From: an uncultured Alphaproteobacteria bacterium
GTDB lineage: Bacteria; Pseudomonadota; Alphaproteobacteria; 43-37; CAWALT01
DNA length: 64,000 nucleotides
Assembly (NCBI GenBank): GCA_963782975.1
Contig: CAWALT010000002.1
Span: 266,533-330,532 of the forward strand
Direction of reading: 5' to 3'
Shown: one piece after another, positions 1-64,000 of the stretch
How positions within the stretch are numbered: the first letter of the stretch is position 1
Layout: each line of letters starts with the position of its first letter
Notes under the pieces: model-generated
What the model was told of the DNA's origin: nothing
The model's database searches: none
Seen by the model: only the letters and a program-made list of their open reading frames with translations
Translations under genes and position numbers: made by a program

Positions 1-124
1 GTTTTTACCGATCTTGGCAGGTTTTCGAGAGATCTTTAAGGCACTCCCAGTCTTGGCCATTTTTAAGACGATCGTCTTTCGAGCATAATCTTATAAGAGG
101 AGGGAGCGCCTCTTTCTAAGTTTT

Positions 125-629
125 TCATCGTCCGTCGAAGACTTTTCGTGAGACCACAGCCGTAAGCCAATCTTTAATGTGAGGAAATGCATGGGCACTT
201 GGTATGGGCGCTTTATGCAATCGTTTGATAACATTTGCTTTGATATTAATTGCCTCATCATCCTTTTCAGGAAAATAGGACTTTAAAGAGACGCCTGGGA
301 CTGCGCACTCAAGTAAGAGCAAGCCTGCATTTTCTGAAAATATTTGAACAACACCAAAACCTTCAAGCGCCATCAGGGCTACGGCTTCGCGTTTAAATCC
401 ATCAACATCCAAGCCTAATTTTAAAATAATTGGCTGAGAATCTTGGAAAACCCGATAACACGTAATTGTAGCTTAGATTATTTACTGGTTTTAGATTGGC
501 TAGATTACATTCTTTAGCTATTTTAGCTATAATTTCAGGCAAGGCCTTCAACCATTGCTTACCTTCGTTGCCGTAAATTGAAATGATATTTTGCTTGAAT
601 GCACGTTTCATATTATTCCTATCCGGCAC
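125..629 (-). pseudogene. Frameshifted, 3'-truncated aminoglycoside/hydroxyurea resistance kinase (APH(6)-like)
   Basis: ORFs 402..629 (YGNEGKQWLKALP..LSYNYV) and 125..412 (REAVAL..LLLLE..PG.SL..RLH) are consecutive pieces of one APH(6)-family protein; frameshift near 445; the catalytic HGD motif is missing. Confidence 0.75.
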
Positions 630-1110
630 TAAATTTTTTGATAAACAATGTTTCTGTGCCAGCAGCCGTTGTTTTTGTTTTTACTGTTTGAATTTCTTTG
701 TATCCAAGATTGCGGTAAAAATTTGCGGCTGATCCAGATTGGAGGTACACTTCCTGAAATCCTATGTTTCTGGCTTCTTCCTCTAAACGTTTGATTAGCT
801 GTTTGGCTAAGCCCAAACCTCTATATCTATACAATGTATATATCGACGCAATCCAAGGAGTTTTTTCTGGCCATTCAGTGCCATCCCTTTCCCACAAACT
901 ACCCATAGCAACGGGAAGGTCTGTTTCTAGATTAATAACTATCAGTGTTAAAGGTATCTTATCCTTTTGCATACCTTTTTTAAAAACACTTATAGATCGA
1001 TCTAGGCTTCCATCCTTTTTTTGAACCCCCCATCTTCCGTATGCCCAGGCTGCACAGGCATAAAGGCAATCGGGCCTGTTAGCTAAATAATCTATTTTAA
1101 AATCACTCAT
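619..1110 (-). CDS. GNAT family N-acetyltransferase
   Basis: PWIASIY..YRGLGLAKQL acetyl-CoA motif; FYRNLGY. Confidence 0.85.
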   Translation of the reverse strand: MSDFKIDYLANRPDCLYACAAWAYGRWGVQKKDGSLDRSISVFKKGMQKDKIPLTLIVINLETDLPVAMGSLWERDGTEWPEKTPWIASIYTLYRYRGLGLAKQLIKRLEEEARNIGFQEVYLQSGSAANFYRNLGYKEIQTVKTKTTAAGTETLFIKKFSAG

Positions 1111-1368
1111 TCATTTCTCTGCTTGTAAATATTCATCAACTGTTAATCGATACAAAACATGTTGCGACAATGGGTGATCCGCAGCTAATTTAGGATGTGC
1201 AAAGTCGCCATCTAAATCACGTTTTAATCCAATTTTTTCCATGACTCGAATAGAGCGAATATTCACTGGCACAGTAAAAGAAACAATTTCTTTTAGGCCA
1301 CATTGTTTAAATCCATAATCCAGGGACGCTTTTGCGCCTTCCGTGGCAAAGCCTTTGCCCCAAAATTT
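1111..1368 (-). pseudogene. 5'-truncated RimJ/RimL-type GNAT acetyltransferase
   Basis: Manual translation: FWGKGFATEGAKASLDYGF..IVSFTVPVNIRSIRVMEKIG..HPLSQHVLYRL*; no start codon or N-terminal half; not in the ORF track. Confidence 0.8.
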
Positions 1369-1556
1369 TTAGGTCACCATCTCATTAAGGTGCTCCACGT
1401 TCTAGTGATCGAGAGCCTATCATTTTAAACGAAGCTATAAAAAGCGGACGGCTTTTAAAACATCAAGAGGCGAATTTTTCTGTCCTTTGTTTCGCGCTCC
1501 GATGGTAGGATCTTTTAAAAAGCGTGTAAATCCTTGGCGTTGAAAGCAAAAGACCT

Positions 1557-2867
1557 CTATAAAATAAACCTGGATACATCACTTTTTTCGAGTAAATTGC
1601 CCACCCGCTCTTTCACGTAAGCTGCATCAATGTTTATTTTTTCCCCGGCTCGGTCGGTCGCGGAAAAGCTAATCTCTTCTACTAAACGCTCCATGACAGT
1701 GTGAAGACGGCGGGCGCCTATATTTTCCACCGTGGAATTTACCTTAAAAGCGGTTTGGGCAATTTCCTTAATAGCATCTTCCGTAAGTTCTAATGTCACA
1801 TGTTCTGTGCCCAATAGCGCTTTGTATTGCTGGACGAGGCTTGCTTCTGGTTCCGTTAGGATGCGAATAAAATCTTCTTCATTTAAGGCTTTAAGCTCAA
1901 CGCGGTTTGGTAGGCGCCCTTGAAGCTCAGGTAAAAGATCGGAGGGCTTAGAAATATGGAAAGCGCCTGATGCTATAAAAAGAACATGATCTGTTTTGAC
2001 GATGCCATGCTTAGTTGCCACGGATGTGCCTTCGATTAAGGGGAGTAAATCTCTCTGCACACCTTCTCGACTTACATCTGCCCCTGTCCGCTCGCTGCGC
2101 GCGCAAATTTTATCAAATTCATCGATAAATACGATCCCATTTTGTTCAACCGCCGTAATGGCTTCTTGGGTCACTTTATCTTGATCAAGGAGCTTATCTG
2201 ATTCTTCTTGAAGTAAGATTTTCTTGGCTTCGGCGATACTTACTTTACGTTTTTTTGTTCGCCCGCCCAGCATTTTGCCGATGGCATCCCCTAAATTAAT
2301 CATACCCATTTGTGCGCCTGGATTGCCAGGGACATCGAAAAGAGGCATTTGTGCAAGGGAAGAATCCATGATCTCAATCTCAATTTCTTTCTCGTCAAGC
2401 TCATTTCGAACTAACTTGCCGTGAAATTTCTCATAAGTCTCGGAGGAAGCCTTGTCACCTATGAAGGAGTTTAAAATACGTTTATGGGTATTAAGCTCGG
2501 CTTTGGCAGTCACCTCTTGACGTAGGCGATTTTTTGTTAAATTAATCGAGACCTCTAAAAGGTCGCGTATAATAGACTCGACATCGCGGCCAACGTAACC
2601 AACTTCAGTAAATTTGGTCGCTTCTACTTTAATAAAGGGAGCTTGAGCAAGTTTGGCAAGTCGTCGAGCAATCTCAGTTTTACCGATACCTGTGGGGCCA
2701 ATCATTAAAATATTTTTTGGTAAAACCTCTTCCCTTAGCTCTTCAGGAAGTTGTTGGCGACGCCAGCGATTCCTCAGCGCAATAGCAACCGCGCGCTTGG
2801 CTTCGGATTGCCCAATAATATATCGATCAAGTTCAGAAACAATTTCCTTGGGAGTAAAAGATGACAT
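1557..2867 (-). CDS. hslU: ATP-dependent protease ATPase subunit HslU
   Basis: [36 protein letters not shown]. Confidence 0.98.
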
Positions 2868-2895
2868 TTCCTACCCTTCCGTACCAATTCCCTTT

Positions 2896-3459
2896 TTAAA
2901 GTGATTCTAAGACAATGTTTTCATTTGTATAAATACAAATGTCGGCCGCTATTTTCAAGGCCTTTCGTGCAACACTTTCTGGGTCAAGCCCTGCTATATC
3001 ATTCATGGCTCGCGCAGCCGCTAAGGCATAGCCTCCCCCTGAGCCAATTCCTATAATTCCATCTTCGGGTTCTAATACATCGCCCGTACCAGAGAGGATA
3101 AGTGACACATGACGATCAGCCACCGCCATCATGGCCTCAAGCCGCCTTAAATACCGATCGGTACGCCACTCCTTGGCAAGCTCCACACAGGCGCGTGACA
3201 ACTGATCTGGATGTTGTTCAAGCTTCACCTCAAGGCGTTCAAAAAGCGCAAACGCATCAGCGGTTGCGCCGGCAAAGCCGACGATAACTTTACCGTTGGC
3301 AAGGCGACGAATTTTCCGCGCATTAGATTTAATAATCTGAGCGCCCAGAGAAACTTGACCATCTCCTGCGATGACAACCTTATTATCTTTCCTAATGCTC
3401 AAGATAGTGGTGCCGCGCCACTGAAGTGGAGAAGACGAGCTTCTTTCGACATTGTGCAT
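2896..3459 (-). CDS. hslV: ATP-dependent protease subunit HslV
   Basis: [23 protein letters not shown]; adjacent to hslU. Confidence 0.98.
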
Positions 3460-3684
3460 TCTTTCACTCCTTTTAAAAAGATAATAAGGTTTTCATACAA
3501 GCAAATACTAAATAGCTTAATTTCTTCTTCCTTGCACAAGGGAACATAGGATCATTTCTCTTGGGGAACGCCTTAAGTATACATGTTACGTGGAAAATAG
3601 GCGACATTTTTATCCCGCTTTTGTTATATTTCATACTTAAGAGAAGAAACAATATTTCTAAGATCCAAGAGAGGGAGCCTTAAA

Positions 3685-4038
3685 ATGTATGATGATAATA
3701 ATATTTTTGCCCGCATTATTCGAGGGGAAATTCCATGTCATAAAGTCTTTGAAGATGAGTACACCTTAGCTTTTAAGGACATCAGCCCCAAAGCTCCGGT
3801 CCATATCCTGGTTATCCCGAAGGGCCGGTATCTTTCTTTTGATGATTTTTCTCGCTATGCAACGGATGAGGAAATCGCTTCCCTTATCCGCGCTCTTGGA
3901 GAGGTGGCTCGCGAGCAAGGGATCGATGCCTCCGGCTATCGTATCCTCTCCAACATTGGTGCTCATGGGGGCCAGGAAGTGCCTCATTTCCATATGCATT
4001 TATGTGGCGGGCGGCCTCTTGGACCTGTGAGTGTGTAG
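3685..4038 (+). CDS. hinT: Histidine triad nucleotide-binding protein
   Basis: NIFARII..P..H.LVIPK..GQEVPHFHMH. Confidence 0.92.
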   Translation: MYDDNNIFARIIRGEIPCHKVFEDEYTLAFKDISPKAPVHILVIPKGRYLSFDDFSRYATDEEIASLIRALGEVAREQGIDASGYRILSNIGAHGGQEVPHFHMHLCGGRPLGPVSV

Positions 4039-4458
4039 GTGCCAGATCGACACGTCAATGCCGTCAGGAAAGGCGAGTTGGCACGGCCCGCCTTTGAGTT
4101 TGCAGAGCAGTTACTTGCTAAAAAAGTCCAGGACGTTTAAGGCATATAAGCTCTATAAGGAGAGAGATTTCTGTTGATTGGTGGAATTTTCTCCTCCTTT
4201 AAAGGACGGTGATACTTTGTCATCCTCCTTTTTGTGAGGGCGAAACTGCTGAAAATCTCTCACATCTCTTTCGTGTCACCGGTGGCCAAAATTCGCCTTA
4301 ATTAAAAAGCTTGTTTTTTTCTTTAGCCCAAGGTAATAATATTGGTAGTTATTGTGCGCGTAGGGCTTAGTTAGTCTGTACATCGTTTTTTCGTGTATCT
4401 TACGCTATTCCCATTCGCACATAATGTTTTAACTAACTTACTTAGAGGTTTTTATAAT

Positions 4459-4668
4459 ATGTCTATTGGTACAGTAAAATGGTTTGATTATAATAAAGGG
4501 TATGGATTCATTGAGCCAGAAGATAACTCTCCTGATGTCTTTGTTCACATTACAGCCGTTGAGAAGAGCAATATTCGCTTCCTTGAAGAAGGTGCTAAAG
4601 TCGAATATGGGGTTACATCCTTCAAAGGTAAAAACCAAGCGTCTGATCTAAAGCTATTAGATAAGTAA
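4459..4668 (+). CDS. cspA: Cold-shock protein
   Basis: GTVKWF..KGYGFI..DVFVH; ATG at 4459 preceded by GAGG. Confidence 0.92.
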   Translation: MSIGTVKWFDYNKGYGFIEPEDNSPDVFVHITAVEKSNIRFLEEGAKVEYGVTSFKGKNQASDLKLLDK

Positions 4669-4787
4669 TTGTCTTACACCTCTAGCATACATCTCATGCA
4701 TCTTTCATCTTTGCATAGACAGGTCACTCAACTACTAAGCATCTGTTTGGCTTAATAGAAGATATCGTATGGCTAGAATAATCGCTT

Positions 4788-4852
4788 ATTAAGCAGGTAA
4801 GGGTTCTTACCTGCTTAATTTTCATAAAGGGGACGAAAGTCCTTTTTCTTTT
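4788..4852 (+). terminator. Perfect 14-bp hairpin followed by a second GAAA-loop hairpin with T-tract
   Basis: attaagcaggtaag-ggtt-cttacctgcttaat, then ggac-gaaa-gtcc-tttttctttt. Confidence 0.7.
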
Positions 4853-5291
4853 TAAAGTCTCTTCTTGAGTAATTTCCTTAGTACACTCTTTGGTTAACTC
4901 TGCGAGTACACGCGCTATTTTACTGGCGAAGGCTTGTTTTTGTCTCGATTAAGCAAGAAATTAAATCCTCTTTGTTTTTCACGATAGGATGGTCTGGATT
5001 ATAGAGAAAGCCTACCCGGTAAATACGTAGCTTGTTAGCAGTTGAGAGTGGGTATCAGCATAACTTTTAAGCCCTCCGTTCTTTCTACGTTTTATCCTTT
5101 CATGACCGCGAGTTAGTCGTCTCTCTCCTGATAAGGGACCCGCGAAAGTGGCTTAGACCTCCCATAATTTCTTCATCAATCTGGGCTCCTTCGCGAGGCT
5201 CACCAGGAATGGGAAACGCGTCTCTTAAGATCCTTTCAAACATCCTTTTATATGTTAGAATTCAAACAACGTAATTAAAAGAGGATTCGAT

Positions 5292-5582
5292 ATGCCACCA
5301 GCCTCACGAATAACGGATATGCATACGTGTCCACAGGTGACGGTTATTGTGCCCCATGTGGGTGGCCCGGCACTTGGCCCTCCGACCCCTACGGTGCTTA
5401 TGGGAGGTTTGCCCTCCATTGGCATGGGGGCTATGTGTGTTTGTGTTGGTCCGCCTGATAGCGTAGCGATGGGGGCGATGACGGTTCTGGTGGGCTCAAA
5501 GCCTGCTGCGCGGATGGGAGATAGTACAGCCCATGGAGGGGCTCTTGTCTTTGGTTTCCCAACTATTATAATTGGAGGTTAG
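5292..5582 (+). CDS. PAAR domain-containing spike-tip protein (orphan)
   Basis: PASRITDMHTCP..PHVGG..C.C..PAARMGDSTAHGG; GAGG RBS. Confidence 0.92.
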   Translation: MPPASRITDMHTCPQVTVIVPHVGGPALGPPTPTVLMGGLPSIGMGAMCVCVGPPDSVAMGAMTVLVGSKPAARMGDSTAHGGALVFGFPTIIIGG

Positions 5583-5962
5583 AACCTAAAGGGTTGGCCA
5601 GTCACCTGCCAAGCATTTTTTAGATGCGTGATGCGCAGGAAGCGCTGGCAAATTAAAACATCAAAGCGACACGCGGGTAGGTAGGAGTCATTTCTTCGAG
5701 GGAAGTGAGAAAGGTAGTAAAGAGCTGCGTCCTGGATGCGTTGTTGTTGCTTAGGCTGGAGAGATTCGACCCCGCTTTGGTAATCTTTGCGTGTCTTAAT
5801 CTCAATAAAAATTAATGTTTTTTGCTTTTGAGCGATAATATCAATCTCGCCCCAAGGCGTTCTATAGCGATGTGCAAGGATTTTATATCCTTTTACTCTA
5901 AGGTAAAAAGCGCATAATTTCTCACCGCGATAGCCTTTCTGCCAAGCCCGCTTTTTATTCAC
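5579..5962 (-). CDS. yraN: YraN family endonuclease-like protein
   Basis: G..GE..L..KGY.IL..R...GEIDII..FIEIKTR..RFDV; downstream of rsmI. Confidence 0.92.
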   Translation of the reverse strand: MNKKRAWQKGYRGEKLCAFYLRVKGYKILAHRYRTPWGEIDIIAQKQKTLIFIEIKTRKDYQSGVESLQPKQQQRIQDAALYYLSHFPRRNDSYLPACRFDVLICQRFLRITHLKNAWQVTGQPFRF

Positions 5963-6864
5963 TTTTTTGATAGAATCGCATCCTTTTTATCTTTAAGCTC
6001 TAAGGCAAGCTTATAAATATCTTTATTTGACTGGGACGTGAATTTACGGGCTTCTCTTACGGCGTCTTTAACTGACATCTTCATTAAATTCTCTTGCAAA
6101 AACGAAGCAAGGTCAAAAGCCTCTTCTGGTGTTTCTTCCCCAGGGGCGAGAATTAGGACGATTTCTCCTTTTAAATGCGTGTGAGAAGTACAATAATCCA
6201 GAACATCGTCAATGGGCCCTCGGTAGAATTCTTCATGTTTCTTGGTTATTTCCCTAGCCATCGTTAAGTAACTGTTTGGCCACGCTGTGCGAATATCGTG
6301 AAGTGTAGCAAGGAGCCTTTGACTGGCCTCAAAAAGCAAAATGGTTGTCCCGTATCTTTTCAACTTTTCAAGCTTTTTCAAACGTGCGGGAGATTTTGGG
6401 GGCAAGAAGCCGACAAACATGAATTCATGACAAGGTTGGCCCGAGCTCACAAGAGCCGCAAGAATCGAGGAGGCTCCAGGGATGGGTATTACCCGAATAC
6501 CAGCCTTCAAACAGTCTTGAGCAAGCTTATAACCAGGGTCCGATATTAAAGGTGTCCCCGCATCTGATACGAGAGCTATTTTTTTACCCAGCGTCAAGTC
6601 TTGAAGAATTTTGGGTCGTACCCGCCGGGCGTTGTATTCATGGTAGAGTGAAAGGGGCGTGCGGATACCATAAAGGCTTAGCAGTTTTGCCGTCACGCGG
6701 GTATCTTCACAGCAAATATAATCAACAGAGTTTAGAATAGAGAGGGCGCGCATACTAATATCGCTTGCATTCCCAATAGGGGTTGAGACAATATATAAAC
6801 CAACATCAATTTCCTGGTGCTCGAGAAATTTTAAAAGAGAAGGAGCAGAAGGTAAAGTAACCAT
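5959..6864 (-). CDS. rsmI: 16S rRNA (cytidine1402-2'-O)-methyltransferase
   Basis: TPIGN..CEDTR..SDAGTPLISDPG..REITK.HEE. Confidence 0.96.
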   Translation of the reverse strand: MVTLPSAPSLLKFLEHQEIDVGLYIVSTPIGNASDISMRALSILNSVDYICCEDTRVTAKLLSLYGIRTPLSLYHEYNARRVRPKILQDLTLGKKIALVSDAGTPLISDPGYKLAQDCLKAGIRVIPIPGASSILAALVSSGQPCHEFMFVGFLPPKSPARLKKLEKLKRYGTTILLFEASQRLLATLHDIRTAWPNSYLTMAREITKKHEEFYRGPIDDVLDYCTSHTHLKGEIVLILAPGEETPEEAFDLASFLQENLMKMSVKDAVREARKFTSQSNKDIYKLALELKDKKDAILSKK

Positions 6865-6876
6865 GGAAAGCCTGCA

Positions 6877-8046
6877 GTGAAATTTAGAAGTGTCTTATTA
6901 CTCCTCTTGGTAACAGCTTTGCTTGCCGCTTGTCAACTCATGCCAATAGGAAGAAAAGAGCCTACGCCAAGTCCCAAGAAACCAACATCGGTTTTTTTTG
7001 ATGATCAATTAGGAATATTAAAAAAGAATGTTAAAGCGCGTATGGCTCTTTTAGTTCCTTTGAGTGGGGAAAATGCGGCGCTTGGCAAGGCGATCTATAA
7101 TGCCGTGCAGTTAAGTTTTTACGCAAAGCCACATGATTTTTTACTCCTACCCTTTGATACCCAGAGCCAGCCTGCTCACGCACGCCAAGCAGCGCAAGAG
7201 GCTATCGCAAGAGGAGCACAGATAATACTAGGTCCTCTCACATCTTTAGAGACTGAAGCAGTGGCGGACGTTACTTTGCAAGCGCATGTTCCTGTTCTCT
7301 CTTTTTCCAACAATCAAAGCATCGCCAAACCTGGCGTCTGGGTTCTTGGGATTTTGCCTCAAGATCAAATACGAAGGTTATGTAGCTATGTAGCGGCACA
7401 GGGCATGCAACGGATAGGCGTTATTCTTCCGACCACCTTTTATGGTCAGGTAATTGAGCGAGCTTTACAAGAAGCCGCCGGAAATTACCATTTAAAAGTT
7501 GTGGCGAAGATATATTATGACCCTCAAGCACAAGACTACAGATCGAGCCTCGCTTCTCTTAAAAAACATGACGATATAGAAGCATTATTGATTCCGGTTG
7601 GAGGATCAGAACTTTCCGTCATTACCTCTACTCTCGCTTACCTTGATATCAAGTTAAAAACTTTACAGCTTTTAGGGACGAGTGAGTGGACGAACTCATC
7701 TACCAATACGACAGAGCTCACAAAAAACACTTGGGTTCATGGTGCGTGGATCGCTGAACTAGCACAAGAGCGTTTCCAAACATTTTCCGATGCCTATCGC
7801 GTGCGGTATGGACAGATTCCTGCGGTCATAGCGGGGCTTGGATATGAGGCATGTTCCCTAGCCATGCAAGTTCTCTCTTATGGAGATGTAGTGGCGAAGC
7901 TTACCGATGAAAATGGCTTTATCGGTTTATATGGGCTTTTCCGCCTTACAAGCCAAGGGTTAAATGAGCGGGTGCTTCCCATTAAAAAAGTAACGGCGGG
8001 AGGCCTTCAAATTATCCAATCCGCCCCAACGCATTTTGGCGAATAA
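6877..8046 (+). CDS. Penicillin-binding protein activator / LppC-like lipoprotein
   Basis: Lipobox LAAC; ALLVPLSG, IILGPL periplasmic-binding fold; divergent from rsmI as is usual in alphaproteobacteria. Confidence 0.85.
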   Translation: MKFRSVLLLLLVTALLAACQLMPIGRKEPTPSPKKPTSVFFDDQLGILKKNVKARMALLVPLSGENAALGKAIYNAVQLSFYAKPHDFLLLPFDTQSQPAHARQAAQEAIARGAQIILGPLTSLETEAVADVTLQAHVPVLSFSNNQSIAKPGVWVLGILPQDQIRRLCSYVAAQGMQRIGVILPTTFYGQVIERALQEAAGNYHLKVVAKIYYDPQAQDYRSSLASLKKHDDIEALLIPVGGSELSVITSTLAYLDIKLKTLQLLGTSEWTNSSTNTTELTKNTWVHGAWIAELAQERFQTFSDAYRVRYGQIPAVIAGLGYEACSLAMQVLSYGDVVAKLTDENGFIGLYGLFRLTSQGLNERVLPIKKVTAGGLQIIQSAPTHFGE

Positions 8047-8186
8047 AGAAACATAAAAAATTTAGAAGAAGGTCAGGCAAAGATTAAAGAAGAAAAGGCA
8101 CAAACTTTCCCTCATTTAAATTGCTGACAATGCCTACAGCTTTTGTCGTTTCCTCAATGAGCTTTATGCCGCTCGCTATTTTTATT

Positions 8187-9227
8187 TTAGTAAATGGCTT
8201 GCACGCCTATAGCCTTCTTGACCTCCGTGAGCACAGGGCGAGCATAGCCTCGGGCTTTTTCCGCGCCCTCTCTGAGCGTTTCTTCTAAAAAGGTCGTATC
8301 TTGGATATAGGCTTTGTACGTGGCGCGCGGTTCCTCGAGCTCGCGATTCATCACATGATAGAGAGCTTCTTTTACCTCTCCCCAGCCGATCCCTGTAAGA
8401 TACCGCTGGTGTATTTCATTAATTTCCTCAGGCGTAGCGAAAAGGCGGAAAAGATAAAAAAGATCTGACGTTGACGGATCTTTGGGTTCTTTAGGATCGC
8501 TCGAATCCGTAACAATACGATTAATGAGTTTCCTTAATTTGTTTGGCTCGACAAAAAGTTCGATTGTATTGCCATAGCTTTTGCTCATCTTACGCCCATC
8601 AAGCCCAGGGATCGTTCCTGTACCTTGACGAATGAGAGCCTCTGGGTCTTTCAAAATGTCAGACTTGAAGGCGCGGCGAAAGCGCCCGGCAATATCACGG
8701 GCAATTTCAATATGCTGGGTTTGATCCTGGCCGACTGGGACCAAATCGGTTCTAAAGGCAAGAATATCAGCGGCCATCAATACAGGATAACAGTAAAGGC
8801 CCATAGAAATGTTGCTATCCACATCTTTCAAGCCCATTTCTTGATTATTCTCGATGCGCGCTTTATAAGCATGGGCACGATTAAGGAGCCCTTTTTGAGT
8901 GACACAATTTAAAACCCAGGCTAATTCGGTGATCTCAGGAATGTCCGATTGGCGAAAAAATATTACTTTGCTTGGATCTAAACCAAAGGCTAACCATGTG
9001 GCTGCAACGACATAATTAAGCTCCTTCAATAGCAAGGCTTGGTGAATATCGATAAGGGCATGGTAATCAGCGATGAAATAGAAGCACTGGTGCCTTTCTT
9101 CACGTGCTTCCTGCAAGGCAGGTCGCATCATCCCGATATAGTTGCCTATATGGGGGTGGCCGGTGGGTTTAATGCCGGTGGTTAATATTTTTTTGTCCAT
9201 TCTCCCGATCATCGTTTCTTCTATCAT
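8187..9227 (-). CDS. trpS: Tryptophan--tRNA ligase
   Basis: TGIKPTG.PHIGN, YPVLMAADI, VPVGQDQ, KMSKS. Confidence 0.97.
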   Translation of the reverse strand: MIEETMIGRMDKKILTTGIKPTGHPHIGNYIGMMRPALQEAREERHQCFYFIADYHALIDIHQALLLKELNYVVAATWLAFGLDPSKVIFFRQSDIPEITELAWVLNCVTQKGLLNRAHAYKARIENNQEMGLKDVDSNISMGLYCYPVLMAADILAFRTDLVPVGQDQTQHIEIARDIAGRFRRAFKSDILKDPEALIRQGTGTIPGLDGRKMSKSYGNTIELFVEPNKLRKLINRIVTDSSDPKEPKDPSTSDLFYLFRLFATPEEINEIHQRYLTGIGWGEVKEALYHVMNRELEEPRATYKAYIQDTTFLEETLREGAEKARGYARPVLTEVKKAIGVQAIY

Positions 9228-9499
9228 GTTAGCTACGGAAAAACTGTTTCCCTACTATATACAAAAAGACGACAAGGATAAATCCTTTTCCAAGTGAAAG
9301 AAACAGGACGCAAAGAATGCATAACCATAAAAATACCAGAAGGTTAAGGCAGAAAATGAGGTTGCGGGAAAGGAAGGGAGAAGAGCCATCAAAGCGCCCG
9401 TATTGTTCAACAAAGCAAGGGGGTGTATCTGTTACTGCCCCTAAACGATCGGAGAAACTTTACCCCTCCAAAAATTCTGTCTTAAAGAGAAACTTCACA

Positions 9500-10759
9500 T
9501 TACGTCTTCAAAGGAAGGCGCTCTGGTTTAGTTTTTGCTTGATGTTGCCTCTTTTCTGACTTTTCTTGGGAGGAGGTTAGCTGCTTGGCCCCTTCAAGAA
9601 CGTGAGCCACATCTTTCCCGCTTGGGCTTTGATAAACCTCTAATTCAAAAAAGGGAAGGATAGCAAACAAATGTTCGAAGATGCTTGATTGGGCCTGCTC
9701 ATAACTTACCCAAGCGGTATCTTTGTAAAAGGCATAAACCTCTAAAGGGACTCCTTGAGGTGTGGGCGCAAGAAGCCGAATGAGGAAAGTAAAATCCTCA
9801 TTGGTAATATAGAGGCTGCTCTTTAAATAAGATTCAACATAGAAACGAAACAAGCCTAAGTTGGTACGATCATCAAAAGCCTGGTCAAGAGGTTTTTGGG
9901 GATGGCGCTCTAAATAATGTGCTAGCCGTTCATTCCCTTTAATGGCTTTAAAGAGTTGGTCATCTAAAAATTTGATGCTTGTTTGATCAATTAAAATGGA
10001 CCGCTTTATACGCCGAACTCCCGCTTCATACATTCCCCGCCAATTCTTAAAGCCCGTTTCCATTAATTTATACGTGGGAATGGTGACAATCGCTTGATCC
10101 CAATTTTGAACTTCAATGATATGAAGAGCGACATCCACTACTGAACCACTAGCCCCAAAGCTCGGGACATCAATCCAATCGCCTTTTTGAATAAGGTTGT
10201 TCGCCAAGAGCTGCATGCCGGCTATAAAAGATAAAATAGTGTCGCGGAAGACAAGAAGGAGAAGAGCGGTTAAAGCACCGATACCGCTTAAAAAAGCAAG
10301 AGGGGACTTGTCCATCAAGATGCACATAGCCACCACAGCGCCAATAAGATAAATGAATAACGTAAAGAGCTGAATGAGTCCTTTAATAGGACGCTTCTTT
10401 GCCACAGGCTTCAAATTATAGATATCACTGTAACTGGTGAGCAGTTTCCCAAGTAAGAAAGTGATGGTGATAATAATATATCCATTAAGCAAGCGGGTGA
10501 ACAAATTGGGGATATGCGAGTAATGGTGAATGCCCGAATAAAGAATAATACTAGGAATCAGATATAGCAGCTGATGAAACGTATGATTTTTTTCCAAAAT
10601 ACGCCGTATATGGTGATCCCAACGACCCGCCAAGCGATAGATACCTTTTATAAGGACAAACTTGGTTATATAGTAGCTCACAAGACTTGTAAGCATGCTT
10701 AAGAAAAGTGCCAGATTCTCTTGGGTAGCAATTAAATCCCACATACTCTTATTACCCAT
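9500..10759 (-). CDS. Mechanosensitive channel, MscS family (YbdG-like)
   Basis: TM helices, GIGALTALLLLVFRDTIL, GDWI, VQNWD, FKNWRGM..RRIKRSI. Confidence 0.9.
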   Translation of the reverse strand: MGNKSMWDLIATQENLALFLSMLTSLVSYYITKFVLIKGIYRLAGRWDHHIRRILEKNHTFHQLLYLIPSIILYSGIHHYSHIPNLFTRLLNGYIIITITFLLGKLLTSYSDIYNLKPVAKKRPIKGLIQLFTLFIYLIGAVVAMCILMDKSPLAFLSGIGALTALLLLVFRDTILSFIAGMQLLANNLIQKGDWIDVPSFGASGSVVDVALHIIEVQNWDQAIVTIPTYKLMETGFKNWRGMYEAGVRRIKRSILIDQTSIKFLDDQLFKAIKGNERLAHYLERHPQKPLDQAFDDRTNLGLFRFYVESYLKSSLYITNEDFTFLIRLLAPTPQGVPLEVYAFYKDTAWVSYEQAQSSIFEHLFAILPFFELEVYQSPSGKDVAHVLEGAKQLTSSQEKSEKRQHQAKTKPERLPLKT

Positions 10760-10914
10760 TTCGTTATTTACTTCTTACGAGAGACCTTATCTTACTAAAG
10801 AAAATCTTTTAATTTCTTAAATTATACCATTTTTTGTGTTTCTCTTCAAAAGATGGTTAAAAAGACCATACCCTTTACAATGAGAAAAATTTTTTGGTAT
10901 TGCCTTCTCTAAGG

Positions 10915-12564
10915 TCACCTTTTTTTTTGGTCTGCCTTAAACTTTTTCTTCATATTTTGAGACGGGTCTTGAGACAACTTATCGCTTTTCATCTGTTTGG
11001 CTCGAGAGATTCCCAGAATCTCTTTCTGGTAATCCGCTAATGTCTCTGGGTATGGCACTACCTTTTGATCTGCCACCAGCCACATATGGTCGACCGTTAA
11101 TTCGAGTAAATGCCAGTCATGGCTGATGAGGATCACCGCGCCCTCAAATTCATTAATAGCCATAACCAAACTCTCCCGCATCTGCATATCAAGGTGGTTC
11201 GTTGGCTCATCGAGGATAAGGATCTGAGGCTGGTTATACGTTACCAAGGCAAAATTTAAGCGTGTTTTTTCACCACCCGAAAAGCTTCCGACAGGCTGAA
11301 AAACCTTTTCTCTGGTAAAGCCAAAGCGACCAAGGCGCTCACGAATTACTTGGTCTTTTTCCTCCGGCCCCTTTTCGCGTAGATGATCAAAAGCTGTTTT
11401 ATGAGGTTGAAGCGCTTCAATTTGATACTGGTGAAAATAACCTACCTTCAGTTTATCCGATTTAGCCACCTGACCTTTCATCGGCTTGAGAAGACCCGCG
11501 ATTAATTTTGCGAATGTTGATTTTCCATTTCCATTTTTTCCTAATAAGGCGATGCGATCATCAAAATCAATACGTTGATTAAGACCTTGCAAGACAATCT
11601 TTTCTTCATAGCCGACAGTGACTTTATTCAAAGTTATCAAGGGAGGTGCAAGAAAAGAAGGCTGAGGGAAGGAGAGATTCATGTTTGCCTCTTCCTTAAG
11701 AAGATTAATAGGGTCAAACTTTTCCAGCATCTTAATACGGCTTTGAACTTGTTTAGCCTTTGAGGATTTTGCACGGAAACGTTCAATAAAGGCTCCAATA
11801 TGTTTACGGGCTGCTTCTTGCTTTTTAAGTTGAGCTTGTCGATGAGCCATGGTTTCCCGGAATGTTTTCTCGAAAAAATCGAAATTTCCAAAGTAAGCTG
11901 TTAATTTTCCTTCTTGAAGATGGAAGATCTGTTGCGCCACTTCATTTAATAGATAGCGATCGTGGCTAATAATAAGGAGAGTTCGTGGATAACTTTTAAG
12001 ATATTGAATAAGCCAAGCGGTTGATTCAAGGTCAAGATGGTTGGTAGGTTCATCCAAAAGGAGCAGATCAGGCTCAGCAAAGAGACAGGCCGCAAGGGCA
12101 ATCCTCATACGCCATCCCCCTGAAAAAGAGGAAGCTGGGCGATGCTGTTCTTCCTCCTCGAACCCGAGACCTTTTAATATTTTTGCCGCACGAGCCGGGC
12201 CGCTGTAGACATCCATATCTTCAAGCTGCTCATAAATCTCTGCAATGCGTTCAGGGGTAATTGTTTCCTCTCCCAACTCAGCATATAAGTCTTGTTCTCC
12301 GCTTGCTGCGATCACATACTCTAAGGCTGTTACATTGCCAAAATCGACTTCTTGTTCCAAAGTAGCAATGCGCATCTTGTTCGGGACGGAAACCTCTCCC
12401 CCATCAGGTTGAAGCTCTCCTTGGATAAGGCGAAACAACGTGGATTTGCCTGTTCCATTTTGGCCAACGATAGCTGCACGCTGACCCTTTGACAGACACA
12501 TCTGGGCACCGTTGAAGAGTTCTCGACCGCCAATGCGATAGGTGAGGTTTTGAACATGCAACAT
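10915..12564 (-). CDS. ABC-F family ATPase (YheS-like)
   Basis: Two ABC cassettes (GQNGTGKST/FSGGWRMR/LDEPTNHLD; GKNGNGKST/FSGGEK), no TM segments. Confidence 0.93.
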   Translation of the reverse strand: MLHVQNLTYRIGGRELFNGAQMCLSKGQRAAIVGQNGTGKSTLFRLIQGELQPDGGEVSVPNKMRIATLEQEVDFGNVTALEYVIAASGEQDLYAELGEETITPERIAEIYEQLEDMDVYSGPARAAKILKGLGFEEEEQHRPASSFSGGWRMRIALAACLFAEPDLLLLDEPTNHLDLESTAWLIQYLKSYPRTLLIISHDRYLLNEVAQQIFHLQEGKLTAYFGNFDFFEKTFRETMAHRQAQLKKQEAARKHIGAFIERFRAKSSKAKQVQSRIKMLEKFDPINLLKEEANMNLSFPQPSFLAPPLITLNKVTVGYEEKIVLQGLNQRIDFDDRIALLGKNGNGKSTFAKLIAGLLKPMKGQVAKSDKLKVGYFHQYQIEALQPHKTAFDHLREKGPEEKDQVIRERLGRFGFTREKVFQPVGSFSGGEKTRLNFALVTYNQPQILILDEPTNHLDMQMRESLVMAINEFEGAVILISHDWHLLELTVDHMWLVADQKVVPYPETLADYQKEILGISRAKQMKSDKLSQDPSQNMKKKFKADQKKR

Positions 12565-12743
12565 GAGCTCTCAACCTTTCTTTAATAAATTATCATTTTT
12601 AATTTTTCTAAAAGATGTTAAAACAACTTTGACATGAGTACAATTGAAATTAAAATTAAATTTGTGTACCGCTAGTTAATTTTTAAGTTATAAACTTGTT
12701 GTATAACTAAGAAAGTAGTTACTTTAACATAAGGAAATATGCA

Positions 12744-13046
12744 ATGTTCACACGTTCGATAGTTAGTGCTTTAGGAGCAGTTTTAATTTTTTCACTTGGT
12801 GCTTGCGATAAAGAGTCAAAGAAAGTCAGCGAGAAGTATCCTGAAGACTTTCGGGAAAGCTTTGTCAGGCATTGTACAGAAGCTTCAAAGAATGATGAAG
12901 CTTATTGTAAGTGTGTGATTGGAAAACTTGAAGAAACCACCCCCTATGAAAAGCTCAAAGAATACGAAGATAAAGTTCGCGAGGGTAAAGAAGGGGACAT
13001 TGCCATAAAAGCGGATATCGAAAAAGCAGCAGCCGCTTGCCATTAA
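12744..13046 (+). CDS. Small Cys-containing lipoprotein
   Basis: Lipobox LGAC; F...C-x10-C-x-C..C motif; AAGGA RBS. Confidence 0.8.
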   Translation: MFTRSIVSALGAVLIFSLGACDKESKKVSEKYPEDFRESFVRHCTEASKNDEAYCKCVIGKLEETTPYEKLKEYEDKVREGKEGDIAIKADIEKAAAACH

Positions 13047-13059
13047 GCATGCCGATCGG

Positions 13060-13104
13060 AAAATGCTACCAGCTCTAGGGACCCCCTGAGATTGGTAGCA
13101 TTTT
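13060..13104 (+). terminator. Intrinsic terminator
   Basis: aaaatgctacca...tggtagcatttt inverted repeat just after the stop codon. Confidence 0.65.
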
Positions 13105-13502
13105 GTCTGTGCCATAAAGAGGGCTTGTGGTAGGAAATTAAAAAGCTACTAAAAAATTTTTAGGGCTTTTCCTTTGTTTCTTTTCTAATCTTTCCCCTCC
13201 TTTCCTAAAGTTTTCTGGGAAAAGAAAATGCGCTTTAAAAAAGGAGCTAAATTTCAAAAAGCAGAAAAAGTCCCTAAAAGTGATAAGGGGCCCTTTGCCA
13301 ACACGAAAAGTTTTTTCTTTAGAAACGGAGAATGTTCTCTCTGTATGCCGAGTTTCTCCTGATACACCTGGGTAGAGTTTAGGAAAAGAGGATTTGCCGC
13401 CTGGTATTCGTATCTTCTGTGTGTCCTTGCCTTTTATAGAGAACCTTTAAGGGTGCTAGAAGCCATAGGAAAAAGGCTGCGAAGGAGGCTAAAGCTTGGG
13501 CT

Positions 13503-14636
13503 TTAGTATAAAGGTGTGGGCGCTGAGCCTGATTCTCTAACTAGTTTAAATGCTGGGGTTTTTGGTAAGCGTTTAAAGATGATCGTGCGAAATTTAGGAG
13601 GAGTAAGGGTGCGCACACCTTGGTGTCTGGTTGAGAGGTTGATTTCTTCTTCGGGATGCGGTGAAGCGTTGGGATGATGCCTATCAAGGGGCGATGGAGT
13701 TGTTAAACCATCTCCCTTCTCCAAGCCAGGTTGTGAAGCTTGACCAGGGTGGGGAAGAGACGAGCGAGTCTGTCCAGCAAGCCATATGTCTTGTCCAAAA
13801 GGTGGAAAAGAGGTGTTGCCTGAAAGAAAGGGCCGCCCTTCCCCTTCTGGGTTAGAGGATCTTCTTTCCTGCTTATAAAGGGGGGCTTTTCCTTTTATAT
13901 GTTGTCTTGGGTTGAGGGAAGATGGCGCCTCAAATGAATAGCTGGGCGGTGGTAAATTTGCTGGTGGTGTGAGGAAAGATAAGGGAATCGGCTGAAGGGA
14001 AGGTGCGTACTCACCCGTCTCCTCCATCTCTCTTTTTGCGGCTGACCTTGCTAAATAATCCTTTAAAATAGTACGCTGGGTTTGAAGTTTCCTGACCATT
14101 TCTTGATGTTCAGCTGCGATCTCAGTATATTTTTTAAAAAGAGCGCTGTGATAATTAAACGCTTGGTCGTATTGGTCTAGCGCCTCTGCGGGGTTGTAGA
14201 GAGGGTCGATATCAGCCCGTTGATGAGTTTTTCTATTAAGAGCTTTTTTCTTAGGCTTTACTCTTACCTTTGCCTTTTTGGCAGCATCCTGAGACTTTTT
14301 CTTATTTTTTTGTTTTATTGACTTCTTAGGAATGGTCGTTTTCTTAACTTTTTTTATTTGCTTAGGCTTCTTCTGCTTTTTTACTTTTTTTGGTGATTTG
14401 CTTGTTTTGGCCTTTTTCTTTGTTTCCGGCCCAAAGCTTTGAAAGATGCTTGGAGGTGCTGGAGGATGCGTTTTTGATATGGTTGGACCATGATAAATCG
14501 GCGGGGGTGCCGGGGGATGAGGCGTGTTTGTCGTTTGGGCTTCTATAATATTTGAAAACCCAGGCCTTGCTTGAATGGAAGACGGAGCTAGCAATAAAGC
14601 AATTATTAAGAAGCTTAAAAAGCGTGAGACTGGCAT
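13503..14636 (-). CDS. Secreted Pro/Lys-rich low-complexity protein
   Basis: Signal peptide ending IQA; PPAPP motifs; Lys-rich tract; short coiled coil. Confidence 0.7.
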   Translation of the reverse strand: MPVSRFLSFLIIALLLAPSSIQARPGFSNIIEAQTTNTPHPPAPPPIYHGPTISKTHPPAPPSIFQSFGPETKKKAKTSKSPKKVKKQKKPKQIKKVKKTTIPKKSIKQKNKKKSQDAAKKAKVRVKPKKKALNRKTHQRADIDPLYNPAEALDQYDQAFNYHSALFKKYTEIAAEHQEMVRKLQTQRTILKDYLARSAAKREMEETGEYAPSLQPIPLSFLTPPANLPPPSYSFEAPSSLNPRQHIKGKAPLYKQERRSSNPEGEGRPFLSGNTSFPPFGQDIWLAGQTRSSLPHPGQASQPGLEKGDGLTTPSPLDRHHPNASPHPEEEINLSTRHQGVRTLTPPKFRTIIFKRLPKTPAFKLVRESGSAPTPLY

Positions 14637-14987
14637 CTTCAAGACCACCTTATAGTTTTGATTTTCATACCAAAGTTCTATTTTTAATCTATTTTAGAAA
14701 GGAATCATTTCTAAGCGATTAATAAGGGGACTATCCTCAAGCAAGCTTTGAATTTTAGCCCAAGAGGCAAAGATAACAGGTGTTTCTATATCCTGCCCAG
14801 AACCGGAAAGGTAAATATATACGCAGAAGATTGAGTAAATAAAAAAAGCGTGCCTTAAAACTTAAGCCACGCCAATCTTTTGCTGTTGTACAATAGGGTT
14901 CTTCTTTTTAGCTTAAAACCGGAAGTTGGCAAGGACTGCAGCTTCCTTAAGGAGCTCCCTCATGTTCCTTTGCCTATTGAGTGCCTT

Positions 14988-15227
14988 CTAATAAAGCTTA
15001 TATTGCATTTTTCCTTTCCCCTTAGAATTCTCTTTTTTGTCTTTTTTCTTTTCTTTTTTATGTCCAGGTTTGGAAATTTTAGGCAATTTGAGCGTGTTTC
15101 CTACGTTGATGTTCATGCCTGGAGTGAAGGTCGGATGGCTTCCACCAGTAGCCTTGGTTTGAGAGGCCATGCCTGCTCCTAAGAAAAGTCCAGTTGCAAT
15201 AAGGCTTGTATAAAGTAATTTTTTCAT
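14988..15227 (-). CDS. Small secreted Lys-rich protein
   Basis: MKKLLYTSLIATG..TKA leader; KKEKKKDKK tail. Confidence 0.65.
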   Translation of the reverse strand: MKKLLYTSLIATGLFLGAGMASQTKATGGSHPTFTPGMNINVGNTLKLPKISKPGHKKEKKKDKKENSKGKGKMQYKLY

Positions 15228-15290
15228 TTTTATTCCATCCACGTTAAGATTTGTTTTAAGGGTAGTGGAATATGTTGTACAAAGAAAACT

Positions 15291-15305
15291 TTAACGCCTT
15301 ATTAA
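15291..15305. promoter_or_regulatory. Possible CtrA box
   Basis: TTAA-cgcctta-TTAA (N7 spacing) about 64 bp upstream of the 15227 start; the context is AT-rich, so it may be chance. Confidence 0.35.
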
Positions 15306-15578
15306 AAATGAGTAAAACTAAATATTAAAGAATATAAATTTGATTTTTAATTGCATTATTTAACAATAGAGTTATTAATAAAAAAAGAATTTATTAAAAA
15401 ACAGCAATGATTTCGATCTTATTTCTGGAAGTTAATTAGTAAAATCCATCAATTCGGAATACCATTAAAAGAAATATTTCTTTACTTAAGAGAGGAGGTG
15501 ACTTGGGAGAGGATTAAGATTCTGGGTAGTTATAAGTACAGTTATTTGTTTAATTTAAATGTTCCCTTCTAAATGTAG

Positions 15579-15609
15579 AAAAAGTCGCCATAACCTATGG
15601 CGACTTTTT
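15579..15609 (-). terminator. Intrinsic terminator of the His-rich gene
   Basis: aaaaagtcgccata-acc-tatggcgacttttt. Confidence 0.8.
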
Positions 15610-15639
15610 TCTTCGAGCGTAACGGCAAGACTCTTTGTC

Positions 15640-17034
15640 TTAGTGGTGCATATGTACCCTTCCAAAGCCTCTGCTTTGCTTTGTAACAGGCTTTTTGCTT
15701 GCGTGCGGATTGCCTCCTGCATGCGGAAGAGCATGAGGGTGCGGCAGCACTAAGTGTGGCTGTGTAGCCACGGACTTCTTGGGCTTAGCAACCGGCTTTT
15801 TGCTTGCAGCACCTCCTACATGAATATGAGGTGTCGCTTGTTTCTTGGGGGGATGTGTTTGTTGTTTTTTTAGAGTACTTTTGCCGCGCACTTTCGGTTT
15901 TTGCACTACCGACCCCGAGATACCTTTACCATGAGTTGGAGCCTTAATTTTCTTCTTATGTGCCGGCGCTTTAGAGGTATGCGTAGGTGTGTGCGGTTGC
16001 TTTATATGGTACACCATTGGTGTATACGGTATCTTCTTTATAACCCCACGCTTTATGGCCTTGTGCTCATGATGGGGCGCTTTGTGTGCTGGATGTCCAT
16101 GATGAGAAGCCTTGGGCCCATGATGCCCATGGTGGGAAGCTTTGTGCCCATGGTGCAAAGCTCGTTGTGCATGGTGCGATGCTTTTCTTTCATGGAAGGC
16201 GCGCCGCTTAGGATCCGTGTGGTGGGAAGCTTTGTGCCCATGGTGTGACGCTAGGTGGTCATGGTGCAAAGCTCGTTGTGCATGGTGCGATGCTTTTCTT
16301 TCATGGAAGGCGCGCCGCTTAGGATCCGTGTGGTGGGAAGCTTTGTGCCCATGGTGTGACGCTAGGTGGTCATGGTGCAAAGCTCGTTGTGCATGGCGCG
16401 ATGCTTTTCTTTCATGGAAGGCACGCCGCTTAGGATCCGTGTGGTGGGAAGCTTTGTGCCCATGGTGTGACGCTAGGTGGTCATGGCGCAAAGCTCGTTG
16501 TGCATGGCGCGATGCTTTTCTTTCATGGAAGGCACGCCGCTTAGGATCCGTGTGGTGGGAAGCTTTGTGCCCATGGTGTGACGCTAGGTGGTCATGGTGC
16601 AAAGCTCGTTGTGCATGGTGCGATGCTTTTCTCTCATGGAAGGCGCGCCGCTTAGGATCCGTGTGGTGGGAAGCTTTGTGCCCATGGTGCCTATGATGGA
16701 TACCTTTTGCTTTTCTATGGCGGTGATTTGTAGAATGTTGGTGTTTGTGATGCCCTTTATCCTTAGATTTATGTGCGTGGTGAGGGGCGTAGCTATCAGT
16801 ATGAGCCGGGCTGCTATGCGTTGTCTGTGCCTTTGTAGAAGACGATGTGCCGATATGTCCTTCACGAGCTATCTCTTCCTTTAGTTCCCGCTGTTTCAGT
16901 TTGGCACTTGGATGCGTGGCGAGATAATCGAGCCGCTCAGTAAGGGTTTCTGCTAACGCTAAGCCCTTGGAGCCTAAGAAAGGAGCTCCAATAAGACTCG
17001 CTGCCAATAAACTTCTAAAAATTATTTTTTTCAT
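15640..17034 (-). CDS. Secreted His/Lys/Arg-rich repeat protein
   Basis: MKKIIFRSLLAAS..ALA leader; 5 x 37-aa His-rich repeats; own terminator. Confidence 0.8.
   Translation of the reverse strand: MKKIIFRSLLAASLIGAPFLGSKGLALAETLTERLDYLATHPSAKLKQRELKEEIAREGHIGTSSSTKAQTTHSSPAHTDSYAPHHAHKSKDKGHHKHQHSTNHRHRKAKGIHHRHHGHKASHHTDPKRRAFHERKASHHAQRALHHDHLASHHGHKASHHTDPKRRAFHERKASRHAQRALRHDHLASHHGHKASHHTDPKRRAFHERKASRHAQRALHHDHLASHHGHKASHHTDPKRRAFHERKASHHAQRALHHDHLASHHGHKASHHTDPKRRAFHERKASHHAQRALHHGHKASHHGHHGPKASHHGHPAHKAPHHEHKAIKRGVIKKIPYTPMVYHIKQPHTPTHTSKAPAHKKKIKAPTHGKGISGSVVQKPKVRGKSTLKKQQTHPPKKQATPHIHVGGAASKKPVAKPKKSVATQPHLVLPHPHALPHAGGNPHASKKPVTKQSRGFGRVHMHH
16128..16689 (-). repeat. Coding tandem repeat, 111 bp x 5
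   Basis: GGATCC recurs at 16211, 16322, 16433, 16544, 16655; unit HHGHKASHHTDPKRRAFHERKASHHAQRALHHDHLAS. Confidence 0.97.
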
Positions 17035-17362
17035 GCTTGGTTCCACCCATTGCTAATTAAATAAAAATTTTGATCTTTCCTCATATTGTGATAAAAAGGT
17101 TGCTGTTTTATTAAGTATTTAAAAAATATAATATCATTTAAACTAAAATTTTAAATATAAGTACATGTTAGTTCAAATTTATATTTTATATTGTGTTAAA
17201 CGGTATGATGAAAAATATTTATTAAAAATATTAGAATAAGAATACGATAACTGCATAAGGTAGTTATGAAGAGGGGGGTCATGTGCTGGACAGGTCACTC
17301 GAATATCAACCTATGATCCTGGGAAAAGCCATATGTCCTTCGTTTTAAAGGATGAGAAACCT

Positions 17363-17923
17363 CTATTTAATAGGATCGCCGTCATTTTCTTCTTGTTGTT
17401 CATCAACCTGGATTTGGCCTTCGTTTGTGCCTGGAAAATAATGGACGTTGAAAGGGGGCTGTTTTAATGAGGTTGATTCGCTATCCAGGGTCATATCATC
17501 CTTTTTATATCTACTATCATAATTAACTTCTTCAAAGGAGCCCTCTTCTTTTCCTAGGGTATGCAGATCCTCCGTCGTTTCTTGGTCATTCTCTTCTTCC
17601 TGAGAATTACCCGGTAGCATAGCTTGGGTGGGCGATATTATCGTCGGTTCTCTTGGGCACTGGTCTGCTTCTTTGCCAAAATTAAAGCCTTTTAAAAGCG
17701 CCGCTTTTTTGCAATTTTTTATAAGTAAGGTGTAGCGATCATGGCAACGTTTTAAGCATGTGGAGAAATTCTCTTGACTCTCTGCACAGAAAGATTCTGT
17801 GCAGGTAGTTAAGCAAAACCGTGCCTCTTTAAAAGAGGGAAAAAAAGCATAAGAAACGTCTAGGAGCCCGAAGTTCCCATAAATAAAAAATAAAAACAAG
17901 GTAGCTTTTTTGTTTATCCCCAT
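17363..17923 (-). CDS. Secreted protein, Cys-rich N-domain and acidic tail
   Basis: Leader ending SYA; CLTTC..FC..CLKRC..NC; E/D-rich C-half. Confidence 0.7.
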   Translation of the reverse strand: MGINKKATLFLFFIYGNFGLLDVSYAFFPSFKEARFCLTTCTESFCAESQENFSTCLKRCHDRYTLLIKNCKKAALLKGFNFGKEADQCPREPTIISPTQAMLPGNSQEEENDQETTEDLHTLGKEEGSFEEVNYDSRYKKDDMTLDSESTSLKQPPFNVHYFPGTNEGQIQVDEQQEENDGDPIK

Positions 17924-18206
17924 TATAAAGCCCAATCAGATAACTTTTAAAAACTATCGTTACGACTCTGTTCGGTCTCTTGTCATTATTTGATGATTAA
18001 GTTGATATCTCCTTAATAAAGGGGGCAAATAAAGATAGGAGCATTTTTAAAATTTAAAGTTTGCCTATTTCCAAGGAAGTCATGGCTTTTGAAGAAAAGA
18101 AAATCGGCTTCAAAAAAATAAGAAAGGGAGCTCCTAATAAAATGGGCCCCCTCTCCTTAACAATCTACAGGTTCGAGAATCTGCGTTATGCTATAGTGGC
18201 CATGTT

Positions 18207-19409
18207 TTAATCACTTGGATTCCACTCTTCCCAACGGTGTTGGCCAAAAAGCCCCTGCTGTGGGGAAGATGCCCGAGCTTGAACTTTTCCTGTAATTTCT
18301 CTTTGGATGTTATGAGGCATTACTGTCCACATACCATGATCGTTGCCGGCTTGAGGCCTTCTAGCGGTTTGGGGGCCTGGAGCATGAGGCCGGGCCATTG
18401 GGTGACGCATGGCTTGACCCTGAGGTATGCCCTGTGGGCGCGCCATTTGTTGTGGTCCTCTCATCAAAGGAGGCTTGGGCCCTATAGACGATGAGGCTTT
18501 AGCAGGTCCCCTATCCATTTCGCTAGAGAGGGAAGATGAGTGTTGTCCCTTTGCTCCTCCCTTGCCGAAAGCGGGGGAGCTAAAAGGATCATCATCATCG
18601 CCAAAAGGATGGTCACCGCCGCCCTCGTCGCCGAAAGCATGGTCCTCACCACCCCCGAAAGAGTCGCCCTTGCCACCAAAAGGATGCTCACCACCGCCGT
18701 CATCGCCGAAAGCATGGTCCTCGTCGCCACCAAAAGGAAGCTCCTTCTCGCTTCCAAAGCCATGTCCTCCTGGGAATTCACCACCCCGGTGCAGGCCGCG
18801 CGATGTCTTAGGGGGGCTCATATAATGTAAATGCTGTGTCATTTCATGCTCTATATTTTCGAGAAGAGCCAAGTATTTATCCATCTCGTTCTCTCGCTCT
18901 TGCATATAGTAGCTGTCATTAGGTCTCAACCAATGAGCTTTTTGGTTCATCCGCGCATGGAATTCTTCCTCTTTAGCGCGTGCTTTTTTAATAAAGTCTA
19001 AGCTTTTTAGATAATATTTTTTTGCGCCCATAAGATCGGTCATGGAATGGGCATAGTAATCTCCAAGCTGCTTGTGGTATTTAGCAATTAAAGCATAGGA
19101 AATGGTGACAGCGCTCATGTAGTAAATAAAGGAGGGCATGTCACGCGCGGCGAAAAGGCCATTTTCCGATTGCCGCAAGTTATTTTCTTCTCTTCTTATG
19201 CGTCCCATTAGCGCCCGAGGACCATGACCAACGCCTAAGCTCTCGGCGGCTTGAGTTTTGGCTTTGGTAAGTTTGCTTTTAGCGCCGGCAGCTTTTCTTT
19301 TAAACTTATCAAAAATGCCCGCTTTCGCTGAAGTTGTAAAGGGAGGCAACGTTGGTATGGCCACTCCCATAGCTAAAATAACGGCAAGAGTTCGATGTAA
19401 TTTTTTCAT
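18207..19409 (-). CDS. Secreted protein, helical N-domain plus Gly/Asp/FG-rich and Pro/Gln-rich disordered tail
   Basis: MKKLHRTL..AKA leader; 2 x 25-aa (75 bp) FGG.EDHAFGD.GGG.HPFG repeat. Confidence 0.8.
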   Translation of the reverse strand: MKKLHRTLAVILAMGVAIPTLPPFTTSAKAGIFDKFKRKAAGAKSKLTKAKTQAAESLGVGHGPRALMGRIRREENNLRQSENGLFAARDMPSFIYYMSAVTISYALIAKYHKQLGDYYAHSMTDLMGAKKYYLKSLDFIKKARAKEEEFHARMNQKAHWLRPNDSYYMQERENEMDKYLALLENIEHEMTQHLHYMSPPKTSRGLHRGGEFPGGHGFGSEKELPFGGDEDHAFGDDGGGEHPFGGKGDSFGGGEDHAFGDEGGGDHPFGDDDDPFSSPAFGKGGAKGQHSSSLSSEMDRGPAKASSSIGPKPPLMRGPQQMARPQGIPQGQAMRHPMARPHAPGPQTARRPQAGNDHGMWTVMPHNIQREITGKVQARASSPQQGLFGQHRWEEWNPSD

Positions 19410-19535
19410 TGAATGGATACTCCTTATTATAAGATATCATTTTGGTCGTGTTACTATTATAAAAGTAAATAATTAATTTTTATTAATGGGTACCTCAATA
19501 TTATGGGCGAGCAGGTAAATCGCTGAGATAGATGA

Positions 19536-19563
19536 AGAAAGAGCAGGGGAACCTGCTCTTTCT
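19536..19563 (-). terminator. Intrinsic terminator
   Basis: agaaagagcagg-ggaa-cctgctctttct. Confidence 0.75.
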
Positions 19564-19594
19564 ATCTTCTTGCCTTTCGGTAAAAGCGCTCTTA

Positions 19595-20845
19595 TTAATA
19601 ACCCCAAGGGTTAAAGTCGCTATCATCTCTACCATCGCTATCACGGTCGAAGCCGTCATCTCCTGAGTCAGCAAAGTCTCCATCTCCTAGAGATCCCTCC
19701 ATTTCACCAGAGAAATCAGGAGCATCGAAATAATGACCGCCCATATGACCATCGAAGGGTCTATCATCGTCATCATCACCATCGCCGCTGGCTGAGGGGC
19801 CCCATGCGTCGAACGAGGTGCCACCGCTCATATCGGAATCAAAATCGTCGTCATGGTCATTGCCCCCCATGAAAGAACCGCTTCCGTAAGGGTCTGGGAA
19901 AGGAATAGGAGCACGGCTATGTCCCCCAAAGTCTGGATGTGGTTGACGGGCTGCCATAGGATGGCTGCCTGGATGATTCATGCCCCAAGGAGAGGGTTGA
20001 GCACCAGGATGGCCTGGATGATTCATGCCCCAAGGAGAGGGTTGAGCACCAGGATGGCCTGGATGATTCATGCCCCAGGGGGAAGGTTGAGCGCCAGGAT
20101 GACCTGGATGGTTCATGCCCCAAGGGGAAGGTTGAGCGCCAGGATGGCCTGGATGGTTCATGCCCCAGGGGGAAGGTTGAGCGCCAGGATGACCTGGATG
20201 GTTCATGCCCCAAGGAGAGGGTTGAGCGCCAGGATGGCCTGGATGGTTCATGCCCCAAGGAGAGGGTTGCGCCATCGCTTGACCTGGGCGGCCTCCTTTT
20301 TTCTTGCCTGGGAGAGAGAAGCTGTCTGGGCGGTTAATGCCGTATTGTGGCTTTTTGCCCTTAAAGGGTATTTGACCTTTCGAGGGAGCCCGTCCTTTGC
20401 CTGGGCCATAAGACGGATAGCCGCCAGCGAAAGGATGCATGCCTTGAGCAGGGGCGTACCCTGGATGCCCGTAAGCAGGATGTGCGCCTGGCATGTTTGG
20501 ATGATACCCGGGGCCGCCTTGCGGATGATACGGGGGAGCCATTCCATACGGTTGATCAAGAGCGCCCTTAAAAGCTTGACCTGTTTGGGTTAAAGCTTGA
20601 TCAAACCCATAAGCTGCTTGGCTTCCTGCCTGTGTCATTTGTTGGCTAGCTAAACTAGCGTTGTATAAACCTTGGTTGAGCCTATCTGCTCCGCGTTGGA
20701 GGCTCTGAGCGCCTTGTTGAACTTTTTTATGAGCTGCTCCTGCTGCGTGAGACAGTGTATCAAGAAAACTGGCTTTTAAGGGTTGAACCATGGAAGCTCC
20801 TACCATTCCTGCCGTTATTAAACTTGTAAAAATTATTCTTTTCAT
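19595..20845 (-). CDS. Secreted Gly/Pro/His-rich repeat protein with Asp-rich tail
   Basis: MKRIIFTSLITAG..LKA leader; 7 x AQPSPWGMNHPGHPG; acidic C-terminus. Confidence 0.8.
   Translation of the reverse strand: MKRIIFTSLITAGMVGASMVQPLKASFLDTLSHAAGAAHKKVQQGAQSLQRGADRLNQGLYNASLASQQMTQAGSQAAYGFDQALTQTGQAFKGALDQPYGMAPPYHPQGGPGYHPNMPGAHPAYGHPGYAPAQGMHPFAGGYPSYGPGKGRAPSKGQIPFKGKKPQYGINRPDSFSLPGKKKGGRPGQAMAQPSPWGMNHPGHPGAQPSPWGMNHPGHPGAQPSPWGMNHPGHPGAQPSPWGMNHPGHPGAQPSPWGMNHPGHPGAQPSPWGMNHPGHPGAQPSPWGMNHPGSHPMAARQPHPDFGGHSRAPIPFPDPYGSGSFMGGNDHDDDFDSDMSGGTSFDAWGPSASGDGDDDDDRPFDGHMGGHYFDAPDFSGEMEGSLGDGDFADSGDDGFDRDSDGRDDSDFNPWGY
19966..20272 (-). repeat. Coding tandem repeat, 45 bp x 7
   Basis: CATGCCCCA recurs at 19979, 20024, 20069, 20114, 20159, 20204, 20249. 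Confidence 0.97.
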
Positions 20846-20954
20846 TTTTTGTCCCATTTGTTGTTAGATTGGTGGTTAACATGTCTTGTTGTCCTTATGA
20901 GCTTGCCCTAAAAAGGTTTAAATTTGTTTAACCTTTCTGTGATTAAAGGAGCCA

Positions 20955-20991
20955 TAAAAAATCTCATAAAATAGGTTAATTTTATGAGATT
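20955..20991 (-). terminator. Intrinsic terminator
   Basis: aatctcataaaat-aggtta-attttatgagatt with a U-tract on the minus strand. Confidence 0.7.
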
Positions 20992-21030
20992 AAGGAGCTG
21001 TTTTAAGGTAATCGAAGTGACATCGTCCAG

Positions 21031-21564
21031 TTAAAAGAGGGGCGGTGGAGGAATATTGCTTCTCTTTTGTTTTAGCGAGTGGCGTATTCCTTGAGTGATT
21101 TCTTCGACCTTTTGTTGGTGGAAAGAGTGAGGTACATTATCAAGCTGGAAGGAGCGCTCCTGCATTTTCCGAGAAAGGTCCTTCACTTTAGGCTTATCAC
21201 CAGCTTGTCTATATAGTTGCCTTGCTTTAATGTAGAGAGCTCGTGCTATGGAATGATACTCTTCCCCTTTTACAAGAAGGAGAACATCTCCAAAACGTTC
21301 ATACATATTCGCTACGGTCTTTCTATTTTCTTCCGTAGAGTTTGCTTTAAGCTGAGCATTGAGCTTATTAAAAAACTCTTTTAAATTAATATAGATGCTG
21401 CCTCTCTTTTTTCTAAAATTTTGGCTCTTGTTCTTGCTTTTTATCGTTTCATCTACCGATTGGTGAATTTCAGCAACCTGTTTTGGATACCGAGCATGTG
21501 TATGATGGGAACAGAGAACTATCATAACCGTGATACTTAAAAAAAATCCCAAGCTTTTTAACAT
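21031..21564 (-). CDS. Secreted hypothetical protein (helical, PPPP tail)
   Basis: Leader ending THA; basic helical body. Confidence 0.7.
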   Translation of the reverse strand: MLKSLGFFLSITVMIVLCSHHTHARYPKQVAEIHQSVDETIKSKNKSQNFRKKRGSIYINLKEFFNKLNAQLKANSTEENRKTVANMYERFGDVLLLVKGEEYHSIARALYIKARQLYRQAGDKPKVKDLSRKMQERSFQLDNVPHSFHQQKVEEITQGIRHSLKQKRSNIPPPPLF

Positions 21565-22023
21565 TTTAATGTCCCGCTCTGTTATTTAGGTCCTATTAAA
21601 TTTACAGATAGAATCTATCATTACAGGAAGAAGTTTAACCGAAGAGTTGTTATCAATAAGTTAATAAAGGAGTTTATTTTTAGTTTTAAACTTTCCTATT
21701 TCATGATTTTTGTTTTTTACCCAAATGTGTCTTTGAGGCTATAGTTCTCTAGGAGGATTTACTATTATAGGGTTTTTTTTCTTAAAAAAGTAAGGATAGA
21801 GGCCGACTAGGGGAGAGACAAAGAGGCATCCTTAATCCTACTGGAAGTGCTGGTTCCTAAGTGATTTTGGAAGCAAAAAAACATTTTTTCTTAAAGAGGT
21901 GCATATAATAGTTGTTTTTAATTTGAGCAACTGTTATATGAAGGAATAGGGTAGTTGTCATACAGTTATTAAATCAGAGTATTGCTCCTTGCTGAATACT
22001 TGTCCAAGGGTGGAGTAAAATTG

Positions 22024-22809
22024 ATGTCAAAGCGGCGCCAACTTTATGAAAATAAGCAAAATGTAGTTTTCGAGGGTCCCGAGCCTGGAACCCTTGTCCA
22101 GTATTTTAAAGACGGGCAAAATCCTTGTCATTCTCAAGCTTTGGATATTACTAAAGGGGAAGGCGTCTTAAGTAATCGTATTACCGAGATTATTATGAAG
22201 CGCCTTGGCGATATGGGCGTAGTATCACGCTTCGTTAAGCGAATTAATATGCGTGAGCAACTTATCAAAACGACGGAGCCTCTTCCTTTTTCACTTCTGG
22301 TACACAATTATGTAAATGAGTCTTTTGCGGAAAGGACAGGCTTGGCATTAGGGACAAAGCTACCAAGCAGTATTTTTGAATTTTGGTGTGAGGATAAGCG
22401 TCGTCAAAAAAAGTTTTTTGTTTCTGAAAGTTATGTGACTGCCTTTAAAATGGCATCAAGCTATGACATTGATGATATGGTTGCTACTGCTGGACGAGTC
22501 GCTGATTTTTTGTGGGGATTTTATTCGGCGATTGGATTAAAGTTAGTCAACTTCCAAATCCATTTTGGTCGCAAATATGATGAAGCAAGTGAATATGAGC
22601 GTATTATCGTTTCGACAGAAATTGGCCCTCATATTTGTGAATTATGGGATTTTGAAACCGACGCGCTGATAACGCGTGGCGATGAGTCTTGCAGTTTAGA
22701 GGTTTATGAGATGATTGCTGATCGCTTAAATCTTAATAATCAACCTCCAAGCCTTCTTGACCATGCAATCCACTTACAAAACATTATCCCTCTTTCGGTG
22801 AAAGAGTAG
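22024..22809 (+). CDS. purC: Degenerate SAICAR synthetase (PurC-like)
   Basis: EGPEPGTLVQYFKD, G.L.NRI, RINMREQL match alphaproteobacterial PurC; catalytic motifs are altered. Confidence 0.8.
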   Translation: MSKRRQLYENKQNVVFEGPEPGTLVQYFKDGQNPCHSQALDITKGEGVLSNRITEIIMKRLGDMGVVSRFVKRINMREQLIKTTEPLPFSLLVHNYVNESFAERTGLALGTKLPSSIFEFWCEDKRRQKKFFVSESYVTAFKMASSYDIDDMVATAGRVADFLWGFYSAIGLKLVNFQIHFGRKYDEASEYERIIVSTEIGPHICELWDFETDALITRGDESCSLEVYEMIADRLNLNNQPPSLLDHAIHLQNIIPLSVKE

Positions 22810-22818
22810 ATTTTTGCC

Positions 22819-23055
22819 ATGGCAATTGAGTCATCGATCTTAATAGATCGGCTTAAAGCAAAATTTCCCGATGCGGATATCCGCCTAATAGATTATCGTG
22901 GTGATGCTAATCATTACCAGCTCGTGATAAAGTCAAAAGCTTTTGCTGGTCATTCTCTTGTGGCGCAACATAAGCTTGTCTATGAAGCGTTGGGTAATGT
23001 GGTAGGTGGTGATCTCCATGCCCTAAGCGTTACGACACTTCCGATAGAGGACTAA
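22819..23055 (+). CDS. bolA: BolA/IbaG family protein
   Basis: D..GD.NHY..S.AF.G.SLV.QH.LVY.AL..LHAL. Confidence 0.93.
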   Translation: MAIESSILIDRLKAKFPDADIRLIDYRGDANHYQLVIKSKAFAGHSLVAQHKLVYEALGNVVGGDLHALSVTTLPIED

Positions 23056-23071
23056 GAGAGGTTTATTGAAT

Positions 23072-23422
23072 ATGTCTGATATTATGATACAAATTGAAAA
23101 AGCTATAAAAGAATCCCCTGTTATTTTATACATGAAGGGGAATGCCAATTTCCCTATGTGCGGTTTTTCAGGTGTAGTTGTTGATATCCTGAAAAAGATG
23201 AAGGTCGATTTTACCTGTGTTGATGTGCTCCAAAACCCTGAAATACGTCAAGGCATAAAAGAATATAGTCATTGGCCTACGATCCCTCAGCTTTATATAA
23301 AGGGGGAATTTATTGGCGGTGCTGATATTGTTCGCCAGATGTATGAGACGGGGGAGCTTTTTGAGCTGCTAACAAAACAAGGTCTCTTAGACTCATCAAG
23401 CGTCCAGGCTTCTAACGCCTAA
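23072..23422 (+). CDS. grxD: Monothiol glutaredoxin Grx4
   Basis: MKG..P.CGFS, WPTIPQLY.KGEFIGG.DI. Confidence 0.96.
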   Translation: MSDIMIQIEKAIKESPVILYMKGNANFPMCGFSGVVVDILKKMKVDFTCVDVLQNPEIRQGIKEYSHWPTIPQLYIKGEFIGGADIVRQMYETGELFELLTKQGLLDSSSVQASNA

Positions 23423-23785
23423 CGCTTTTTCGAGCGTGTTACTATGTACTTATCTCTTGAATTCATGTTTTAACCGGTTGGTTCCTTTTGGTTATTAATG
23501 TCCTGTCGGTGTCTTGCATAGAGGGAGAGGCGGTCGTTTTCCCTGTGTTGTCTCCTTGTGAGTGCTTTTAAGGAAGGAGAGAGGAAGGGATAAATTTTAA
23601 AAGTCCTTCAGCAGCATGAGGCCTTAACACTCGCTTACATAAGATGCCATTCTTAATACTGGGAAACCCGGTTTTTCTATCTTTTCAAGATATTTTATTG
23701 GATGTTACATATATTATATGTTAAGTTCTTATGAAAATTTGTTGAGACATTCTCTAAGGCATATAAGTGGAAAGGTGTCGAGAAG

Positions 23786-24523
23786 ATGAAAAAGAATATA
23801 ATTATCTATGTGGTCGCATCGGTCTTTGTCGTGCTAGCCGGTGTATTTTTTTATGGGAAAGATGCGTTTAATGACGGTAAGCAGGATAAGCTTGAACAAG
23901 AACAGGAAGAGAAAGTTTTGTCTGGCTCTTCGAGGGAAGGGGAAGGAAAGCTTCCTGAGAAAGAGGTAGCCGTTCCGGGAAAGGTGAAAGACGAAAACCA
24001 GCCGTCAGTTGATAAAACAAATAATAATAATCTCTCAAAAGAAAAGGCCACCAAAGATTTATCAAATAACAAAGTCATTCAAAAGAGTACGAAGGAATTC
24101 GGACACTGGGGGTTTGCCCTTGATGAATATACGAAAATAAATGAGATGTACGTATATCAAAATGTCAAAAATCGCGATGGGGCTCAATTTATGAGTATCC
24201 GTATAGGGTGCAACGACCACAATTTCCAGACGGTTGGCGTTTTCAGTTTGCCGCTCGGTGTAAGTTTGGTTCCTGGTTTCGCGATTCAAGTAGATGAACA
24301 TAAGCAAAAGAATTATCCTTTTACGCGGTGTGCTGCCGGGGTAGGTTGTCAGTCTTATATTCCGTTGGATGATGAGATAATAGAAGAAATGAAAAAAGGA
24401 AAAGAGCTTTCAGTAGGTTTTAAAGACGCTACTGAAGAAACAGTTGTACTCAAGTTACCGCTGGACGGTTTTTCCTCGGCGTATAAGGAGTATGAAAAAG
24501 AAGTCAAGTCTCGAAAAAAATAG
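23786..24523 (+). CDS. Invasion-associated locus B (IalB) family protein
   Basis: N-terminal TM, charged linker, FGHW..LPLGV.L..G...VD..F.RC...GC..L.GFS.A. Confidence 0.8.
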   Translation: MKKNIIIYVVASVFVVLAGVFFYGKDAFNDGKQDKLEQEQEEKVLSGSSREGEGKLPEKEVAVPGKVKDENQPSVDKTNNNNLSKEKATKDLSNNKVIQKSTKEFGHWGFALDEYTKINEMYVYQNVKNRDGAQFMSIRIGCNDHNFQTVGVFSLPLGVSLVPGFAIQVDEHKQKNYPFTRCAAGVGCQSYIPLDDEIIEEMKKGKELSVGFKDATEETVVLKLPLDGFSSAYKEYEKEVKSRKK

Positions 24524-24564
24524 ATAATCTTAATCACGGTAAATAATTGGGAGGGGAGATTTAG

Positions 24565-26163
24565 ATGGCGGATAAATTTGATGTTTCTCATTTAAAAGAA
24601 AATGAGGCTTTAAACGAGGAAAGATACGATAAAGTTCCTTATGAAAGCATGGCCTTTGAAGCGACTCACCCTCAAAACCTCTACGCAATTGGTAAATTAT
24701 TTGGCTTAAAACCGATTGATTACACAAAAGCTAAAGTCCTTGAGCTTGGTTGTGGCGCAGGGTGCAACCTTATTCCTATGGCTAAGCTTTTACCGAATTC
24801 TTCTTTTGTAGGAATCGACTTATCAGAAATTCAAGTGAAACAAGGACAAGAGCTTGTTGAGGATTTAAAGCTCACCAATATAAATATTGAAAAAAAGTCC
24901 ATCTTGGACTTCAGCGAGGCCGATGGAAAATTTGATTATATTATTGCTCATGGTGTTTATTCGTGGGTTCCGCCGGAAGTTCAAGAGAAGATGTTCGAGA
25001 TTTGTCACACCAACCTATCTCCCCGCGGCATCGCTTATATAAGCTACAATGTATTACCAGGATGGAATCCTATTAAGTCCTTGCGTGAAATGATTCTTTA
25101 TCACACGAAGCGTTTTTCTGAGGAAGGTGAAAAAATTGCCCAGATGCGTGCTTTGCTTGGGTTCATTAAAGAATCTTTGAGTAATTCGGCGGATGTTTAT
25201 AAAAAATATATTGTCGAGCAAATTGATAGTATCTTAAAGCAGCGCGACTCTTACTTAGCGCATGAATATTTAGAGCTTACTAATTCTCCTGAATATCTCT
25301 ACCAATTTGTCGAGCGAGCAACGCGGCATAAATTAAAATACTTAGCCGATACGTATGTTCCTAGTATGTATGTAGGCAACCTTCCCGAGAACGTGCAAAA
25401 AGTTCTCAATACAGCCGACGATATTGTGCGCATCGAGCAATATATCGACTTTTTGTCGAATAGGCGTTTCAGACAATCTTTACTCGTCCATGAACACCAA
25501 GTGATCAATCGAAAACTTGATCCGGAGGTGACCGACGAATTATATTTTTCGACAGTTTATGTGCCTGACAATGGGGGGCAAGAAATAAAAGACTATTCTC
25601 ATCTTAAGTTTGTTACGCGGAATGAAAAAGGGAATGAAGTAACTACACGAGGGGAGATAACCACAGCGGCTTTATGTGCCCTGGGTGAATTTAAAACGCC
25701 TGCCAAAATAAGAGAGATTGCAAAGCAAGCTGCGGAGAAAATTGGGCGGGAAATAGATAAGGAATTCTTGAAACAAATTAAAATCGAGGTGTTGCGCTTT
25801 TTGTTACACGGTGTGATAAAATTTTATGGTGGCCCAAGTCCTTCGGTTGCTAAAGTGTCCGAGAAACCAAAAATATATGATTTGGCTTCTTACATGGCGC
25901 GCAAATTTGTTTGGGTTCCTAATTTACACCATATGGCTATTGGAACTGATCTTGGTACGCGTATATTGCTCCAGTATATGGATGGTAACCATACGGTTGA
26001 ACAGTTGCGGGAAAAATTATTAGATCACCTTGAAAAAGGGGATATTAATTTTAACGTCGAAGGAAAGCCCGTCACGGATAAAGAGCAGCAATGTCAAATT
26101 ATCGAGCGCTTTGTCGAGCAGAGACTCGAATTTTTCTTAAAGAATGCGTTGCTTGTTGCGTAA
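24565..26163 (+). CDS. SAM-dependent methyltransferase with regulatory domain; Rickettsia PKMT (OmpB lysine methyltransferase)-like
   Basis: YDKVPYES, LELGCGAGCNLIP, FDYIIAHGVYSWVP, AYISYNVLPGW, DIVRIEQYIDFLSNRRFR, terminal NALLV. Confidence 0.85.
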   Translation: MADKFDVSHLKENEALNEERYDKVPYESMAFEATHPQNLYAIGKLFGLKPIDYTKAKVLELGCGAGCNLIPMAKLLPNSSFVGIDLSEIQVKQGQELVEDLKLTNINIEKKSILDFSEADGKFDYIIAHGVYSWVPPEVQEKMFEICHTNLSPRGIAYISYNVLPGWNPIKSLREMILYHTKRFSEEGEKIAQMRALLGFIKESLSNSADVYKKYIVEQIDSILKQRDSYLAHEYLELTNSPEYLYQFVERATRHKLKYLADTYVPSMYVGNLPENVQKVLNTADDIVRIEQYIDFLSNRRFRQSLLVHEHQVINRKLDPEVTDELYFSTVYVPDNGGQEIKDYSHLKFVTRNEKGNEVTTRGEITTAALCALGEFKTPAKIREIAKQAAEKIGREIDKEFLKQIKIEVLRFLLHGVIKFYGGPSPSVAKVSEKPKIYDLASYMARKFVWVPNLHHMAIGTDLGTRILLQYMDGNHTVEQLREKLLDHLEKGDINFNVEGKPVTDKEQQCQIIERFVEQRLEFFLKNALLVA

Positions 26164-26173
26164 GTGATGCCTG

Positions 26174-27055
26174 GTGTGTAAGCGGGGAAATTTAGTAAAA
26201 GTGCTAAGGCTTTTTGCGTTTGGCGCTCTTATCATTTCTCTGGTAAGTGGATGTATTTCTATCCCAAAACCAGGTGGGAGCGACGCCCTTAAACTTGCTG
26301 GTCAAGTTGGCATGGAGTTAAAGTATGCCCCCACCGCTTCTTTTACCTTAGCCGCGTACACGGCTATTAAACCTGGCTCGGCTCCGGTTTATGTCTATCT
26401 CGAAGGCGATGGGTATGCTTATGTAACGCGCTCGATGCCATCTTCTAATCCAACACCCAGGATGCCGGTTGCTCTTCAATTAGCGACAGAACACTTGCGT
26501 AGGCGCCCTGGGGATTCGGTCCTATATTTAGCCCGTCCTTGTCAATATGTGCCTCTCGCCCAGGAGGTGCTGTGTCACGTGGCGTACTGGACGCATAAGC
26601 GATTTGCGCCCGAAGTCATCGATGCGATGGATGAGGCTCTTCGCACTCTGATAAATATTCACCAGCCTCAGGGGCCTATCTATCTGATTGGTTACTCAGG
26701 TGGGGGTGCTGTGGCCCTTTTTATTGCGGCTCGATACCCTGAGCGCGTTAAAAGCCTCGTTACGGTAGCTGGCAATGTTGATCATGTGGCTTTTAACCAT
26801 CATCATAGAGTCCCTCAGCTTCACGGATCACTCGATCCTCGAAGTGTGGTGGATAATCTTAAAGGGATTCCCCAATACCACTTTATTGGAAGTCGGGATA
26901 CCGTCGTGCCCTTGACAATTTTCCAAAGTTATCGGCGTTTTTTTCGTGATGTAGCTCCTATTAAACACGAGGTGGTGGAGGGAGTAGGCCATAACCACGG
27001 TTGGCAAGAGCGGTGGCCAACATTGATGCAAAAATTTCTTTCGGATGAGCGTTAA
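26174..27055 (+). CDS. Alpha/beta hydrolase lipoprotein
   Basis: Lipobox VSGC; YLEGDG, LARPCQY, nucleophile GYSGG, D..V, terminal H. Confidence 0.85.
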   Translation: MCKRGNLVKVLRLFAFGALIISLVSGCISIPKPGGSDALKLAGQVGMELKYAPTASFTLAAYTAIKPGSAPVYVYLEGDGYAYVTRSMPSSNPTPRMPVALQLATEHLRRRPGDSVLYLARPCQYVPLAQEVLCHVAYWTHKRFAPEVIDAMDEALRTLINIHQPQGPIYLIGYSGGGAVALFIAARYPERVKSLVTVAGNVDHVAFNHHHRVPQLHGSLDPRSVVDNLKGIPQYHFIGSRDTVVPLTIFQSYRRFFRDVAPIKHEVVEGVGHNHGWQERWPTLMQKFLSDER

Positions 27056-27103
27056 ATATGGCAGCCTTGCTTTCCTGGCCGTTTAAACAAACGGAAGAGG
27101 GGG

Positions 27104-27330
27104 ATGGAGCTTTACCTTCGTGAGTTCCCCGAAGGCTTAAGCGAAATGCCCGTGACTCGACCCTGGTGTTCCTCGAGGGGCAAGCCTATGTCAAAGTAAG
27201 GGTTCCTTGTCGCCAGAGGATGGAAAAGCCAACGCGGCAGCCGTAAGAGTAGTAAGCGAGGTGCTGAAAATCCCCAAAACGAGCCTTAAAGTGATAAGGG
27301 GACTCACGCCCCGCACAAAGGTTTGCGTTG
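27104..27330 (+). pseudogene. DUF167/YggU family remnant
   Basis: PEDGKANAA..LKIPKT.L.VI.G.T.R.K motif; the upstream part (LRV.P.A, VKVRV) is frameshifted. Confidence 0.65.
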
Positions 27331-27875
27331 GTCTGGCTCTTCGGTTGATGCACCGCGCCTTGTTGCCTTCCTCGAAAGATGTTTCCCGTCTTTCGAGGAA
27401 GGCACCTGGGAAGACATTTAAGGCTAAACAAGTATCGCGGCGGCCTATGAGGGGCGGCGTGTGAAGCCATACCCACGGATGGCAGCTCGCTCCTTTTAAA
27501 AAAGTGACCAGACCCCTGCCCAAGGGAGGGAAATTTTAAGTTTTTGATAAGGATTGCTCCGATGTTTGCGGGCGAACCAAAAGGAAAAGCCAAGGCGCGG
27601 TGTAAAAAAAGCTAAAAAGGAAAATACGCTGAAAAAGACAAGCAATATTTTTGAAAAAAGCATGATTACGCTAGGCGTTCAGAGCCGATAACGGTTGAAT
27701 TTAGCAGTGTTCTACGCCTGCTTCCTTGTTGCCCAGATGCCACACTCGGTGATTTTTTTTCGAAAAAAGGGCGCGACTTACTTGATCGAAATTCCTTTTG
27801 AGGTAAGATGCATTGATAATGTGAAGATATTATAATATTTCTAATTTAAAATTAATAAGGAAATGGGAAGTTAAA

Positions 27876-30800
27876 ATGAATTTAAAGTTAAAGAAAATCT
27901 TGCTCCTCGGAGCTTCTGCGGCGATCCTATCCGGCATCCACGTACAACAAGCAAGTGCTGATTATACGAAAGACGCTAATGTTGACGCGTCTGGTGGGCC
28001 TGTTAACTATACGCTCGACACTGCTTCAACCTTAGACGGGGCACATGGTTTTACGGCTGGAGCCAATGATGACGAACTTAATCTCAATTTTAATGGTAAG
28101 GTGATCACCACGGTTACTGCCTTTGACCTTATAAACCCTGATGATAAATCTGGACAAAAGGTGACCTTCACGGGTGGCGGTGCCTCAGAGTTGGTTCTTG
28201 TTAATGAAAGTACAACAATTAAGGGTAATGTTGCTGGGCGAGTAATCGAGTACACCCAAAGTGGTGTCAAAATCTCCAGTGCAGATGACAATGCTGCTGA
28301 TGCTGCCCTTATTTTTTACAGTACTACAGGGGCTGTAGGTGACTTTAAGTTAGAGCTTGGTAACGGGGCTGTCATTCATCAAAAAAATGCAGCTACAGAT
28401 GCCATTTTGATTGAGGCTACTCAATATAGCTCTGGTACTGTTGATATCCAATCAGGTGCCACAGTAAAAGTAGACGGCAGTGGAAATGGTATAGCGCTTC
28501 AAATCGGAGATACCAACACGCTTACCGTTAACGTTGCAGGTAAGATCGAAGGTAAACAAGCAGTAAAGTTTGGTAATAGTGCGATAACGCTTGCCTATAA
28601 AGGAACGTCTGATATTACCGGTAGCACGGAGCTTGGTGGCAATGCTGGCACAACGTTAGTGATTGAAGAAGGCGCTAAGGTAACGGGTGATATCACCGCA
28701 GGTCATGCTGATCAAGTTATTACTATCCAGAATGATAAGATCACAGGTGGGGTTAAGTCTGCTGCTGATGGAAATGGTCAACTTGTCATCGACGCTAAAA
28801 GTGTGGAGATTACAGGGGACTTGGGTACTTCTGGTGCCAATCAGCTTGCCAAGGCGACCGTTAACGAAGGTAACACCCTTCTTGCCAAAGGCAACCTCTA
28901 TGCGGATGCTGTAATCCTTGGTAAGGACACGGTTCTTGAAATGGCCGGGGAAAACAAGACAATTGGTGGCACCATTGACGCGGATGACGACGGTCGTGGT
29001 TTCTTAAAAATCTCAGATAAGACGACAGTAACGGGCGCCATTGGTGGTACCAAAACTCTGGATAAGATCGAAGTGGCTGAAGGAAAAGAGCTTATAACAA
29101 GCGCTGCCGTTACAGCTGGGACATTAACTTTAAATAAAGATGCAAAACTTAGCGCATCGGGAGCCCTTGATGTGCTCATTGATGGCGCGGCTGAGAATAC
29201 AGGTGAAGTTGTCATCGCAAATAGCTTGAACTTGGAGAAACCGATTGGTAGCACAAAGCCAGTAAAGGACGTGAAGGTTAATAATGATCAAACATTAACC
29301 CTCAAAGCGAATGTTACAGCCGAAGCAATCACCTTGGTTGGTGCTGATACTCCCGTTCTAACCATTGGAGCAAAGGATGTAACGGTTAATGCACCGATCC
29401 TCTCAGGCAATGGTAACAAAGGTAAGATCAACGTAAATGAGGACTTTACCACCAGCGCAACCATTGGTACTTCCGCGAAGAAATTAGAAGAGATTATCGT
29501 AGCTGATGAAAAAGCCTTCACGGTAAATCATGCTTTGGGCGTCAACAAGGTGACTTTAACCGGCACAGAAGGTAAGATGACAATTGCCACAGCTGATTTA
29601 GATTTGAAAAATCTTGTAGCGATTGAGGGAAATGCTAATGACAAAGGCGTCTTAGATATCAATGCCTCTGCTGATTTAAGCTCGACCACGCTAGGTGCCA
29701 CTTCTGGTTTAAGCGCGGTTAACATCAACGGCGGGGTGACAACGATTAAGACTACCTTTAAAGCCGATGACCTAACGGTAAAGGATGGCGCCACTCTTAA
29801 AGTAGATGCCAGTGACAACCGGACGATCAACCAGGCGGATTCTGGCACCTTTACTCTTGCTGGCGGTGGTTCTCTTGATTACACAGGTTCAGCTAATAAG
29901 AGCATGACACTTACTATAGAGCATGATAAGGCGACTTTAGCCGGTTCCGTTGCTCTTTCCGTTGATACGAACACAGGGGTAGCAACTCTCGTGAAGTTTA
30001 CGGGCGCAAATGCACCAGATGTAACGGGTGCGGCGCTTACACTTAAGCTTGATGGTGCGCATAGCAAGTCCGGTAGCCTTGATCTTGACCTTTTGAGCTC
30101 CAATGTAGCTTTTGTGGGTGCTGATAAAGTGGTGGTTAAAACCAACCAACTTTTGGCCAAACCGAATCTCGAGGTCAGCCTTGATTCCAAAAAGGTAACA
30201 TTGAAATCTTTAGCGAAGGATAGCGAAGGCTTTAGTAAGCTCCAGACCGTTCAAAACTCCCCCTCTCTTGGTGTGGCAAAGGTTCTTGAAACGGCAGGAG
30301 AATACACCCTTGCTGACCTTGAGACAGGTACAAAGCCACTCACGAAGATCATCAGCCATTACAACAAGATGAGCGAAGATACTGTGGCTCAAGCGTTAAC
30401 CGATGATTTGACGCCGAACCATAACAATGCGACAGCAGTTGTTGCGGATGCTGTGTCTTCATCAGCGATGCAGAACATTGCAAGCCGTATGGGTAGTCCA
30501 GTTCTCCTTGCGTCAAATACGGCTTCTGGGATGTCTGGTGTTGCCGCAGGTGATGCAGGTAAGCCTTATGGTGTCTGGGTACGAGCCATTGGCGAGCATT
30601 CCAAGCAAAAAGATATGGATGATCGCGCTGGCTTCAAGCTCAAGGGACGTGGTTTCACCGTTGGTGGTGATATGGCGACACCATGGGCTGAAAAAGTCGG
30701 TCTTGCCTTTAGCTATGCCAAGTCAGATGTAAAGCATAATAAAGGTGTCACTAAGGTTGATGTTGACAGCTTCATGATCAATGCTTACGGCGAGTTCAGA

Positions 30801-31400
30801 CCTTTAACCAACCATAATTTCTTCTTGGATGGTGTCCTCGGGTATGCGTATCATGACATTGATCAAGATCGTAAGACCTTCGAAAATAAGGTGGCAAAGG
30901 CGAAGTACAATTCCCATTATTTCGTGGCTCAGCTTATCGCTGGACATGACTTTGTGGCGAACCAGAACTTTGTTGTGTCGCCTGCGTTGGGCTTGCGTGT
31001 TGGCTCTTCGAATGATAAGTCATACACAGAGAAAAATGGTGGTGATGCAAATCTAACAGTAAACTCTCATCGTCGCACGGTCTTTACCGTATCGCCGCAG
31101 ATCAGGTTTGCTTACGCTACGAAGATTAACCCAGATTGGGAATTCTCACCGCAATTACTCTTGCGTTGGAATCATGACTTCGGTAAGCGTACACCAAACT
31201 ACACAGCACGATTCGCTGTCTTGCAAGACTCACCGTTTAGCACAAAGGGTATGACACAAGCTCGAGGCAGCATTGATGTAGGCGCAAGCGCAGTATTTGC
31301 AAGCACACAAGGAGTCGAGTTCTCACTCAACTACAATGCTCACTTACGTAAGAAGTATCGTGGCCATGCGGTTGGGTTAGAAGCAAAGTACCGGTTCTAA
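27876..31400 (+). CDS. Autotransporter (Sca/OmpB-like surface protein)
   Basis: Signal peptide; G/A/T/D/K-rich beta-helix passenger with imperfect repeats; GVAAGD..YGVW barrel start; terminal KYRF. Confidence 0.93.
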   Translation: MNLKLKKILLLGASAAILSGIHVQQASADYTKDANVDASGGPVNYTLDTASTLDGAHGFTAGANDDELNLNFNGKVITTVTAFDLINPDDKSGQKVTFTGGGASELVLVNESTTIKGNVAGRVIEYTQSGVKISSADDNAADAALIFYSTTGAVGDFKLELGNGAVIHQKNAATDAILIEATQYSSGTVDIQSGATVKVDGSGNGIALQIGDTNTLTVNVAGKIEGKQAVKFGNSAITLAYKGTSDITGSTELGGNAGTTLVIEEGAKVTGDITAGHADQVITIQNDKITGGVKSAADGNGQLVIDAKSVEITGDLGTSGANQLAKATVNEGNTLLAKGNLYADAVILGKDTVLEMAGENKTIGGTIDADDDGRGFLKISDKTTVTGAIGGTKTLDKIEVAEGKELITSAAVTAGTLTLNKDAKLSASGALDVLIDGAAENTGEVVIANSLNLEKPIGSTKPVKDVKVNNDQTLTLKANVTAEAITLVGADTPVLTIGAKDVTVNAPILSGNGNKGKINVNEDFTTSATIGTSAKKLEEIIVADEKAFTVNHALGVNKVTLTGTEGKMTIATADLDLKNLVAIEGNANDKGVLDINASADLSSTTLGATSGLSAVNINGGVTTIKTTFKADDLTVKDGATLKVDASDNRTINQADSGTFTLAGGGSLDYTGSANKSMTLTIEHDKATLAGSVALSVDTNTGVATLVKFTGANAPDVTGAALTLKLDGAHSKSGSLDLDLLSSNVAFVGADKVVVKTNQLLAKPNLEVSLDSKKVTLKSLAKDSEGFSKLQTVQNSPSLGVAKVLETAGEYTLADLETGTKPLTKIISHYNKMSEDTVAQALTDDLTPNHNNATAVVADAVSSSAMQNIASRMGSPVLLASNTASGMSGVAAGDAGKPYGVWVRAIGEHSKQKDMDDRAGFKLKGRGFTVGGDMATPWAEKVGLAFSYAKSDVKHNKGVTKVDVDSFMINAYGEFRPLTNHNFFLDGVLGYAYHDIDQDRKTFENKVAKAKYNSHYFVAQLIAGHDFVANQNFVVSPALGLRVGSSNDKSYTEKNGGDANLTVNSHRRTVFTVSPQIRFAYATKINPDWEFSPQLLLRWNHDFGKRTPNYTARFAVLQDSPFSTKGMTQARGSIDVGASAVFASTQGVEFSLNYNAHLRKKYRGHAVGLEAKYRF

Positions 31401-31443
31401 AACCCCTTTGTTTCGAACTCTTTGATCGAAAAGACAAAGCCAG

Positions 31444-31470
31444 AAAACCCCTCCTTGTGAGGGGTTTTTT
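31444..31470 (+). terminator. Intrinsic terminator
   Basis: aaaacccctc-cttgt-gaggggtttttt. Confidence 0.85.
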
Positions 31471-31753
31471 GCATTTAAAGGCCTGCATAAGAAGGCGGTT
31501 AGCCGAAGAGTTAATATAAACCATGCCTGGCTACAATAAGATTCTGGTTTAGAAGAGATCTTCTCTCCTACCCACAGCAGGGTTGAAAGAGGCTATTTGG
31601 AAGGGGAAGGATCCTTCATGCGGATAGCATATAAAAAGTTAAAGGAAGGCTGCCCCTTGATGTTTGATGCGTCTGATAGATAGAGGCGAAACCTTCAAGA
31701 GGCAAGGTTCTTCTCCCCTATTATCTTTAGGCGGCTTTTCCGCTCATCGTCCT

Positions 31754-32605
31754 TAGGGCCAGTCTTCATGAGATTTCTGCCCCCCTAATGTGCTCTAATT
31801 TGTAGTGTTGCTATGAAGGAGGATGTGTTTTTAGCGTACCTCGTGGCTATTCCCCGCCCTTCTTTAAATTTCTGACAGGTATTTTCTAGGATAGGCCTTA
31901 AAGCCTATAGATAGCTATCAATGTCTCTTGGAATCTTTCTGTTTCTTTGAGAGGGAATTCTGGATTTATACTTGATTTTTCCGCCGCTTCAACTCTCTTA
32001 TGTGTCTCCTACGCCTTATCTGCTATAAGGTTTTCAGCCTATATATCTTCCGTTAATTTATCCGCTTGAGGGCCGTCATTTTTGGAGGCCTGCGTAACAA
32101 TAAGTCTGACCAGCAGACCCTGCGCCTCCACGGCCCTAGATACCGTGGTGTTGAGCCCCCTTTTGTACGGCGTATCGTCTGATTTTAGCTCCTGATGCCA
32201 ATGTAGGCGCTTTGGCCAACGTCGAATCTATCCTTAGCCACTCAAAGTCAGGCTCACATATCCGCACCTCTCATAAACTCTCCCATACACCTTTATCTCG
32301 CCCTCGCCAACACCTTCTATGCGGGTTTTTCCCCTCACCCTAATTTGCTAGGAAATCTCTCCACGGCGCTCCCGTCCTTACTATCCCTCATACCGCCTTT
32401 ATCAAAGCTCTGTTATCCTTAGCAATACCGCCCCAACTACCTTGCTTCCCAGATAAATGACTCTCTATCTTTGACCAAACCTTATCGCTAATATCATGCC
32501 TTCTATGCGCTTGAACCCTATCACCTACACCCTTTCTAGGGCTCATAGCAGGCATAAAAACATTTATATCATCATACATCCACTATCTCATGACGACAGA
32601 CCCTA
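31754..32605 (-). mobile_element. Degraded IS5-family insertion sequence
   Basis: Ends TAGGGccaGTCtTCATGAGAT / ATCTCATGAcGACagaCCCTA (18/21 match, including the flanking TA); transposase remnants RRHDISD..W, DNR..RTGAPWRD, IDST, IADKA, RGIATRYAK with many stops. Confidence 0.9.
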
Positions 32606-32717
32606 GGTTTCCTCTTTTCAGTAGAATGGGAAGTGTGGTTTTTGCCTTGATTCAGCGATTTTTACAGAGATGATTGCTTTTAGAAAGAGTGGGTGTAAGG
32701 TTGGAGGCATTTTTCGA

Positions 32718-32794
32718 TGGTCGGAGTGAGAGGATTCGAACCTCCGGCCCCTGCCACCCGAAGACAGTGCTCTACCAGGCTGAGCTACACTCCG
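32718..32794 (-). tRNA. tRNA-Pro(CGG)
   Basis: CGGAGTGTAGCTCAGCCTGGTAGAGC..TTCGGGT..GGTTCGAATCC..CCGACCA. Confidence 0.97.
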
Positions 32795-32930
32795 CTACAC
32801 GATATTCTCTATGAAGGAATGGCCACTTAAGAGACTTTCCCTTTTCTCGTAGCGCAATCTTTTTGTGTCCCATCCCCTCGAAAGCGAGGCATTAAAAATG
32901 TCTCTGTTCAGGAAGGTGCTTTCCTTTTAC

Positions 32931-33962
32931 TTAATAAGCGCGATTCAAGCAAAAGTCTACTAAATCTTTCAATAATAATTTGAGCGCACTATCTGGGAAA
33001 ACATTCAATGCTTCATAAGCTTTTTGTGCATATTGTTGTGCCGTTTTATGGCATTGAGTGCCGGCGCCTGTAGAATGGATGAGTTCTTGGGCCTTGGTAA
33101 AGTCTCCTTGCTCTTGCTCACGCTTTTGAAGGGTGCGGCGCCAAAAATCTTTTTCTTTTTCATTGCTTGCGGGATAGGCATAAATGACTGGTAAGGTCAT
33201 TTTCCCTTCTCTAAAGTCATTCCCGAGAACTTTACCAAATTTCGTCCCCGCCGCGGCATAGTCCAGAAAGTCATCGATAATTTGAAAAACAATACCAAGA
33301 GCGTGGCCGTATTGACGTAACGCATGGACGTGATGTTCTTGGATAGTTGGGCTGATAAGACCGCTTACTTCACACGCTGCACCAAAGAGTTTAGCTGTTT
33401 TTGCCTCAATAACTTTAAAATACGTGTCAAGCGATGTATCGATATTTCTTAAGGAACAAAGCTGAAGAACTTCTCCTTCGACAATGCGAGTAGAGGCTTT
33501 TGAAAGAACATTCAAGACGGGAAGTGATTGAGTCTCAACCATCAGCTCAAATCCTTGGGCAAAAAGAAAATCCCCTACGAGAATGCTCGCTTTATTGCCC
33601 CAGACATTATTCGCTGAAGGACGGCCGCGCCGTAACTTACTTTCGTCAATGACGTCATCGTGAAGCAAGGTGGCGGTGTGCATAAACTCAATGCATGCCG
33701 CAAGCTTAATATGAAGTTCCCCCTTATAGTCACATAAAGCCGCTGAGAGCAATGTTAGTAAGGGACGAATGCGTTTGCCCCCTGCATTAATGATGTGATC
33801 GGCTAACTCAGGAATGAGGTGGACGGAACTTTGCATGCGTTCGAGAATAAGATGATTAACTTTCTCTAAGTCCTGACCAACAAAGGTAAGAAGCTGATGG
33901 AAAATAGAAAGATCGTCCCCTTCTTGATGTCTTTGATTATTCGTCTGGGGTGCTATTATCAT
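32931..33962 (-). CDS. ispB: Octaprenyl/decaprenyl diphosphate synthase
   Basis: GGKRIRP, LLHDDVID, FQIIDD, GKMTLP. Confidence 0.93.
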   Translation of the reverse strand: MIIAPQTNNQRHQEGDDLSIFHQLLTFVGQDLEKVNHLILERMQSSVHLIPELADHIINAGGKRIRPLLTLLSAALCDYKGELHIKLAACIEFMHTATLLHDDVIDESKLRRGRPSANNVWGNKASILVGDFLFAQGFELMVETQSLPVLNVLSKASTRIVEGEVLQLCSLRNIDTSLDTYFKVIEAKTAKLFGAACEVSGLISPTIQEHHVHALRQYGHALGIVFQIIDDFLDYAAAGTKFGKVLGNDFREGKMTLPVIYAYPASNEKEKDFWRRTLQKREQEQGDFTKAQELIHSTGAGTQCHKTAQQYAQKAYEALNVFPDSALKLLLKDLVDFCLNRAY

Positions 33963-34072
33963 ACTTATCCCTTCGATCTATTTATTTCATTATGTCTCTT
34001 TTTAAAAATGGTAAGATCATGTACAGTTGAATGTAATTGATCTTCCTAAAAAAGAAAAGAAGTGAATTGTTT

Positions 34073-34846
34073 ATGACCCCTAAGGTGCCAACTGCTCCTC
34101 AGATGCTTATTATGAATACAACTCAAGATACCCTTTTAGGAGGGCGCGTTAAGATCTGCCAGCCGAGCGAAGGTTACCGGGTAGCTATTGACCCCATCTT
34201 TCTGGCGGCCTCCGTACCTATTCAACCGGGCGAGTCCATTTTGGACATTGGAACAGGCGTTGGGGCAGCTATATTATGCTTGGCTCACCGTGTACCTTAT
34301 GCGCGCATTGTTGGCCTTGAGATCGAGCGTCAACTCGTTCGCCTTGCCGCTTTTAATATTCAGCAAAACGGTTTCCAGCAATTTGTGGAAGTTCTTAACG
34401 GGGATTTAAGTCGTCCTCCCCCGCGTTTAGCACCGAGTACATTTGACCATGTGATGACCAATCCCCCTTTCTTCCAAGCTCATCAGGGAAGAGTACCGTC
34501 TAATTACCTTAAGTCGGTATCAAATGTGGAATTGACCGCTACCTTAAAAACGTGGGTAACAAGTGCGTTATTAATGGTGAAACCACAAGGGTCCGTTACG
34601 TTTGTTTATACGACGGATCGCCTGGATGAACTTTTGTATCATCTCCATGGGCGTCTTAAGAGTATTTCGATTTTTCCTTTGTGGCCGAAGGAGAATGTGT
34701 CGGCTAAGCGTGTCATCGTCCAAGGTGTAAAAGAAGGGAGAGGCGGCCTTAAAATTCTGCCCGGTCTTGTAATTCATAAGGAAGATGGGAAATACACCTC
34801 CCAAGCCGAGGAAATTTTGCGTCATGGTAAAGGCCTGACTATATAG
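34073..34846 (+). CDS. tRNA1(Val) A37 N6-methyltransferase-like
   Basis: LLGGRV..Q...GYR..ID..LAA, LDIGTGVG, NPPF; divergent from ispB. Confidence 0.85.
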   Translation: MTPKVPTAPQMLIMNTTQDTLLGGRVKICQPSEGYRVAIDPIFLAASVPIQPGESILDIGTGVGAAILCLAHRVPYARIVGLEIERQLVRLAAFNIQQNGFQQFVEVLNGDLSRPPPRLAPSTFDHVMTNPPFFQAHQGRVPSNYLKSVSNVELTATLKTWVTSALLMVKPQGSVTFVYTTDRLDELLYHLHGRLKSISIFPLWPKENVSAKRVIVQGVKEGRGGLKILPGLVIHKEDGKYTSQAEEILRHGKGLTI

Positions 34847-35013
34847 GATATCTTTGCTCGCCTGTGAAGGGAGACATTTTTGAAGATGACAGTAAGCTTT
34901 GTGGAGAGGGATGGGAGAGGGGAATAACTCCTTGACCGACAAGGCTCACTGTGAGTACTGTCAATTTATGATTAAAAGGTAAGGCGAGAGTCTCGCATGA
35001 AGTGTGTGACACG

Positions 35014-35883
35014 ATGAAAAGCTTCCAAGACATTATTTTTACCCTCGAAAAATTTTGGGGAAATTATGGTTGTGTAATCCTATCTCCTTATGATCTTGAA
35101 GTTGGTGCCGGGACTTTTCATCCCGCGACAATTTTTGGGGCACTGCGTGACCGACCCTGGAAGGCCGCTTATGTTCAACCTTGCCGACGTCCGCAAGATG
35201 GGCGGTATGGTGATAACCCTAATCGTTTACAACGCTATTACCAATTTCAAGTAATTTTGAAACCATCTCCAGAGAACAGCCAAGAGTTATATCTTAAAAG
35301 CCTTGAGGCGTTGGGGATCCACCCTCTTGAAAATGATATTCGTTTTGTCGAAGATGATTGGGAATCTCCAACGCTTGGAGCTTGGGGTCTTGGCTGGGAA
35401 GTTTGGTGTAATGGGATTGAAATTAGCCAATATACCTACTTTCAGCAGGTTGGCGGCATGGATTGTCGTCCTGTGCCGGTTGAATTGACCTATGGGCTTG
35501 AGCGTATTGCCATGGTGATTCAAGGTGTAAACAGTGTTTATGACCTTAATTGGAATGGCGGCGAAGGAGAGGAAAAAATCACCTATCGTGACGTTAGTTT
35601 CCAAGCGGAGCGGGAGTTCTCAGCGTATCATTTTGACTATGCCAGTACGCAAACCCTCTTTAAACATTTTCAAGATGCTGAGACGGAATGCGCTGGTTTG
35701 TTAAAGAGGGATCTGTCTCTGCCCGCTTATGACCAGTGTATGAAGGCCAGTCATATTTTCAACATTCTTGATGCGCGTGGTGTCGTTAGTGTGAACGAGC
35801 GGCCTAATTATATTGCGCGTGTGCGAGAAATGGCGAAGGAATGTTGTAAGGTGTATGTGGAGAGTGAGAAAAAAGGAAACTAA
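35014..35883 (+). CDS. glyQ: Glycine--tRNA ligase alpha subunit
   Basis: [35 protein letters not shown]. Confidence 0.98.
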
Positions 35884-35896
35884 GGATACCCCCATT

Positions 35897-38011
35897 ATGC
35901 CGCAATTGATGATTGAGATACTATGTGAAGAGATTCCTGCCCATGCTCAAAAGCCTGGCTATGAACTATGGTATCACCTTTTAAGGATGAAACTTAGTGA
36001 AGCTGGTCTCCTGGGAATAGAAGCTGCTGATGATTTGCCTTCCTCTTTCCGCTATTATGTTACTCCTCAGCGTATGACGGTTATGTTTGAAGATGTGCAA
36101 CCGCACACCAAAGCCTTAAAGGAAGAAAAGCGTGGCCCGCGGCTGGATGCGCCGACTCATGCTATTGAAGGATTTGCCAAAAGTGTAGGGCTTCGTATCG
36201 AAGAGCTTATCACGCGAGAAACACCGAAGGGGGTTTTCTATTTTGCCAAATTGGATAAGCCGGCGCAGGCTATTGAAGAAGTGCTCCCTGGCCTATTCCA
36301 ACAAGCTCTTGAGGAAATGAAATGGCCAAAATCGATGCGATGGTCGACATATTCCCTCTCCTGGATTCGCCCGATTCGCCAAGTGTTAGGTATTTTCGAT
36401 GGGACAGTTATTGCTTTGGAGCCAAATTTTGCCTCTAATCAAACGCGTGGTCATCGTTTCTTGGCGCCCACTTATTTTTCTGTAAGTAATTTTGAGGAGT
36501 ACCAAGCAAAACTGAATGAGAATTATGTGATTCTCGATTTTGAAGAGCGGAAAAGTCTTATTAAAGAGCAAGCTGACGAGCTTCTTGCTAAGAAAAATGT
36601 ATGTTGCTTGTCGGACGAGGTACTGCTTGAAGAGGTTGCAGGCCTTGTTGAATGGCCATGTGTCTTATTGGGCACTATTGATGGTACGTATATGTCGCTT
36701 CCAAGTCGGGTGCTTACAACAGTTATGCGTCATCACCAGCGTTATTTTCCTACCATGAGGGCGCAAGGAGATTTGTCACCAACGTTTGTCATTGTCTCTA
36801 ATATGGAGAGTACTCGTCCCACTAAAATCATTCAGGAAAATGAGAGAGTATTAAGTGCACGTTTTGAAGATGCGCTTTTCTTCGTTAACACCGATTTAAA
36901 GAGAAGTCTTGAAGAGCATGCGCGAAAATTGACGAGTTTAGTATTTCATAAGAACCTGGGCTCGATGGCAGAGAAGGTAAGTGCCATGCAATCCCTAGCA
37001 AGCCATTTGTGGCCTATGTTCTCTGATTTGAACAACGTTGAAGGGAATTTAAAAGACGTCCATCGGGCAATTGAATTGATGAAGGCGGACCTTGCGACTC
37101 AAATGGTTGGCGAGTTTCCCGAACTTCAAGGGTATATAGGGGCTTTTTATGCGCGCCAGCAGGATGAGAAAGAGAGTGTAGCCCGGGCGATCGAGTTACA
37201 TTATGCCCCTCAAGGGCCTTCTGACGCCTGCCCTAAAGATCCTCTTGCGGTATTTGTTAGCCTGATAGATAAGCTTTTAACTCTTGTAGGCTTTTTTGCT
37301 ATAGGGGAAAAGCCAACGGGCTCGAAAGATCCATTTGCCTTAAGGCGTACAGCGCTTGGGATTATTCGGTTAATTATTGAAAATAAAATACGTTATCTCT
37401 CTCTTGATGATCTTATGCGTGCGACAATGGAGGTCCCTTTTATCCGGGATAAAGCTACTATTCATGTCCAGGAGCTTACCGCTCATTTAAAGGAATTTTT
37501 TAAAGAACGTTTAAAAGCTATGTTTAAAAACATGGGATTTCGTCATGATATGATTATGGCGGTTCTTTCCCAAGAAGATGCAGAAACCCATATGGTGGCA
37601 ACATTAGAGAAATTGGAAGCCCTTAACGTCTTTTCCAAGCAGCAAGATATGTTAGCGCTTCTTGTTGGTTATAAACGGGCTTGTAATATCCTTAAGCAAA
37701 GCGGAGAGGATAGCTCATTAACGTCGTTGTCAGTAGACATATCTCTCTTTCAAGAGGAGGCAGAGAAAGTATTATATGATGCCCTTACCCTCACTCATCA
37801 AAAAGTAACACATTTTCTTAGTTTAGTAAGCCCCGATTATCTTCAAGCCTTACATATGCTGGCTCACTTACGTGAACCAGTGGATCAGTTTTTTGATCAT
37901 GTCACAGTTAATGTGACCGATAAACCCATCCGGAAAAATCGGCTTATGCTTCTAGCATTAACGCAGAATGTTTTTGAAAAGGTCGCGAATTTTTCGACCA
38001 TTGAAGGATAG
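35897..38011 (+). CDS. glyS: Glycine--tRNA ligase beta subunit
   Basis: EEIPA, WPKSMRW, LVEWP, EFPELQG, GSKDPFALRR. Confidence 0.97.
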   Translation: MPQLMIEILCEEIPAHAQKPGYELWYHLLRMKLSEAGLLGIEAADDLPSSFRYYVTPQRMTVMFEDVQPHTKALKEEKRGPRLDAPTHAIEGFAKSVGLRIEELITRETPKGVFYFAKLDKPAQAIEEVLPGLFQQALEEMKWPKSMRWSTYSLSWIRPIRQVLGIFDGTVIALEPNFASNQTRGHRFLAPTYFSVSNFEEYQAKLNENYVILDFEERKSLIKEQADELLAKKNVCCLSDEVLLEEVAGLVEWPCVLLGTIDGTYMSLPSRVLTTVMRHHQRYFPTMRAQGDLSPTFVIVSNMESTRPTKIIQENERVLSARFEDALFFVNTDLKRSLEEHARKLTSLVFHKNLGSMAEKVSAMQSLASHLWPMFSDLNNVEGNLKDVHRAIELMKADLATQMVGEFPELQGYIGAFYARQQDEKESVARAIELHYAPQGPSDACPKDPLAVFVSLIDKLLTLVGFFAIGEKPTGSKDPFALRRTALGIIRLIIENKIRYLSLDDLMRATMEVPFIRDKATIHVQELTAHLKEFFKERLKAMFKNMGFRHDMIMAVLSQEDAETHMVATLEKLEALNVFSKQQDMLALLVGYKRACNILKQSGEDSSLTSLSVDISLFQEEAEKVLYDALTLTHQKVTHFLSLVSPDYLQALHMLAHLREPVDQFFDHVTVNVTDKPIRKNRLMLLALTQNVFEKVANFSTIEG

Positions 38012-38014
38012 AGA

Positions 38015-40729
38015 ATGACAAAGTGGGTGTATAGTTTCAATGATAAAAAGGCCGAAGGCAGTGCCCAGGATACCTTATTGTTAGGGGGGAAAGGCGCCAA
38101 TCTGGCTGAAATGAGCCGGTTGGGTATACCTGTTCCTCCTGGTTTTACGATTACCACCCAAGTCTGTACTCATTATTATCATAACAATCGGCAATTTCCT
38201 GCAGGACTGCGTGAGCAGGTATATGAAAAATTAGGAGAGCTCGAAGACTATCTTTGTCGGCGGCTTGGAGATACGGAAATTCCTTTGCTCTTGTCTATCC
38301 GTTCAGGGGCAGCTCAGTCAATGCCTGGTATGATGGATACGGTATTGAACTTGGGTTTAAATGACGAGACGGTTAAAGGGCTGGCTAAATTAAGCCAAGA
38401 TGAGCGCTTTGCTTATGATTGTTACCGCCGCTTTATTCAAATGTATGGCAATGTCGTTTTGGATATTGACCATGATCTTTTTGAAAATACTTTGCGTGAG
38501 GTAAAGTCGAACCTTAATTGCGTCCATGATAATGACTTAGGTATTGGTGACCTCCAACAACTGATAGCGCTCTATCAAAAGAAAATTATTGCTAAGCTGG
38601 AAGGCGCTCGGTGCCCGCAAGATGTGCATGATCAGCTATGGAATGCTATTGGAGCTGTTTTTGATAGTTGGATGAATCCTCGGGCGATGACCTATCGGCG
38701 CTTACATGACATCCCGCATGATTTGGGGACAGCGGTGACAATTCAGGCAATGGTTTTTGGAAACATGGGGGAGCACTCGGCGACGGGTGTGGCATTTAGC
38801 CGGAACCCTTCCACTGGGGTGAAAGAGTGTTTTGGTGAATATTTGCCCAACGCGCAAGGGGAAGACATCGTTTCAGGTATACGCACGCCTTTGCCTCTTT
38901 TCCTCAGTAGCGAAAAACATCAAAGCCTTGGCCCTTCTATGATCGAAAGGATGCCCTCTCTCGTTCAGCAATTAATAAAGGCTATGGATCAGCTGGAGCA
39001 CCATTACAAAGATATGCAAGATGTTGAATTTACGGTCCAGCAAGGTAAATTATGGGTATTACAGACGCGTAACGGGAAACGTAGCGCCTCAGCTGCTCTT
39101 AAAATTGCTGTGGATATGGTAAAAGAGGGGCTTATCTCTAAGGAAGAGGCACTCATGCGTCTGCCTGCCAAGAATCTGGAGCAACTTTTGCACCCTCGTC
39201 TGGATCCTTCTTATGCCCATGCTCAAGCGCTAACTAAAGGCTTGCCGGCGGCTCCAGGTGCCGCATCGGGGCGCGTTGTTTTTAAGGCCAAGCGGGTGGA
39301 AAAACTCGCAGCGAAGGGTGAGCCTGTTATTTTGGCACGTATAGAAACGAACCCGGATGATATCCACGGAATGATTGCCGCGAAGGGAATTTTAACGGCT
39401 TGCGGCGGAATGACAAGCCATGCTGCTGTCGTGGCCCGCGGAATGGGGCGTCCTTGTGTTGTTGCGGCGACGGCGCTTGTTATTGATTATGACGAGCGGA
39501 CTATGAGGATTGGGGAGACTCTTATTAAAGAGGGCGATTTCATCACGATCGACGGGTCAACAGGGCGCGTCATGAAAGGAAGCGTTCCTATGATTGAGCC
39601 AACTTTCTCAGAGGAGTTTAAAGAAATTATGGCGTGGGCGGACGACGTGCGTCGGATGAGAGTTTATGCCAATGCTGAGACCTTAAAAGAAGCTCAAATC
39701 GCCCAGGAATTTGGCGCAGAAGGGATCGGCCTTTGCCGGACAGAGCACATGTTTTTTGAGCCTGATCGTATTTTATGTGTTCGAGAGATGATTATGGCGA
39801 ATGATGGGGAGGGTCGCCGTGCTGCTTTGGCCAAAATTCAACCAATGCAACAAGAAGATTTCGTCAAGCTTTTTGAGGTAATGGCCGGTAAACCTGTTGT
39901 TATAAGGTTGCTTGACCCGCCTCTCCATGAATTTTTGCCTTCGACCGAGCATGATATCAATCAGCTTGCTGAGGTATTAAATGTATCTTCTTCCCATATT
40001 CGTCAGCGAATTCGGGATATGCATGAAGTTAATCCGATGTTGGGTCATCGCGGCTGTCGCCTTGGTATTACCTATCCTGAAATATATGAGATGCAAGCGC
40101 ATGCCATCTTTGAGGCAGCAAGCCAAGTATCGAAAGCTCAGGCTATTATGCCGGATATAGAAATTATGGTGCCATTAGTGGCTTATAAAAGAGAATTGGA
40201 TATCATTAAAGCGCAAATTGATAAAGGGGCAGAAAAGATATCAAAAGCTTATGAGACTTTCTTTAAGTATCGTGTAGGCACGATGATTGAGCTGCCGAGA
40301 GCTGCCTTAGCAGCGGGTGATATTGCTCAAACAGCTGAATTTTTTAGTTTTGGCACCAATGATTTGACGCAAACAACTTTAGGTTTATCGCGGGATGATA
40401 CAGCGCCTATTATTCTTGAGTATCAAGCCCAAGGGATTATGGAGACCGATCCTTTCCTCACGCTGGATGTGTCTGGAGTCGGCCTTTTGATTCGGCAAGC
40501 TATTGAGGCAGCGAGGACCACAAATGCTTATATAAAGTTGGGTATCTGTGGTGAGCATGGCGGTGACCCAGACTCTATCCGTTTTTTCGAAAGGGTAGGA
40601 ATTGATTACGTGTCATGCTCGCCCTACCGTATTCCTGTGGCCCGTTTAGCGGCGGCCCAGGCAACCATCACCGCAAAAGATGAAAGAGAAAGAGGACGCG
40701 AGCGTCCTCTTATCAAGTTGGTTTCTTAA
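38015..40729 (+). CDS. ppdK: Pyruvate, phosphate dikinase
   Basis: GGKGANLAEM, GGMTSHAAVVARG, GLCRTEHM, GTNDLTQ, CGEHGG. Confidence 0.98.
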   Translation: MTKWVYSFNDKKAEGSAQDTLLLGGKGANLAEMSRLGIPVPPGFTITTQVCTHYYHNNRQFPAGLREQVYEKLGELEDYLCRRLGDTEIPLLLSIRSGAAQSMPGMMDTVLNLGLNDETVKGLAKLSQDERFAYDCYRRFIQMYGNVVLDIDHDLFENTLREVKSNLNCVHDNDLGIGDLQQLIALYQKKIIAKLEGARCPQDVHDQLWNAIGAVFDSWMNPRAMTYRRLHDIPHDLGTAVTIQAMVFGNMGEHSATGVAFSRNPSTGVKECFGEYLPNAQGEDIVSGIRTPLPLFLSSEKHQSLGPSMIERMPSLVQQLIKAMDQLEHHYKDMQDVEFTVQQGKLWVLQTRNGKRSASAALKIAVDMVKEGLISKEEALMRLPAKNLEQLLHPRLDPSYAHAQALTKGLPAAPGAASGRVVFKAKRVEKLAAKGEPVILARIETNPDDIHGMIAAKGILTACGGMTSHAAVVARGMGRPCVVAATALVIDYDERTMRIGETLIKEGDFITIDGSTGRVMKGSVPMIEPTFSEEFKEIMAWADDVRRMRVYANAETLKEAQIAQEFGAEGIGLCRTEHMFFEPDRILCVREMIMANDGEGRRAALAKIQPMQQEDFVKLFEVMAGKPVVIRLLDPPLHEFLPSTEHDINQLAEVLNVSSSHIRQRIRDMHEVNPMLGHRGCRLGITYPEIYEMQAHAIFEAASQVSKAQAIMPDIEIMVPLVAYKRELDIIKAQIDKGAEKISKAYETFFKYRVGTMIELPRAALAAGDIAQTAEFFSFGTNDLTQTTLGLSRDDTAPIILEYQAQGIMETDPFLTLDVSGVGLLIRQAIEAARTTNAYIKLGICGEHGGDPDSIRFFERVGIDYVSCSPYRIPVARLAAAQATITAKDERERGRERPLIKLVS

Positions 40730-40916
40730 CAAGCCCAAGGGATAACCATCTACAAGACCCCCTTTCGGTGTCTGCTTCTTGAGGTTAAACATACCAGCAT
40801 AAGAGGCAGCTCTACGTAGTTCCTCTTCTTTTTCATTCGCAGGGCGCCGCTCGAGCCTTCAGTAAGGGTGTTGCCCCTGGTATTGCTCAAGCGACGAAGT
40901 AATATCCTTCCCTTGG

Positions 40917-41915
40917 TTAGTCGAGACGAAAGAAATTGGCCGTATTAGGCACATTTCTGGGAGTGTTGGTGCCAAAATGGCGGAGATGAAGTTTCCTCAT
41001 TTCCTCTTGGAGACGTGCTTGGCAAATAGCATTTTGCTTGCGATAACCATCTTTTGCCCCGGTTTGTTGATAATATAGGTCCGGGATTTGATCGTAGGAG
41101 AGGACCTCGGCATAAAAATCGAAGGAAGAGAGCTGTTCCTGAACTTGGCTGAGACTAGGGCCTAGGTACTCAGCATAAGTGATATAGGTCCCTCTATACG
41201 CAAAAATATCTTCTGCGCACGGATCAATGGAATAAAATTTAATCTTTTTCCCCCCATTTTTTATATCAAACGCTTCTTTGATGCGAACAGCGATCGACAA
41301 TTCACTCATCTCATATCGTCCTAAAGCAAAATCAGGATAGATGAGTTCCCCTTTTCTATTTCGTAGAGAATATACACGTGTTGCTACATTATCTTTTTTA
41401 ATTCCGAGGTCATTAATAAAAAAACTTTTAATATTTTTCACTTCTTCTCCAGGTGACATGTCTCCATATACGGATTGGAAATTGAGTTTTTCCCACATTA
41501 CTTCATCAAGGGCGGTATACAGGTGAGCATAAAGGTTATTTTTATTCGATAGGTCCAAATTCTCGCGAAGTATTTTTCCAAGAGACTCCATAGAGTTAAA
41601 AACATCCTTATGGAAGGTAATAAGATGAGTGCCATCAGTGACAGCAATCCCTACACAAGGTTTTAACGGCGCGAGTACGGCTACTTCATTATGATCTTTT
41701 TCTAAATTATAAACTTTGTAACCCCCTTGGTAGATTAAAGTTAAATGATCGCCTTCCTGTCTTTCATAATAAGGAAAAGGGAGAGTCACTTTAGTTACAA
41801 GACCATCACCCTGTAAATCCAGTTGGGCTTTCGCTCCCCACGTTACAGAGGTGGTTAAGTGAAGATGTGCCAATGTAAATATAGCAAGCAAAAGTATAGA
41901 TTTTATTTTAGACAT
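40917..41915 (-). CDS. Secreted hypothetical protein, possible CheD/CNF1-like deamidase fold
   Basis: Signal peptide; PLKPCVGIAVTDGTHLITFH; AGGAG RBS. Confidence 0.6.
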   Translation of the reverse strand: MSKIKSILLLAIFTLAHLHLTTSVTWGAKAQLDLQGDGLVTKVTLPFPYYERQEGDHLTLIYQGGYKVYNLEKDHNEVAVLAPLKPCVGIAVTDGTHLITFHKDVFNSMESLGKILRENLDLSNKNNLYAHLYTALDEVMWEKLNFQSVYGDMSPGEEVKNIKSFFINDLGIKKDNVATRVYSLRNRKGELIYPDFALGRYEMSELSIAVRIKEAFDIKNGGKKIKFYSIDPCAEDIFAYRGTYITYAEYLGPSLSQVQEQLSSFDFYAEVLSYDQIPDLYYQQTGAKDGYRKQNAICQARLQEEMRKLHLRHFGTNTPRNVPNTANFFRLD

Positions 41916-42284
41916 AAGAACTCCTTATAAATAAAAATAGATTCTTTTCCATATATAGGAGTTTTATTTTTCAATTACAAGACCCTTGAAAAAGCATTGT
42001 ATGTTACCCCTTCATTATTTTGTGAAGATTAGGCAAGGGGCGCTCTTTACCTATAAAGGGAGGGGGTGGTGCACACTCAGAAATATTTCTTTATCCTTCT
42101 TTCCTATCTGAGATTGGCTTTTTTAATGTTCCTCTTCTAGAAGTTTTTATTTAAAGATAAGGCAGCGGATCTTCATGAGAGAGAATACTTAGAGTAGGGA
42201 AAAATCAAAGAGTGAGTTAGGTCGAGCCGCGCCACCAAAAAGTGGCCAAGAGAGGTATAGGCGGATCGTCGAGCGCCTGATAAA

Positions 42285-42360
42285 TGGTGCCGGAAGTCGG
42301 ACTCGAACCAACGACCTACTGATTACAAATCAGTTGCTCTACCAACTGAGCTATTCCGGC
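42285..42360 (-). tRNA. tRNA-Thr(TGT)
   Basis: GCCGGAATAGCTCAGTTGGTAGAGC..TTTGTAA..GGTTCGAGTCC..GGCACCA. Confidence 0.97.
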
Positions 42361-42699
42361 TTTTTAGATGTTTTATTTTGAGGTTTTTTTTCTCACTGTC
42401 AATAGGTGTTATAGAAATCTTCCAGAAAAAATAAAAAAAATGGGAACCCTGCTTAATTTTTGTTTCTCTAATTTTATTGGTTTAGGCTTGCAAAAGAGAT
42501 ACTTCCCCCTAAGGAGCTTATTCTTTTTTAGCATTTTTAAAAGATTTTCCCCCGGCTTCGCAACCAGTGAATGAGAAAAGGGGCGCAATAAATTTGTTAT
42601 CTTTTTATTAATAATTTTTTTGGTATATTGTTCATGCTATTATAAGATGTTAAAAATGCATAAAAATGGCTTTCATATTAACAAATAACAGGGGATGGC

Positions 42700-43413
42700 A
42701 TGAAAAAGTTTTTATCGGAGTTTTTAGCTGAATTTATCGGAACAATGGTATTAATTATCGGAGGTTGCGGCTCTATCATTCTTGGTGGTGATGGGGCGAG
42801 CCACTTAACCGTTTCCCTTGCTTTTGGCTTAACGTTTTTAATTATGTATTATGTTATGAATCCCATTACCGGGTGTCATCTCAATCCTGTTGTAACTCTT
42901 GCTATGTTTATGACAAAGCGTTTAAAGGCAAGTGAGGTACCTGTGTATTTAACCGCTCAATTTGGAGGGGCTTTTGTAGGGATCGTTATTTTAGCTTTAA
43001 TAATGGCGACGCATGGTCACGGGTTTGATATCACGGGAGGCTTTGCAAAAGCTGGGCTTACGGCAAATGGGTATGGGGACCATTTTTATGGAAAATATAC
43101 CTGGCTAGGAGCGTTTTTGACCGAAATTGTTTTAACATTTATCTTTGTTCTCGTTTATTTAAGTGTCAAGCAAACCAAAATACCTAATGGACTTGCAGGT
43201 ATCATTATCGGTTTTGCGCTCACGGTTGTGCATTTGGTAGGCTTAGATGTTACTGGTACCTCCATAAATCCTGCGCGTAGTTTGGCGCCAGCTCTCTTTA
43301 AAGGTACTGAAGCTCTTTTTGAATTGTGGCTCTTCTTTGTCGCGCCAGTTATTGGCAGTGCTCTGGCGGTGTTAACGAGCAGCAAGCTTGTGCCGACGAA
43401 AGAGGAGCAGTAG
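42700..43413 (+). CDS. aqpZ: Aquaporin Z
   Basis: AEFIGT, HLNPV, ANGYG, HLV..VTGTSINPARS. Confidence 0.92.
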   Translation: MKKFLSEFLAEFIGTMVLIIGGCGSIILGGDGASHLTVSLAFGLTFLIMYYVMNPITGCHLNPVVTLAMFMTKRLKASEVPVYLTAQFGGAFVGIVILALIMATHGHGFDITGGFAKAGLTANGYGDHFYGKYTWLGAFLTEIVLTFIFVLVYLSVKQTKIPNGLAGIIIGFALTVVHLVGLDVTGTSINPARSLAPALFKGTEALFELWLFFVAPVIGSALAVLTSSKLVPTKEEQ

Positions 43414-43526
43414 GCAAGAGGAAACATGGTTGCTTAAGTAAATAATTGGTCAGCTGCTAAGAAAGACAAAAAATATAAAAACAAGCGAAAATGCGACACG
43501 AGAGTCGTAGCTTTTCTGAAACAAAT

Positions 43527-43562
43527 AAATAGGCATCCTTTCACATAAGGGTGCCTATTTTC
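43527..43562 (+). terminator. Intrinsic terminator
   Basis: aaataggcatcctt-tcacat-aagggtgcctatttt. Confidence 0.7.
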
Positions 43563-43627
43563 ATTATATCTTTGAAAAAACATGCAAAAGCTTATATAAA
43601 ATTCTTATCCAGTTGTTACTTGATTGC

Positions 43628-43704
43628 GTGCCCGTAGCTCAGATGGATAGAGCACAGGATTCCTAATCCTGGTGTCGGAGGTTCGAATCCTCTCGGGCAC
43701 ACCA
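43628..43704 (+). tRNA. tRNA-Arg(CCT)
   Basis: GTGCCCGTAGCTCAGATGGATAGAGC..TTCCTAA..GGTTCGAATCC..GCACACCA. Confidence 0.97.
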
Positions 43705-43709
43705 ACGGC

Positions 43710-44411
43710 TTATTGAGATTTTTTAAGGACTTTTTGCTTTTTGGCCACAAAGTAAATTACCCATATAATGAGGGCAAAGGCATACCATATCATCATATAT
43801 TGTGAATGATTGTTCGGAAGGTTCATAAAAGCAAAGGCCGGATCATAACCAACCTTTTTAGCCGACTCAGCAATAGGATCAAGGGCGATTAAGTAAGAGC
43901 CATACAAAGAAGGAATGTGACGCTCCTGAGACATGGCGACCGTATCGACAAAATGCCAAGCCGCCTTTTCAGGGACATTGTCGGGTATCCAGAAATTACT
44001 CTTACCATCTCTGCGAAGGATACCCTGGAATGTGATCGTGTCGGGTTTTCCTTGAGAAGAAAAGGAATTTTTATAAGGCACCCATCCCAGATCGATCCAA
44101 ATATGTTGATTCGGCTTATACTCGAGGGGAGCCAGAACATGAAAGCCAGCCTTTCCCTTCCATGTTCTTGGACCTATGAAAAAAGCTAAGTGTGGCTTTA
44201 AAATCCCTTCAAGAGAGGCTTTAATAAGGTTTACGCTTAAAGGTATTTCATTAGCATCAGTCCTAAAAGGAACGGGGGAAGCTTTGAGTACCTGCGCACG
44301 TTCCGCGATGAGCTGCTCTTTCCATTGCCACCGATGAAATTGCCAAGTGCCAAGGCAAGCAAAAATGAGCGAGAGAAATAGGGCTAGGTATTTAAAGCCT
44401 TTCATAGCCAC
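43710..44411 (-). CDS. surf1: SURF1 family cytochrome oxidase assembly protein
   Basis: LGTWQ..R..WK, GWVP, P.N.P...W, NNH.QY..W. Confidence 0.9.
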   Translation of the reverse strand: MAMKGFKYLALFLSLIFACLGTWQFHRWQWKEQLIAERAQVLKASPVPFRTDANEIPLSVNLIKASLEGILKPHLAFFIGPRTWKGKAGFHVLAPLEYKPNQHIWIDLGWVPYKNSFSSQGKPDTITFQGILRRDGKSNFWIPDNVPEKAAWHFVDTVAMSQERHIPSLYGSYLIALDPIAESAKKVGYDPAFAFMNLPNNHSQYMMIWYAFALIIWVIYFVAKKQKVLKKSQ

Positions 44412-44418
44412 CGTGATA

Positions 44419-45225
44419 TTACTGGCCGAGCCAATAAATACTCACAAACAAGAAGAGCCACACGACATCCACAAAATGCCAGTACCATGCCGCTGCTTCA
44501 AAACCAACATGTTGATCACGATGCACCTGGCCACGACGTGCCTGCCACCAACAGACGATAAGAAAGAGAGTACCTACCAATACATGAAAACCATGGAAGC
44601 CAGTGGCGAGGTAAAATGTGGAAGGATAAATCCCTTGGCTAAGAGAAAAGGTAGCATGTTGATACTCATAGGCTTGAACACAAAGGAAAATGATTCCTAA
44701 TAAAACCGACAGGCCAAGACCACGCACAACATCCCGGTTTTTGCCTTCCAGTAAAGCATGATGCGCCCAAGTTACGGCCGTGCCAGATAATAACAACAAC
44801 AAAGTGTTTAAATAAGGCAGACGGAAAGGGTCAAGGGTCTCAATTCCTTGGGGAGGCCATACGCCTCCTGCTGCTTCGGTAGGCGCTAAACTTGCATTAA
44901 AATAAGCCCAGAAAAAAGCGACAAAAAACATTACTTCGGAGGCGATAAAGAGGGCCATACCTATTTTTAAACCTTGTTGAACTACTTTAGTGTGAAAAAA
45001 GTCGCTCTCTTTTAGGACATCACGCCACCAGCCAATCATGCAGACGATCATTAAGCCAGTACCAGCCAGTAAAATCCACGGTCCATATCCATGCATAAAG
45101 AATACGGCCCCTAATCCTAAGAGGAACGCTGCAATTGAGGCAGCTAATGGCCAAGCACTAGCATCAACTAAATGGTACGGGTGCTTTTGTCCCGGAATTT
45201 CATTTTCCTTTCTCGCGTTCCTCAT
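44419..45225 (-). CDS. coxC: Cytochrome c oxidase subunit III
   Basis: HPYHLV, WWRDV, FIASEVMFF, TGFHGFHV, WYWHFVDVVW. Confidence 0.97.
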   Translation of the reverse strand: MRNARKENEIPGQKHPYHLVDASAWPLAASIAAFLLGLGAVFFMHGYGPWILLAGTGLMIVCMIGWWRDVLKESDFFHTKVVQQGLKIGMALFIASEVMFFVAFFWAYFNASLAPTEAAGGVWPPQGIETLDPFRLPYLNTLLLLLSGTAVTWAHHALLEGKNRDVVRGLGLSVLLGIIFLCVQAYEYQHATFSLSQGIYPSTFYLATGFHGFHVLVGTLFLIVCWWQARRGQVHRDQHVGFEAAAWYWHFVDVVWLFLFVSIYWLGQ

Positions 45226-45230
45226 GCTTC

Positions 45231-47066
45231 TTATCCTCTGTCTTCCTCTTCTTTTTTAAACCACCAATCCAGATGTGATAGGCGAACCTCAGGTCGAAAC
45301 TCAGGCATTCCGATATGTTTCCAATAAGCAATAAATTCTCTATCGCAATAGTAGAGTGGAATCACATAATAACCAGATTTTAACACGCGGTCGAGAGCTT
45401 TACATGTATTTATCAATGTTTCTCGATCTTGAGAGAGGAATATTTTTGTGCATAAGCTATCAACAGCAGCATCCTTTATTCCCATATAGTTTCTTGTTCC
45501 AGGCGTGTCAGCCGCTTTAGAGCTCCAATAATATTGTTGTTCATTTCCTGGTGACAGCGTTTGGCCAAAAAGGTAGATCATCATGTCAAAATCGTAATGA
45601 GTGACCCGATTAAGGTATTGAGAAGGGTCAACGATACGAAGAGTGACGTTAATGCCAATGCGACGCAGATTCGTTGCATAATGCATCGCAACCTTTTTAA
45701 AGTCATCCCCTTTGAGCAAGATTTCAAAGCTAAAAGGCTTGTTGGTCTCTTTATGGTAAAGTTTTCCTTTGCGTTGACGCCAGCCAGCCTCCTGCAAGAG
45801 CGTTAATGCCTTCTGCATCCTTTCTCTTAAACTTAGATTATCCTGAGGGTCCCATATCGTAGCCTCTTCTTCTAATACCTCCGGTGCAATAAAAGGCTTC
45901 AGAGGTTCGAGAAAGACAAGCTCACCGGAACTTGGTTGACCCGTTGCTTTCATTGGTGAATTCTCAAAAAAGCTTGTTGTTCTTTTGTAGGAATTATAAA
46001 AGAAATTCTTATTTATCCAGTTAAAATCAAAAAGATGATTTAATGCCTGTCTTACTCGAAGATCTTTGAAAATAGGGCGCCTAGTATTAAAAACAAAACC
46101 TAACATGCCAGCAGGAAAGGTAATTGGCCTCTCTGCCTTTATAATCGACTTCTTAAGGTGCGCGGGAAATTGATATTCTTTATACCAGCGGGAAGGGTCT
46201 GTTTCTTCTACCACGTCGATATAGCCGCTTTTGAGTGCCTCTAAGATAACAGATGAATCCTTGTAATACTCAAAATGAAGCTCAGCAAAATTGAATTTTC
46301 CTTTGGCGAGGGGCAAGTGAGTTCCCCAATAATCTTTGCGACGTTGGAAAGTAATGGAGCGACCTGGTTTAATCTCTTTAATCTCATAAGGACCGCTTCC
46401 CATAATGGGCTTAAGAGTGACTTTCTTTATATGGTCGGTATCAATTTCCTTTTTAGGGAGAACCGTTAGAAGAGCAAGGATAAGAGGCAACTCAGGATCG
46501 TGCTGTTCCCCCCTCGGCAAGGTAAATTTTATCGATAGGGGGCCAAGCTTTTCCACCTTTATTACTTTAGAGTAATAAAGTCGCATATTCGGGCGCCCAT
46601 TCTCTCTCAAAAAATGATAAGAGGCCATAACATCATCGGCCGTTATAGGAGAGCCGTCATGCCAACGCGCTTCTTTCCTTAAGTGAAAAATGATATACGT
46701 GCGTTCCTTATCCACCTCCATTTTTTCAGCAAGCCAACCGTAAACAGTGAAGGGTTCATCGGCAGAGCGCATCGTTAATTTCTCAAAATAAAGCTCGCCC
46801 CCAAGTCCAAGTCCTGCCGCTACATTTCCTTTTATAATAAAAGGGTTTAAGCTATCAAAGCTTCCAAGGATTGCGATTCTTAATGGGCCACCTTTAGGAG
46901 CGTTCGAGTTTACATAATCAAAATGTTTAAATCCTTCTGTATACTTAGGCGTGCCATGCATGGCAATCCCATGAAGGACTTCAGCGTAGCTAGCGTTTGA
47001 AGAATGAGCTAGAAAGAACAAAATGATAGGCAGGACCTTAAATACGCATAAGATATTCTTTCTCAT
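45231..47066 (-). CDS. Peptide ABC transporter substrate-binding protein (YejA-like)
   Basis: HGIAMHG.PKY..F.HFDYVN..APKGG, FDSLNPF, GSGPY, SPGNEQ, ALDRVL; ATG at 47066 overlaps the tsaB stop. Confidence 0.9.
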   Translation of the reverse strand: MRKNILCVFKVLPIILFFLAHSSNASYAEVLHGIAMHGTPKYTEGFKHFDYVNSNAPKGGPLRIAILGSFDSLNPFIIKGNVAAGLGLGGELYFEKLTMRSADEPFTVYGWLAEKMEVDKERTYIIFHLRKEARWHDGSPITADDVMASYHFLRENGRPNMRLYYSKVIKVEKLGPLSIKFTLPRGEQHDPELPLILALLTVLPKKEIDTDHIKKVTLKPIMGSGPYEIKEIKPGRSITFQRRKDYWGTHLPLAKGKFNFAELHFEYYKDSSVILEALKSGYIDVVEETDPSRWYKEYQFPAHLKKSIIKAERPITFPAGMLGFVFNTRRPIFKDLRVRQALNHLFDFNWINKNFFYNSYKRTTSFFENSPMKATGQPSSGELVFLEPLKPFIAPEVLEEEATIWDPQDNLSLRERMQKALTLLQEAGWRQRKGKLYHKETNKPFSFEILLKGDDFKKVAMHYATNLRRIGINVTLRIVDPSQYLNRVTHYDFDMMIYLFGQTLSPGNEQQYYWSSKAADTPGTRNYMGIKDAAVDSLCTKIFLSQDRETLINTCKALDRVLKSGYYVIPLYYCDREFIAYWKHIGMPEFRPEVRLSHLDWWFKKEEEDRG

Positions 47067-47758
47067 TTTTTCTCCTTTGCAAGGTGTGTCGGTGAGGTTG
47101 TATTGGGTTGTCGCAAATATAAAGGAACTACTTCTTTGAGGGAATCTGGCTTTTGCCAAGCCGCTTTGGCGATATCTTGGGCGGTTGGAGCTAAATAGGT
47201 AAAAGAAAAAGGATGCTGAGTTTCAAGCTCTTTTAATACCTGGATGAGAGGAGTTGGGGGAGTCCCTACAATATGGAGCTTGTTTTGACTATAAGATGTA
47301 AGTTCCTCAACTACTTTTCTTAATAGCGGAGTATCCACTACCGTTATCTGGCTTAGCTCTTCCTTCTGAGGTTCATACCATTGGGCATAAGCATCATGCC
47401 TTTTCGTGTCTAAGAGCATTAAAATAAGCGAAGAGGAAGAAACCTGCCGTAAATGATAACGTAGCGCGTCAAAGGCCGTGACGGCCATAATAGGTATCCC
47501 TAAACTCACACGCAGCCCCTGAGCCATTGCCAAGCTGACCCGCACACCGGTATACGAACCAGGTCCTACCGTTGTAGCGACCGCCGATAAATCCTTGAAA
47601 GTGATCTTTGCTTCTTTTAGCGTCGCTTGAATGGCAAGAGGCAACCACCGATCATGGCCTCTCTCCATTACTTGAGAGTACGCTGCCAGGACCTTTGTTT
47701 GCTCTAAGACAGCGACACTTCCATATTGGCTTGAGGTATCAAAAGCTAAAGTGTACAC
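47063..47758 (-). CDS. tsaB: tRNA threonylcarbamoyladenosine biosynthesis protein TsaB
   Basis: LAFDTS, GPGSYTGVR, PLYLR. Confidence 0.92.
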   Translation of the reverse strand: MYTLAFDTSSQYGSVAVLEQTKVLAAYSQVMERGHDRWLPLAIQATLKEAKITFKDLSAVATTVGPGSYTGVRVSLAMAQGLRVSLGIPIMAVTAFDALRYHLRQVSSSSLILMLLDTKRHDAYAQWYEPQKEELSQITVVDTPLLRKVVEELTSYSQNKLHIVGTPPTPLIQVLKELETQHPFSFTYLAPTAQDIAKAAWQKPDSLKEVVPLYLRQPNTTSPTHLAKEKK

Positions 47759-48087
47759 AGGAAACCTATGCGTTTAATTCTTTATTTTAAAGTAACGAGT
47801 TTTCTCTTTTATAGCAAAGAAATAGCATAAAAAACCTACTCAATTTGTAAAAACAATCCTTAAGATTTTCCAAAGAGAGCGCCTTAGGCCCTTCTAAATA
47901 GCTCCTTTACTTAGAGAACACATAAGAAGAGAGATTCCAAGACCCTTTCGGAAAGAATCTGGAGCGCTTAAGGGTCTTTTGCCTATGCACTCCCGATGAA
48001 AGGTGGAGCGTAAGAGGGAAGGAAAAAGAGATTAAAGACGGGGTGAGGAAAAGCGCCACTTGGTTAGAAGAAATGAGGCCATGAAAT

Positions 48088-49149
48088 TTACACGTTACCT
48101 GTTTCTTGGCTACCCCGGGCAGGCGTCATATCAGCAAGAGTAGCCTCGTCTAAAGTTTTAAGCGCATTCCCTTCAATAATACTTTTTAACTTTTTGACAT
48201 ATGGCTTACCAAGCTCAGAATATTTAATAAGGTGATCAGCTAAGGCCATAGAGTCTAAAGGTTTCTTATATCGGCGCATCTGGAACCGTGCCTGGCGAAA
48301 TTCTTGGTAAGCTAAATGAGTATTAATGTTATGAATATAGGCACGTACACACTCAAATAATGTATTAAAAGATTTTAATTTCATCGCCTCTCCACGTTGC
48401 CGTTTCTTTCTCGATTGATCGCGATAAACCCGTTGGCCAAAGAGAGCATTTTTATTTTGAGCTAAAGTAGAAGTTCCCCAACCACTTTCCAAAACGCTTG
48501 TTGCCAACGCTAACGAGACAGGAATCTTATCAACTTTAACTAGAAGGCGATCAAAATCTATGCTTTTTTCTTTATAATAAGACGCAATTTCTTCAAGCCA
48601 TGATCTTTCTTGATCGCTTATTTGTTGACCTAACCGAACCTTTTTTTGTAGGTGAATGATTCTTTGGCGTGTTGCCGTTATTTCCTCATTAGCTAAAAGA
48701 ATTACAGGAAGCACCAGTTGAAGAAAAGCGTTACGATGATCATTCGTTTCCTGCAGGACGTGAAAACCGCTGGGTAAGCTGCCAAAGTAGATACGTGGAA
48801 CGCTTTCCCCTGATCGTACTTTGTCTATACAATAATCATAGGAGGCATAAATATTAGATAGCTCCTGCGCGGTCCTAATATCGCCAATATTATAAGCCAT
48901 CAACGTAGGATCACTCGCAAAGGTTCCTAAGTTTAAAAGAGTCTTTGTGTATCTTTGGGCTAACCCAGGTAGTAACTCAGGTATTTTTGTCGTATCTTTA
49001 AAGTTATAAAGACGAGCCACAGAATTTTCGGGAGGGACCGTAAAATATCGATGAGGAAGTCGTCCTTTAAGAGCCATACATACGGCTAGAGTAATACTAA
49101 GAAACAACATGACACTGAAAAATAATTTAGTAAAGTACAGTCGCGGCAT
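48088..49149 (-). CDS. Glucosaminidase (GH73/Bax-like) peptidoglycan hydrolase
   Basis: F...LP.I..N..I, VDKIP.SLALA...ESGWGTS..N.LFG, NINTH.AY, YSE.G..Y. Confidence 0.85.
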   Translation of the reverse strand: MPRLYFTKLFFSVMLFLSITLAVCMALKGRLPHRYFTVPPENSVARLYNFKDTTKIPELLPGLAQRYTKTLLNLGTFASDPTLMAYNIGDIRTAQELSNIYASYDYCIDKVRSGESVPRIYFGSLPSGFHVLQETNDHRNAFLQLVLPVILLANEEITATRQRIIHLQKKVRLGQQISDQERSWLEEIASYYKEKSIDFDRLLVKVDKIPVSLALATSVLESGWGTSTLAQNKNALFGQRVYRDQSRKKRQRGEAMKLKSFNTLFECVRAYIHNINTHLAYQEFRQARFQMRRYKKPLDSMALADHLIKYSELGKPYVKKLKSIIEGNALKTLDEATLADMTPARGSQETGNV

Positions 49150-49205
49150 ATCTCCTCTCCTGATCGTTACTTCCTGCTTATTTATATGATTGAATTTTGC
49201 TTGGT

Positions 49206-49754
49206 TTATTCCGTAGCTCTAACTTCCTGGACTTCGGGAATGTAATGGCGGAGCATGTTTTCTATCCCAGATTTAAGAGTAGCAGTGGAACTTGGGCAAC
49301 CAGCGCAAGCACCATGAAGTTTTACAAAAACAACCCCATCTTGGAAATCTTCAAAAACAATATCTCCTCCATCCATAGCAATGGCTGGGCGAACACGCGT
49401 CTCTAACAATTCCTTTATTTGAGCGGTAAGAGGATCATCCTCCGTCGCTTTTTCTTCTTTCGTGGCGTTCTCATAAAAAAGAGGCTTGCCCGAAAGATAA
49501 TAATCCATAATAGCTCCTAAGACAGCGGGCTTAAGAGTATTCCAATCCTTTGCCGTCTCTTTTGTGACCGTAACATAATCGTGACCAAAAAAGACGTTGC
49601 TCACGCCTTTGATATTAAAAAGCTGCAAAGCCAAAGGAGAACATAAGGCTACCTCCTTTGAATCGAAGTTCCGCGCCCCCGTTCCCATAACTTCCTGCCC
49701 CGGGAAAAATTTCATTGCTTGAGGGTTTGGGGTTTCCTCAGTTTGAATGAACAT
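49206..49754 (-). CDS. nfuA: NifU/NfuA family Fe-S carrier
   Basis: MFIQTEETPNP, VRPA.A.DGGDI, GACAGCPSS..TLK.GIE. Confidence 0.93.
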   Translation of the reverse strand: MFIQTEETPNPQAMKFFPGQEVMGTGARNFDSKEVALCSPLALQLFNIKGVSNVFFGHDYVTVTKETAKDWNTLKPAVLGAIMDYYLSGKPLFYENATKEEKATEDDPLTAQIKELLETRVRPAIAMDGGDIVFEDFQDGVVFVKLHGACAGCPSSTATLKSGIENMLRHYIPEVQEVRATE

Positions 49755-50335
49755 TTATCAGGTCTCCTTCAATCCTTAGTACTGTGGTTTCTATAAAGCA
49801 AAAAATAGAAAAAATCAAGAAAATAAGAAAAGCCCATAAAACCAACCAGAATTCTTGCGGTCCTAATAAAAACTAACTAATGGCCTCCTAGGATGATGTA
49901 AATTTTTAAATTACCTTGACCTACTGTTTAAATTTTATATTTTTTTACTAATTTTTAAAACAATAAAGTTAGACAATCTTAAAATGCATATCCTACATAA
50001 AAATTTTTTGTAAGATAGTGCTTGCCCTTTTTCTTTAAAAATAGAAGAAAAGCCGCAAAAATGACGGCTACTTAATTTGTGTCTTTGATATGCCCTTTCT
50101 CTAAGAATTAAGGTTGACCATCTGAGATCTTGTGTATAGAAGCGCTCTCATCTTACCGTCCTTTCGCTTCTCTACGGAGAAGAGAGGGAGGGAAGGATGC
50201 AATAAAACAGGGGCCGCTTCAGATTTTTATACCCCTCAAAGATAATGATAGGGAGCATCAAATAAAATTATAGATTAATTTATGGTTGATTTAGGTAAAT
50301 ATATAATTTAACGTCATCTATAAATTATCTATTAC

Positions 50336-53300
50336 ATGGAGAATATGCCTATGCTTTCTCGCCCAGGGTCTAAGTTTCGTTCTTCTCTTCTTTCTTTGGT
50401 TATTTTCTCTCTCATCTGGAGCAATCTCCTGACGGCAATCCCTTGCTCAGCCATTGTGCGTCATCATCACCTGGATGATGCGCGTTACTTAAAGGGCGCC
50501 GAGGCGTATCCCGCGGTGGGGATCCTCCACACTTCAGGGGGTTATTGTACCGCGACCTTGATTAAGGTGCCGGGCCGGCCGGAGCTGGATGGCTCGATTA
50601 TTTTAACGGCTGCTCACTGTTTACAGGATGCTCTCGTCTCCAAGGCGGCAACAGAGCAAGGGAAAGGTGGGGCTGTTTTTTGTCTGGGCGACGACTGTCA
50701 GACGATCGCTCTTGGGGCACACGCGATCTTTTCTCCTCTGGGCGCTCAACGTCCTCGAGGGGACTTCCTTACCCAAAACTTAGAAAGGTCCCAAGGGGAT
50801 ATGGCCCTTGCTTACCTTGCTTATAAGATTTCTTCCGTGTCACCCGCCGAGCTTTATCTCGAGCCAACGCCCCGGGCGGCTTTTGAGGGTAAGATCCTCT
50901 CTACCATTGGCCTGGGTCTGACCGGTCAATCCAATTGCTCCCTTCTTTATGAAGATGGCCAAAAACGCCTTATGGAAAATCCCCTTCGTCTTCCGCACGG
51001 GGAGAGCGAGTCGGCCTTCCTCCTAATCGACTTTACAAGCGAGGTACTCTCTCCCCCCTCTCTCCTGCGGGGCTTGCCGATGGACGGCGATTCGGGCGCG
51101 CCGGGTTTTATTGAGCAGGAGGGAAAGAAGAAAGTAATAGGCGTATATGTAAAAAGTAAAGCGCGCGCTTTCCTCCTTGAAAGGCTTCGCGTTGGGGGCG
51201 ATCCCCTCCTTTCTCGCGGTCAACAAACTTTCAGGAACTTCGATAAAGAGCCGCAGGGCTTCAGCGCACTGATTGACATGCACGACCTCGACAAAGAAAG
51301 CTCCTTCCTTTACGTACCGGCTCTTCGTTCCTGGTTCGCCAAGGTTTTTAAAAACTTACCCGACAAGCCTGGGGAGGCGGCCGGGTCGTTCTGGGGGAGG
51401 GAGCCATCGGCCTCTGTGCTCATCCAAGACAGAGGAGCGATGAAAGACGATCGGCAAAGCCTGTCTCAAGGGTGTAGCCTCCCCCTTTCCAGAAAAGAGG
51501 GAGAGTTTCTCTATCGGCTTGAGAAGGCGGCTAAGTGCCCGGTGCCTTCGCCGGCCTCCGTGGCTTCCTTCTCGTCTTCCTCTTCCTCTTCGTCTTCGTA
51601 CCCAGTCGATCACAGGTCCTTGCATAGCTTAGGTGCCCCCTCCTCGAGTGATAATTTGCTTTCTTCCACCACGCGGTACTACTCCATGCTTAGTACGATG
51701 TATACTCCTTCTTATGTGTTGGACGCTTATCAACGAGGGGACTCTATCCCTCAGAAATTCTCTGAGTTTGGGGAGTGGTATGGTGACCAAGTATGGAACG
51801 CGAGGCCGAGGGGGATTTCTTCTCAAAACTCCGAGTGGTTCAAGGACTCCTTAAGTGATAGAGATCGTCACGAACCGGGGAAAGAGTTCTTCGAGGGGCA
51901 AGAAGCGCCCTTGTGGTCCTCTCTTTCAGCAAGTGCAGGGCGTCAGCACATGGTGGAGGAGTATTTAACGCGTTATGGGATGGACTCTCTTCCTCCTTCT
52001 CAGCGGAATGAGGCGGGCGTAAGTAGCGCAATCCTTGAGAGGGTGATGAAAGAGCCGATGGCGCGCACCTTTGAAGAGGTGAAGGCGCATAGCGAGAGGG
52101 TGAGCCAGGCCGTCTCACTTTACCATCAAGCGTTCCTTAACGCTCGCCGTCCTCAAGAGAAGGAGCCCTATACGTTGGGCCAGGTGGAGCAACAGCTCCA
52201 AAAAATGGAAACATCGATTACCGCCATGGTCCCCAAGGAGGTGTGGACCCAGGAGGGATCGACGTGGAAAGAGATTCCCAAGGTGGAGGAGCAGAAGCTT
52301 GAGTTTAAGCCAATCCTTCTAATGGAGGCGCGTCGGACGACGTGGGAAGAAGAAAGTCGTATGTGGCAAGCAAAGCGAGAGGCGATGTTGCGGGAGTTCG
52401 ATGAGATAAGGGCCCGCTCTGGCCTTGCGGCCTTTCGACCCGTGTCGACGGCGTCGGCACCTTCCTTTGAGTTTATGTTTGCAGCGATGCAAGGGTTGCC
52501 GCGGGAGCTTTCGGTGCTTTTGGCGCCGCGGCCTCCAAAGGAGTTTACGGATGGGTATGAGATGGAGGGATCTCTTGCCTCGCCCATGGTGGTGGGCACC
52601 ACGTTAGGAACGGGCGTTGTGATGGAACACCCACGGGGCTATCCCATGGGCGCGGTGCTAGGTGGGGCGGTCGAGAGATGGGTGAGTCCTGAGCGGATGA
52701 TGGCGTACGTGGATCGATTGTATCGAGAGGAGCGGGCGGCGGGGGCTTCGCGCAACGAGGCGGATGTTCGGGTGGTGGATCGGGTCTTGAGGGAGGAAAG
52801 GCTGGGTCATTATCGCTTGTTACCGGCGGAGCAAGGGCAGATTACGCTGGCCTATGCGGGGCCGGTGGTGGGTTTGTTGGGCTCCACGGCGGCTGCCGGA
52901 GGAAAGGGGGTCACCGAGGCGGTGGTTGATCTGGGATCGTTGGGTACCACGCTGGGCGATGGTCTTGAATCGTTAGCCGTGACGCTGGAGGGGCAGATAA
53001 AGGCGCCTGTGACGCAAGGGAATCGTCTCTGGTATGCGGAGCGGGGCGAGAAGGAGCTGGGCGTGTTGCCTGACCAGGGGTCTGGCGCTGCCTCTTCCAA
53101 GGAGGAGCCGGAGGTGCATGCCACTGAAAAGCCGGAGCGGGTGATGTTGGCCTATGCGGGGCCGATGGCGGGTTTGTTAGGACCCGCGGTGGCCGCGGGG
53201 GCGAAGGCGGTGACCGAGGCGGTGGTTGGGACCGGCGTGGGTGCGATGGCGGGGGCAGTCCTCAAGGAAACGGTGGAGAAACTGACCACCCCGGCGCATG

Positions 53301-53749
53301 AGCCCTCCCCTTGCGAGACCCAGGAAGGATTTGACCAGGCCGCCGCGGCGCCAAGCACACTTGCCACCCCCATGGCCGAGGACCCCAGCCTGAAGCGCGA
53401 AAGCTTTCCCGCCGCCTCACCCGCACCCATGGGCCCTACGGAAACCTACCCGGCGGATATAGAAGCCCCCGATACCACGCGGCTGTTTAAGGGAACTTCT
53501 GAAGAGGGAAGGAAGATAAATCCTGCCAAAGCCGACAGTGCTATATGGAAAGAATTGAAGCCCTATAGGAAAGATATTAAAACAAACGGGTTATCCGGCA
53601 ATAAAAAAAGGTATTATAAATGGGACTACACCCATAATGACATTGAGGTATATAATAACGAAGGAGTACATTTAGGATCTAGGGATCCTATTAGTGGAGA
53701 AGTTTACAAAAGCAAGGTTAAAAATAGAAGTATTAAGGAGGAGCTATAA
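50336..53749 (+). CDS. Polymorphic toxin A: signal peptide, trypsin-like protease, linker, colicin E3-like RNase tip
   Basis: LTAAHC / GDMAL / GDSGAP triad; C-terminal YKWDYTHNDIEVY..HLGSRDP..R.IK. Confidence 0.88.
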   Translation: MENMPMLSRPGSKFRSSLLSLVIFSLIWSNLLTAIPCSAIVRHHHLDDARYLKGAEAYPAVGILHTSGGYCTATLIKVPGRPELDGSIILTAAHCLQDALVSKAATEQGKGGAVFCLGDDCQTIALGAHAIFSPLGAQRPRGDFLTQNLERSQGDMALAYLAYKISSVSPAELYLEPTPRAAFEGKILSTIGLGLTGQSNCSLLYEDGQKRLMENPLRLPHGESESAFLLIDFTSEVLSPPSLLRGLPMDGDSGAPGFIEQEGKKKVIGVYVKSKARAFLLERLRVGGDPLLSRGQQTFRNFDKEPQGFSALIDMHDLDKESSFLYVPALRSWFAKVFKNLPDKPGEAAGSFWGREPSASVLIQDRGAMKDDRQSLSQGCSLPLSRKEGEFLYRLEKAAKCPVPSPASVASFSSSSSSSSSYPVDHRSLHSLGAPSSSDNLLSSTTRYYSMLSTMYTPSYVLDAYQRGDSIPQKFSEFGEWYGDQVWNARPRGISSQNSEWFKDSLSDRDRHEPGKEFFEGQEAPLWSSLSASAGRQHMVEEYLTRYGMDSLPPSQRNEAGVSSAILERVMKEPMARTFEEVKAHSERVSQAVSLYHQAFLNARRPQEKEPYTLGQVEQQLQKMETSITAMVPKEVWTQEGSTWKEIPKVEEQKLEFKPILLMEARRTTWEEESRMWQAKREAMLREFDEIRARSGLAAFRPVSTASAPSFEFMFAAMQGLPRELSVLLAPRPPKEFTDGYEMEGSLASPMVVGTTLGTGVVMEHPRGYPMGAVLGGAVERWVSPERMMAYVDRLYREERAAGASRNEADVRVVDRVLREERLGHYRLLPAEQGQITLAYAGPVVGLLGSTAAAGGKGVTEAVVDLGSLGTTLGDGLESLAVTLEGQIKAPVTQGNRLWYAERGEKELGVLPDQGSGAASSKEEPEVHATEKPERVMLAYAGPMAGLLGPAVAAGAKAVTEAVVGTGVGAMAGAVLKETVEKLTTPAHEPSPCETQEGFDQAAAAPSTLATPMAEDPSLKRESFPAASPAPMGPTETYPADIEAPDTTRLFKGTSEEGRKINPAKADSAIWKELKPYRKDIKTNGLSGNKKRYYKWDYTHNDIEVYNNEGVHLGSRDPISGEVYKSKVKNRSIKEEL
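52982..53490 (+). repeat. Shared pre-toxin linker, copy 1
   Basis: Colinear with 55003..55511 (offset 2021 at both ends); similarity ends at RLFK. Confidence 0.95.
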
Positions 53750-54024
53750 TGGAACATTGTTGTGAGGAGATGACCTTCCATATACATGAGATGGAAAAAA
53801 TTATGAGGTACTTTCCTAAGTTCCGAAGTTATGGGATTAAAGTAGACGAGAGTGTAACGCAGGGAATTATTTACTGCCCTTGGTGTGGGACGAAGCTTCC
53901 GAGAGATTTAACCTCTGAGCTCGCTCATATTGTGTTTGAGGAGTTGAAATTGGATGACTTTAGAGACCCGCGTCTGCCGGAAGAATTTAAAACGGACGAA
54001 TGGTGGCGGAAAAGAGGGTTGTAG
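53749..54024 (+). CDS. Putative immunity protein to toxin A (DUF6980-like)
   Basis: TAATG overlap with the toxin stop; HCC..M / IIYCPWCG.KLP. Confidence 0.8.
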   Translation: MEHCCEEMTFHIHEMEKIMRYFPKFRSYGIKVDESVTQGIIYCPWCGTKLPRDLTSELAHIVFEELKLDDFRDPRLPEEFKTDEWWRKRGL

Positions 54025-54164
54025 TCCGAGAAAATAGCAAGGTGATTGGGCGCGATGGCAAGGAAATTAAGTCTTCTAAAGAATCTCCTAACCCAGCGAA
54101 TCACCCGGATGCGCATATACCCTTAAACGAATGGGTGAAGTGGAAGGAATGGAATCAGCCATGA
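54024..54164 (+). pseudogene. Orphan C-terminal fragment of a third toxin tip
   Basis: Startless open frame VRENSKVIGRDGKEIKSSKESPNPANHPDAHIPLNEWVKWKEWNQP*; its TGA overlaps the next ATG. Confidence 0.65.
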
Positions 54165-54619
54165 AGAAACACATCAAGCATCCTTACATGCGAGTTGAAG
54201 TAGTTCTTTACTTACAAGACTTAGCGGATCGAGAAAAGCAATTAAAAGACTGGACATCATCAAAGGCAGCCCATCGCTTCTGGGATACACTAGGTTTTGC
54301 CATTAGTATGCTTTTTGATACTCTGGACCTGGAGGAGGATGCCGAGGGTGAGGTGGGCTATAGCCTTTATAGTGAAGAAGAAGTCAAAGCCATTAAGCCG
54401 GTGATGCGTATTTTAAGGCGGGTCCTGGACGAAATTGGCCGGCAGCAGCCCGACGAGGCGTATGTGAGCTCACCGTTATGGGACGAGGTGGTGCGCACGG
54501 CTGGGGAGGCGTATGAGGTCTTTAAGAAGCATGATGAGCTCTATGACTTCCAAGCCGATCTCGAGCGCGCCGATGCCGAATCCGCGGACGAAGACGAGGA
54601 GACCTCGCAGGAATCCTAA
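54161..54619 (+). CDS. Putative immunity protein (SCO4402-like), copy 1
   Basis: PYMR.EV..YL..LAD...Q...W..LFD..W.EV...A; acidic; ATGA coupling to the tip remnant. Confidence 0.75.
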   Translation: MKKHIKHPYMRVEVVLYLQDLADREKQLKDWTSSKAAHRFWDTLGFAISMLFDTLDLEEDAEGEVGYSLYSEEEVKAIKPVMRILRRVLDEIGRQQPDEAYVSSPLWDEVVRTAGEAYEVFKKHDELYDFQADLERADAESADEDEETSQES

Positions 54620-54654
54620 GTACAAAGGGCTTGGGGGTAAAGGAGGATGAAGGT

Positions 54655-55893
54655 ATGGCACCACGAAGGTCCTTATTAACCTTAGCACTTATATGTGCAG
54701 CGGTCACTTTTTCTCCTTTGCCCTGTCCCGCGGGGTATCGGGCGCCGGATCCAAATCTCTTTGTGCCCGGGGCCGATCCTGATTTTCATGAAGCCTTGCG
54801 CCAAGCCAAGAGTGCGGCGTATGCCTCGATCAAGGAATCACCAGCTGACAAAAGCAACGCCCCGAGCTTTGATGATGTTCCGCAGCCCGTCACCGCGTCC
54901 TCACCCTTGGCTTTATTGAAGGCCTATAAGGGCGAGCCTCTTTCAGACAGGCCGTGGCTGTCGAAGGAGCATGCGTCCTATGGTTTAGGGTTAGTGGGTA
55001 CCACGCTGGACGGGCAGATGAAGGCGCCTGTGACGCAAGGGAATCGTCTCTGGTATGCGGAGCGGGGCGAGAAGGAGCTGGGCGTGTTGCCTGACCAGGG
55101 GTCTAGCGCTGCCTCTTCCAAGGAGGAGCCTCCGGTACATGCCGCTGGAAAGCCGGAGCGGGTGATGCTGGCTTATGCGGGGCCGATGGTGGGTTTGTTA
55201 GGACCCGCGGTGGCTGCGGGAGCGAAGGCGGTGACCGAGGCGGTGGTTGGGATCGGCGTGGGTGCGATGGCGGGGGCAGTCCTCAAGAAAACGGTGGAGA
55301 AACTGACCACCCCGGCGCATGAGCCCTCCCCTTGCGAGACCCAGGAAGGATTTGACCAGGCCGCCGCGGCGCCAAGCACACTTGCCACCCCCGTGGCCGA
55401 GGACCTTTCCACCGCGCGCGAAAGCTTTCCCGCGGAATCTCCCTCTCCCACTGGCCCCACGGAAACCTACCCGGCCAACACTGAGGTACCGGATACGTCA
55501 CGGCTGTTTAAAGAGGAGAAGAGCTATGCGGGAGATGGCGTTGATGGCTGGCAAAAGAACAGCGATGGTCGCTGGTATCATCGTGACGGAGCTCAGTTTG
55601 GCGGGATCCCTAATAGACCTAATGCGGAGGACGCAGAATTACAAAAAGCATACGAAGAAATCTATCGTTCAGAAAATAAGATTCCAGGTGGAACAGCTGG
55701 GATCCTAAGGTATGAAGTAAGAAATAACCTAGCTCCAAGACACTTAGAAAAAGCAGAAAATAGGCTTAGACAACTGCAAAATCGCCTTACCAATGGTAAG
55801 CTTCCCCCTCTCTCACGTTCCGATCGCAAGACGGCCGAGCGGGTGATTCATGACTTGCGTGAGGCGATCAAGACTGCGAAAGGGGAAAAGTAA
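54655..55893 (+). CDS. Polymorphic toxin B: signal peptide, short N-domain, shared linker, different helical toxin tip
   Basis: Leader ..FSPLPCPA; linker near-identical to toxin A; tip IYR..GGTA..RYE..H.EKA..DR..A...DL..AI. Confidence 0.82.
   Translation: MAPRRSLLTLALICAAVTFSPLPCPAGYRAPDPNLFVPGADPDFHEALRQAKSAAYASIKESPADKSNAPSFDDVPQPVTASSPLALLKAYKGEPLSDRPWLSKEHASYGLGLVGTTLDGQMKAPVTQGNRLWYAERGEKELGVLPDQGSSAASSKEEPPVHAAGKPERVMLAYAGPMVGLLGPAVAAGAKAVTEAVVGIGVGAMAGAVLKKTVEKLTTPAHEPSPCETQEGFDQAAAAPSTLATPVAEDLSTARESFPAESPSPTGPTETYPANTEVPDTSRLFKEEKSYAGDGVDGWQKNSDGRWYHRDGAQFGGIPNRPNAEDAELQKAYEEIYRSENKIPGGTAGILRYEVRNNLAPRHLEKAENRLRQLQNRLTNGKLPPLSRSDRKTAERVIHDLREAIKTAKGEK
55003..55511 (+). repeat. Shared pre-toxin linker, copy 2
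   Basis: See copy 1. Confidence 0.95.
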
Positions 55894-55897
55894 AGTT

Positions 55898-56323
55898 ATG
55901 AGTGATTTTAATTTTCGGGAATATTGCATTAACAAGTTACTGGAGCAGGTCCCAGAGATAAGAGAGATAAGGACTTCCTATGGCAAGACATTAGAGGATC
56001 TAGAAGATTGGGTAACGATTATCTATGAGGACCTTCTTTGTGAATATGTATTATCCCTTATCCACAGGGACAATCTTAAAGAAAAAGATGTTCTAAAGCG
56101 GGCTTTTGACCTTATTGAAGAACTCGCTAGACATGAAAATTTTGATGTAAGGTGTGTGGCTCAAGTAGGTTTCTTAGAGAAATTTGTTGCTAATTTAGAG
56201 CCCACAAGTGGCATAGAAAAATATTTAAAATTTAGGCCTCATGCTTTAGAGCTTGCTAGAGAAATAGCGAATCTGTGTTTTGGCCTAGATCCTCATACTT
56301 GGGAGAAAAGAGATAAGGATTAA
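55898..56323 (+). CDS. Putative immunity protein to toxin B
   Basis: Starts 4 bp after the toxin B stop; AT-rich; F..IE.L...V...VGFLE helical pattern. Confidence 0.72.
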   Translation: MSDFNFREYCINKLLEQVPEIREIRTSYGKTLEDLEDWVTIIYEDLLCEYVLSLIHRDNLKEKDVLKRAFDLIEELARHENFDVRCVAQVGFLEKFVANLEPTSGIEKYLKFRPHALELAREIANLCFGLDPHTWEKRDKD

Positions 56324-56385
56324 TCAATGTCCTTATATCAAACACCCTTAAACGAATGGGTCAAATGGAAGGAATGGAATCAGCC

Positions 56386-56787
56386 ATGAAGAAACACATC
56401 AAGCATCCTTACATGCGAGTTGAAGTAGTTCTTTACTTACAAGACTTAGCAGATCGAGAAAAGCAATTAAAAGACTGGACGTCACAAAAAGCAGCCCATC
56501 GATTCTGGGATACACTAGGTTTTGCCATTAGTATGCTTTTTGATACTCTGGACCTGGAGGAGGATGCCGAAGGTCAAATTGGTTATAGCCTTTATAATGA
56601 GGAAGAAGTGCAGGCCATCAAGCCGGTGATGCGTATTTTAAGGCGAGTCCTGGACGAAATTGGCCGGCAGCAACCCGACGACGCATATATTACTTCGCCC
56701 TTATGGGACGAGGTGGTGCGCACGGCGGGGGAGGCCTATGAGGTCTTCAAGAAGCATGATGAGCTCTATGACTTCCAAGCCGATTGA
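56386..56787 (+). CDS. SCO4402-like immunity protein, copy 2 (lacks acidic tail)
   Basis: Near-identical to 54161..54559; preceded again by the PLNEWVKWKEWNQP* remnant. Confidence 0.75.
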   Translation: MKKHIKHPYMRVEVVLYLQDLADREKQLKDWTSQKAAHRFWDTLGFAISMLFDTLDLEEDAEGQIGYSLYNEEEVQAIKPVMRILRRVLDEIGRQQPDDAYITSPLWDEVVRTAGEAYEVFKKHDELYDFQAD

Positions 56788-57073
56788 TGATATTCCTCTT
56801 GAAGAAGATCCTGAAGGTCAAATTGGCTATAGTCTTTACAATGAGGAAGAGGTGCAGGCTATCAAGCCGGTGATGGCGGCTTTGAATCGCGTCCTGGATG
56901 AGGTTGGCATAAAGCAACCCGACGAGACGTATATTAGCTCACCGTTATGGGACGAGGTGGTGCGCACGGCTGGGGAGGCCTATAAGGTCTTCAAGAAGAA
57001 CGATGAGCTCTATGACTTTCAAGCCGATCTCGAGCGCGCCGATGCTGAATCGTCTGAGGAGGAGGAGTCTTAA
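56788..57073 (+). pseudogene. SCO4402-like immunity protein, partial copy 3 (C-terminal half)
   Basis: LEEDPEGQIGYSLYNEEE..LERADAES; no start of its own. Confidence 0.75.
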
Positions 57074-57075
57074 AG

Positions 57076-57266
57076 GTGCTCACGCATACACTGGGAAAGG
57101 TAGAATGTTTCTGGATTTGTCTGTTTCTCATTACAGTTTTTTCCCTTCTGCCCTGTAAGGAGATTAGCGAGGCTAAATAAAAGAACTCTAAAAGCCAATA
57201 AATCCTGTTACGGGCGAAGTTTACAAAAGTAAGGTTAAAAGTAGAAATATTAAGGAGGAGCTATAA
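57076..57266 (+). pseudogene. Collapsed toxin gene: leader remnant plus the last codons of an E3-like tip
   Basis: GTG..ICLFLITVFSLLPC..TAA (57076-57180), then INPVTGEVYKSKVKSRNIKEEL* (57198-57266). Confidence 0.6.
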
Positions 57267-57541
57267 TGGAACATTGTTGTGAGGAGATGACATTCCATAT
57301 ACATGAGATGGAAAAAATTATGAGGTACATTCCTAAATTTCGAAGTTATGGGATTAAAGTAGATGAGAGTGTAACGCAGGGCATTATTTATTGCCCCTGG
57401 TGTGGGACGAAGCTTCCGAGAGATTTAACCGATGAGCTCGCTCATATCGTGTTTGAGGAGTTGAAACTAGACAGACTCAACGACCCGCGTCTGCCGGAAG
57501 AATTTAAAACGGATGAGTGGTGGCGGAAAAGAGGGTTGTAG
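57266..57541 (+). CDS. DUF6980-like immunity protein, variant copy 2
   Basis: Differs from 53749..54024 at 5 residues (F/I, S/D, DFR/RLN). Confidence 0.8.
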   Translation: MEHCCEEMTFHIHEMEKIMRYIPKFRSYGIKVDESVTQGIIYCPWCGTKLPRDLTDELAHIVFEELKLDRLNDPRLPEEFKTDEWWRKRGL

Positions 57542-57765
57542 CTCGCAGAGCCATAGAACACGCTGGAAAGGAAGTGAAGCTTTCTAAAGAGTCTCCCAAA
57601 GCCAGCGGCTATCCTCCTCCTCTCTTAAGCTAGAGAGCATTAGAATGCATCAGGATAGGTGCAGCTGGAATAAGGTAAATAAGGCGGAAGTGTACTCTTC
57701 GCTTTTATTTTTCAGGAGAAATTGAACAGGTGAGAGAAGAACGCTCTTAGGCGTTATCCCATCAC

Positions 57766-58932
57766 TTAAGCCTCGAGCGCGCTTTTTTCCACCGTACGAT
57801 AAGCCCATTCAACCCATGGCAAAAGAGCTTTTATCTCGCTCGTCTCGATTGTAGGGCCGCCCCATATCCGCAGGCAAGGAGGACTTAAATTATGTCCTTT
57901 TACATCATAGGCGATTCTTTTTTCCTCTAATATCGCGCCTATTTTCTGAATAATTTTCCATTTTTCCTTAATGTCCAGCCGTTGGTACCAAGGTGATACG
58001 AGGGTAAGACATAGGCAGGAAGAAGACCTGTTTGCGGGAACCTTAGCAAAGAACTCCACCCAATCCTTACCAGCTACCCACTGCGCTGTGGCCTCTAGAT
58101 TATTTTGCGACCGTTGATAAAGGGCTTTAGATCCCCCTACGTCCTCTGCCCACTGCAAGGCTTGTAAATAGTCTTCTACACATAAATGGGAAGGTGTGTT
58201 AATGGTTTGCCCATTAAATAGTTGGCGAAGCCACTCATCTGATTGTTTGAGAGAGAAAAGTGTAGGAACAGGCCATGAAGGGGAAAAGTCACGTAATCTT
58301 TCAAGAGCACGTGGGCTTAGAACTAATATACCGTGAGCAGCTTCACCTCCTAAACCTTTTTGCCAGGAAAAGGCAACGGCATCCAGCCTTTCCCATTCGA
58401 TAGGCATATTGAAAACCGCCGACGTTGCATCACAAATGGTAAGGCCGTTGTGTTTGGGACTAAGCCAATCCATATTAGAAACGCAAAGGCCTGTCGTTGA
58501 CCCGTTCCACACAAATATAATGTCGTGATCATGGGGAATGCCGTCGAGAGCAGGTAAATAACCATCCCAGGTTTCGCGTACCTCTCCTTTTATCTGCAAA
58601 CGCTCTTTTATATCAACTAACCAATTCTTGCCAAATACGTCCCATACCAGGTTAGTGACCGGTCGCAACCCGATAAGGTTCCATAAAGCAATTTCCATAG
58701 CTCCTGTAGCCGAACCTGGCACGATAGCAATAGAATAATCATCTGGGATTCCTAAAAGCGTGCGATGCTTTTGAAGTAACAAACGCCGGTATTCAAGAGG
58801 ATAACTTACTCGATGGCTGCGTCCTAGACCTTCAACCTTTAATTTCGTGAGAGACCAAGCAGGATTCTTACGCGCCGGCCCTGAGCTAAAATAAGGATTC
58901 GTTGGCTTTGTGCTAGGGGGCTTAAGTTCCAT
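57766..58932 (-). CDS. serC: Phosphoserine aminotransferase (alphaproteobacterial/Methanosarcina type)
   Basis: FSSGP, GRSHR, WNG.T.G, DATSA, FSWQK.LGGEAAHG, NTPS, LRIWGG. Confidence 0.92.
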   Translation of the reverse strand: MELKPPSTKPTNPYFSSGPARKNPAWSLTKLKVEGLGRSHRVSYPLEYRRLLLQKHRTLLGIPDDYSIAIVPGSATGAMEIALWNLIGLRPVTNLVWDVFGKNWLVDIKERLQIKGEVRETWDGYLPALDGIPHDHDIIFVWNGSTTGLCVSNMDWLSPKHNGLTICDATSAVFNMPIEWERLDAVAFSWQKGLGGEAAHGILVLSPRALERLRDFSPSWPVPTLFSLKQSDEWLRQLFNGQTINTPSHLCVEDYLQALQWAEDVGGSKALYQRSQNNLEATAQWVAGKDWVEFFAKVPANRSSSCLCLTLVSPWYQRLDIKEKWKIIQKIGAILEEKRIAYDVKGHNLSPPCLRIWGGPTIETSEIKALLPWVEWAYRTVEKSALEA

Positions 58933-59216
58933 AAATTTTTCCTTATCATTTAAATTATGCCATTTTAAATAAAAAGGCCTTGTGTATGCAATAGGAGCCT
59001 TTAAAATATTCCTACAATTTCATCTCTTCGCCTGCGAGAAGCCATGAACTTCCAGAGAGGAGTCAGCTTCCCTCTAAGGCAAGGTTTTTCTTCTATTTTC
59101 TTGAGGTCTTTTTCTCCTTAAGGGAGGGGCTAAAGTAAGCCAAGAAGAAAGATGCGTGAAGGAAGAGGGGTAATCCCCTCACTCTTAACAAGCGATTGAT
59201 AAAACTCCAGCGCGTG

Positions 59217-60224
59217 TTACACAAACTTCTCTAAATAACGGGTAACATCGAGCATACGGTGAGAAAAACCCCACTCATTATCATACCAGGCGACGATGCG
59301 GCAAAGGCGGCTGTCGAGTAAGGTGGTTTGAGTAAGATCAACAATAGCGCTTGCAGGATGGTGATTAAAGTCACAAGAGACAAGGGGAAGATCATTAATC
59401 GCCAAGATCTTCTTGAAGGCTCCATTAGCCGCTTCCTTAATTGCCTGATGAACATTTTCAATCGTCGTGGGTTTTTGAGTGCGAAACACAAAATCCACAA
59501 GGGAAACATTGGGCGTAGGAACGCGTATAGCAGAACCCTTTAGTGTCCCATCTAACTCTGGTAGGACAAGGCCGATAGCTTGGGCTGCTCCTGTTGAAGT
59601 TGGAATCATGGACATCGTTGCACTGCGAGCGCGACGCGGGTCCTCATGCGCACGATCGAGCAAACTTTGATCACCAGTATAGGCATGAATGGTTGTCATA
59701 TGTCCATGCTCAATTCCCACCGAGCGGTGCATGATAGAGGCTATAGGCGCAAGGCAATTCGTTGTGCAAGAAGCGTTCGAGATAATGCGATCTTCTGGGG
59801 CGAGGGTTGAGTGATTTACCCCATATACTATGGTCTTATCTACCTCCTTAGCAGGGGCTGAAACCACCACATATTTGGCTCCTTGCGTTAGATGTTGCTC
59901 GAGATCTGCGCGTGCAAGAAATTGCCCGGAACATTCCAATACAATATCAATGCCTAAGTCTTGCCAAGGTAATTTACTAAGGTCGCGTTCACATAAACTA
60001 AGAAGACGTCGATCCCCGATCAACAGGTTGTCTCCTTCAAGCTGAACCTCTTCCTTAAAGGTACCGTGGGTTGAATCATACTTGAATAGATGAGCTTTGG
60101 CTTCGTTGGACGCTAGGTCATTAATTGCACAGATGTTGATGGAAGGAGACGATGCTTCAAATGCTGCGCGCAAAATCATACGGCCAATACGACCAAACCC
60201 ATTTATAGCAACGTTTATACTCAC
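59217..60224 (-). CDS. gap: Glyceraldehyde-3-phosphate dehydrogenase type I
   Basis: INGFGRIGR, SNASCTTNC, WYDNEWG; GTG start overlaps the tkt TGA. Confidence 0.97.
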   Translation of the reverse strand: MSINVAINGFGRIGRMILRAAFEASSPSINICAINDLASNEAKAHLFKYDSTHGTFKEEVQLEGDNLLIGDRRLLSLCERDLSKLPWQDLGIDIVLECSGQFLARADLEQHLTQGAKYVVVSAPAKEVDKTIVYGVNHSTLAPEDRIISNASCTTNCLAPIASIMHRSVGIEHGHMTTIHAYTGDQSLLDRAHEDPRRARSATMSMIPTSTGAAQAIGLVLPELDGTLKGSAIRVPTPNVSLVDFVFRTQKPTTIENVHQAIKEAANGAFKKILAINDLPLVSCDFNHHPASAIVDLTQTTLLDSRLCRIVAWYDNEWGFSHRMLDVTRYLEKFV

Positions 60225-62230
60225 TTTGAACCTCTTATTAGTTTTTGGACTTTTAAACAAATATTGGCAGTCGTTAAGCCAAAATGTTGATAGAGAACTT
60301 TTTCAGGCCCAGAGGCACCAAAAGTCTCAATCCCCATGAAATGATCAGCGCTGGTAGCTATGGCCTCCCAGCCTTGTCGTATCCCTGCCTCAATGACAAA
60401 ACAATGAGGGACTGCCCTTAGTAATGATTCTTGATACGCTTTTGATTGTTGATAAAATAGTTCAAGGCACGGCATAGAAACGACATGCGAATTGATTCCT
60501 GCCTTTTCTAATGCCTGCGCAGCATCGAGAGCAAGAGATACTTCTGAACCGGTGGCAACAAAAGTGAGAAGAGGGTCTTTTTTCTCTGAAAAATGAACAA
60601 AGTAACCCCCTTTGGCACAACGGTTATCTTCTTCACTTGTCCGGTGTATAAAGGGAAGTTTTTGCCTTGATAAAGCAAGAATAGAAGGGGCTTGTAACTG
60701 TAAAGCGATCTCCCAACATTCCATAGTTTCAATTATATCCGCCGGCCGAAAGACGTGCAAATGAGGAATAGCGCGTAAAGAAGCTAAATGCTCCACTGGT
60801 TGGTGCGTCGGGCCATCTTCCCCAAGTCCAATCGAATCATGGGTCATTACATAAATGACTCGCTGCTCCATTAAGGCTGATAATCGAATGGACGGGCGAC
60901 AATAATCGCTAAAGGCAAGAAAGGTCCCCCCATAAGGTAGGAAGCCGCCGTAGAGAGCAAGCCCATTCATTATAGCCGCCATACCATGTTCTCGAACACC
61001 ATAATGAAGATAAACAGCGCCATAAGGAAGATCTTTCTGTCCCGAAAATACGTTATGTGCATCGGTTTTTGTATTGTTTGAGGGTGTAAGGTCTGCAGAG
61101 CCACCTACAAGTTCAGGCAGAGCAGGCGTAATGGCTTGTAAAAAGGCCTGGGAGGCGGACCGCGTTGCGAGAGACGGTTTCTCTTGAAGAGCTTTCCTTT
61201 TCTCTTGTTGTACGATGAGCGGCCATTCTTCGGGTAGTCTTTGGGCCAAGCGTCGATCAAACTCTTGTTTCTTCTCCTTTTGGAGACCTGTATATATTCC
61301 TTCCCATGCCTCATAAGTTGCTACGTTCTGTTGGCCTATCATGCGCCATGCTTTTAAGATAGGCTCGGGGACATGAAAAGGATCGGCGTGCCAGCCAAGT
61401 GCTTTTCTTGTGCTGGCTACTTCCTCAGCGCCGAGAGGAGCACCATGAGCGTGCGCGGTTCCCTCTTTGGTTGGAGCACCGTATCCTATGCGTGTTTGGC
61501 AGGCGATGAGAGAGGGTTGAAGAGTAGAGCGGGCAGTGCTAAGAGCTTTAAAAATAGCTTCGATGTTATGGCCGTCAACTCGATGAACATCCCAGTTTGA
61601 CGCTTTAAAACGTGCAAGCTGATCATCTGACGTGGCTAAGCTCGTTGGGCCATCAATCGAAATATTATTGTCATCAAATAACACAATAAGCTTAGAAAGC
61701 TTAAGGTGCCCAGCAAGAGAGATAACTTCTTGTGAGAGCCCTTCCATTAAGCATCCATCGCTTGCGATGACGTACGTAAAATGGTCAATAAGATCGGCGC
61801 TAAATTGTTGCCGCAAGATAGCTTCTCCAATAGCCATGCCGACGGCGTTGCCTAACCCCTGTCCTAAAGGTCCCGTCGTTGTCTCGATTCCTCGAACAAG
61901 CCCATATTCCGGGTGCCCTGCTGCCCGGCTTTGATGTTGCCGGAAGGTCTTTATATCTTCGAGGGTCATATCCTCATAGCCTGTTAAATAAAGCAAACTA
62001 TATAAAAGCATGGAGCCATGCCCAGCAGAGAGAACAAATCGATCCCGATTGGGCCATTGGGGATGCTGGGGATGAAAGCGTAAGAAATGCGCATATAGAA
62101 CTGTGGCGACATCCGCCATACCCATGGGCATACCTGGATGTCCAGATTGCGCTTTCTCCACAGCATCGATGCTAAGAAAGCGAATTGCATTTGCCAAAGA
62201 GCGTAAGTCGGCTTCATGTATGTTGCGCAT
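60221..62230 (-). CDS. tkt: Transketolase
   Basis: SGHPG, GPLGQG, DGCLMEG, THDSIGLGEDGPTHQP. Confidence 0.98.
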   Translation of the reverse strand: MRNIHEADLRSLANAIRFLSIDAVEKAQSGHPGMPMGMADVATVLYAHFLRFHPQHPQWPNRDRFVLSAGHGSMLLYSLLYLTGYEDMTLEDIKTFRQHQSRAAGHPEYGLVRGIETTTGPLGQGLGNAVGMAIGEAILRQQFSADLIDHFTYVIASDGCLMEGLSQEVISLAGHLKLSKLIVLFDDNNISIDGPTSLATSDDQLARFKASNWDVHRVDGHNIEAIFKALSTARSTLQPSLIACQTRIGYGAPTKEGTAHAHGAPLGAEEVASTRKALGWHADPFHVPEPILKAWRMIGQQNVATYEAWEGIYTGLQKEKKQEFDRRLAQRLPEEWPLIVQQEKRKALQEKPSLATRSASQAFLQAITPALPELVGGSADLTPSNNTKTDAHNVFSGQKDLPYGAVYLHYGVREHGMAAIMNGLALYGGFLPYGGTFLAFSDYCRPSIRLSALMEQRVIYVMTHDSIGLGEDGPTHQPVEHLASLRAIPHLHVFRPADIIETMECWEIALQLQAPSILALSRQKLPFIHRTSEEDNRCAKGGYFVHFSEKKDPLLTFVATGSEVSLALDAAQALEKAGINSHVVSMPCLELFYQQSKAYQESLLRAVPHCFVIEAGIRQGWEAIATSADHFMGIETFGASGPEKVLYQHFGLTTANICLKVQKLIRGSK

Positions 62231-62420
62231 TAGAATTAAAGCTCTTCCCTTAAAGATGTTCTTGTCTGTCTTGCCCTATGCCATCATTTTTTTATTCGAG
62301 ATATTCATAACTTACGGTGCGGGATCTTATTTGTCAAAGCTCCTTTTTGGGAAGATAAACGAAAAAATTTAGAGAGGAAACCTTGCAAAAGAAATTTGTT
62401 CGGAGATATACTTATAAATG

Positions 62421-62573
62421 GGTGAGGCTGTAAAGTGCGTCAGGTTAAAGTGTTCCGGGGCCAATGTCATATAAAAGGGAGCTGTCACTGCGGAAGTCTT
62501 GGCTTTCGTATATGGTGCCCACCTGCTGAGAGCAGGCCACATGAGCATTAATCAACGGCTTTGACAGTCCACC
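62421..62573 (+). ncRNA. ssrS: 6S RNA
   Basis: Ends pair (GGTG.GCTGT.AAAG / CTTT.ACAGT.CACC); alphaproteobacterial 6S motifs CCGGGGCC, AAGGGAGCTGTC, TATGGTGCCCACCT; divergent from tkt. Confidence 0.82.
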
Positions 62574-62753
62574 TTCTTCTCCGCAATTTTAAATAGTATT
62601 TTTGAGAAGATAAAATAAAAAAGTCTTTAAGGAATATAGTTATCTTCTTGCCTTGTGGTTCCTTCAATTTCTTTTACACCTCCTCAATTTAAAGCATAGC
62701 TTGATCTTAAGATCCAGATAACTTACTTCACTTTATAGACGGCATTACTTCTC

Positions 62754-62770
62754 GTTAACAAAATGTTAAC
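62754..62770. promoter_or_regulatory. CtrA binding site
   Basis: GTTAA-caaaatg-TTAAC, matching the TTAA-N7-TTAAC consensus on both strands. Confidence 0.65.
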
Positions 62771-62845
62771 CATTAATACTTGATAATCATAATAAAATAA
62801 AGTTAAAAAATAAAAAGACATGAATATTTTAAATAAGAAGGAGTA

Positions 62846-63931
62846 ATGAGGATGGAAATGGATAGGAGGGCTTTAGGGGCGTTTTTTGTCTTGCCCTTTT
62901 TTTTATATGGATGCTTTTTGACCAAGGCGTCAAAAGCACGAACGGTTTCTATTTTGTCTATCGAAGCACAAGGCGTTGAAAATATTATTCCTTTCATCCT
63001 GCTGGAGGAGATTGAAAAAAAGACAGGCAAGCCCGTGTTGGAATTGTTTGATATTATTTCCTCTACCTCGACCAGCAGTATGGCAGCGCTAGGGCTAGCA
63101 AGTGGTAAGAATAAAATAACGGCTAGCTCATTAAAGAATTTTTACAGAGAAGAAAGCAAAAAAATCTACTCGAGCACATTATGGGATAAGTTCTTATATG
63201 CTATTGGCTATAATAAGACCAAGTACCAAGACGATCAGCTTAAAAAAAGTATGGCCGAATTGCTTGGTGACGAAGAGCTAAAGGAAGCTAAGACCAATGT
63301 GGTTATTGCTGCTTTCAATTTGGACTTTCAGGAACCTTATATTTTTCGAAGCGATAAGGCGAAAAGAGATGCGGACAAAAACTATTATATAAAGGATGTG
63401 GCGGCGGCAGCCTCGGCTCTTCCTGGGTTGTTTGAGCCCCAAACTTTGAAATCCCTGGGAATTGAGGCGCATTCCTTAAACGACCATGTGACGTTTCTTA
63501 ATCCGACGGTTCTTGCGCTCGATGTAGCCCAGGAAATCTATCACGATATCGATCGTTACATCATTGTGGATCTTAGTGTAAGCCGCACTAGCCTTGATAA
63601 TGAGATTTTTAAAAAGGATGGAATGGTGGATGCCACGAAAATAAGGAACTTCCAACGGCAGACTGCCCATGATGAGTTCGTCAGAAAGCTCCCTAAAATC
63701 GGGGGGAAAAAACAGTATTTTTCTTTTTCTGCGCAGCTTCCTGAATTTAGGTATGCAGTGGACGATACGTCCCCCTATGCCTTGGAGCACTTACAAGCGG
63801 TGGGGGAGAGACTCACTCAGGTGAAAAAGAAGCAAGATTTTATAGATGTGACGGGCGTGTTAGTTGAGTATTACAACAGTAAAAACATTTCGACAAATTC
63901 GCCGGAGGAAGAGGTGCACGGCAAATTGTAA
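62846..63931 (+). CDS. Secreted patatin-like protein with degenerate active site
   Basis: ILSI..I..L.EIEKKTGKP..ELFD.I.STST, KY....L, A.SA.P..F; signal peptide. Confidence 0.85.
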   Translation: MRMEMDRRALGAFFVLPFFLYGCFLTKASKARTVSILSIEAQGVENIIPFILLEEIEKKTGKPVLELFDIISSTSTSSMAALGLASGKNKITASSLKNFYREESKKIYSSTLWDKFLYAIGYNKTKYQDDQLKKSMAELLGDEELKEAKTNVVIAAFNLDFQEPYIFRSDKAKRDADKNYYIKDVAAAASALPGLFEPQTLKSLGIEAHSLNDHVTFLNPTVLALDVAQEIYHDIDRYIIVDLSVSRTSLDNEIFKKDGMVDATKIRNFQRQTAHDEFVRKLPKIGGKKQYFSFSAQLPEFRYAVDDTSPYALEHLQAVGERLTQVKKKQDFIDVTGVLVEYYNSKNISTNSPEEEVHGKL

Positions 63932-64000
63932 AGTAGATATTGGGTTCTTTTACTAGAAATAAGCAGAGTCTAAAGGTTTTTGTTAAGGCGGGGCGTTTTG

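Follow-up and report, generated by a model that had tools for sequence, protein, structure and literature searches.

The locus described here raises the question of whether a row of adjacent ORFs, all of which begin with an export leader, makes up a genuine set of secreted proteins and, if so, what these proteins would do. In the window, which is the whole 64,000 bp stretch of DNA that was analysed, seven minus-strand ORFs are arranged head-to-tail between 13,503 bp and 21,564 bp, as the original prediction had described, and this region has no other long ORFs. We designated them genes A to G; their coordinates (Table 1) are those of the preferred ATG starts.

Table 1. Positions in the window of the genes, repeats and transcription signals of the cluster
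Feature	Position (bp)	Strand	Description
Gene A	13503-14636	minus	377 aa, pI 10.3
Hairpin 3′ of B	~14841-14873	minus	hairpin and T-run, terminator-like
Gene B	14988-15227	minus	79 aa, pI 10.2
Shared 5′ module, B copy	~15188-15242	minus	DNA alignment
Hairpin 3′ of C	15570-15612	minus	hairpin and T-run, terminator-like
Gene C	15640-17034	minus	464 aa, pI 11.4, 94 His
Tandem repeat in C	16124-16689	minus	111 bp x 5.1 copies, 97% matches (TRF)
Shared 5′ module, C copy	~16995-17049	minus	DNA alignment
Gene D	17363-17923	minus	186 aa, pI 4.7
Hairpin 3′ of E	18112-18157	minus	hairpin and T-run, terminator-like
Gene E	18207-19409	minus	400 aa, pI 9.2, contains acidic tract
Hairpin 3′ of F	19536-19563	minus	strong hairpin without clean T-run
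Gene F	19595-20845	minus	416 aa, pI 6.1, acidic tail
Tandem repeat in F	19967-20269	minus	45 bp x 6.7 copies, 94% matches (TRF)
Shared 5′ module, F copy	20806-20860	minus	ribosome-site region, ATG, first ~13 codons
Hairpin 3′ of G	20954-20991	minus	hairpin and T-run, terminator-like
Gene G	21031-21564	minus	177 aa, pI 10.1

Organisation and coding potential of the cluster

The spacers between the genes were AT-rich, as predicted (intergenic GC 0.28-0.38 vs 0.43 for the genome). The claim that most of the genes have their own terminators held for G, E, C and B, and less clearly for F; the hairpin after A was weak and none was found after D, which leaves four to five of the seven genes with a terminator of their own. 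Comparison of the seven upstream regions revealed no k-mer in common beyond shuffles and no shared promoter motif. A permutation analysis of runs of leader-bearing genes gave P(run>=7) = 0.0066 with B counted; the automated count had been 5 (C to G) because a 100 aa shadow ORF displaced B, and restoring B raised it to 7. A second run, of eight genes, was present elsewhere in the genome (C3:496398-507867).

The in-frame codon scores ranged from 0.073 (C) through 0.144 (A) to 0.285 (B), compared to a shadow-frame mean of -0.033±0.056. Some antisense frames scored as high as C and A, and the low score of C is explained by its His bias. The GC3 of the seven genes (0.37-0.45) agreed with that of the genome (0.407±0.048). 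The term island, used in the original prediction, thus applies to an adjacent set of genes and not to foreign DNA. This native synonymous-site GC, together with the repeats of F, which vary only synonymously (see below), makes the ORFs look like real genes.

Export leaders and the shared 5′ module

A signal-peptide heuristic of our own, complemented by inspection by eye, was passed by all seven ORFs compared to 17.9% of 1466 proxy genes. Each leader contained a small-x-small site (↓ marks the cleavage position): IQA↓R (A), TKA↓T (B), ALA↓E (C), SYA↓F (D), AKA↓G (E), LKA↓S (F) and THA↓R (G). The Sec leaders that had been predicted on all of them are thus borne out at this level, and export is plausible.

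The leaders of B (MKKLLYTSLIATG..), C (MKKIIFRSLLAAS..) and F (MKRIIFTSLITAG..) had been singled out as very alike, and they were indeed mutually nearest among 406 leader-like ORFs, their pairs ranking 38, 42 and 56 of 82,215 ORF pairs. The likeness extended to the DNA, as the 5′ module of the three genes showed 74% mean column identity (DNA alignment A1); the mature parts were unrelated to one another. Mutually nearest leaders and a common ribosome site, ATG and leader DNA suggest that local duplication of this module probably gave rise to B, C and F, after which the mature parts would have diverged completely and internal repeats would have grown in C and F.

The gene D family

The product of D has a leader (residues 1-26) and an acidic tail; the Cys-rich domain between them shows the pattern C37-x3-C41-x14-C56-x3-C60-x10-C71 and additionally contains C46. 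A homologue was found in the related genome G001 (E = 3.2e-10). The family was present in 3/3 genomes of the order, which is represented by only three, distantly related, species genomes, compared to 1/398 other genomes of the class. Five Cys were invariant across seven family members and the leader was also kept in the related genomes; there was no Pfam or PDB profile match to D. By these sequence comparisons, D is not an orphan but a member of a new, order-wide family that combines a cysteine hairpin with an acidic tail. In G001, the neighbour of the D-like gene encodes a protein that carries a leader, basic repeats of the KGHAKAV type and an acidic tail of the EEPAAA type.

Twin CX3C helical-hairpin proteins of the small Tim type carry paired CX3C motifs. 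The D family has a similar arrangement (C-x3-C ... C-x3(2)-C), in which the two pairs lie 13-14 residues apart, a spacing that would staple two helices; unlike these proteins it also has further Cys, an acidic tail and a leader for export, and the likeness is one of motif only. A Cys-rich domain in D fits an oxidising compartment.

Composition and repeats of the encoded proteins

The division into four basic proteins (A, B, C and G) and three with acidic tracts (D, E and F) was correct by composition. No Pfam or NCBIfam family exceeded the cut-off for any of the seven, in agreement with the predicted lack of a recognisable enzyme domain. A charge-hydropathy plot placed 7/7 on the disordered side vs 4.5% of 1121 proxy proteins. 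The description "largely disordered" agrees with this plot and fits less well with the structure predictions: half of E is predicted to be helical, G was predicted to be all-helical (helices 27-169; AlphaFold2, low confidence, mean pLDDT 56.6) and the N-terminus of D, with its five-Cys domain, is predicted to be structured. "Disordered binder" is therefore not an apt term for all seven. Compared to shuffled sequences, charge was blockier in four of the proteins (delta z = 5.3 for A, 2.7 for D, 2.3 for E and 5.5 for F), with no such excess in B, C and G. Among all seven, charges were most strongly segregated in F (SCD z = -14.2).

The leader of E (residues 1-30) leads into a helical domain (~29-197; AlphaFold2, single sequence) with a pLDDT of 78-94 at residues 61-120, followed by an acidic tract (~205-275) of Asp/Glu-His-x-Phe-Gly repeats and a basic P/Q/G/R-rich tail; pLDDT was <50 from residue 197 to 400. 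An exhaustive search of 1.84 billion representatives returned E only, as did a search of 5.8 billion clusters, and Foldseek found nothing at E <= 0.001. E is, on these searches, a strict orphan. This status is solid for E alone; since the word-based search missed the real homologue of D, distant relatives of A, B, C, F and G may likewise have gone undetected.

In C, a short helical-looking N-terminal part precedes a His/Lys/Arg-rich body and a Lys/Pro-rich tail. Its His content (21.6%) was the highest among 1309 proxy proteins, F being in the top 1% and E in the top 3%. The repeat unit of C is 37 aa long (HHGHKASHHTDPKRRAFHERKAS..), and its five units differed at four sites, two synonymous and two His<->Arg. 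C was found in 0/40 relatives and had no PDB match.

In F, the leader is followed by a Q/A/G-rich part, a segment rich in G/P/H/Y/M, a short basic stretch and the repeat array (unit PSPWGMNHPGHPGAQ); the protein closes with an Asp/Gly/Phe-rich acidic tail that has WGY as its last residues. The six full units differed at six sites, each of them a third codon position and each a synonymous change, with 0 nonsynonymous. F was found in 0/40 relatives, and neither the metagenome scan nor the Atlas contained it.

The leader of A (residues 1-23, ..SSIQA↓RP) is followed by a duplicated Pro-rich motif and then by a highly basic stretch rich in Lys, which includes SPKK and reaches a net charge of +10 to +13 per 25 aa; after it come a mixed-charge segment and a P/S/G-rich tail ending in PLY. 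A was found neither in the metagenome scan nor in any of 40 relatives. B encodes a short basic peptide whose C-terminus is rich in Lys and has KLY as its last residues (0/40 relatives). G is basic, has a leader of residues 1-24 and ends in PLF; the word-based search returned G alone, and no relative was found in the genome-contig scan or among the 40 relatives.

Genomic context and comparison with known systems

The genome encodes an ATP/ADP translocase (E = 1e-139) that was absent from 14 control genomes, and a type VI sheath gene. The translocase makes a host-associated lifestyle plausible, and host dependence is probable from this one marker gene and the genome size. With the translocase and a type VI system present, the resemblance is to a host-dependent symbiont and not to Holospora itself, and the Holospora-type frame of the original prediction serves as an analogy only. 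None of the seven matched anything linking them to Holospora proteins.

According to PMC9866348, the infectious form of Holospora obtusa has periplasm-specific proteins of 5.4, 15, 39, 63 (PRP1) and 89 kDa, of which PRP1 binds host DNA weakly, and some periplasmic proteins are released to the host. In a review (PMC11909080), Holospora infectious forms are described as activated by vacuole acidification and Holospora spp. as the exception without a type VI system. The seven proteins resemble those of H. obtusa in being leader-bearing, lineage-specific, putatively non-enzymatic and, by prediction, exported from the cytoplasm in an alphaproteobacterium that probably lives inside host cells. They differ in that their sequences showed no relationship to the Holospora proteins; moreover, this genome has a type VI sheath gene, and no infectious-form cycle is known here.

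Rickettsia RARP-1 combines a Sec signal with an extensive intrinsically disordered region, and no enzymatic activity is predicted for it. The protein remains periplasmic in this obligate intracellular alphaproteobacterium, and a scaffolding role was proposed by its authors (bioRxiv 10.1101/2022.02.23.481736). The seven share with it a Sec-like leader, disordered stretches and the absence of an enzyme domain; RARP-1, as described there, is a single conserved gene with C-terminal ankyrin repeats, whereas none were detected in this orphan cluster. The Sec-delivered effectors of 'Candidatus Liberibacter asiaticus' are mostly family-less and regarded as host-directed, with experimental support for host activity. 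They likewise are leader-bearing and come from a reduced-genome intracellular alphaproteobacterium; unlike them, four of the seven are much larger and repeat-rich, and the proteins here are known from sequence alone.

Interpretation of the cluster and alternatives

The reading to which we give an even chance, taken jointly, is a real native gene cluster whose products are Sec-exported, lineage-specific and putative multivalent, non-enzymatic binders. At least four or five of the seven genes appear to be separately transcribed, and the products would leave the cytoplasm via Sec in a small-genome, probably host-dependent alphaproteobacterium, after which they would function in the envelope or periplasm or, once released, at the host interface. 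They would be fast-evolving, D being the older member with its leader, putatively disulfide-stapled hairpin and acidic tail. The working parts would be the long low-complexity segments, the charge blocks of A, D, E and F and the His-rich tracts of C, F and E, whose charge would depend on pH and metal ions; the seven could bind one another or, alternatively, ligands of polyanionic, metal or host nature. A secretin gene adjoining a prepilin peptidase gene, a GspE/PilB-type ATPase and a TolC-like OEP are possible exits in the genome. No outer-membrane route was tied to the seven, so the proteins may never leave the periplasm. The lack of a common upstream motif, the codon scores of C and A, which some antisense frames equal, and the structure predicted for G, half of E and the N-terminus of D also count against this reading.

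Secreted polybasic and polyacidic proteins form complex-coacervate biomaterials such as sandcastle-worm cement and the His-rich proteins of squid beak, with His/Gly/aromatic-rich repeats and pH-dependent association. These are products of animal glands with no sequence relationship to the seven, and the likeness is in composition only. A comparable periplasmic or extracellular condensate or coat, in which A, B, C and G would be made together with D, E and F and co-assemble by charge and His-aromatic contacts, perhaps as a store that responds to pH or metals and empties in the host vacuole, is unlikely. It would draw on the adjacency of basic and acidic-tract genes, the charge blocks, the His enrichment, the aromatic residues scattered through the acidic tracts of E and F, the similar neighbourhood of the D-like gene in G001 and the Holospora precedent (PMC9866348, PMC11909080). 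However, the genes share no promoter motif and mostly have separate terminators, oppositely charged neighbours need not bind, B, C and G lack charge blocks, a type VI system is present, unlike in Holospora (PMC11909080), and no dimorphic life cycle is known for the organism.

Somewhat more doubtful is the proposal that C, F and E are periplasmic buffers or chaperones for Zn, Ni, Cu or protons, which would protect the envelope when the host vacuole acidifies or is loaded with metal; the remaining genes would then be unrelated neighbours. Periplasmic copper proteins typically carry His/Met-rich repeats, and the His ranking of the three, their export leaders and the strict retention of the His/Met/Trp repeat peptide of F while its DNA drifts would all suit such a role. 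Against this, none matched a metal-binding family, no metal transporter or regulator adjoins the cluster, at most 3/7 genes would be covered and composition by itself says little about a ligand.

That some or all of the ORFs are decaying or spurious, the genome being reductive and its intergenic regions long, is very improbable: the absence of homologues for 6/7, the low codon scores equalled by antisense frames and the long AT-rich spacers are outweighed by ORFs of 177-464 codons, improbable by chance at 43% GC, by leaders at the start of all seven, by the synonymous-only variation in F, by the conservation of D across the order and by canonical terminators 3′ of four genes. A horizontally acquired genomic island or type VI cargo is the least credible origin, as the raised bulk GC of C, E and F (0.50-0.54) comes from Gly, Pro, His and Ala codons with native GC3, the flanks have no tRNA, integrase or repeat boundary, D is confined almost entirely to the order, the exhaustive search with E found no sequence in unrelated taxa and Sec leaders are not known as a feature of type VI cargo, even though a PAAR gene lies 8 kb from the cluster and a polymorphic toxin cassette elsewhere in the window.

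Additionally, a small convergent ORF on the plus strand (12,744 bp-13,046 bp, 100 aa) had a codon score of 0.279, no Pfam or NCBIfam family match and a lipoprotein-like leader (..SLGAC). Lying on the opposite strand, it is not claimed as a member of the set and may be an eighth exported neighbour.

Layout and export leaders of the cluster

Seven open reading frames, A to G, were found head-to-tail on the minus strand, the arrangement described in the original prediction; they lie between a gene encoding an ABC-F protein and purC. The region contained no other long ORFs, and the spacers no additional small leader-bearing ORFs. The start used for each gene was the ATG immediately before the leader; the longest ORFs of A, B, C, D and F begin 4-5 codons earlier.

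Positions and properties of the cluster genes and their flanking genes in the window
Feature	Position	Strand	Length (aa)	pI	Remark
ABC-F gene	10915-12564	minus			flanks the cluster on the A side
A	13503-14636	minus	377	10.3	
B	14988-15227	minus	79	10.2	
C	15640-17034	minus	464	11.4	
D	17363-17923	minus	186	4.7	
E	18207-19409	minus	400	9.2	
F	19595-20845	minus	416	6.1	
G	21031-21564	minus	177	10.1	
purC	21982-22809	plus			flanks the cluster on the G side

The Sec leaders proposed for these proteins were confirmed, as 7/7 passed our signal-peptide heuristic compared to 17.9% of 1466 proxy genes (ORFs of the source genome, G000, serving as background); the calls were made with this heuristic and by eye. 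All seven N-termini had a basic n-region, a hydrophobic h-region and a small-x-small cleavage site. An automated count of consecutive leader-bearing genes gave a run of five (C to G) in which a 100-aa plus-strand shadow ORF had displaced B. The run is seven once B is restored, and eight if a convergent lipoprotein-like ORF (12744-13046) is added. Runs of at least seven occurred in 0.66% of permutations, and G000 has one further such run, of eight genes, on its third contig (C3:496398-507867). Its genes include one with a thioredoxin fold and a CPHC motif, a pair of small paralogues whose leaders are identical, and one for an acidic protein of 941 aa.

Three of the leaders had been singled out as very alike. 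Out of 406 leader-like ORFs, B, C and F had the leaders closest to one another (ranking 38, 42 and 56 among 82,215 pairs), and the likeness continued into the DNA immediately 5′ of the ATG (alignment A1). The mature parts of B, C and F shared no similarity with one another, and an all-against-all comparison of the mature parts of A to G gave a best E value of 1.2. We take the B, C and F leaders to derive, probably, from a 5′ module that was duplicated locally, the mature parts then diverging completely; the likeness could also stem from gene conversion or convergence. The cluster may in this way illustrate gene birth by duplication of a leader module and later growth of repeats, with purifying selection acting on the peptide.

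Searches for relatives

No Pfam or NCBIfam family reached the cut-off for any of A to G, in agreement with the earlier statement that they have no recognisable enzyme domain; rows returned for F and G (E 0.004-0.5) were all far under the cut-off and were rejected. For E, an exhaustive phmmer search across 1.84 billion representatives gave a self-match and nothing else, and so did a comparison with 5.8 billion clusters. A word-based search returned only self-matches for G and D. As this search missed the D homologue described below, A, B, C, F and G can be called orphans only provisionally. None of A, B, C, E, F and G was found in the 40 relatives searched (0/40), and collection scans of genome contigs with G and of metagenome contigs with F and A revealed no relatives.

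In structural searches, the ESM Atlas gave no usable match for E or F, and Foldseek comparison of the E model with the PDB gave 0 matches at E <= 0.001 and generic long-helix rows only. F aligned with PDB entry 8zxl (chain X, a collagen-like fibril protein) at E = 2.3e-18, which we rejected as an artefact of repeat period and composition. This match was made up of nine overlapping stretches, each with an E value of about 1 and a bias of 44-52 bits, in which two 15-residue periods coincide; the F unit has Gly at positions 5, 10 and 13 and lacks the Gly at every third residue that defines collagen. Paralogy of E and G through a suspected TPR-like shared helix pair was likewise rejected (BLASTP E = 0.68).

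The D family

A whole-genome HMMER search revealed a D homologue in G001, another genome of the same order (27% identity, E = 3.2e-10). A profile of the D N-terminal domain matched 3/3 genomes of the order, G002 weakly (E = 2.8e-4), and 1/398 other genomes of the class. Alignment of seven family members showed an export leader followed by invariant cysteines C37, C41, C56, C60 and C71 (D numbering); the leader was retained in the D homologues, and 5/7 members end in an acidic Asp/Ser/Glu tail. The family profile had no match in PDB or Pfam. By sequence comparison, D is therefore assigned to a new order-wide family with a leader, a putative Cys hairpin and an acidic tail, which adds one new conserved family for this deep lineage. 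The resemblance of the hairpin to twin-CX3C hairpins is drawn as an analogy.

G001 encodes two D-like genes, one 4 kb from the other. One of them directly adjoins a leader-bearing gene whose product combines basic 13-aa repeats of KGHAKAV type with an acidic tail of EEPAAA type; this gene is broken by a stretch of N and reads as two ORFs. These genes were seen at 9718-12180 and 5148-5561 of the stretch G001:C10:39500-59499. As the flanks of the G001 locus are unlike those of the cluster, the locus represents a recurring neighbourhood rather than synteny. A match between C and the G001 basic repeat protein (E = 0.14) was dismissed as due to composition only.

A weak D-family paralogue was also seen elsewhere on the contig that carries the cluster (G000:C2:228487-231208). 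It is a 154-aa ORF with a leader from residue 26 and no acidic tail, ending in AHY, and its neighbours are two leader-bearing proteins, one of 278 aa and low complexity and the other of 216 aa.

Composition, disorder and possible function

The proteins had been called largely disordered. All seven mature proteins fell on the disordered side of the charge-hydropathy plot compared to 4.5% of 1121 proxy proteins, which upholds the description in general; it needs qualification for E, which is predicted to be partly helical, for G, which is predicted to be all-helical, and for D, which has the conserved Cys-rich domain. AlphaFold2, run without an alignment for E, placed helices at residues 29-197 (pLDDT 78-94 at residues 61-120) and gave pLDDT <50 over residues 197-400. 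The AlphaFold2 prediction for G was of low confidence (mean pLDDT 56.6). In the charge-hydropathy, charge-block, histidine and all-against-all analyses, mature D was taken from after residue 22 and not 26, a difference of four residues that alters no conclusion.

A, D, E and F had stronger charge blocks than their shuffled versions (delta z = 5.3, 2.7, 2.3 and 5.5, respectively), with SCD z as low as -14.2 in F; charge segregation beyond shuffles was not seen in B, C and G. Tandem repeats were found in C (111 bp, 5.1 copies) and F (45 bp, 6.7 copies). The reading we favour, with about even confidence, is that A to G are extracytoplasmic multivalent binders without enzymatic activity, working at the envelope or at the interface with a host.

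The main idea of the original prediction was a charge-driven periplasmic or extracellular condensate or coat. The charge blocks, the histidine enrichment and the recurring neighbourhood of a D-like gene with a repeat protein are all compatible with it, and we consider it unlikely. C contains 94 His and tops 1309 proxy proteins in His content, and F and E rank within the top 1% and top 3%, respectively; that C, F and E serve as a metal or proton buffer is unlikely too. The ORF ranking second in the genome for His content (G000:C1:43548-43931; 127 aa, 12.6% His) likewise has a leader-like N-terminus.

A more detailed proposal, which we hold to be decidedly unlikely, is that the cluster encodes an extracytoplasmic pH- and metal-switchable polyelectrolyte system, a coacervate-based escape or invasion device. 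At neutral pH the acidic tails and tracts of D, E and F would hold the polycation C and the basic A, B and G in a dense complex. On acidification of a host vacuole the histidines would become protonated and the complex would swell or dissolve; in doing so it would buffer the vacuole like a "proton sponge" and free Lys-rich and motif-rich proteins onto host membranes or chromatin. If this were true, the D-like acidic-tail gene that a distant relative carries next to its basic/acidic repeat protein would represent a conserved functional pairing. The resemblance of A to G to coacervate biomaterials is drawn as an analogy. Were charge pairing functional, the cluster would be a rare bacterial case in which disordered polyelectrolytes drive assembly outside the cytoplasm; if it is not, A to G would be secreted orphan proteins of an ordinary kind.

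Four of the seven have an aromatic C-terminal residue (A PLY, B KLY, F WGY, G PLF) against a background of 8.6% of 1309 proxy proteins, and 3/7 end in L-[YF] compared to 0.84% (11/1309). This pattern was noticed post hoc, so that the nominal P values of 1.5e-3 (aromatic) and 2e-5 (L-[YF]) overstate it. The aromatic C-termini of A, B, F and G might constitute a recognition signal. Additionally, A has a duplicated THPPAPP motif, PPIY and PPSY, which we take to be PPxY-like motifs, and a Lys tract with SPKK, presumably histone-H1-like.

Evidence that the genes are real and native

That A to G are non-functional ORFs is highly improbable. Codon log-odds scores, for which 482 long ORFs served as the training set (true frames 0.232+/-0.050, shadow frames -0.033+/-0.056), were 0.144 for A, 0.285 for B, 0.073 for C, 0.176 for D, 0.255 for E, 0.242 for F and 0.160 for G. 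C and A scored weakly, and some antisense frames of each scored equally high; the low score of C is explained by its 20% histidine. The best single evidence for real genes came from F, whose repeat peptide is under purifying selection in the F frame: six complete 45-bp units encode an identical 15 residues, and all six variable nucleotide sites are third-position and synonymous. The five 111-bp units of C differ by two synonymous and two His/Arg changes and are too similar to be informative.

A foreign origin is barely credible: GC3 of A to G (0.37-0.45) is native (0.407+/-0.048 in the long ORFs of the genome), so the higher bulk GC seen in C, E and F reflects amino-acid content. A mobile genomic island was also rejected on the flanking ABC-F and purC genes and on the lack of a tRNA, neither tRNAs nor Rfam families being found within or beside the cluster. 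The analysis established the cluster as a set of native, real genes whose products are leader-bearing, low-complexity and strongly charged.

Regulation

The spacers were long (185-417 bp) and, as had been noted of the upstream regions, AT-rich (GC 0.28-0.38). The claim that most genes have their own terminators held for G, E, C and B, each followed by a canonical hairpin and T-run; F had a strong hairpin lacking a clean T-run, the hairpin after A was weak, and D had none. A generic terminator scan found 15 sites compared to 13.2+/-3.5 in shuffles, which is no excess, and no upstream k-mer was common to the cluster genes beyond shuffled sequences. From this layout the cluster genes look mostly monocistronic.

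The organism and comparison with known systems

The genome G000 comprises 1,615,041 bp in 3 contigs (GC 0.43, completeness score 100%); the window corresponds to C2:266533-330532. Its order contains three species genomes only, and the nearest are very distant (36-38% identity for ABC-F). When gene order was compared with the order relatives, the purC query used gave no match in either G001 or G002. The best GlyQ matches, at most 68% identical, were to assorted alphaproteobacterial MAGs. G000 encodes an ATP/ADP translocase (E = 1e-139) found in none of 14 control genomes, and a type VI sheath protein, TssC/VipB (E = 8e-129). VirB4 was not found in G000. One secretin beside a prepilin peptidase, a GspE/PilB-type ATPase and TolC-like proteins were also present; these outer-membrane routes are candidates by gene presence, none being linked to A to G. 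The gene content appears to fit a host-dependent symbiont.

Type VI cargo is not known to carry a Sec leader and is marked by being fused to, or encoded next to, PAAR, VgrG, Hcp or an adaptor. A to G were rejected as such cargo, as 7/7 have leaders and the nearest PAAR gene (5292-5582) lies 8 kb away with housekeeping genes between. Host-dependent alphaproteobacteria of protists are poorly understood. In the available text of a 2025 review (PMC11909080), almost all Holosporineae genomes retain the type VI system, Holospora being the exception; the interaction mechanisms of Holosporales are largely unknown, and the type VI system is the sole pointer to them. The cluster provides a compact, testable set of Sec-exported candidates independent of that system. 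Whereas Holospora is without a type VI system according to the same text, G000 has TssC/VipB and the PAAR gene in the window, and it does not look like Holospora itself.

The three closest analogues that we identified, as far as the accessible parts of the sources describe them, are not sequence relatives of A to G, and each differs from them in a defining feature. The first are the Holospora infectious-form periplasmic proteins (PMC9866348). Stage-specific accumulation in the enlarged periplasm of an infectious form would mark proteins of this kind. The searches, in libraries in which the presence of Holospora proteomes was unconfirmed, gave no support to kinship with the cloned 5.4-, 63- or 89-kDa Holospora proteins: E had a self-match only in the exhaustive search, as did D and G in the word-based search, and none of A, B, C and F turned up in the relatives (0/40). 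Rickettsia RARP-1 (bioRxiv 10.1101/2022.02.23.481736) is periplasmic and combines a Sec signal with a disordered region, but has C-terminal ankyrin repeats, for which no Pfam match at E <= 1 was found in A to G. Liberibacter Sec-delivered effectors are defined by reaching the host and acting there, whereas A to G are known from sequence alone.

Other features of the window

Just beyond the cluster, 23786-31400 encodes an IalB-like protein, a PKMT-type protein lysine methyltransferase (MethyTransf_Reg and PKMT_2nd), an alpha/beta hydrolase and a 1174-aa autotransporter, a putative envelope and host-interaction neighbourhood. That Lys-rich cluster proteins are methylation substrates of the PKMT-type enzyme is pure speculation. 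A high-GC cassette (0.52-0.60) at 50336-57541 contains a 1137-aa ORF with a Pfam 'Cytotoxic' domain at its end, followed by DUF6980, three copies of DUF7945, DUF7674 and another DUF6980; the arrangement resembles that of a polymorphic toxin accompanied by a series of immunity-like or orphan modules. A 95-aa ORF (125-412), possibly a gene fragment, adjoins a GNAT acetyltransferase and matches an APH(6)-type kinase family in part only. Additionally, 62422-62574 matched 6S RNA with 52.7 bits (cut-off 46.4).
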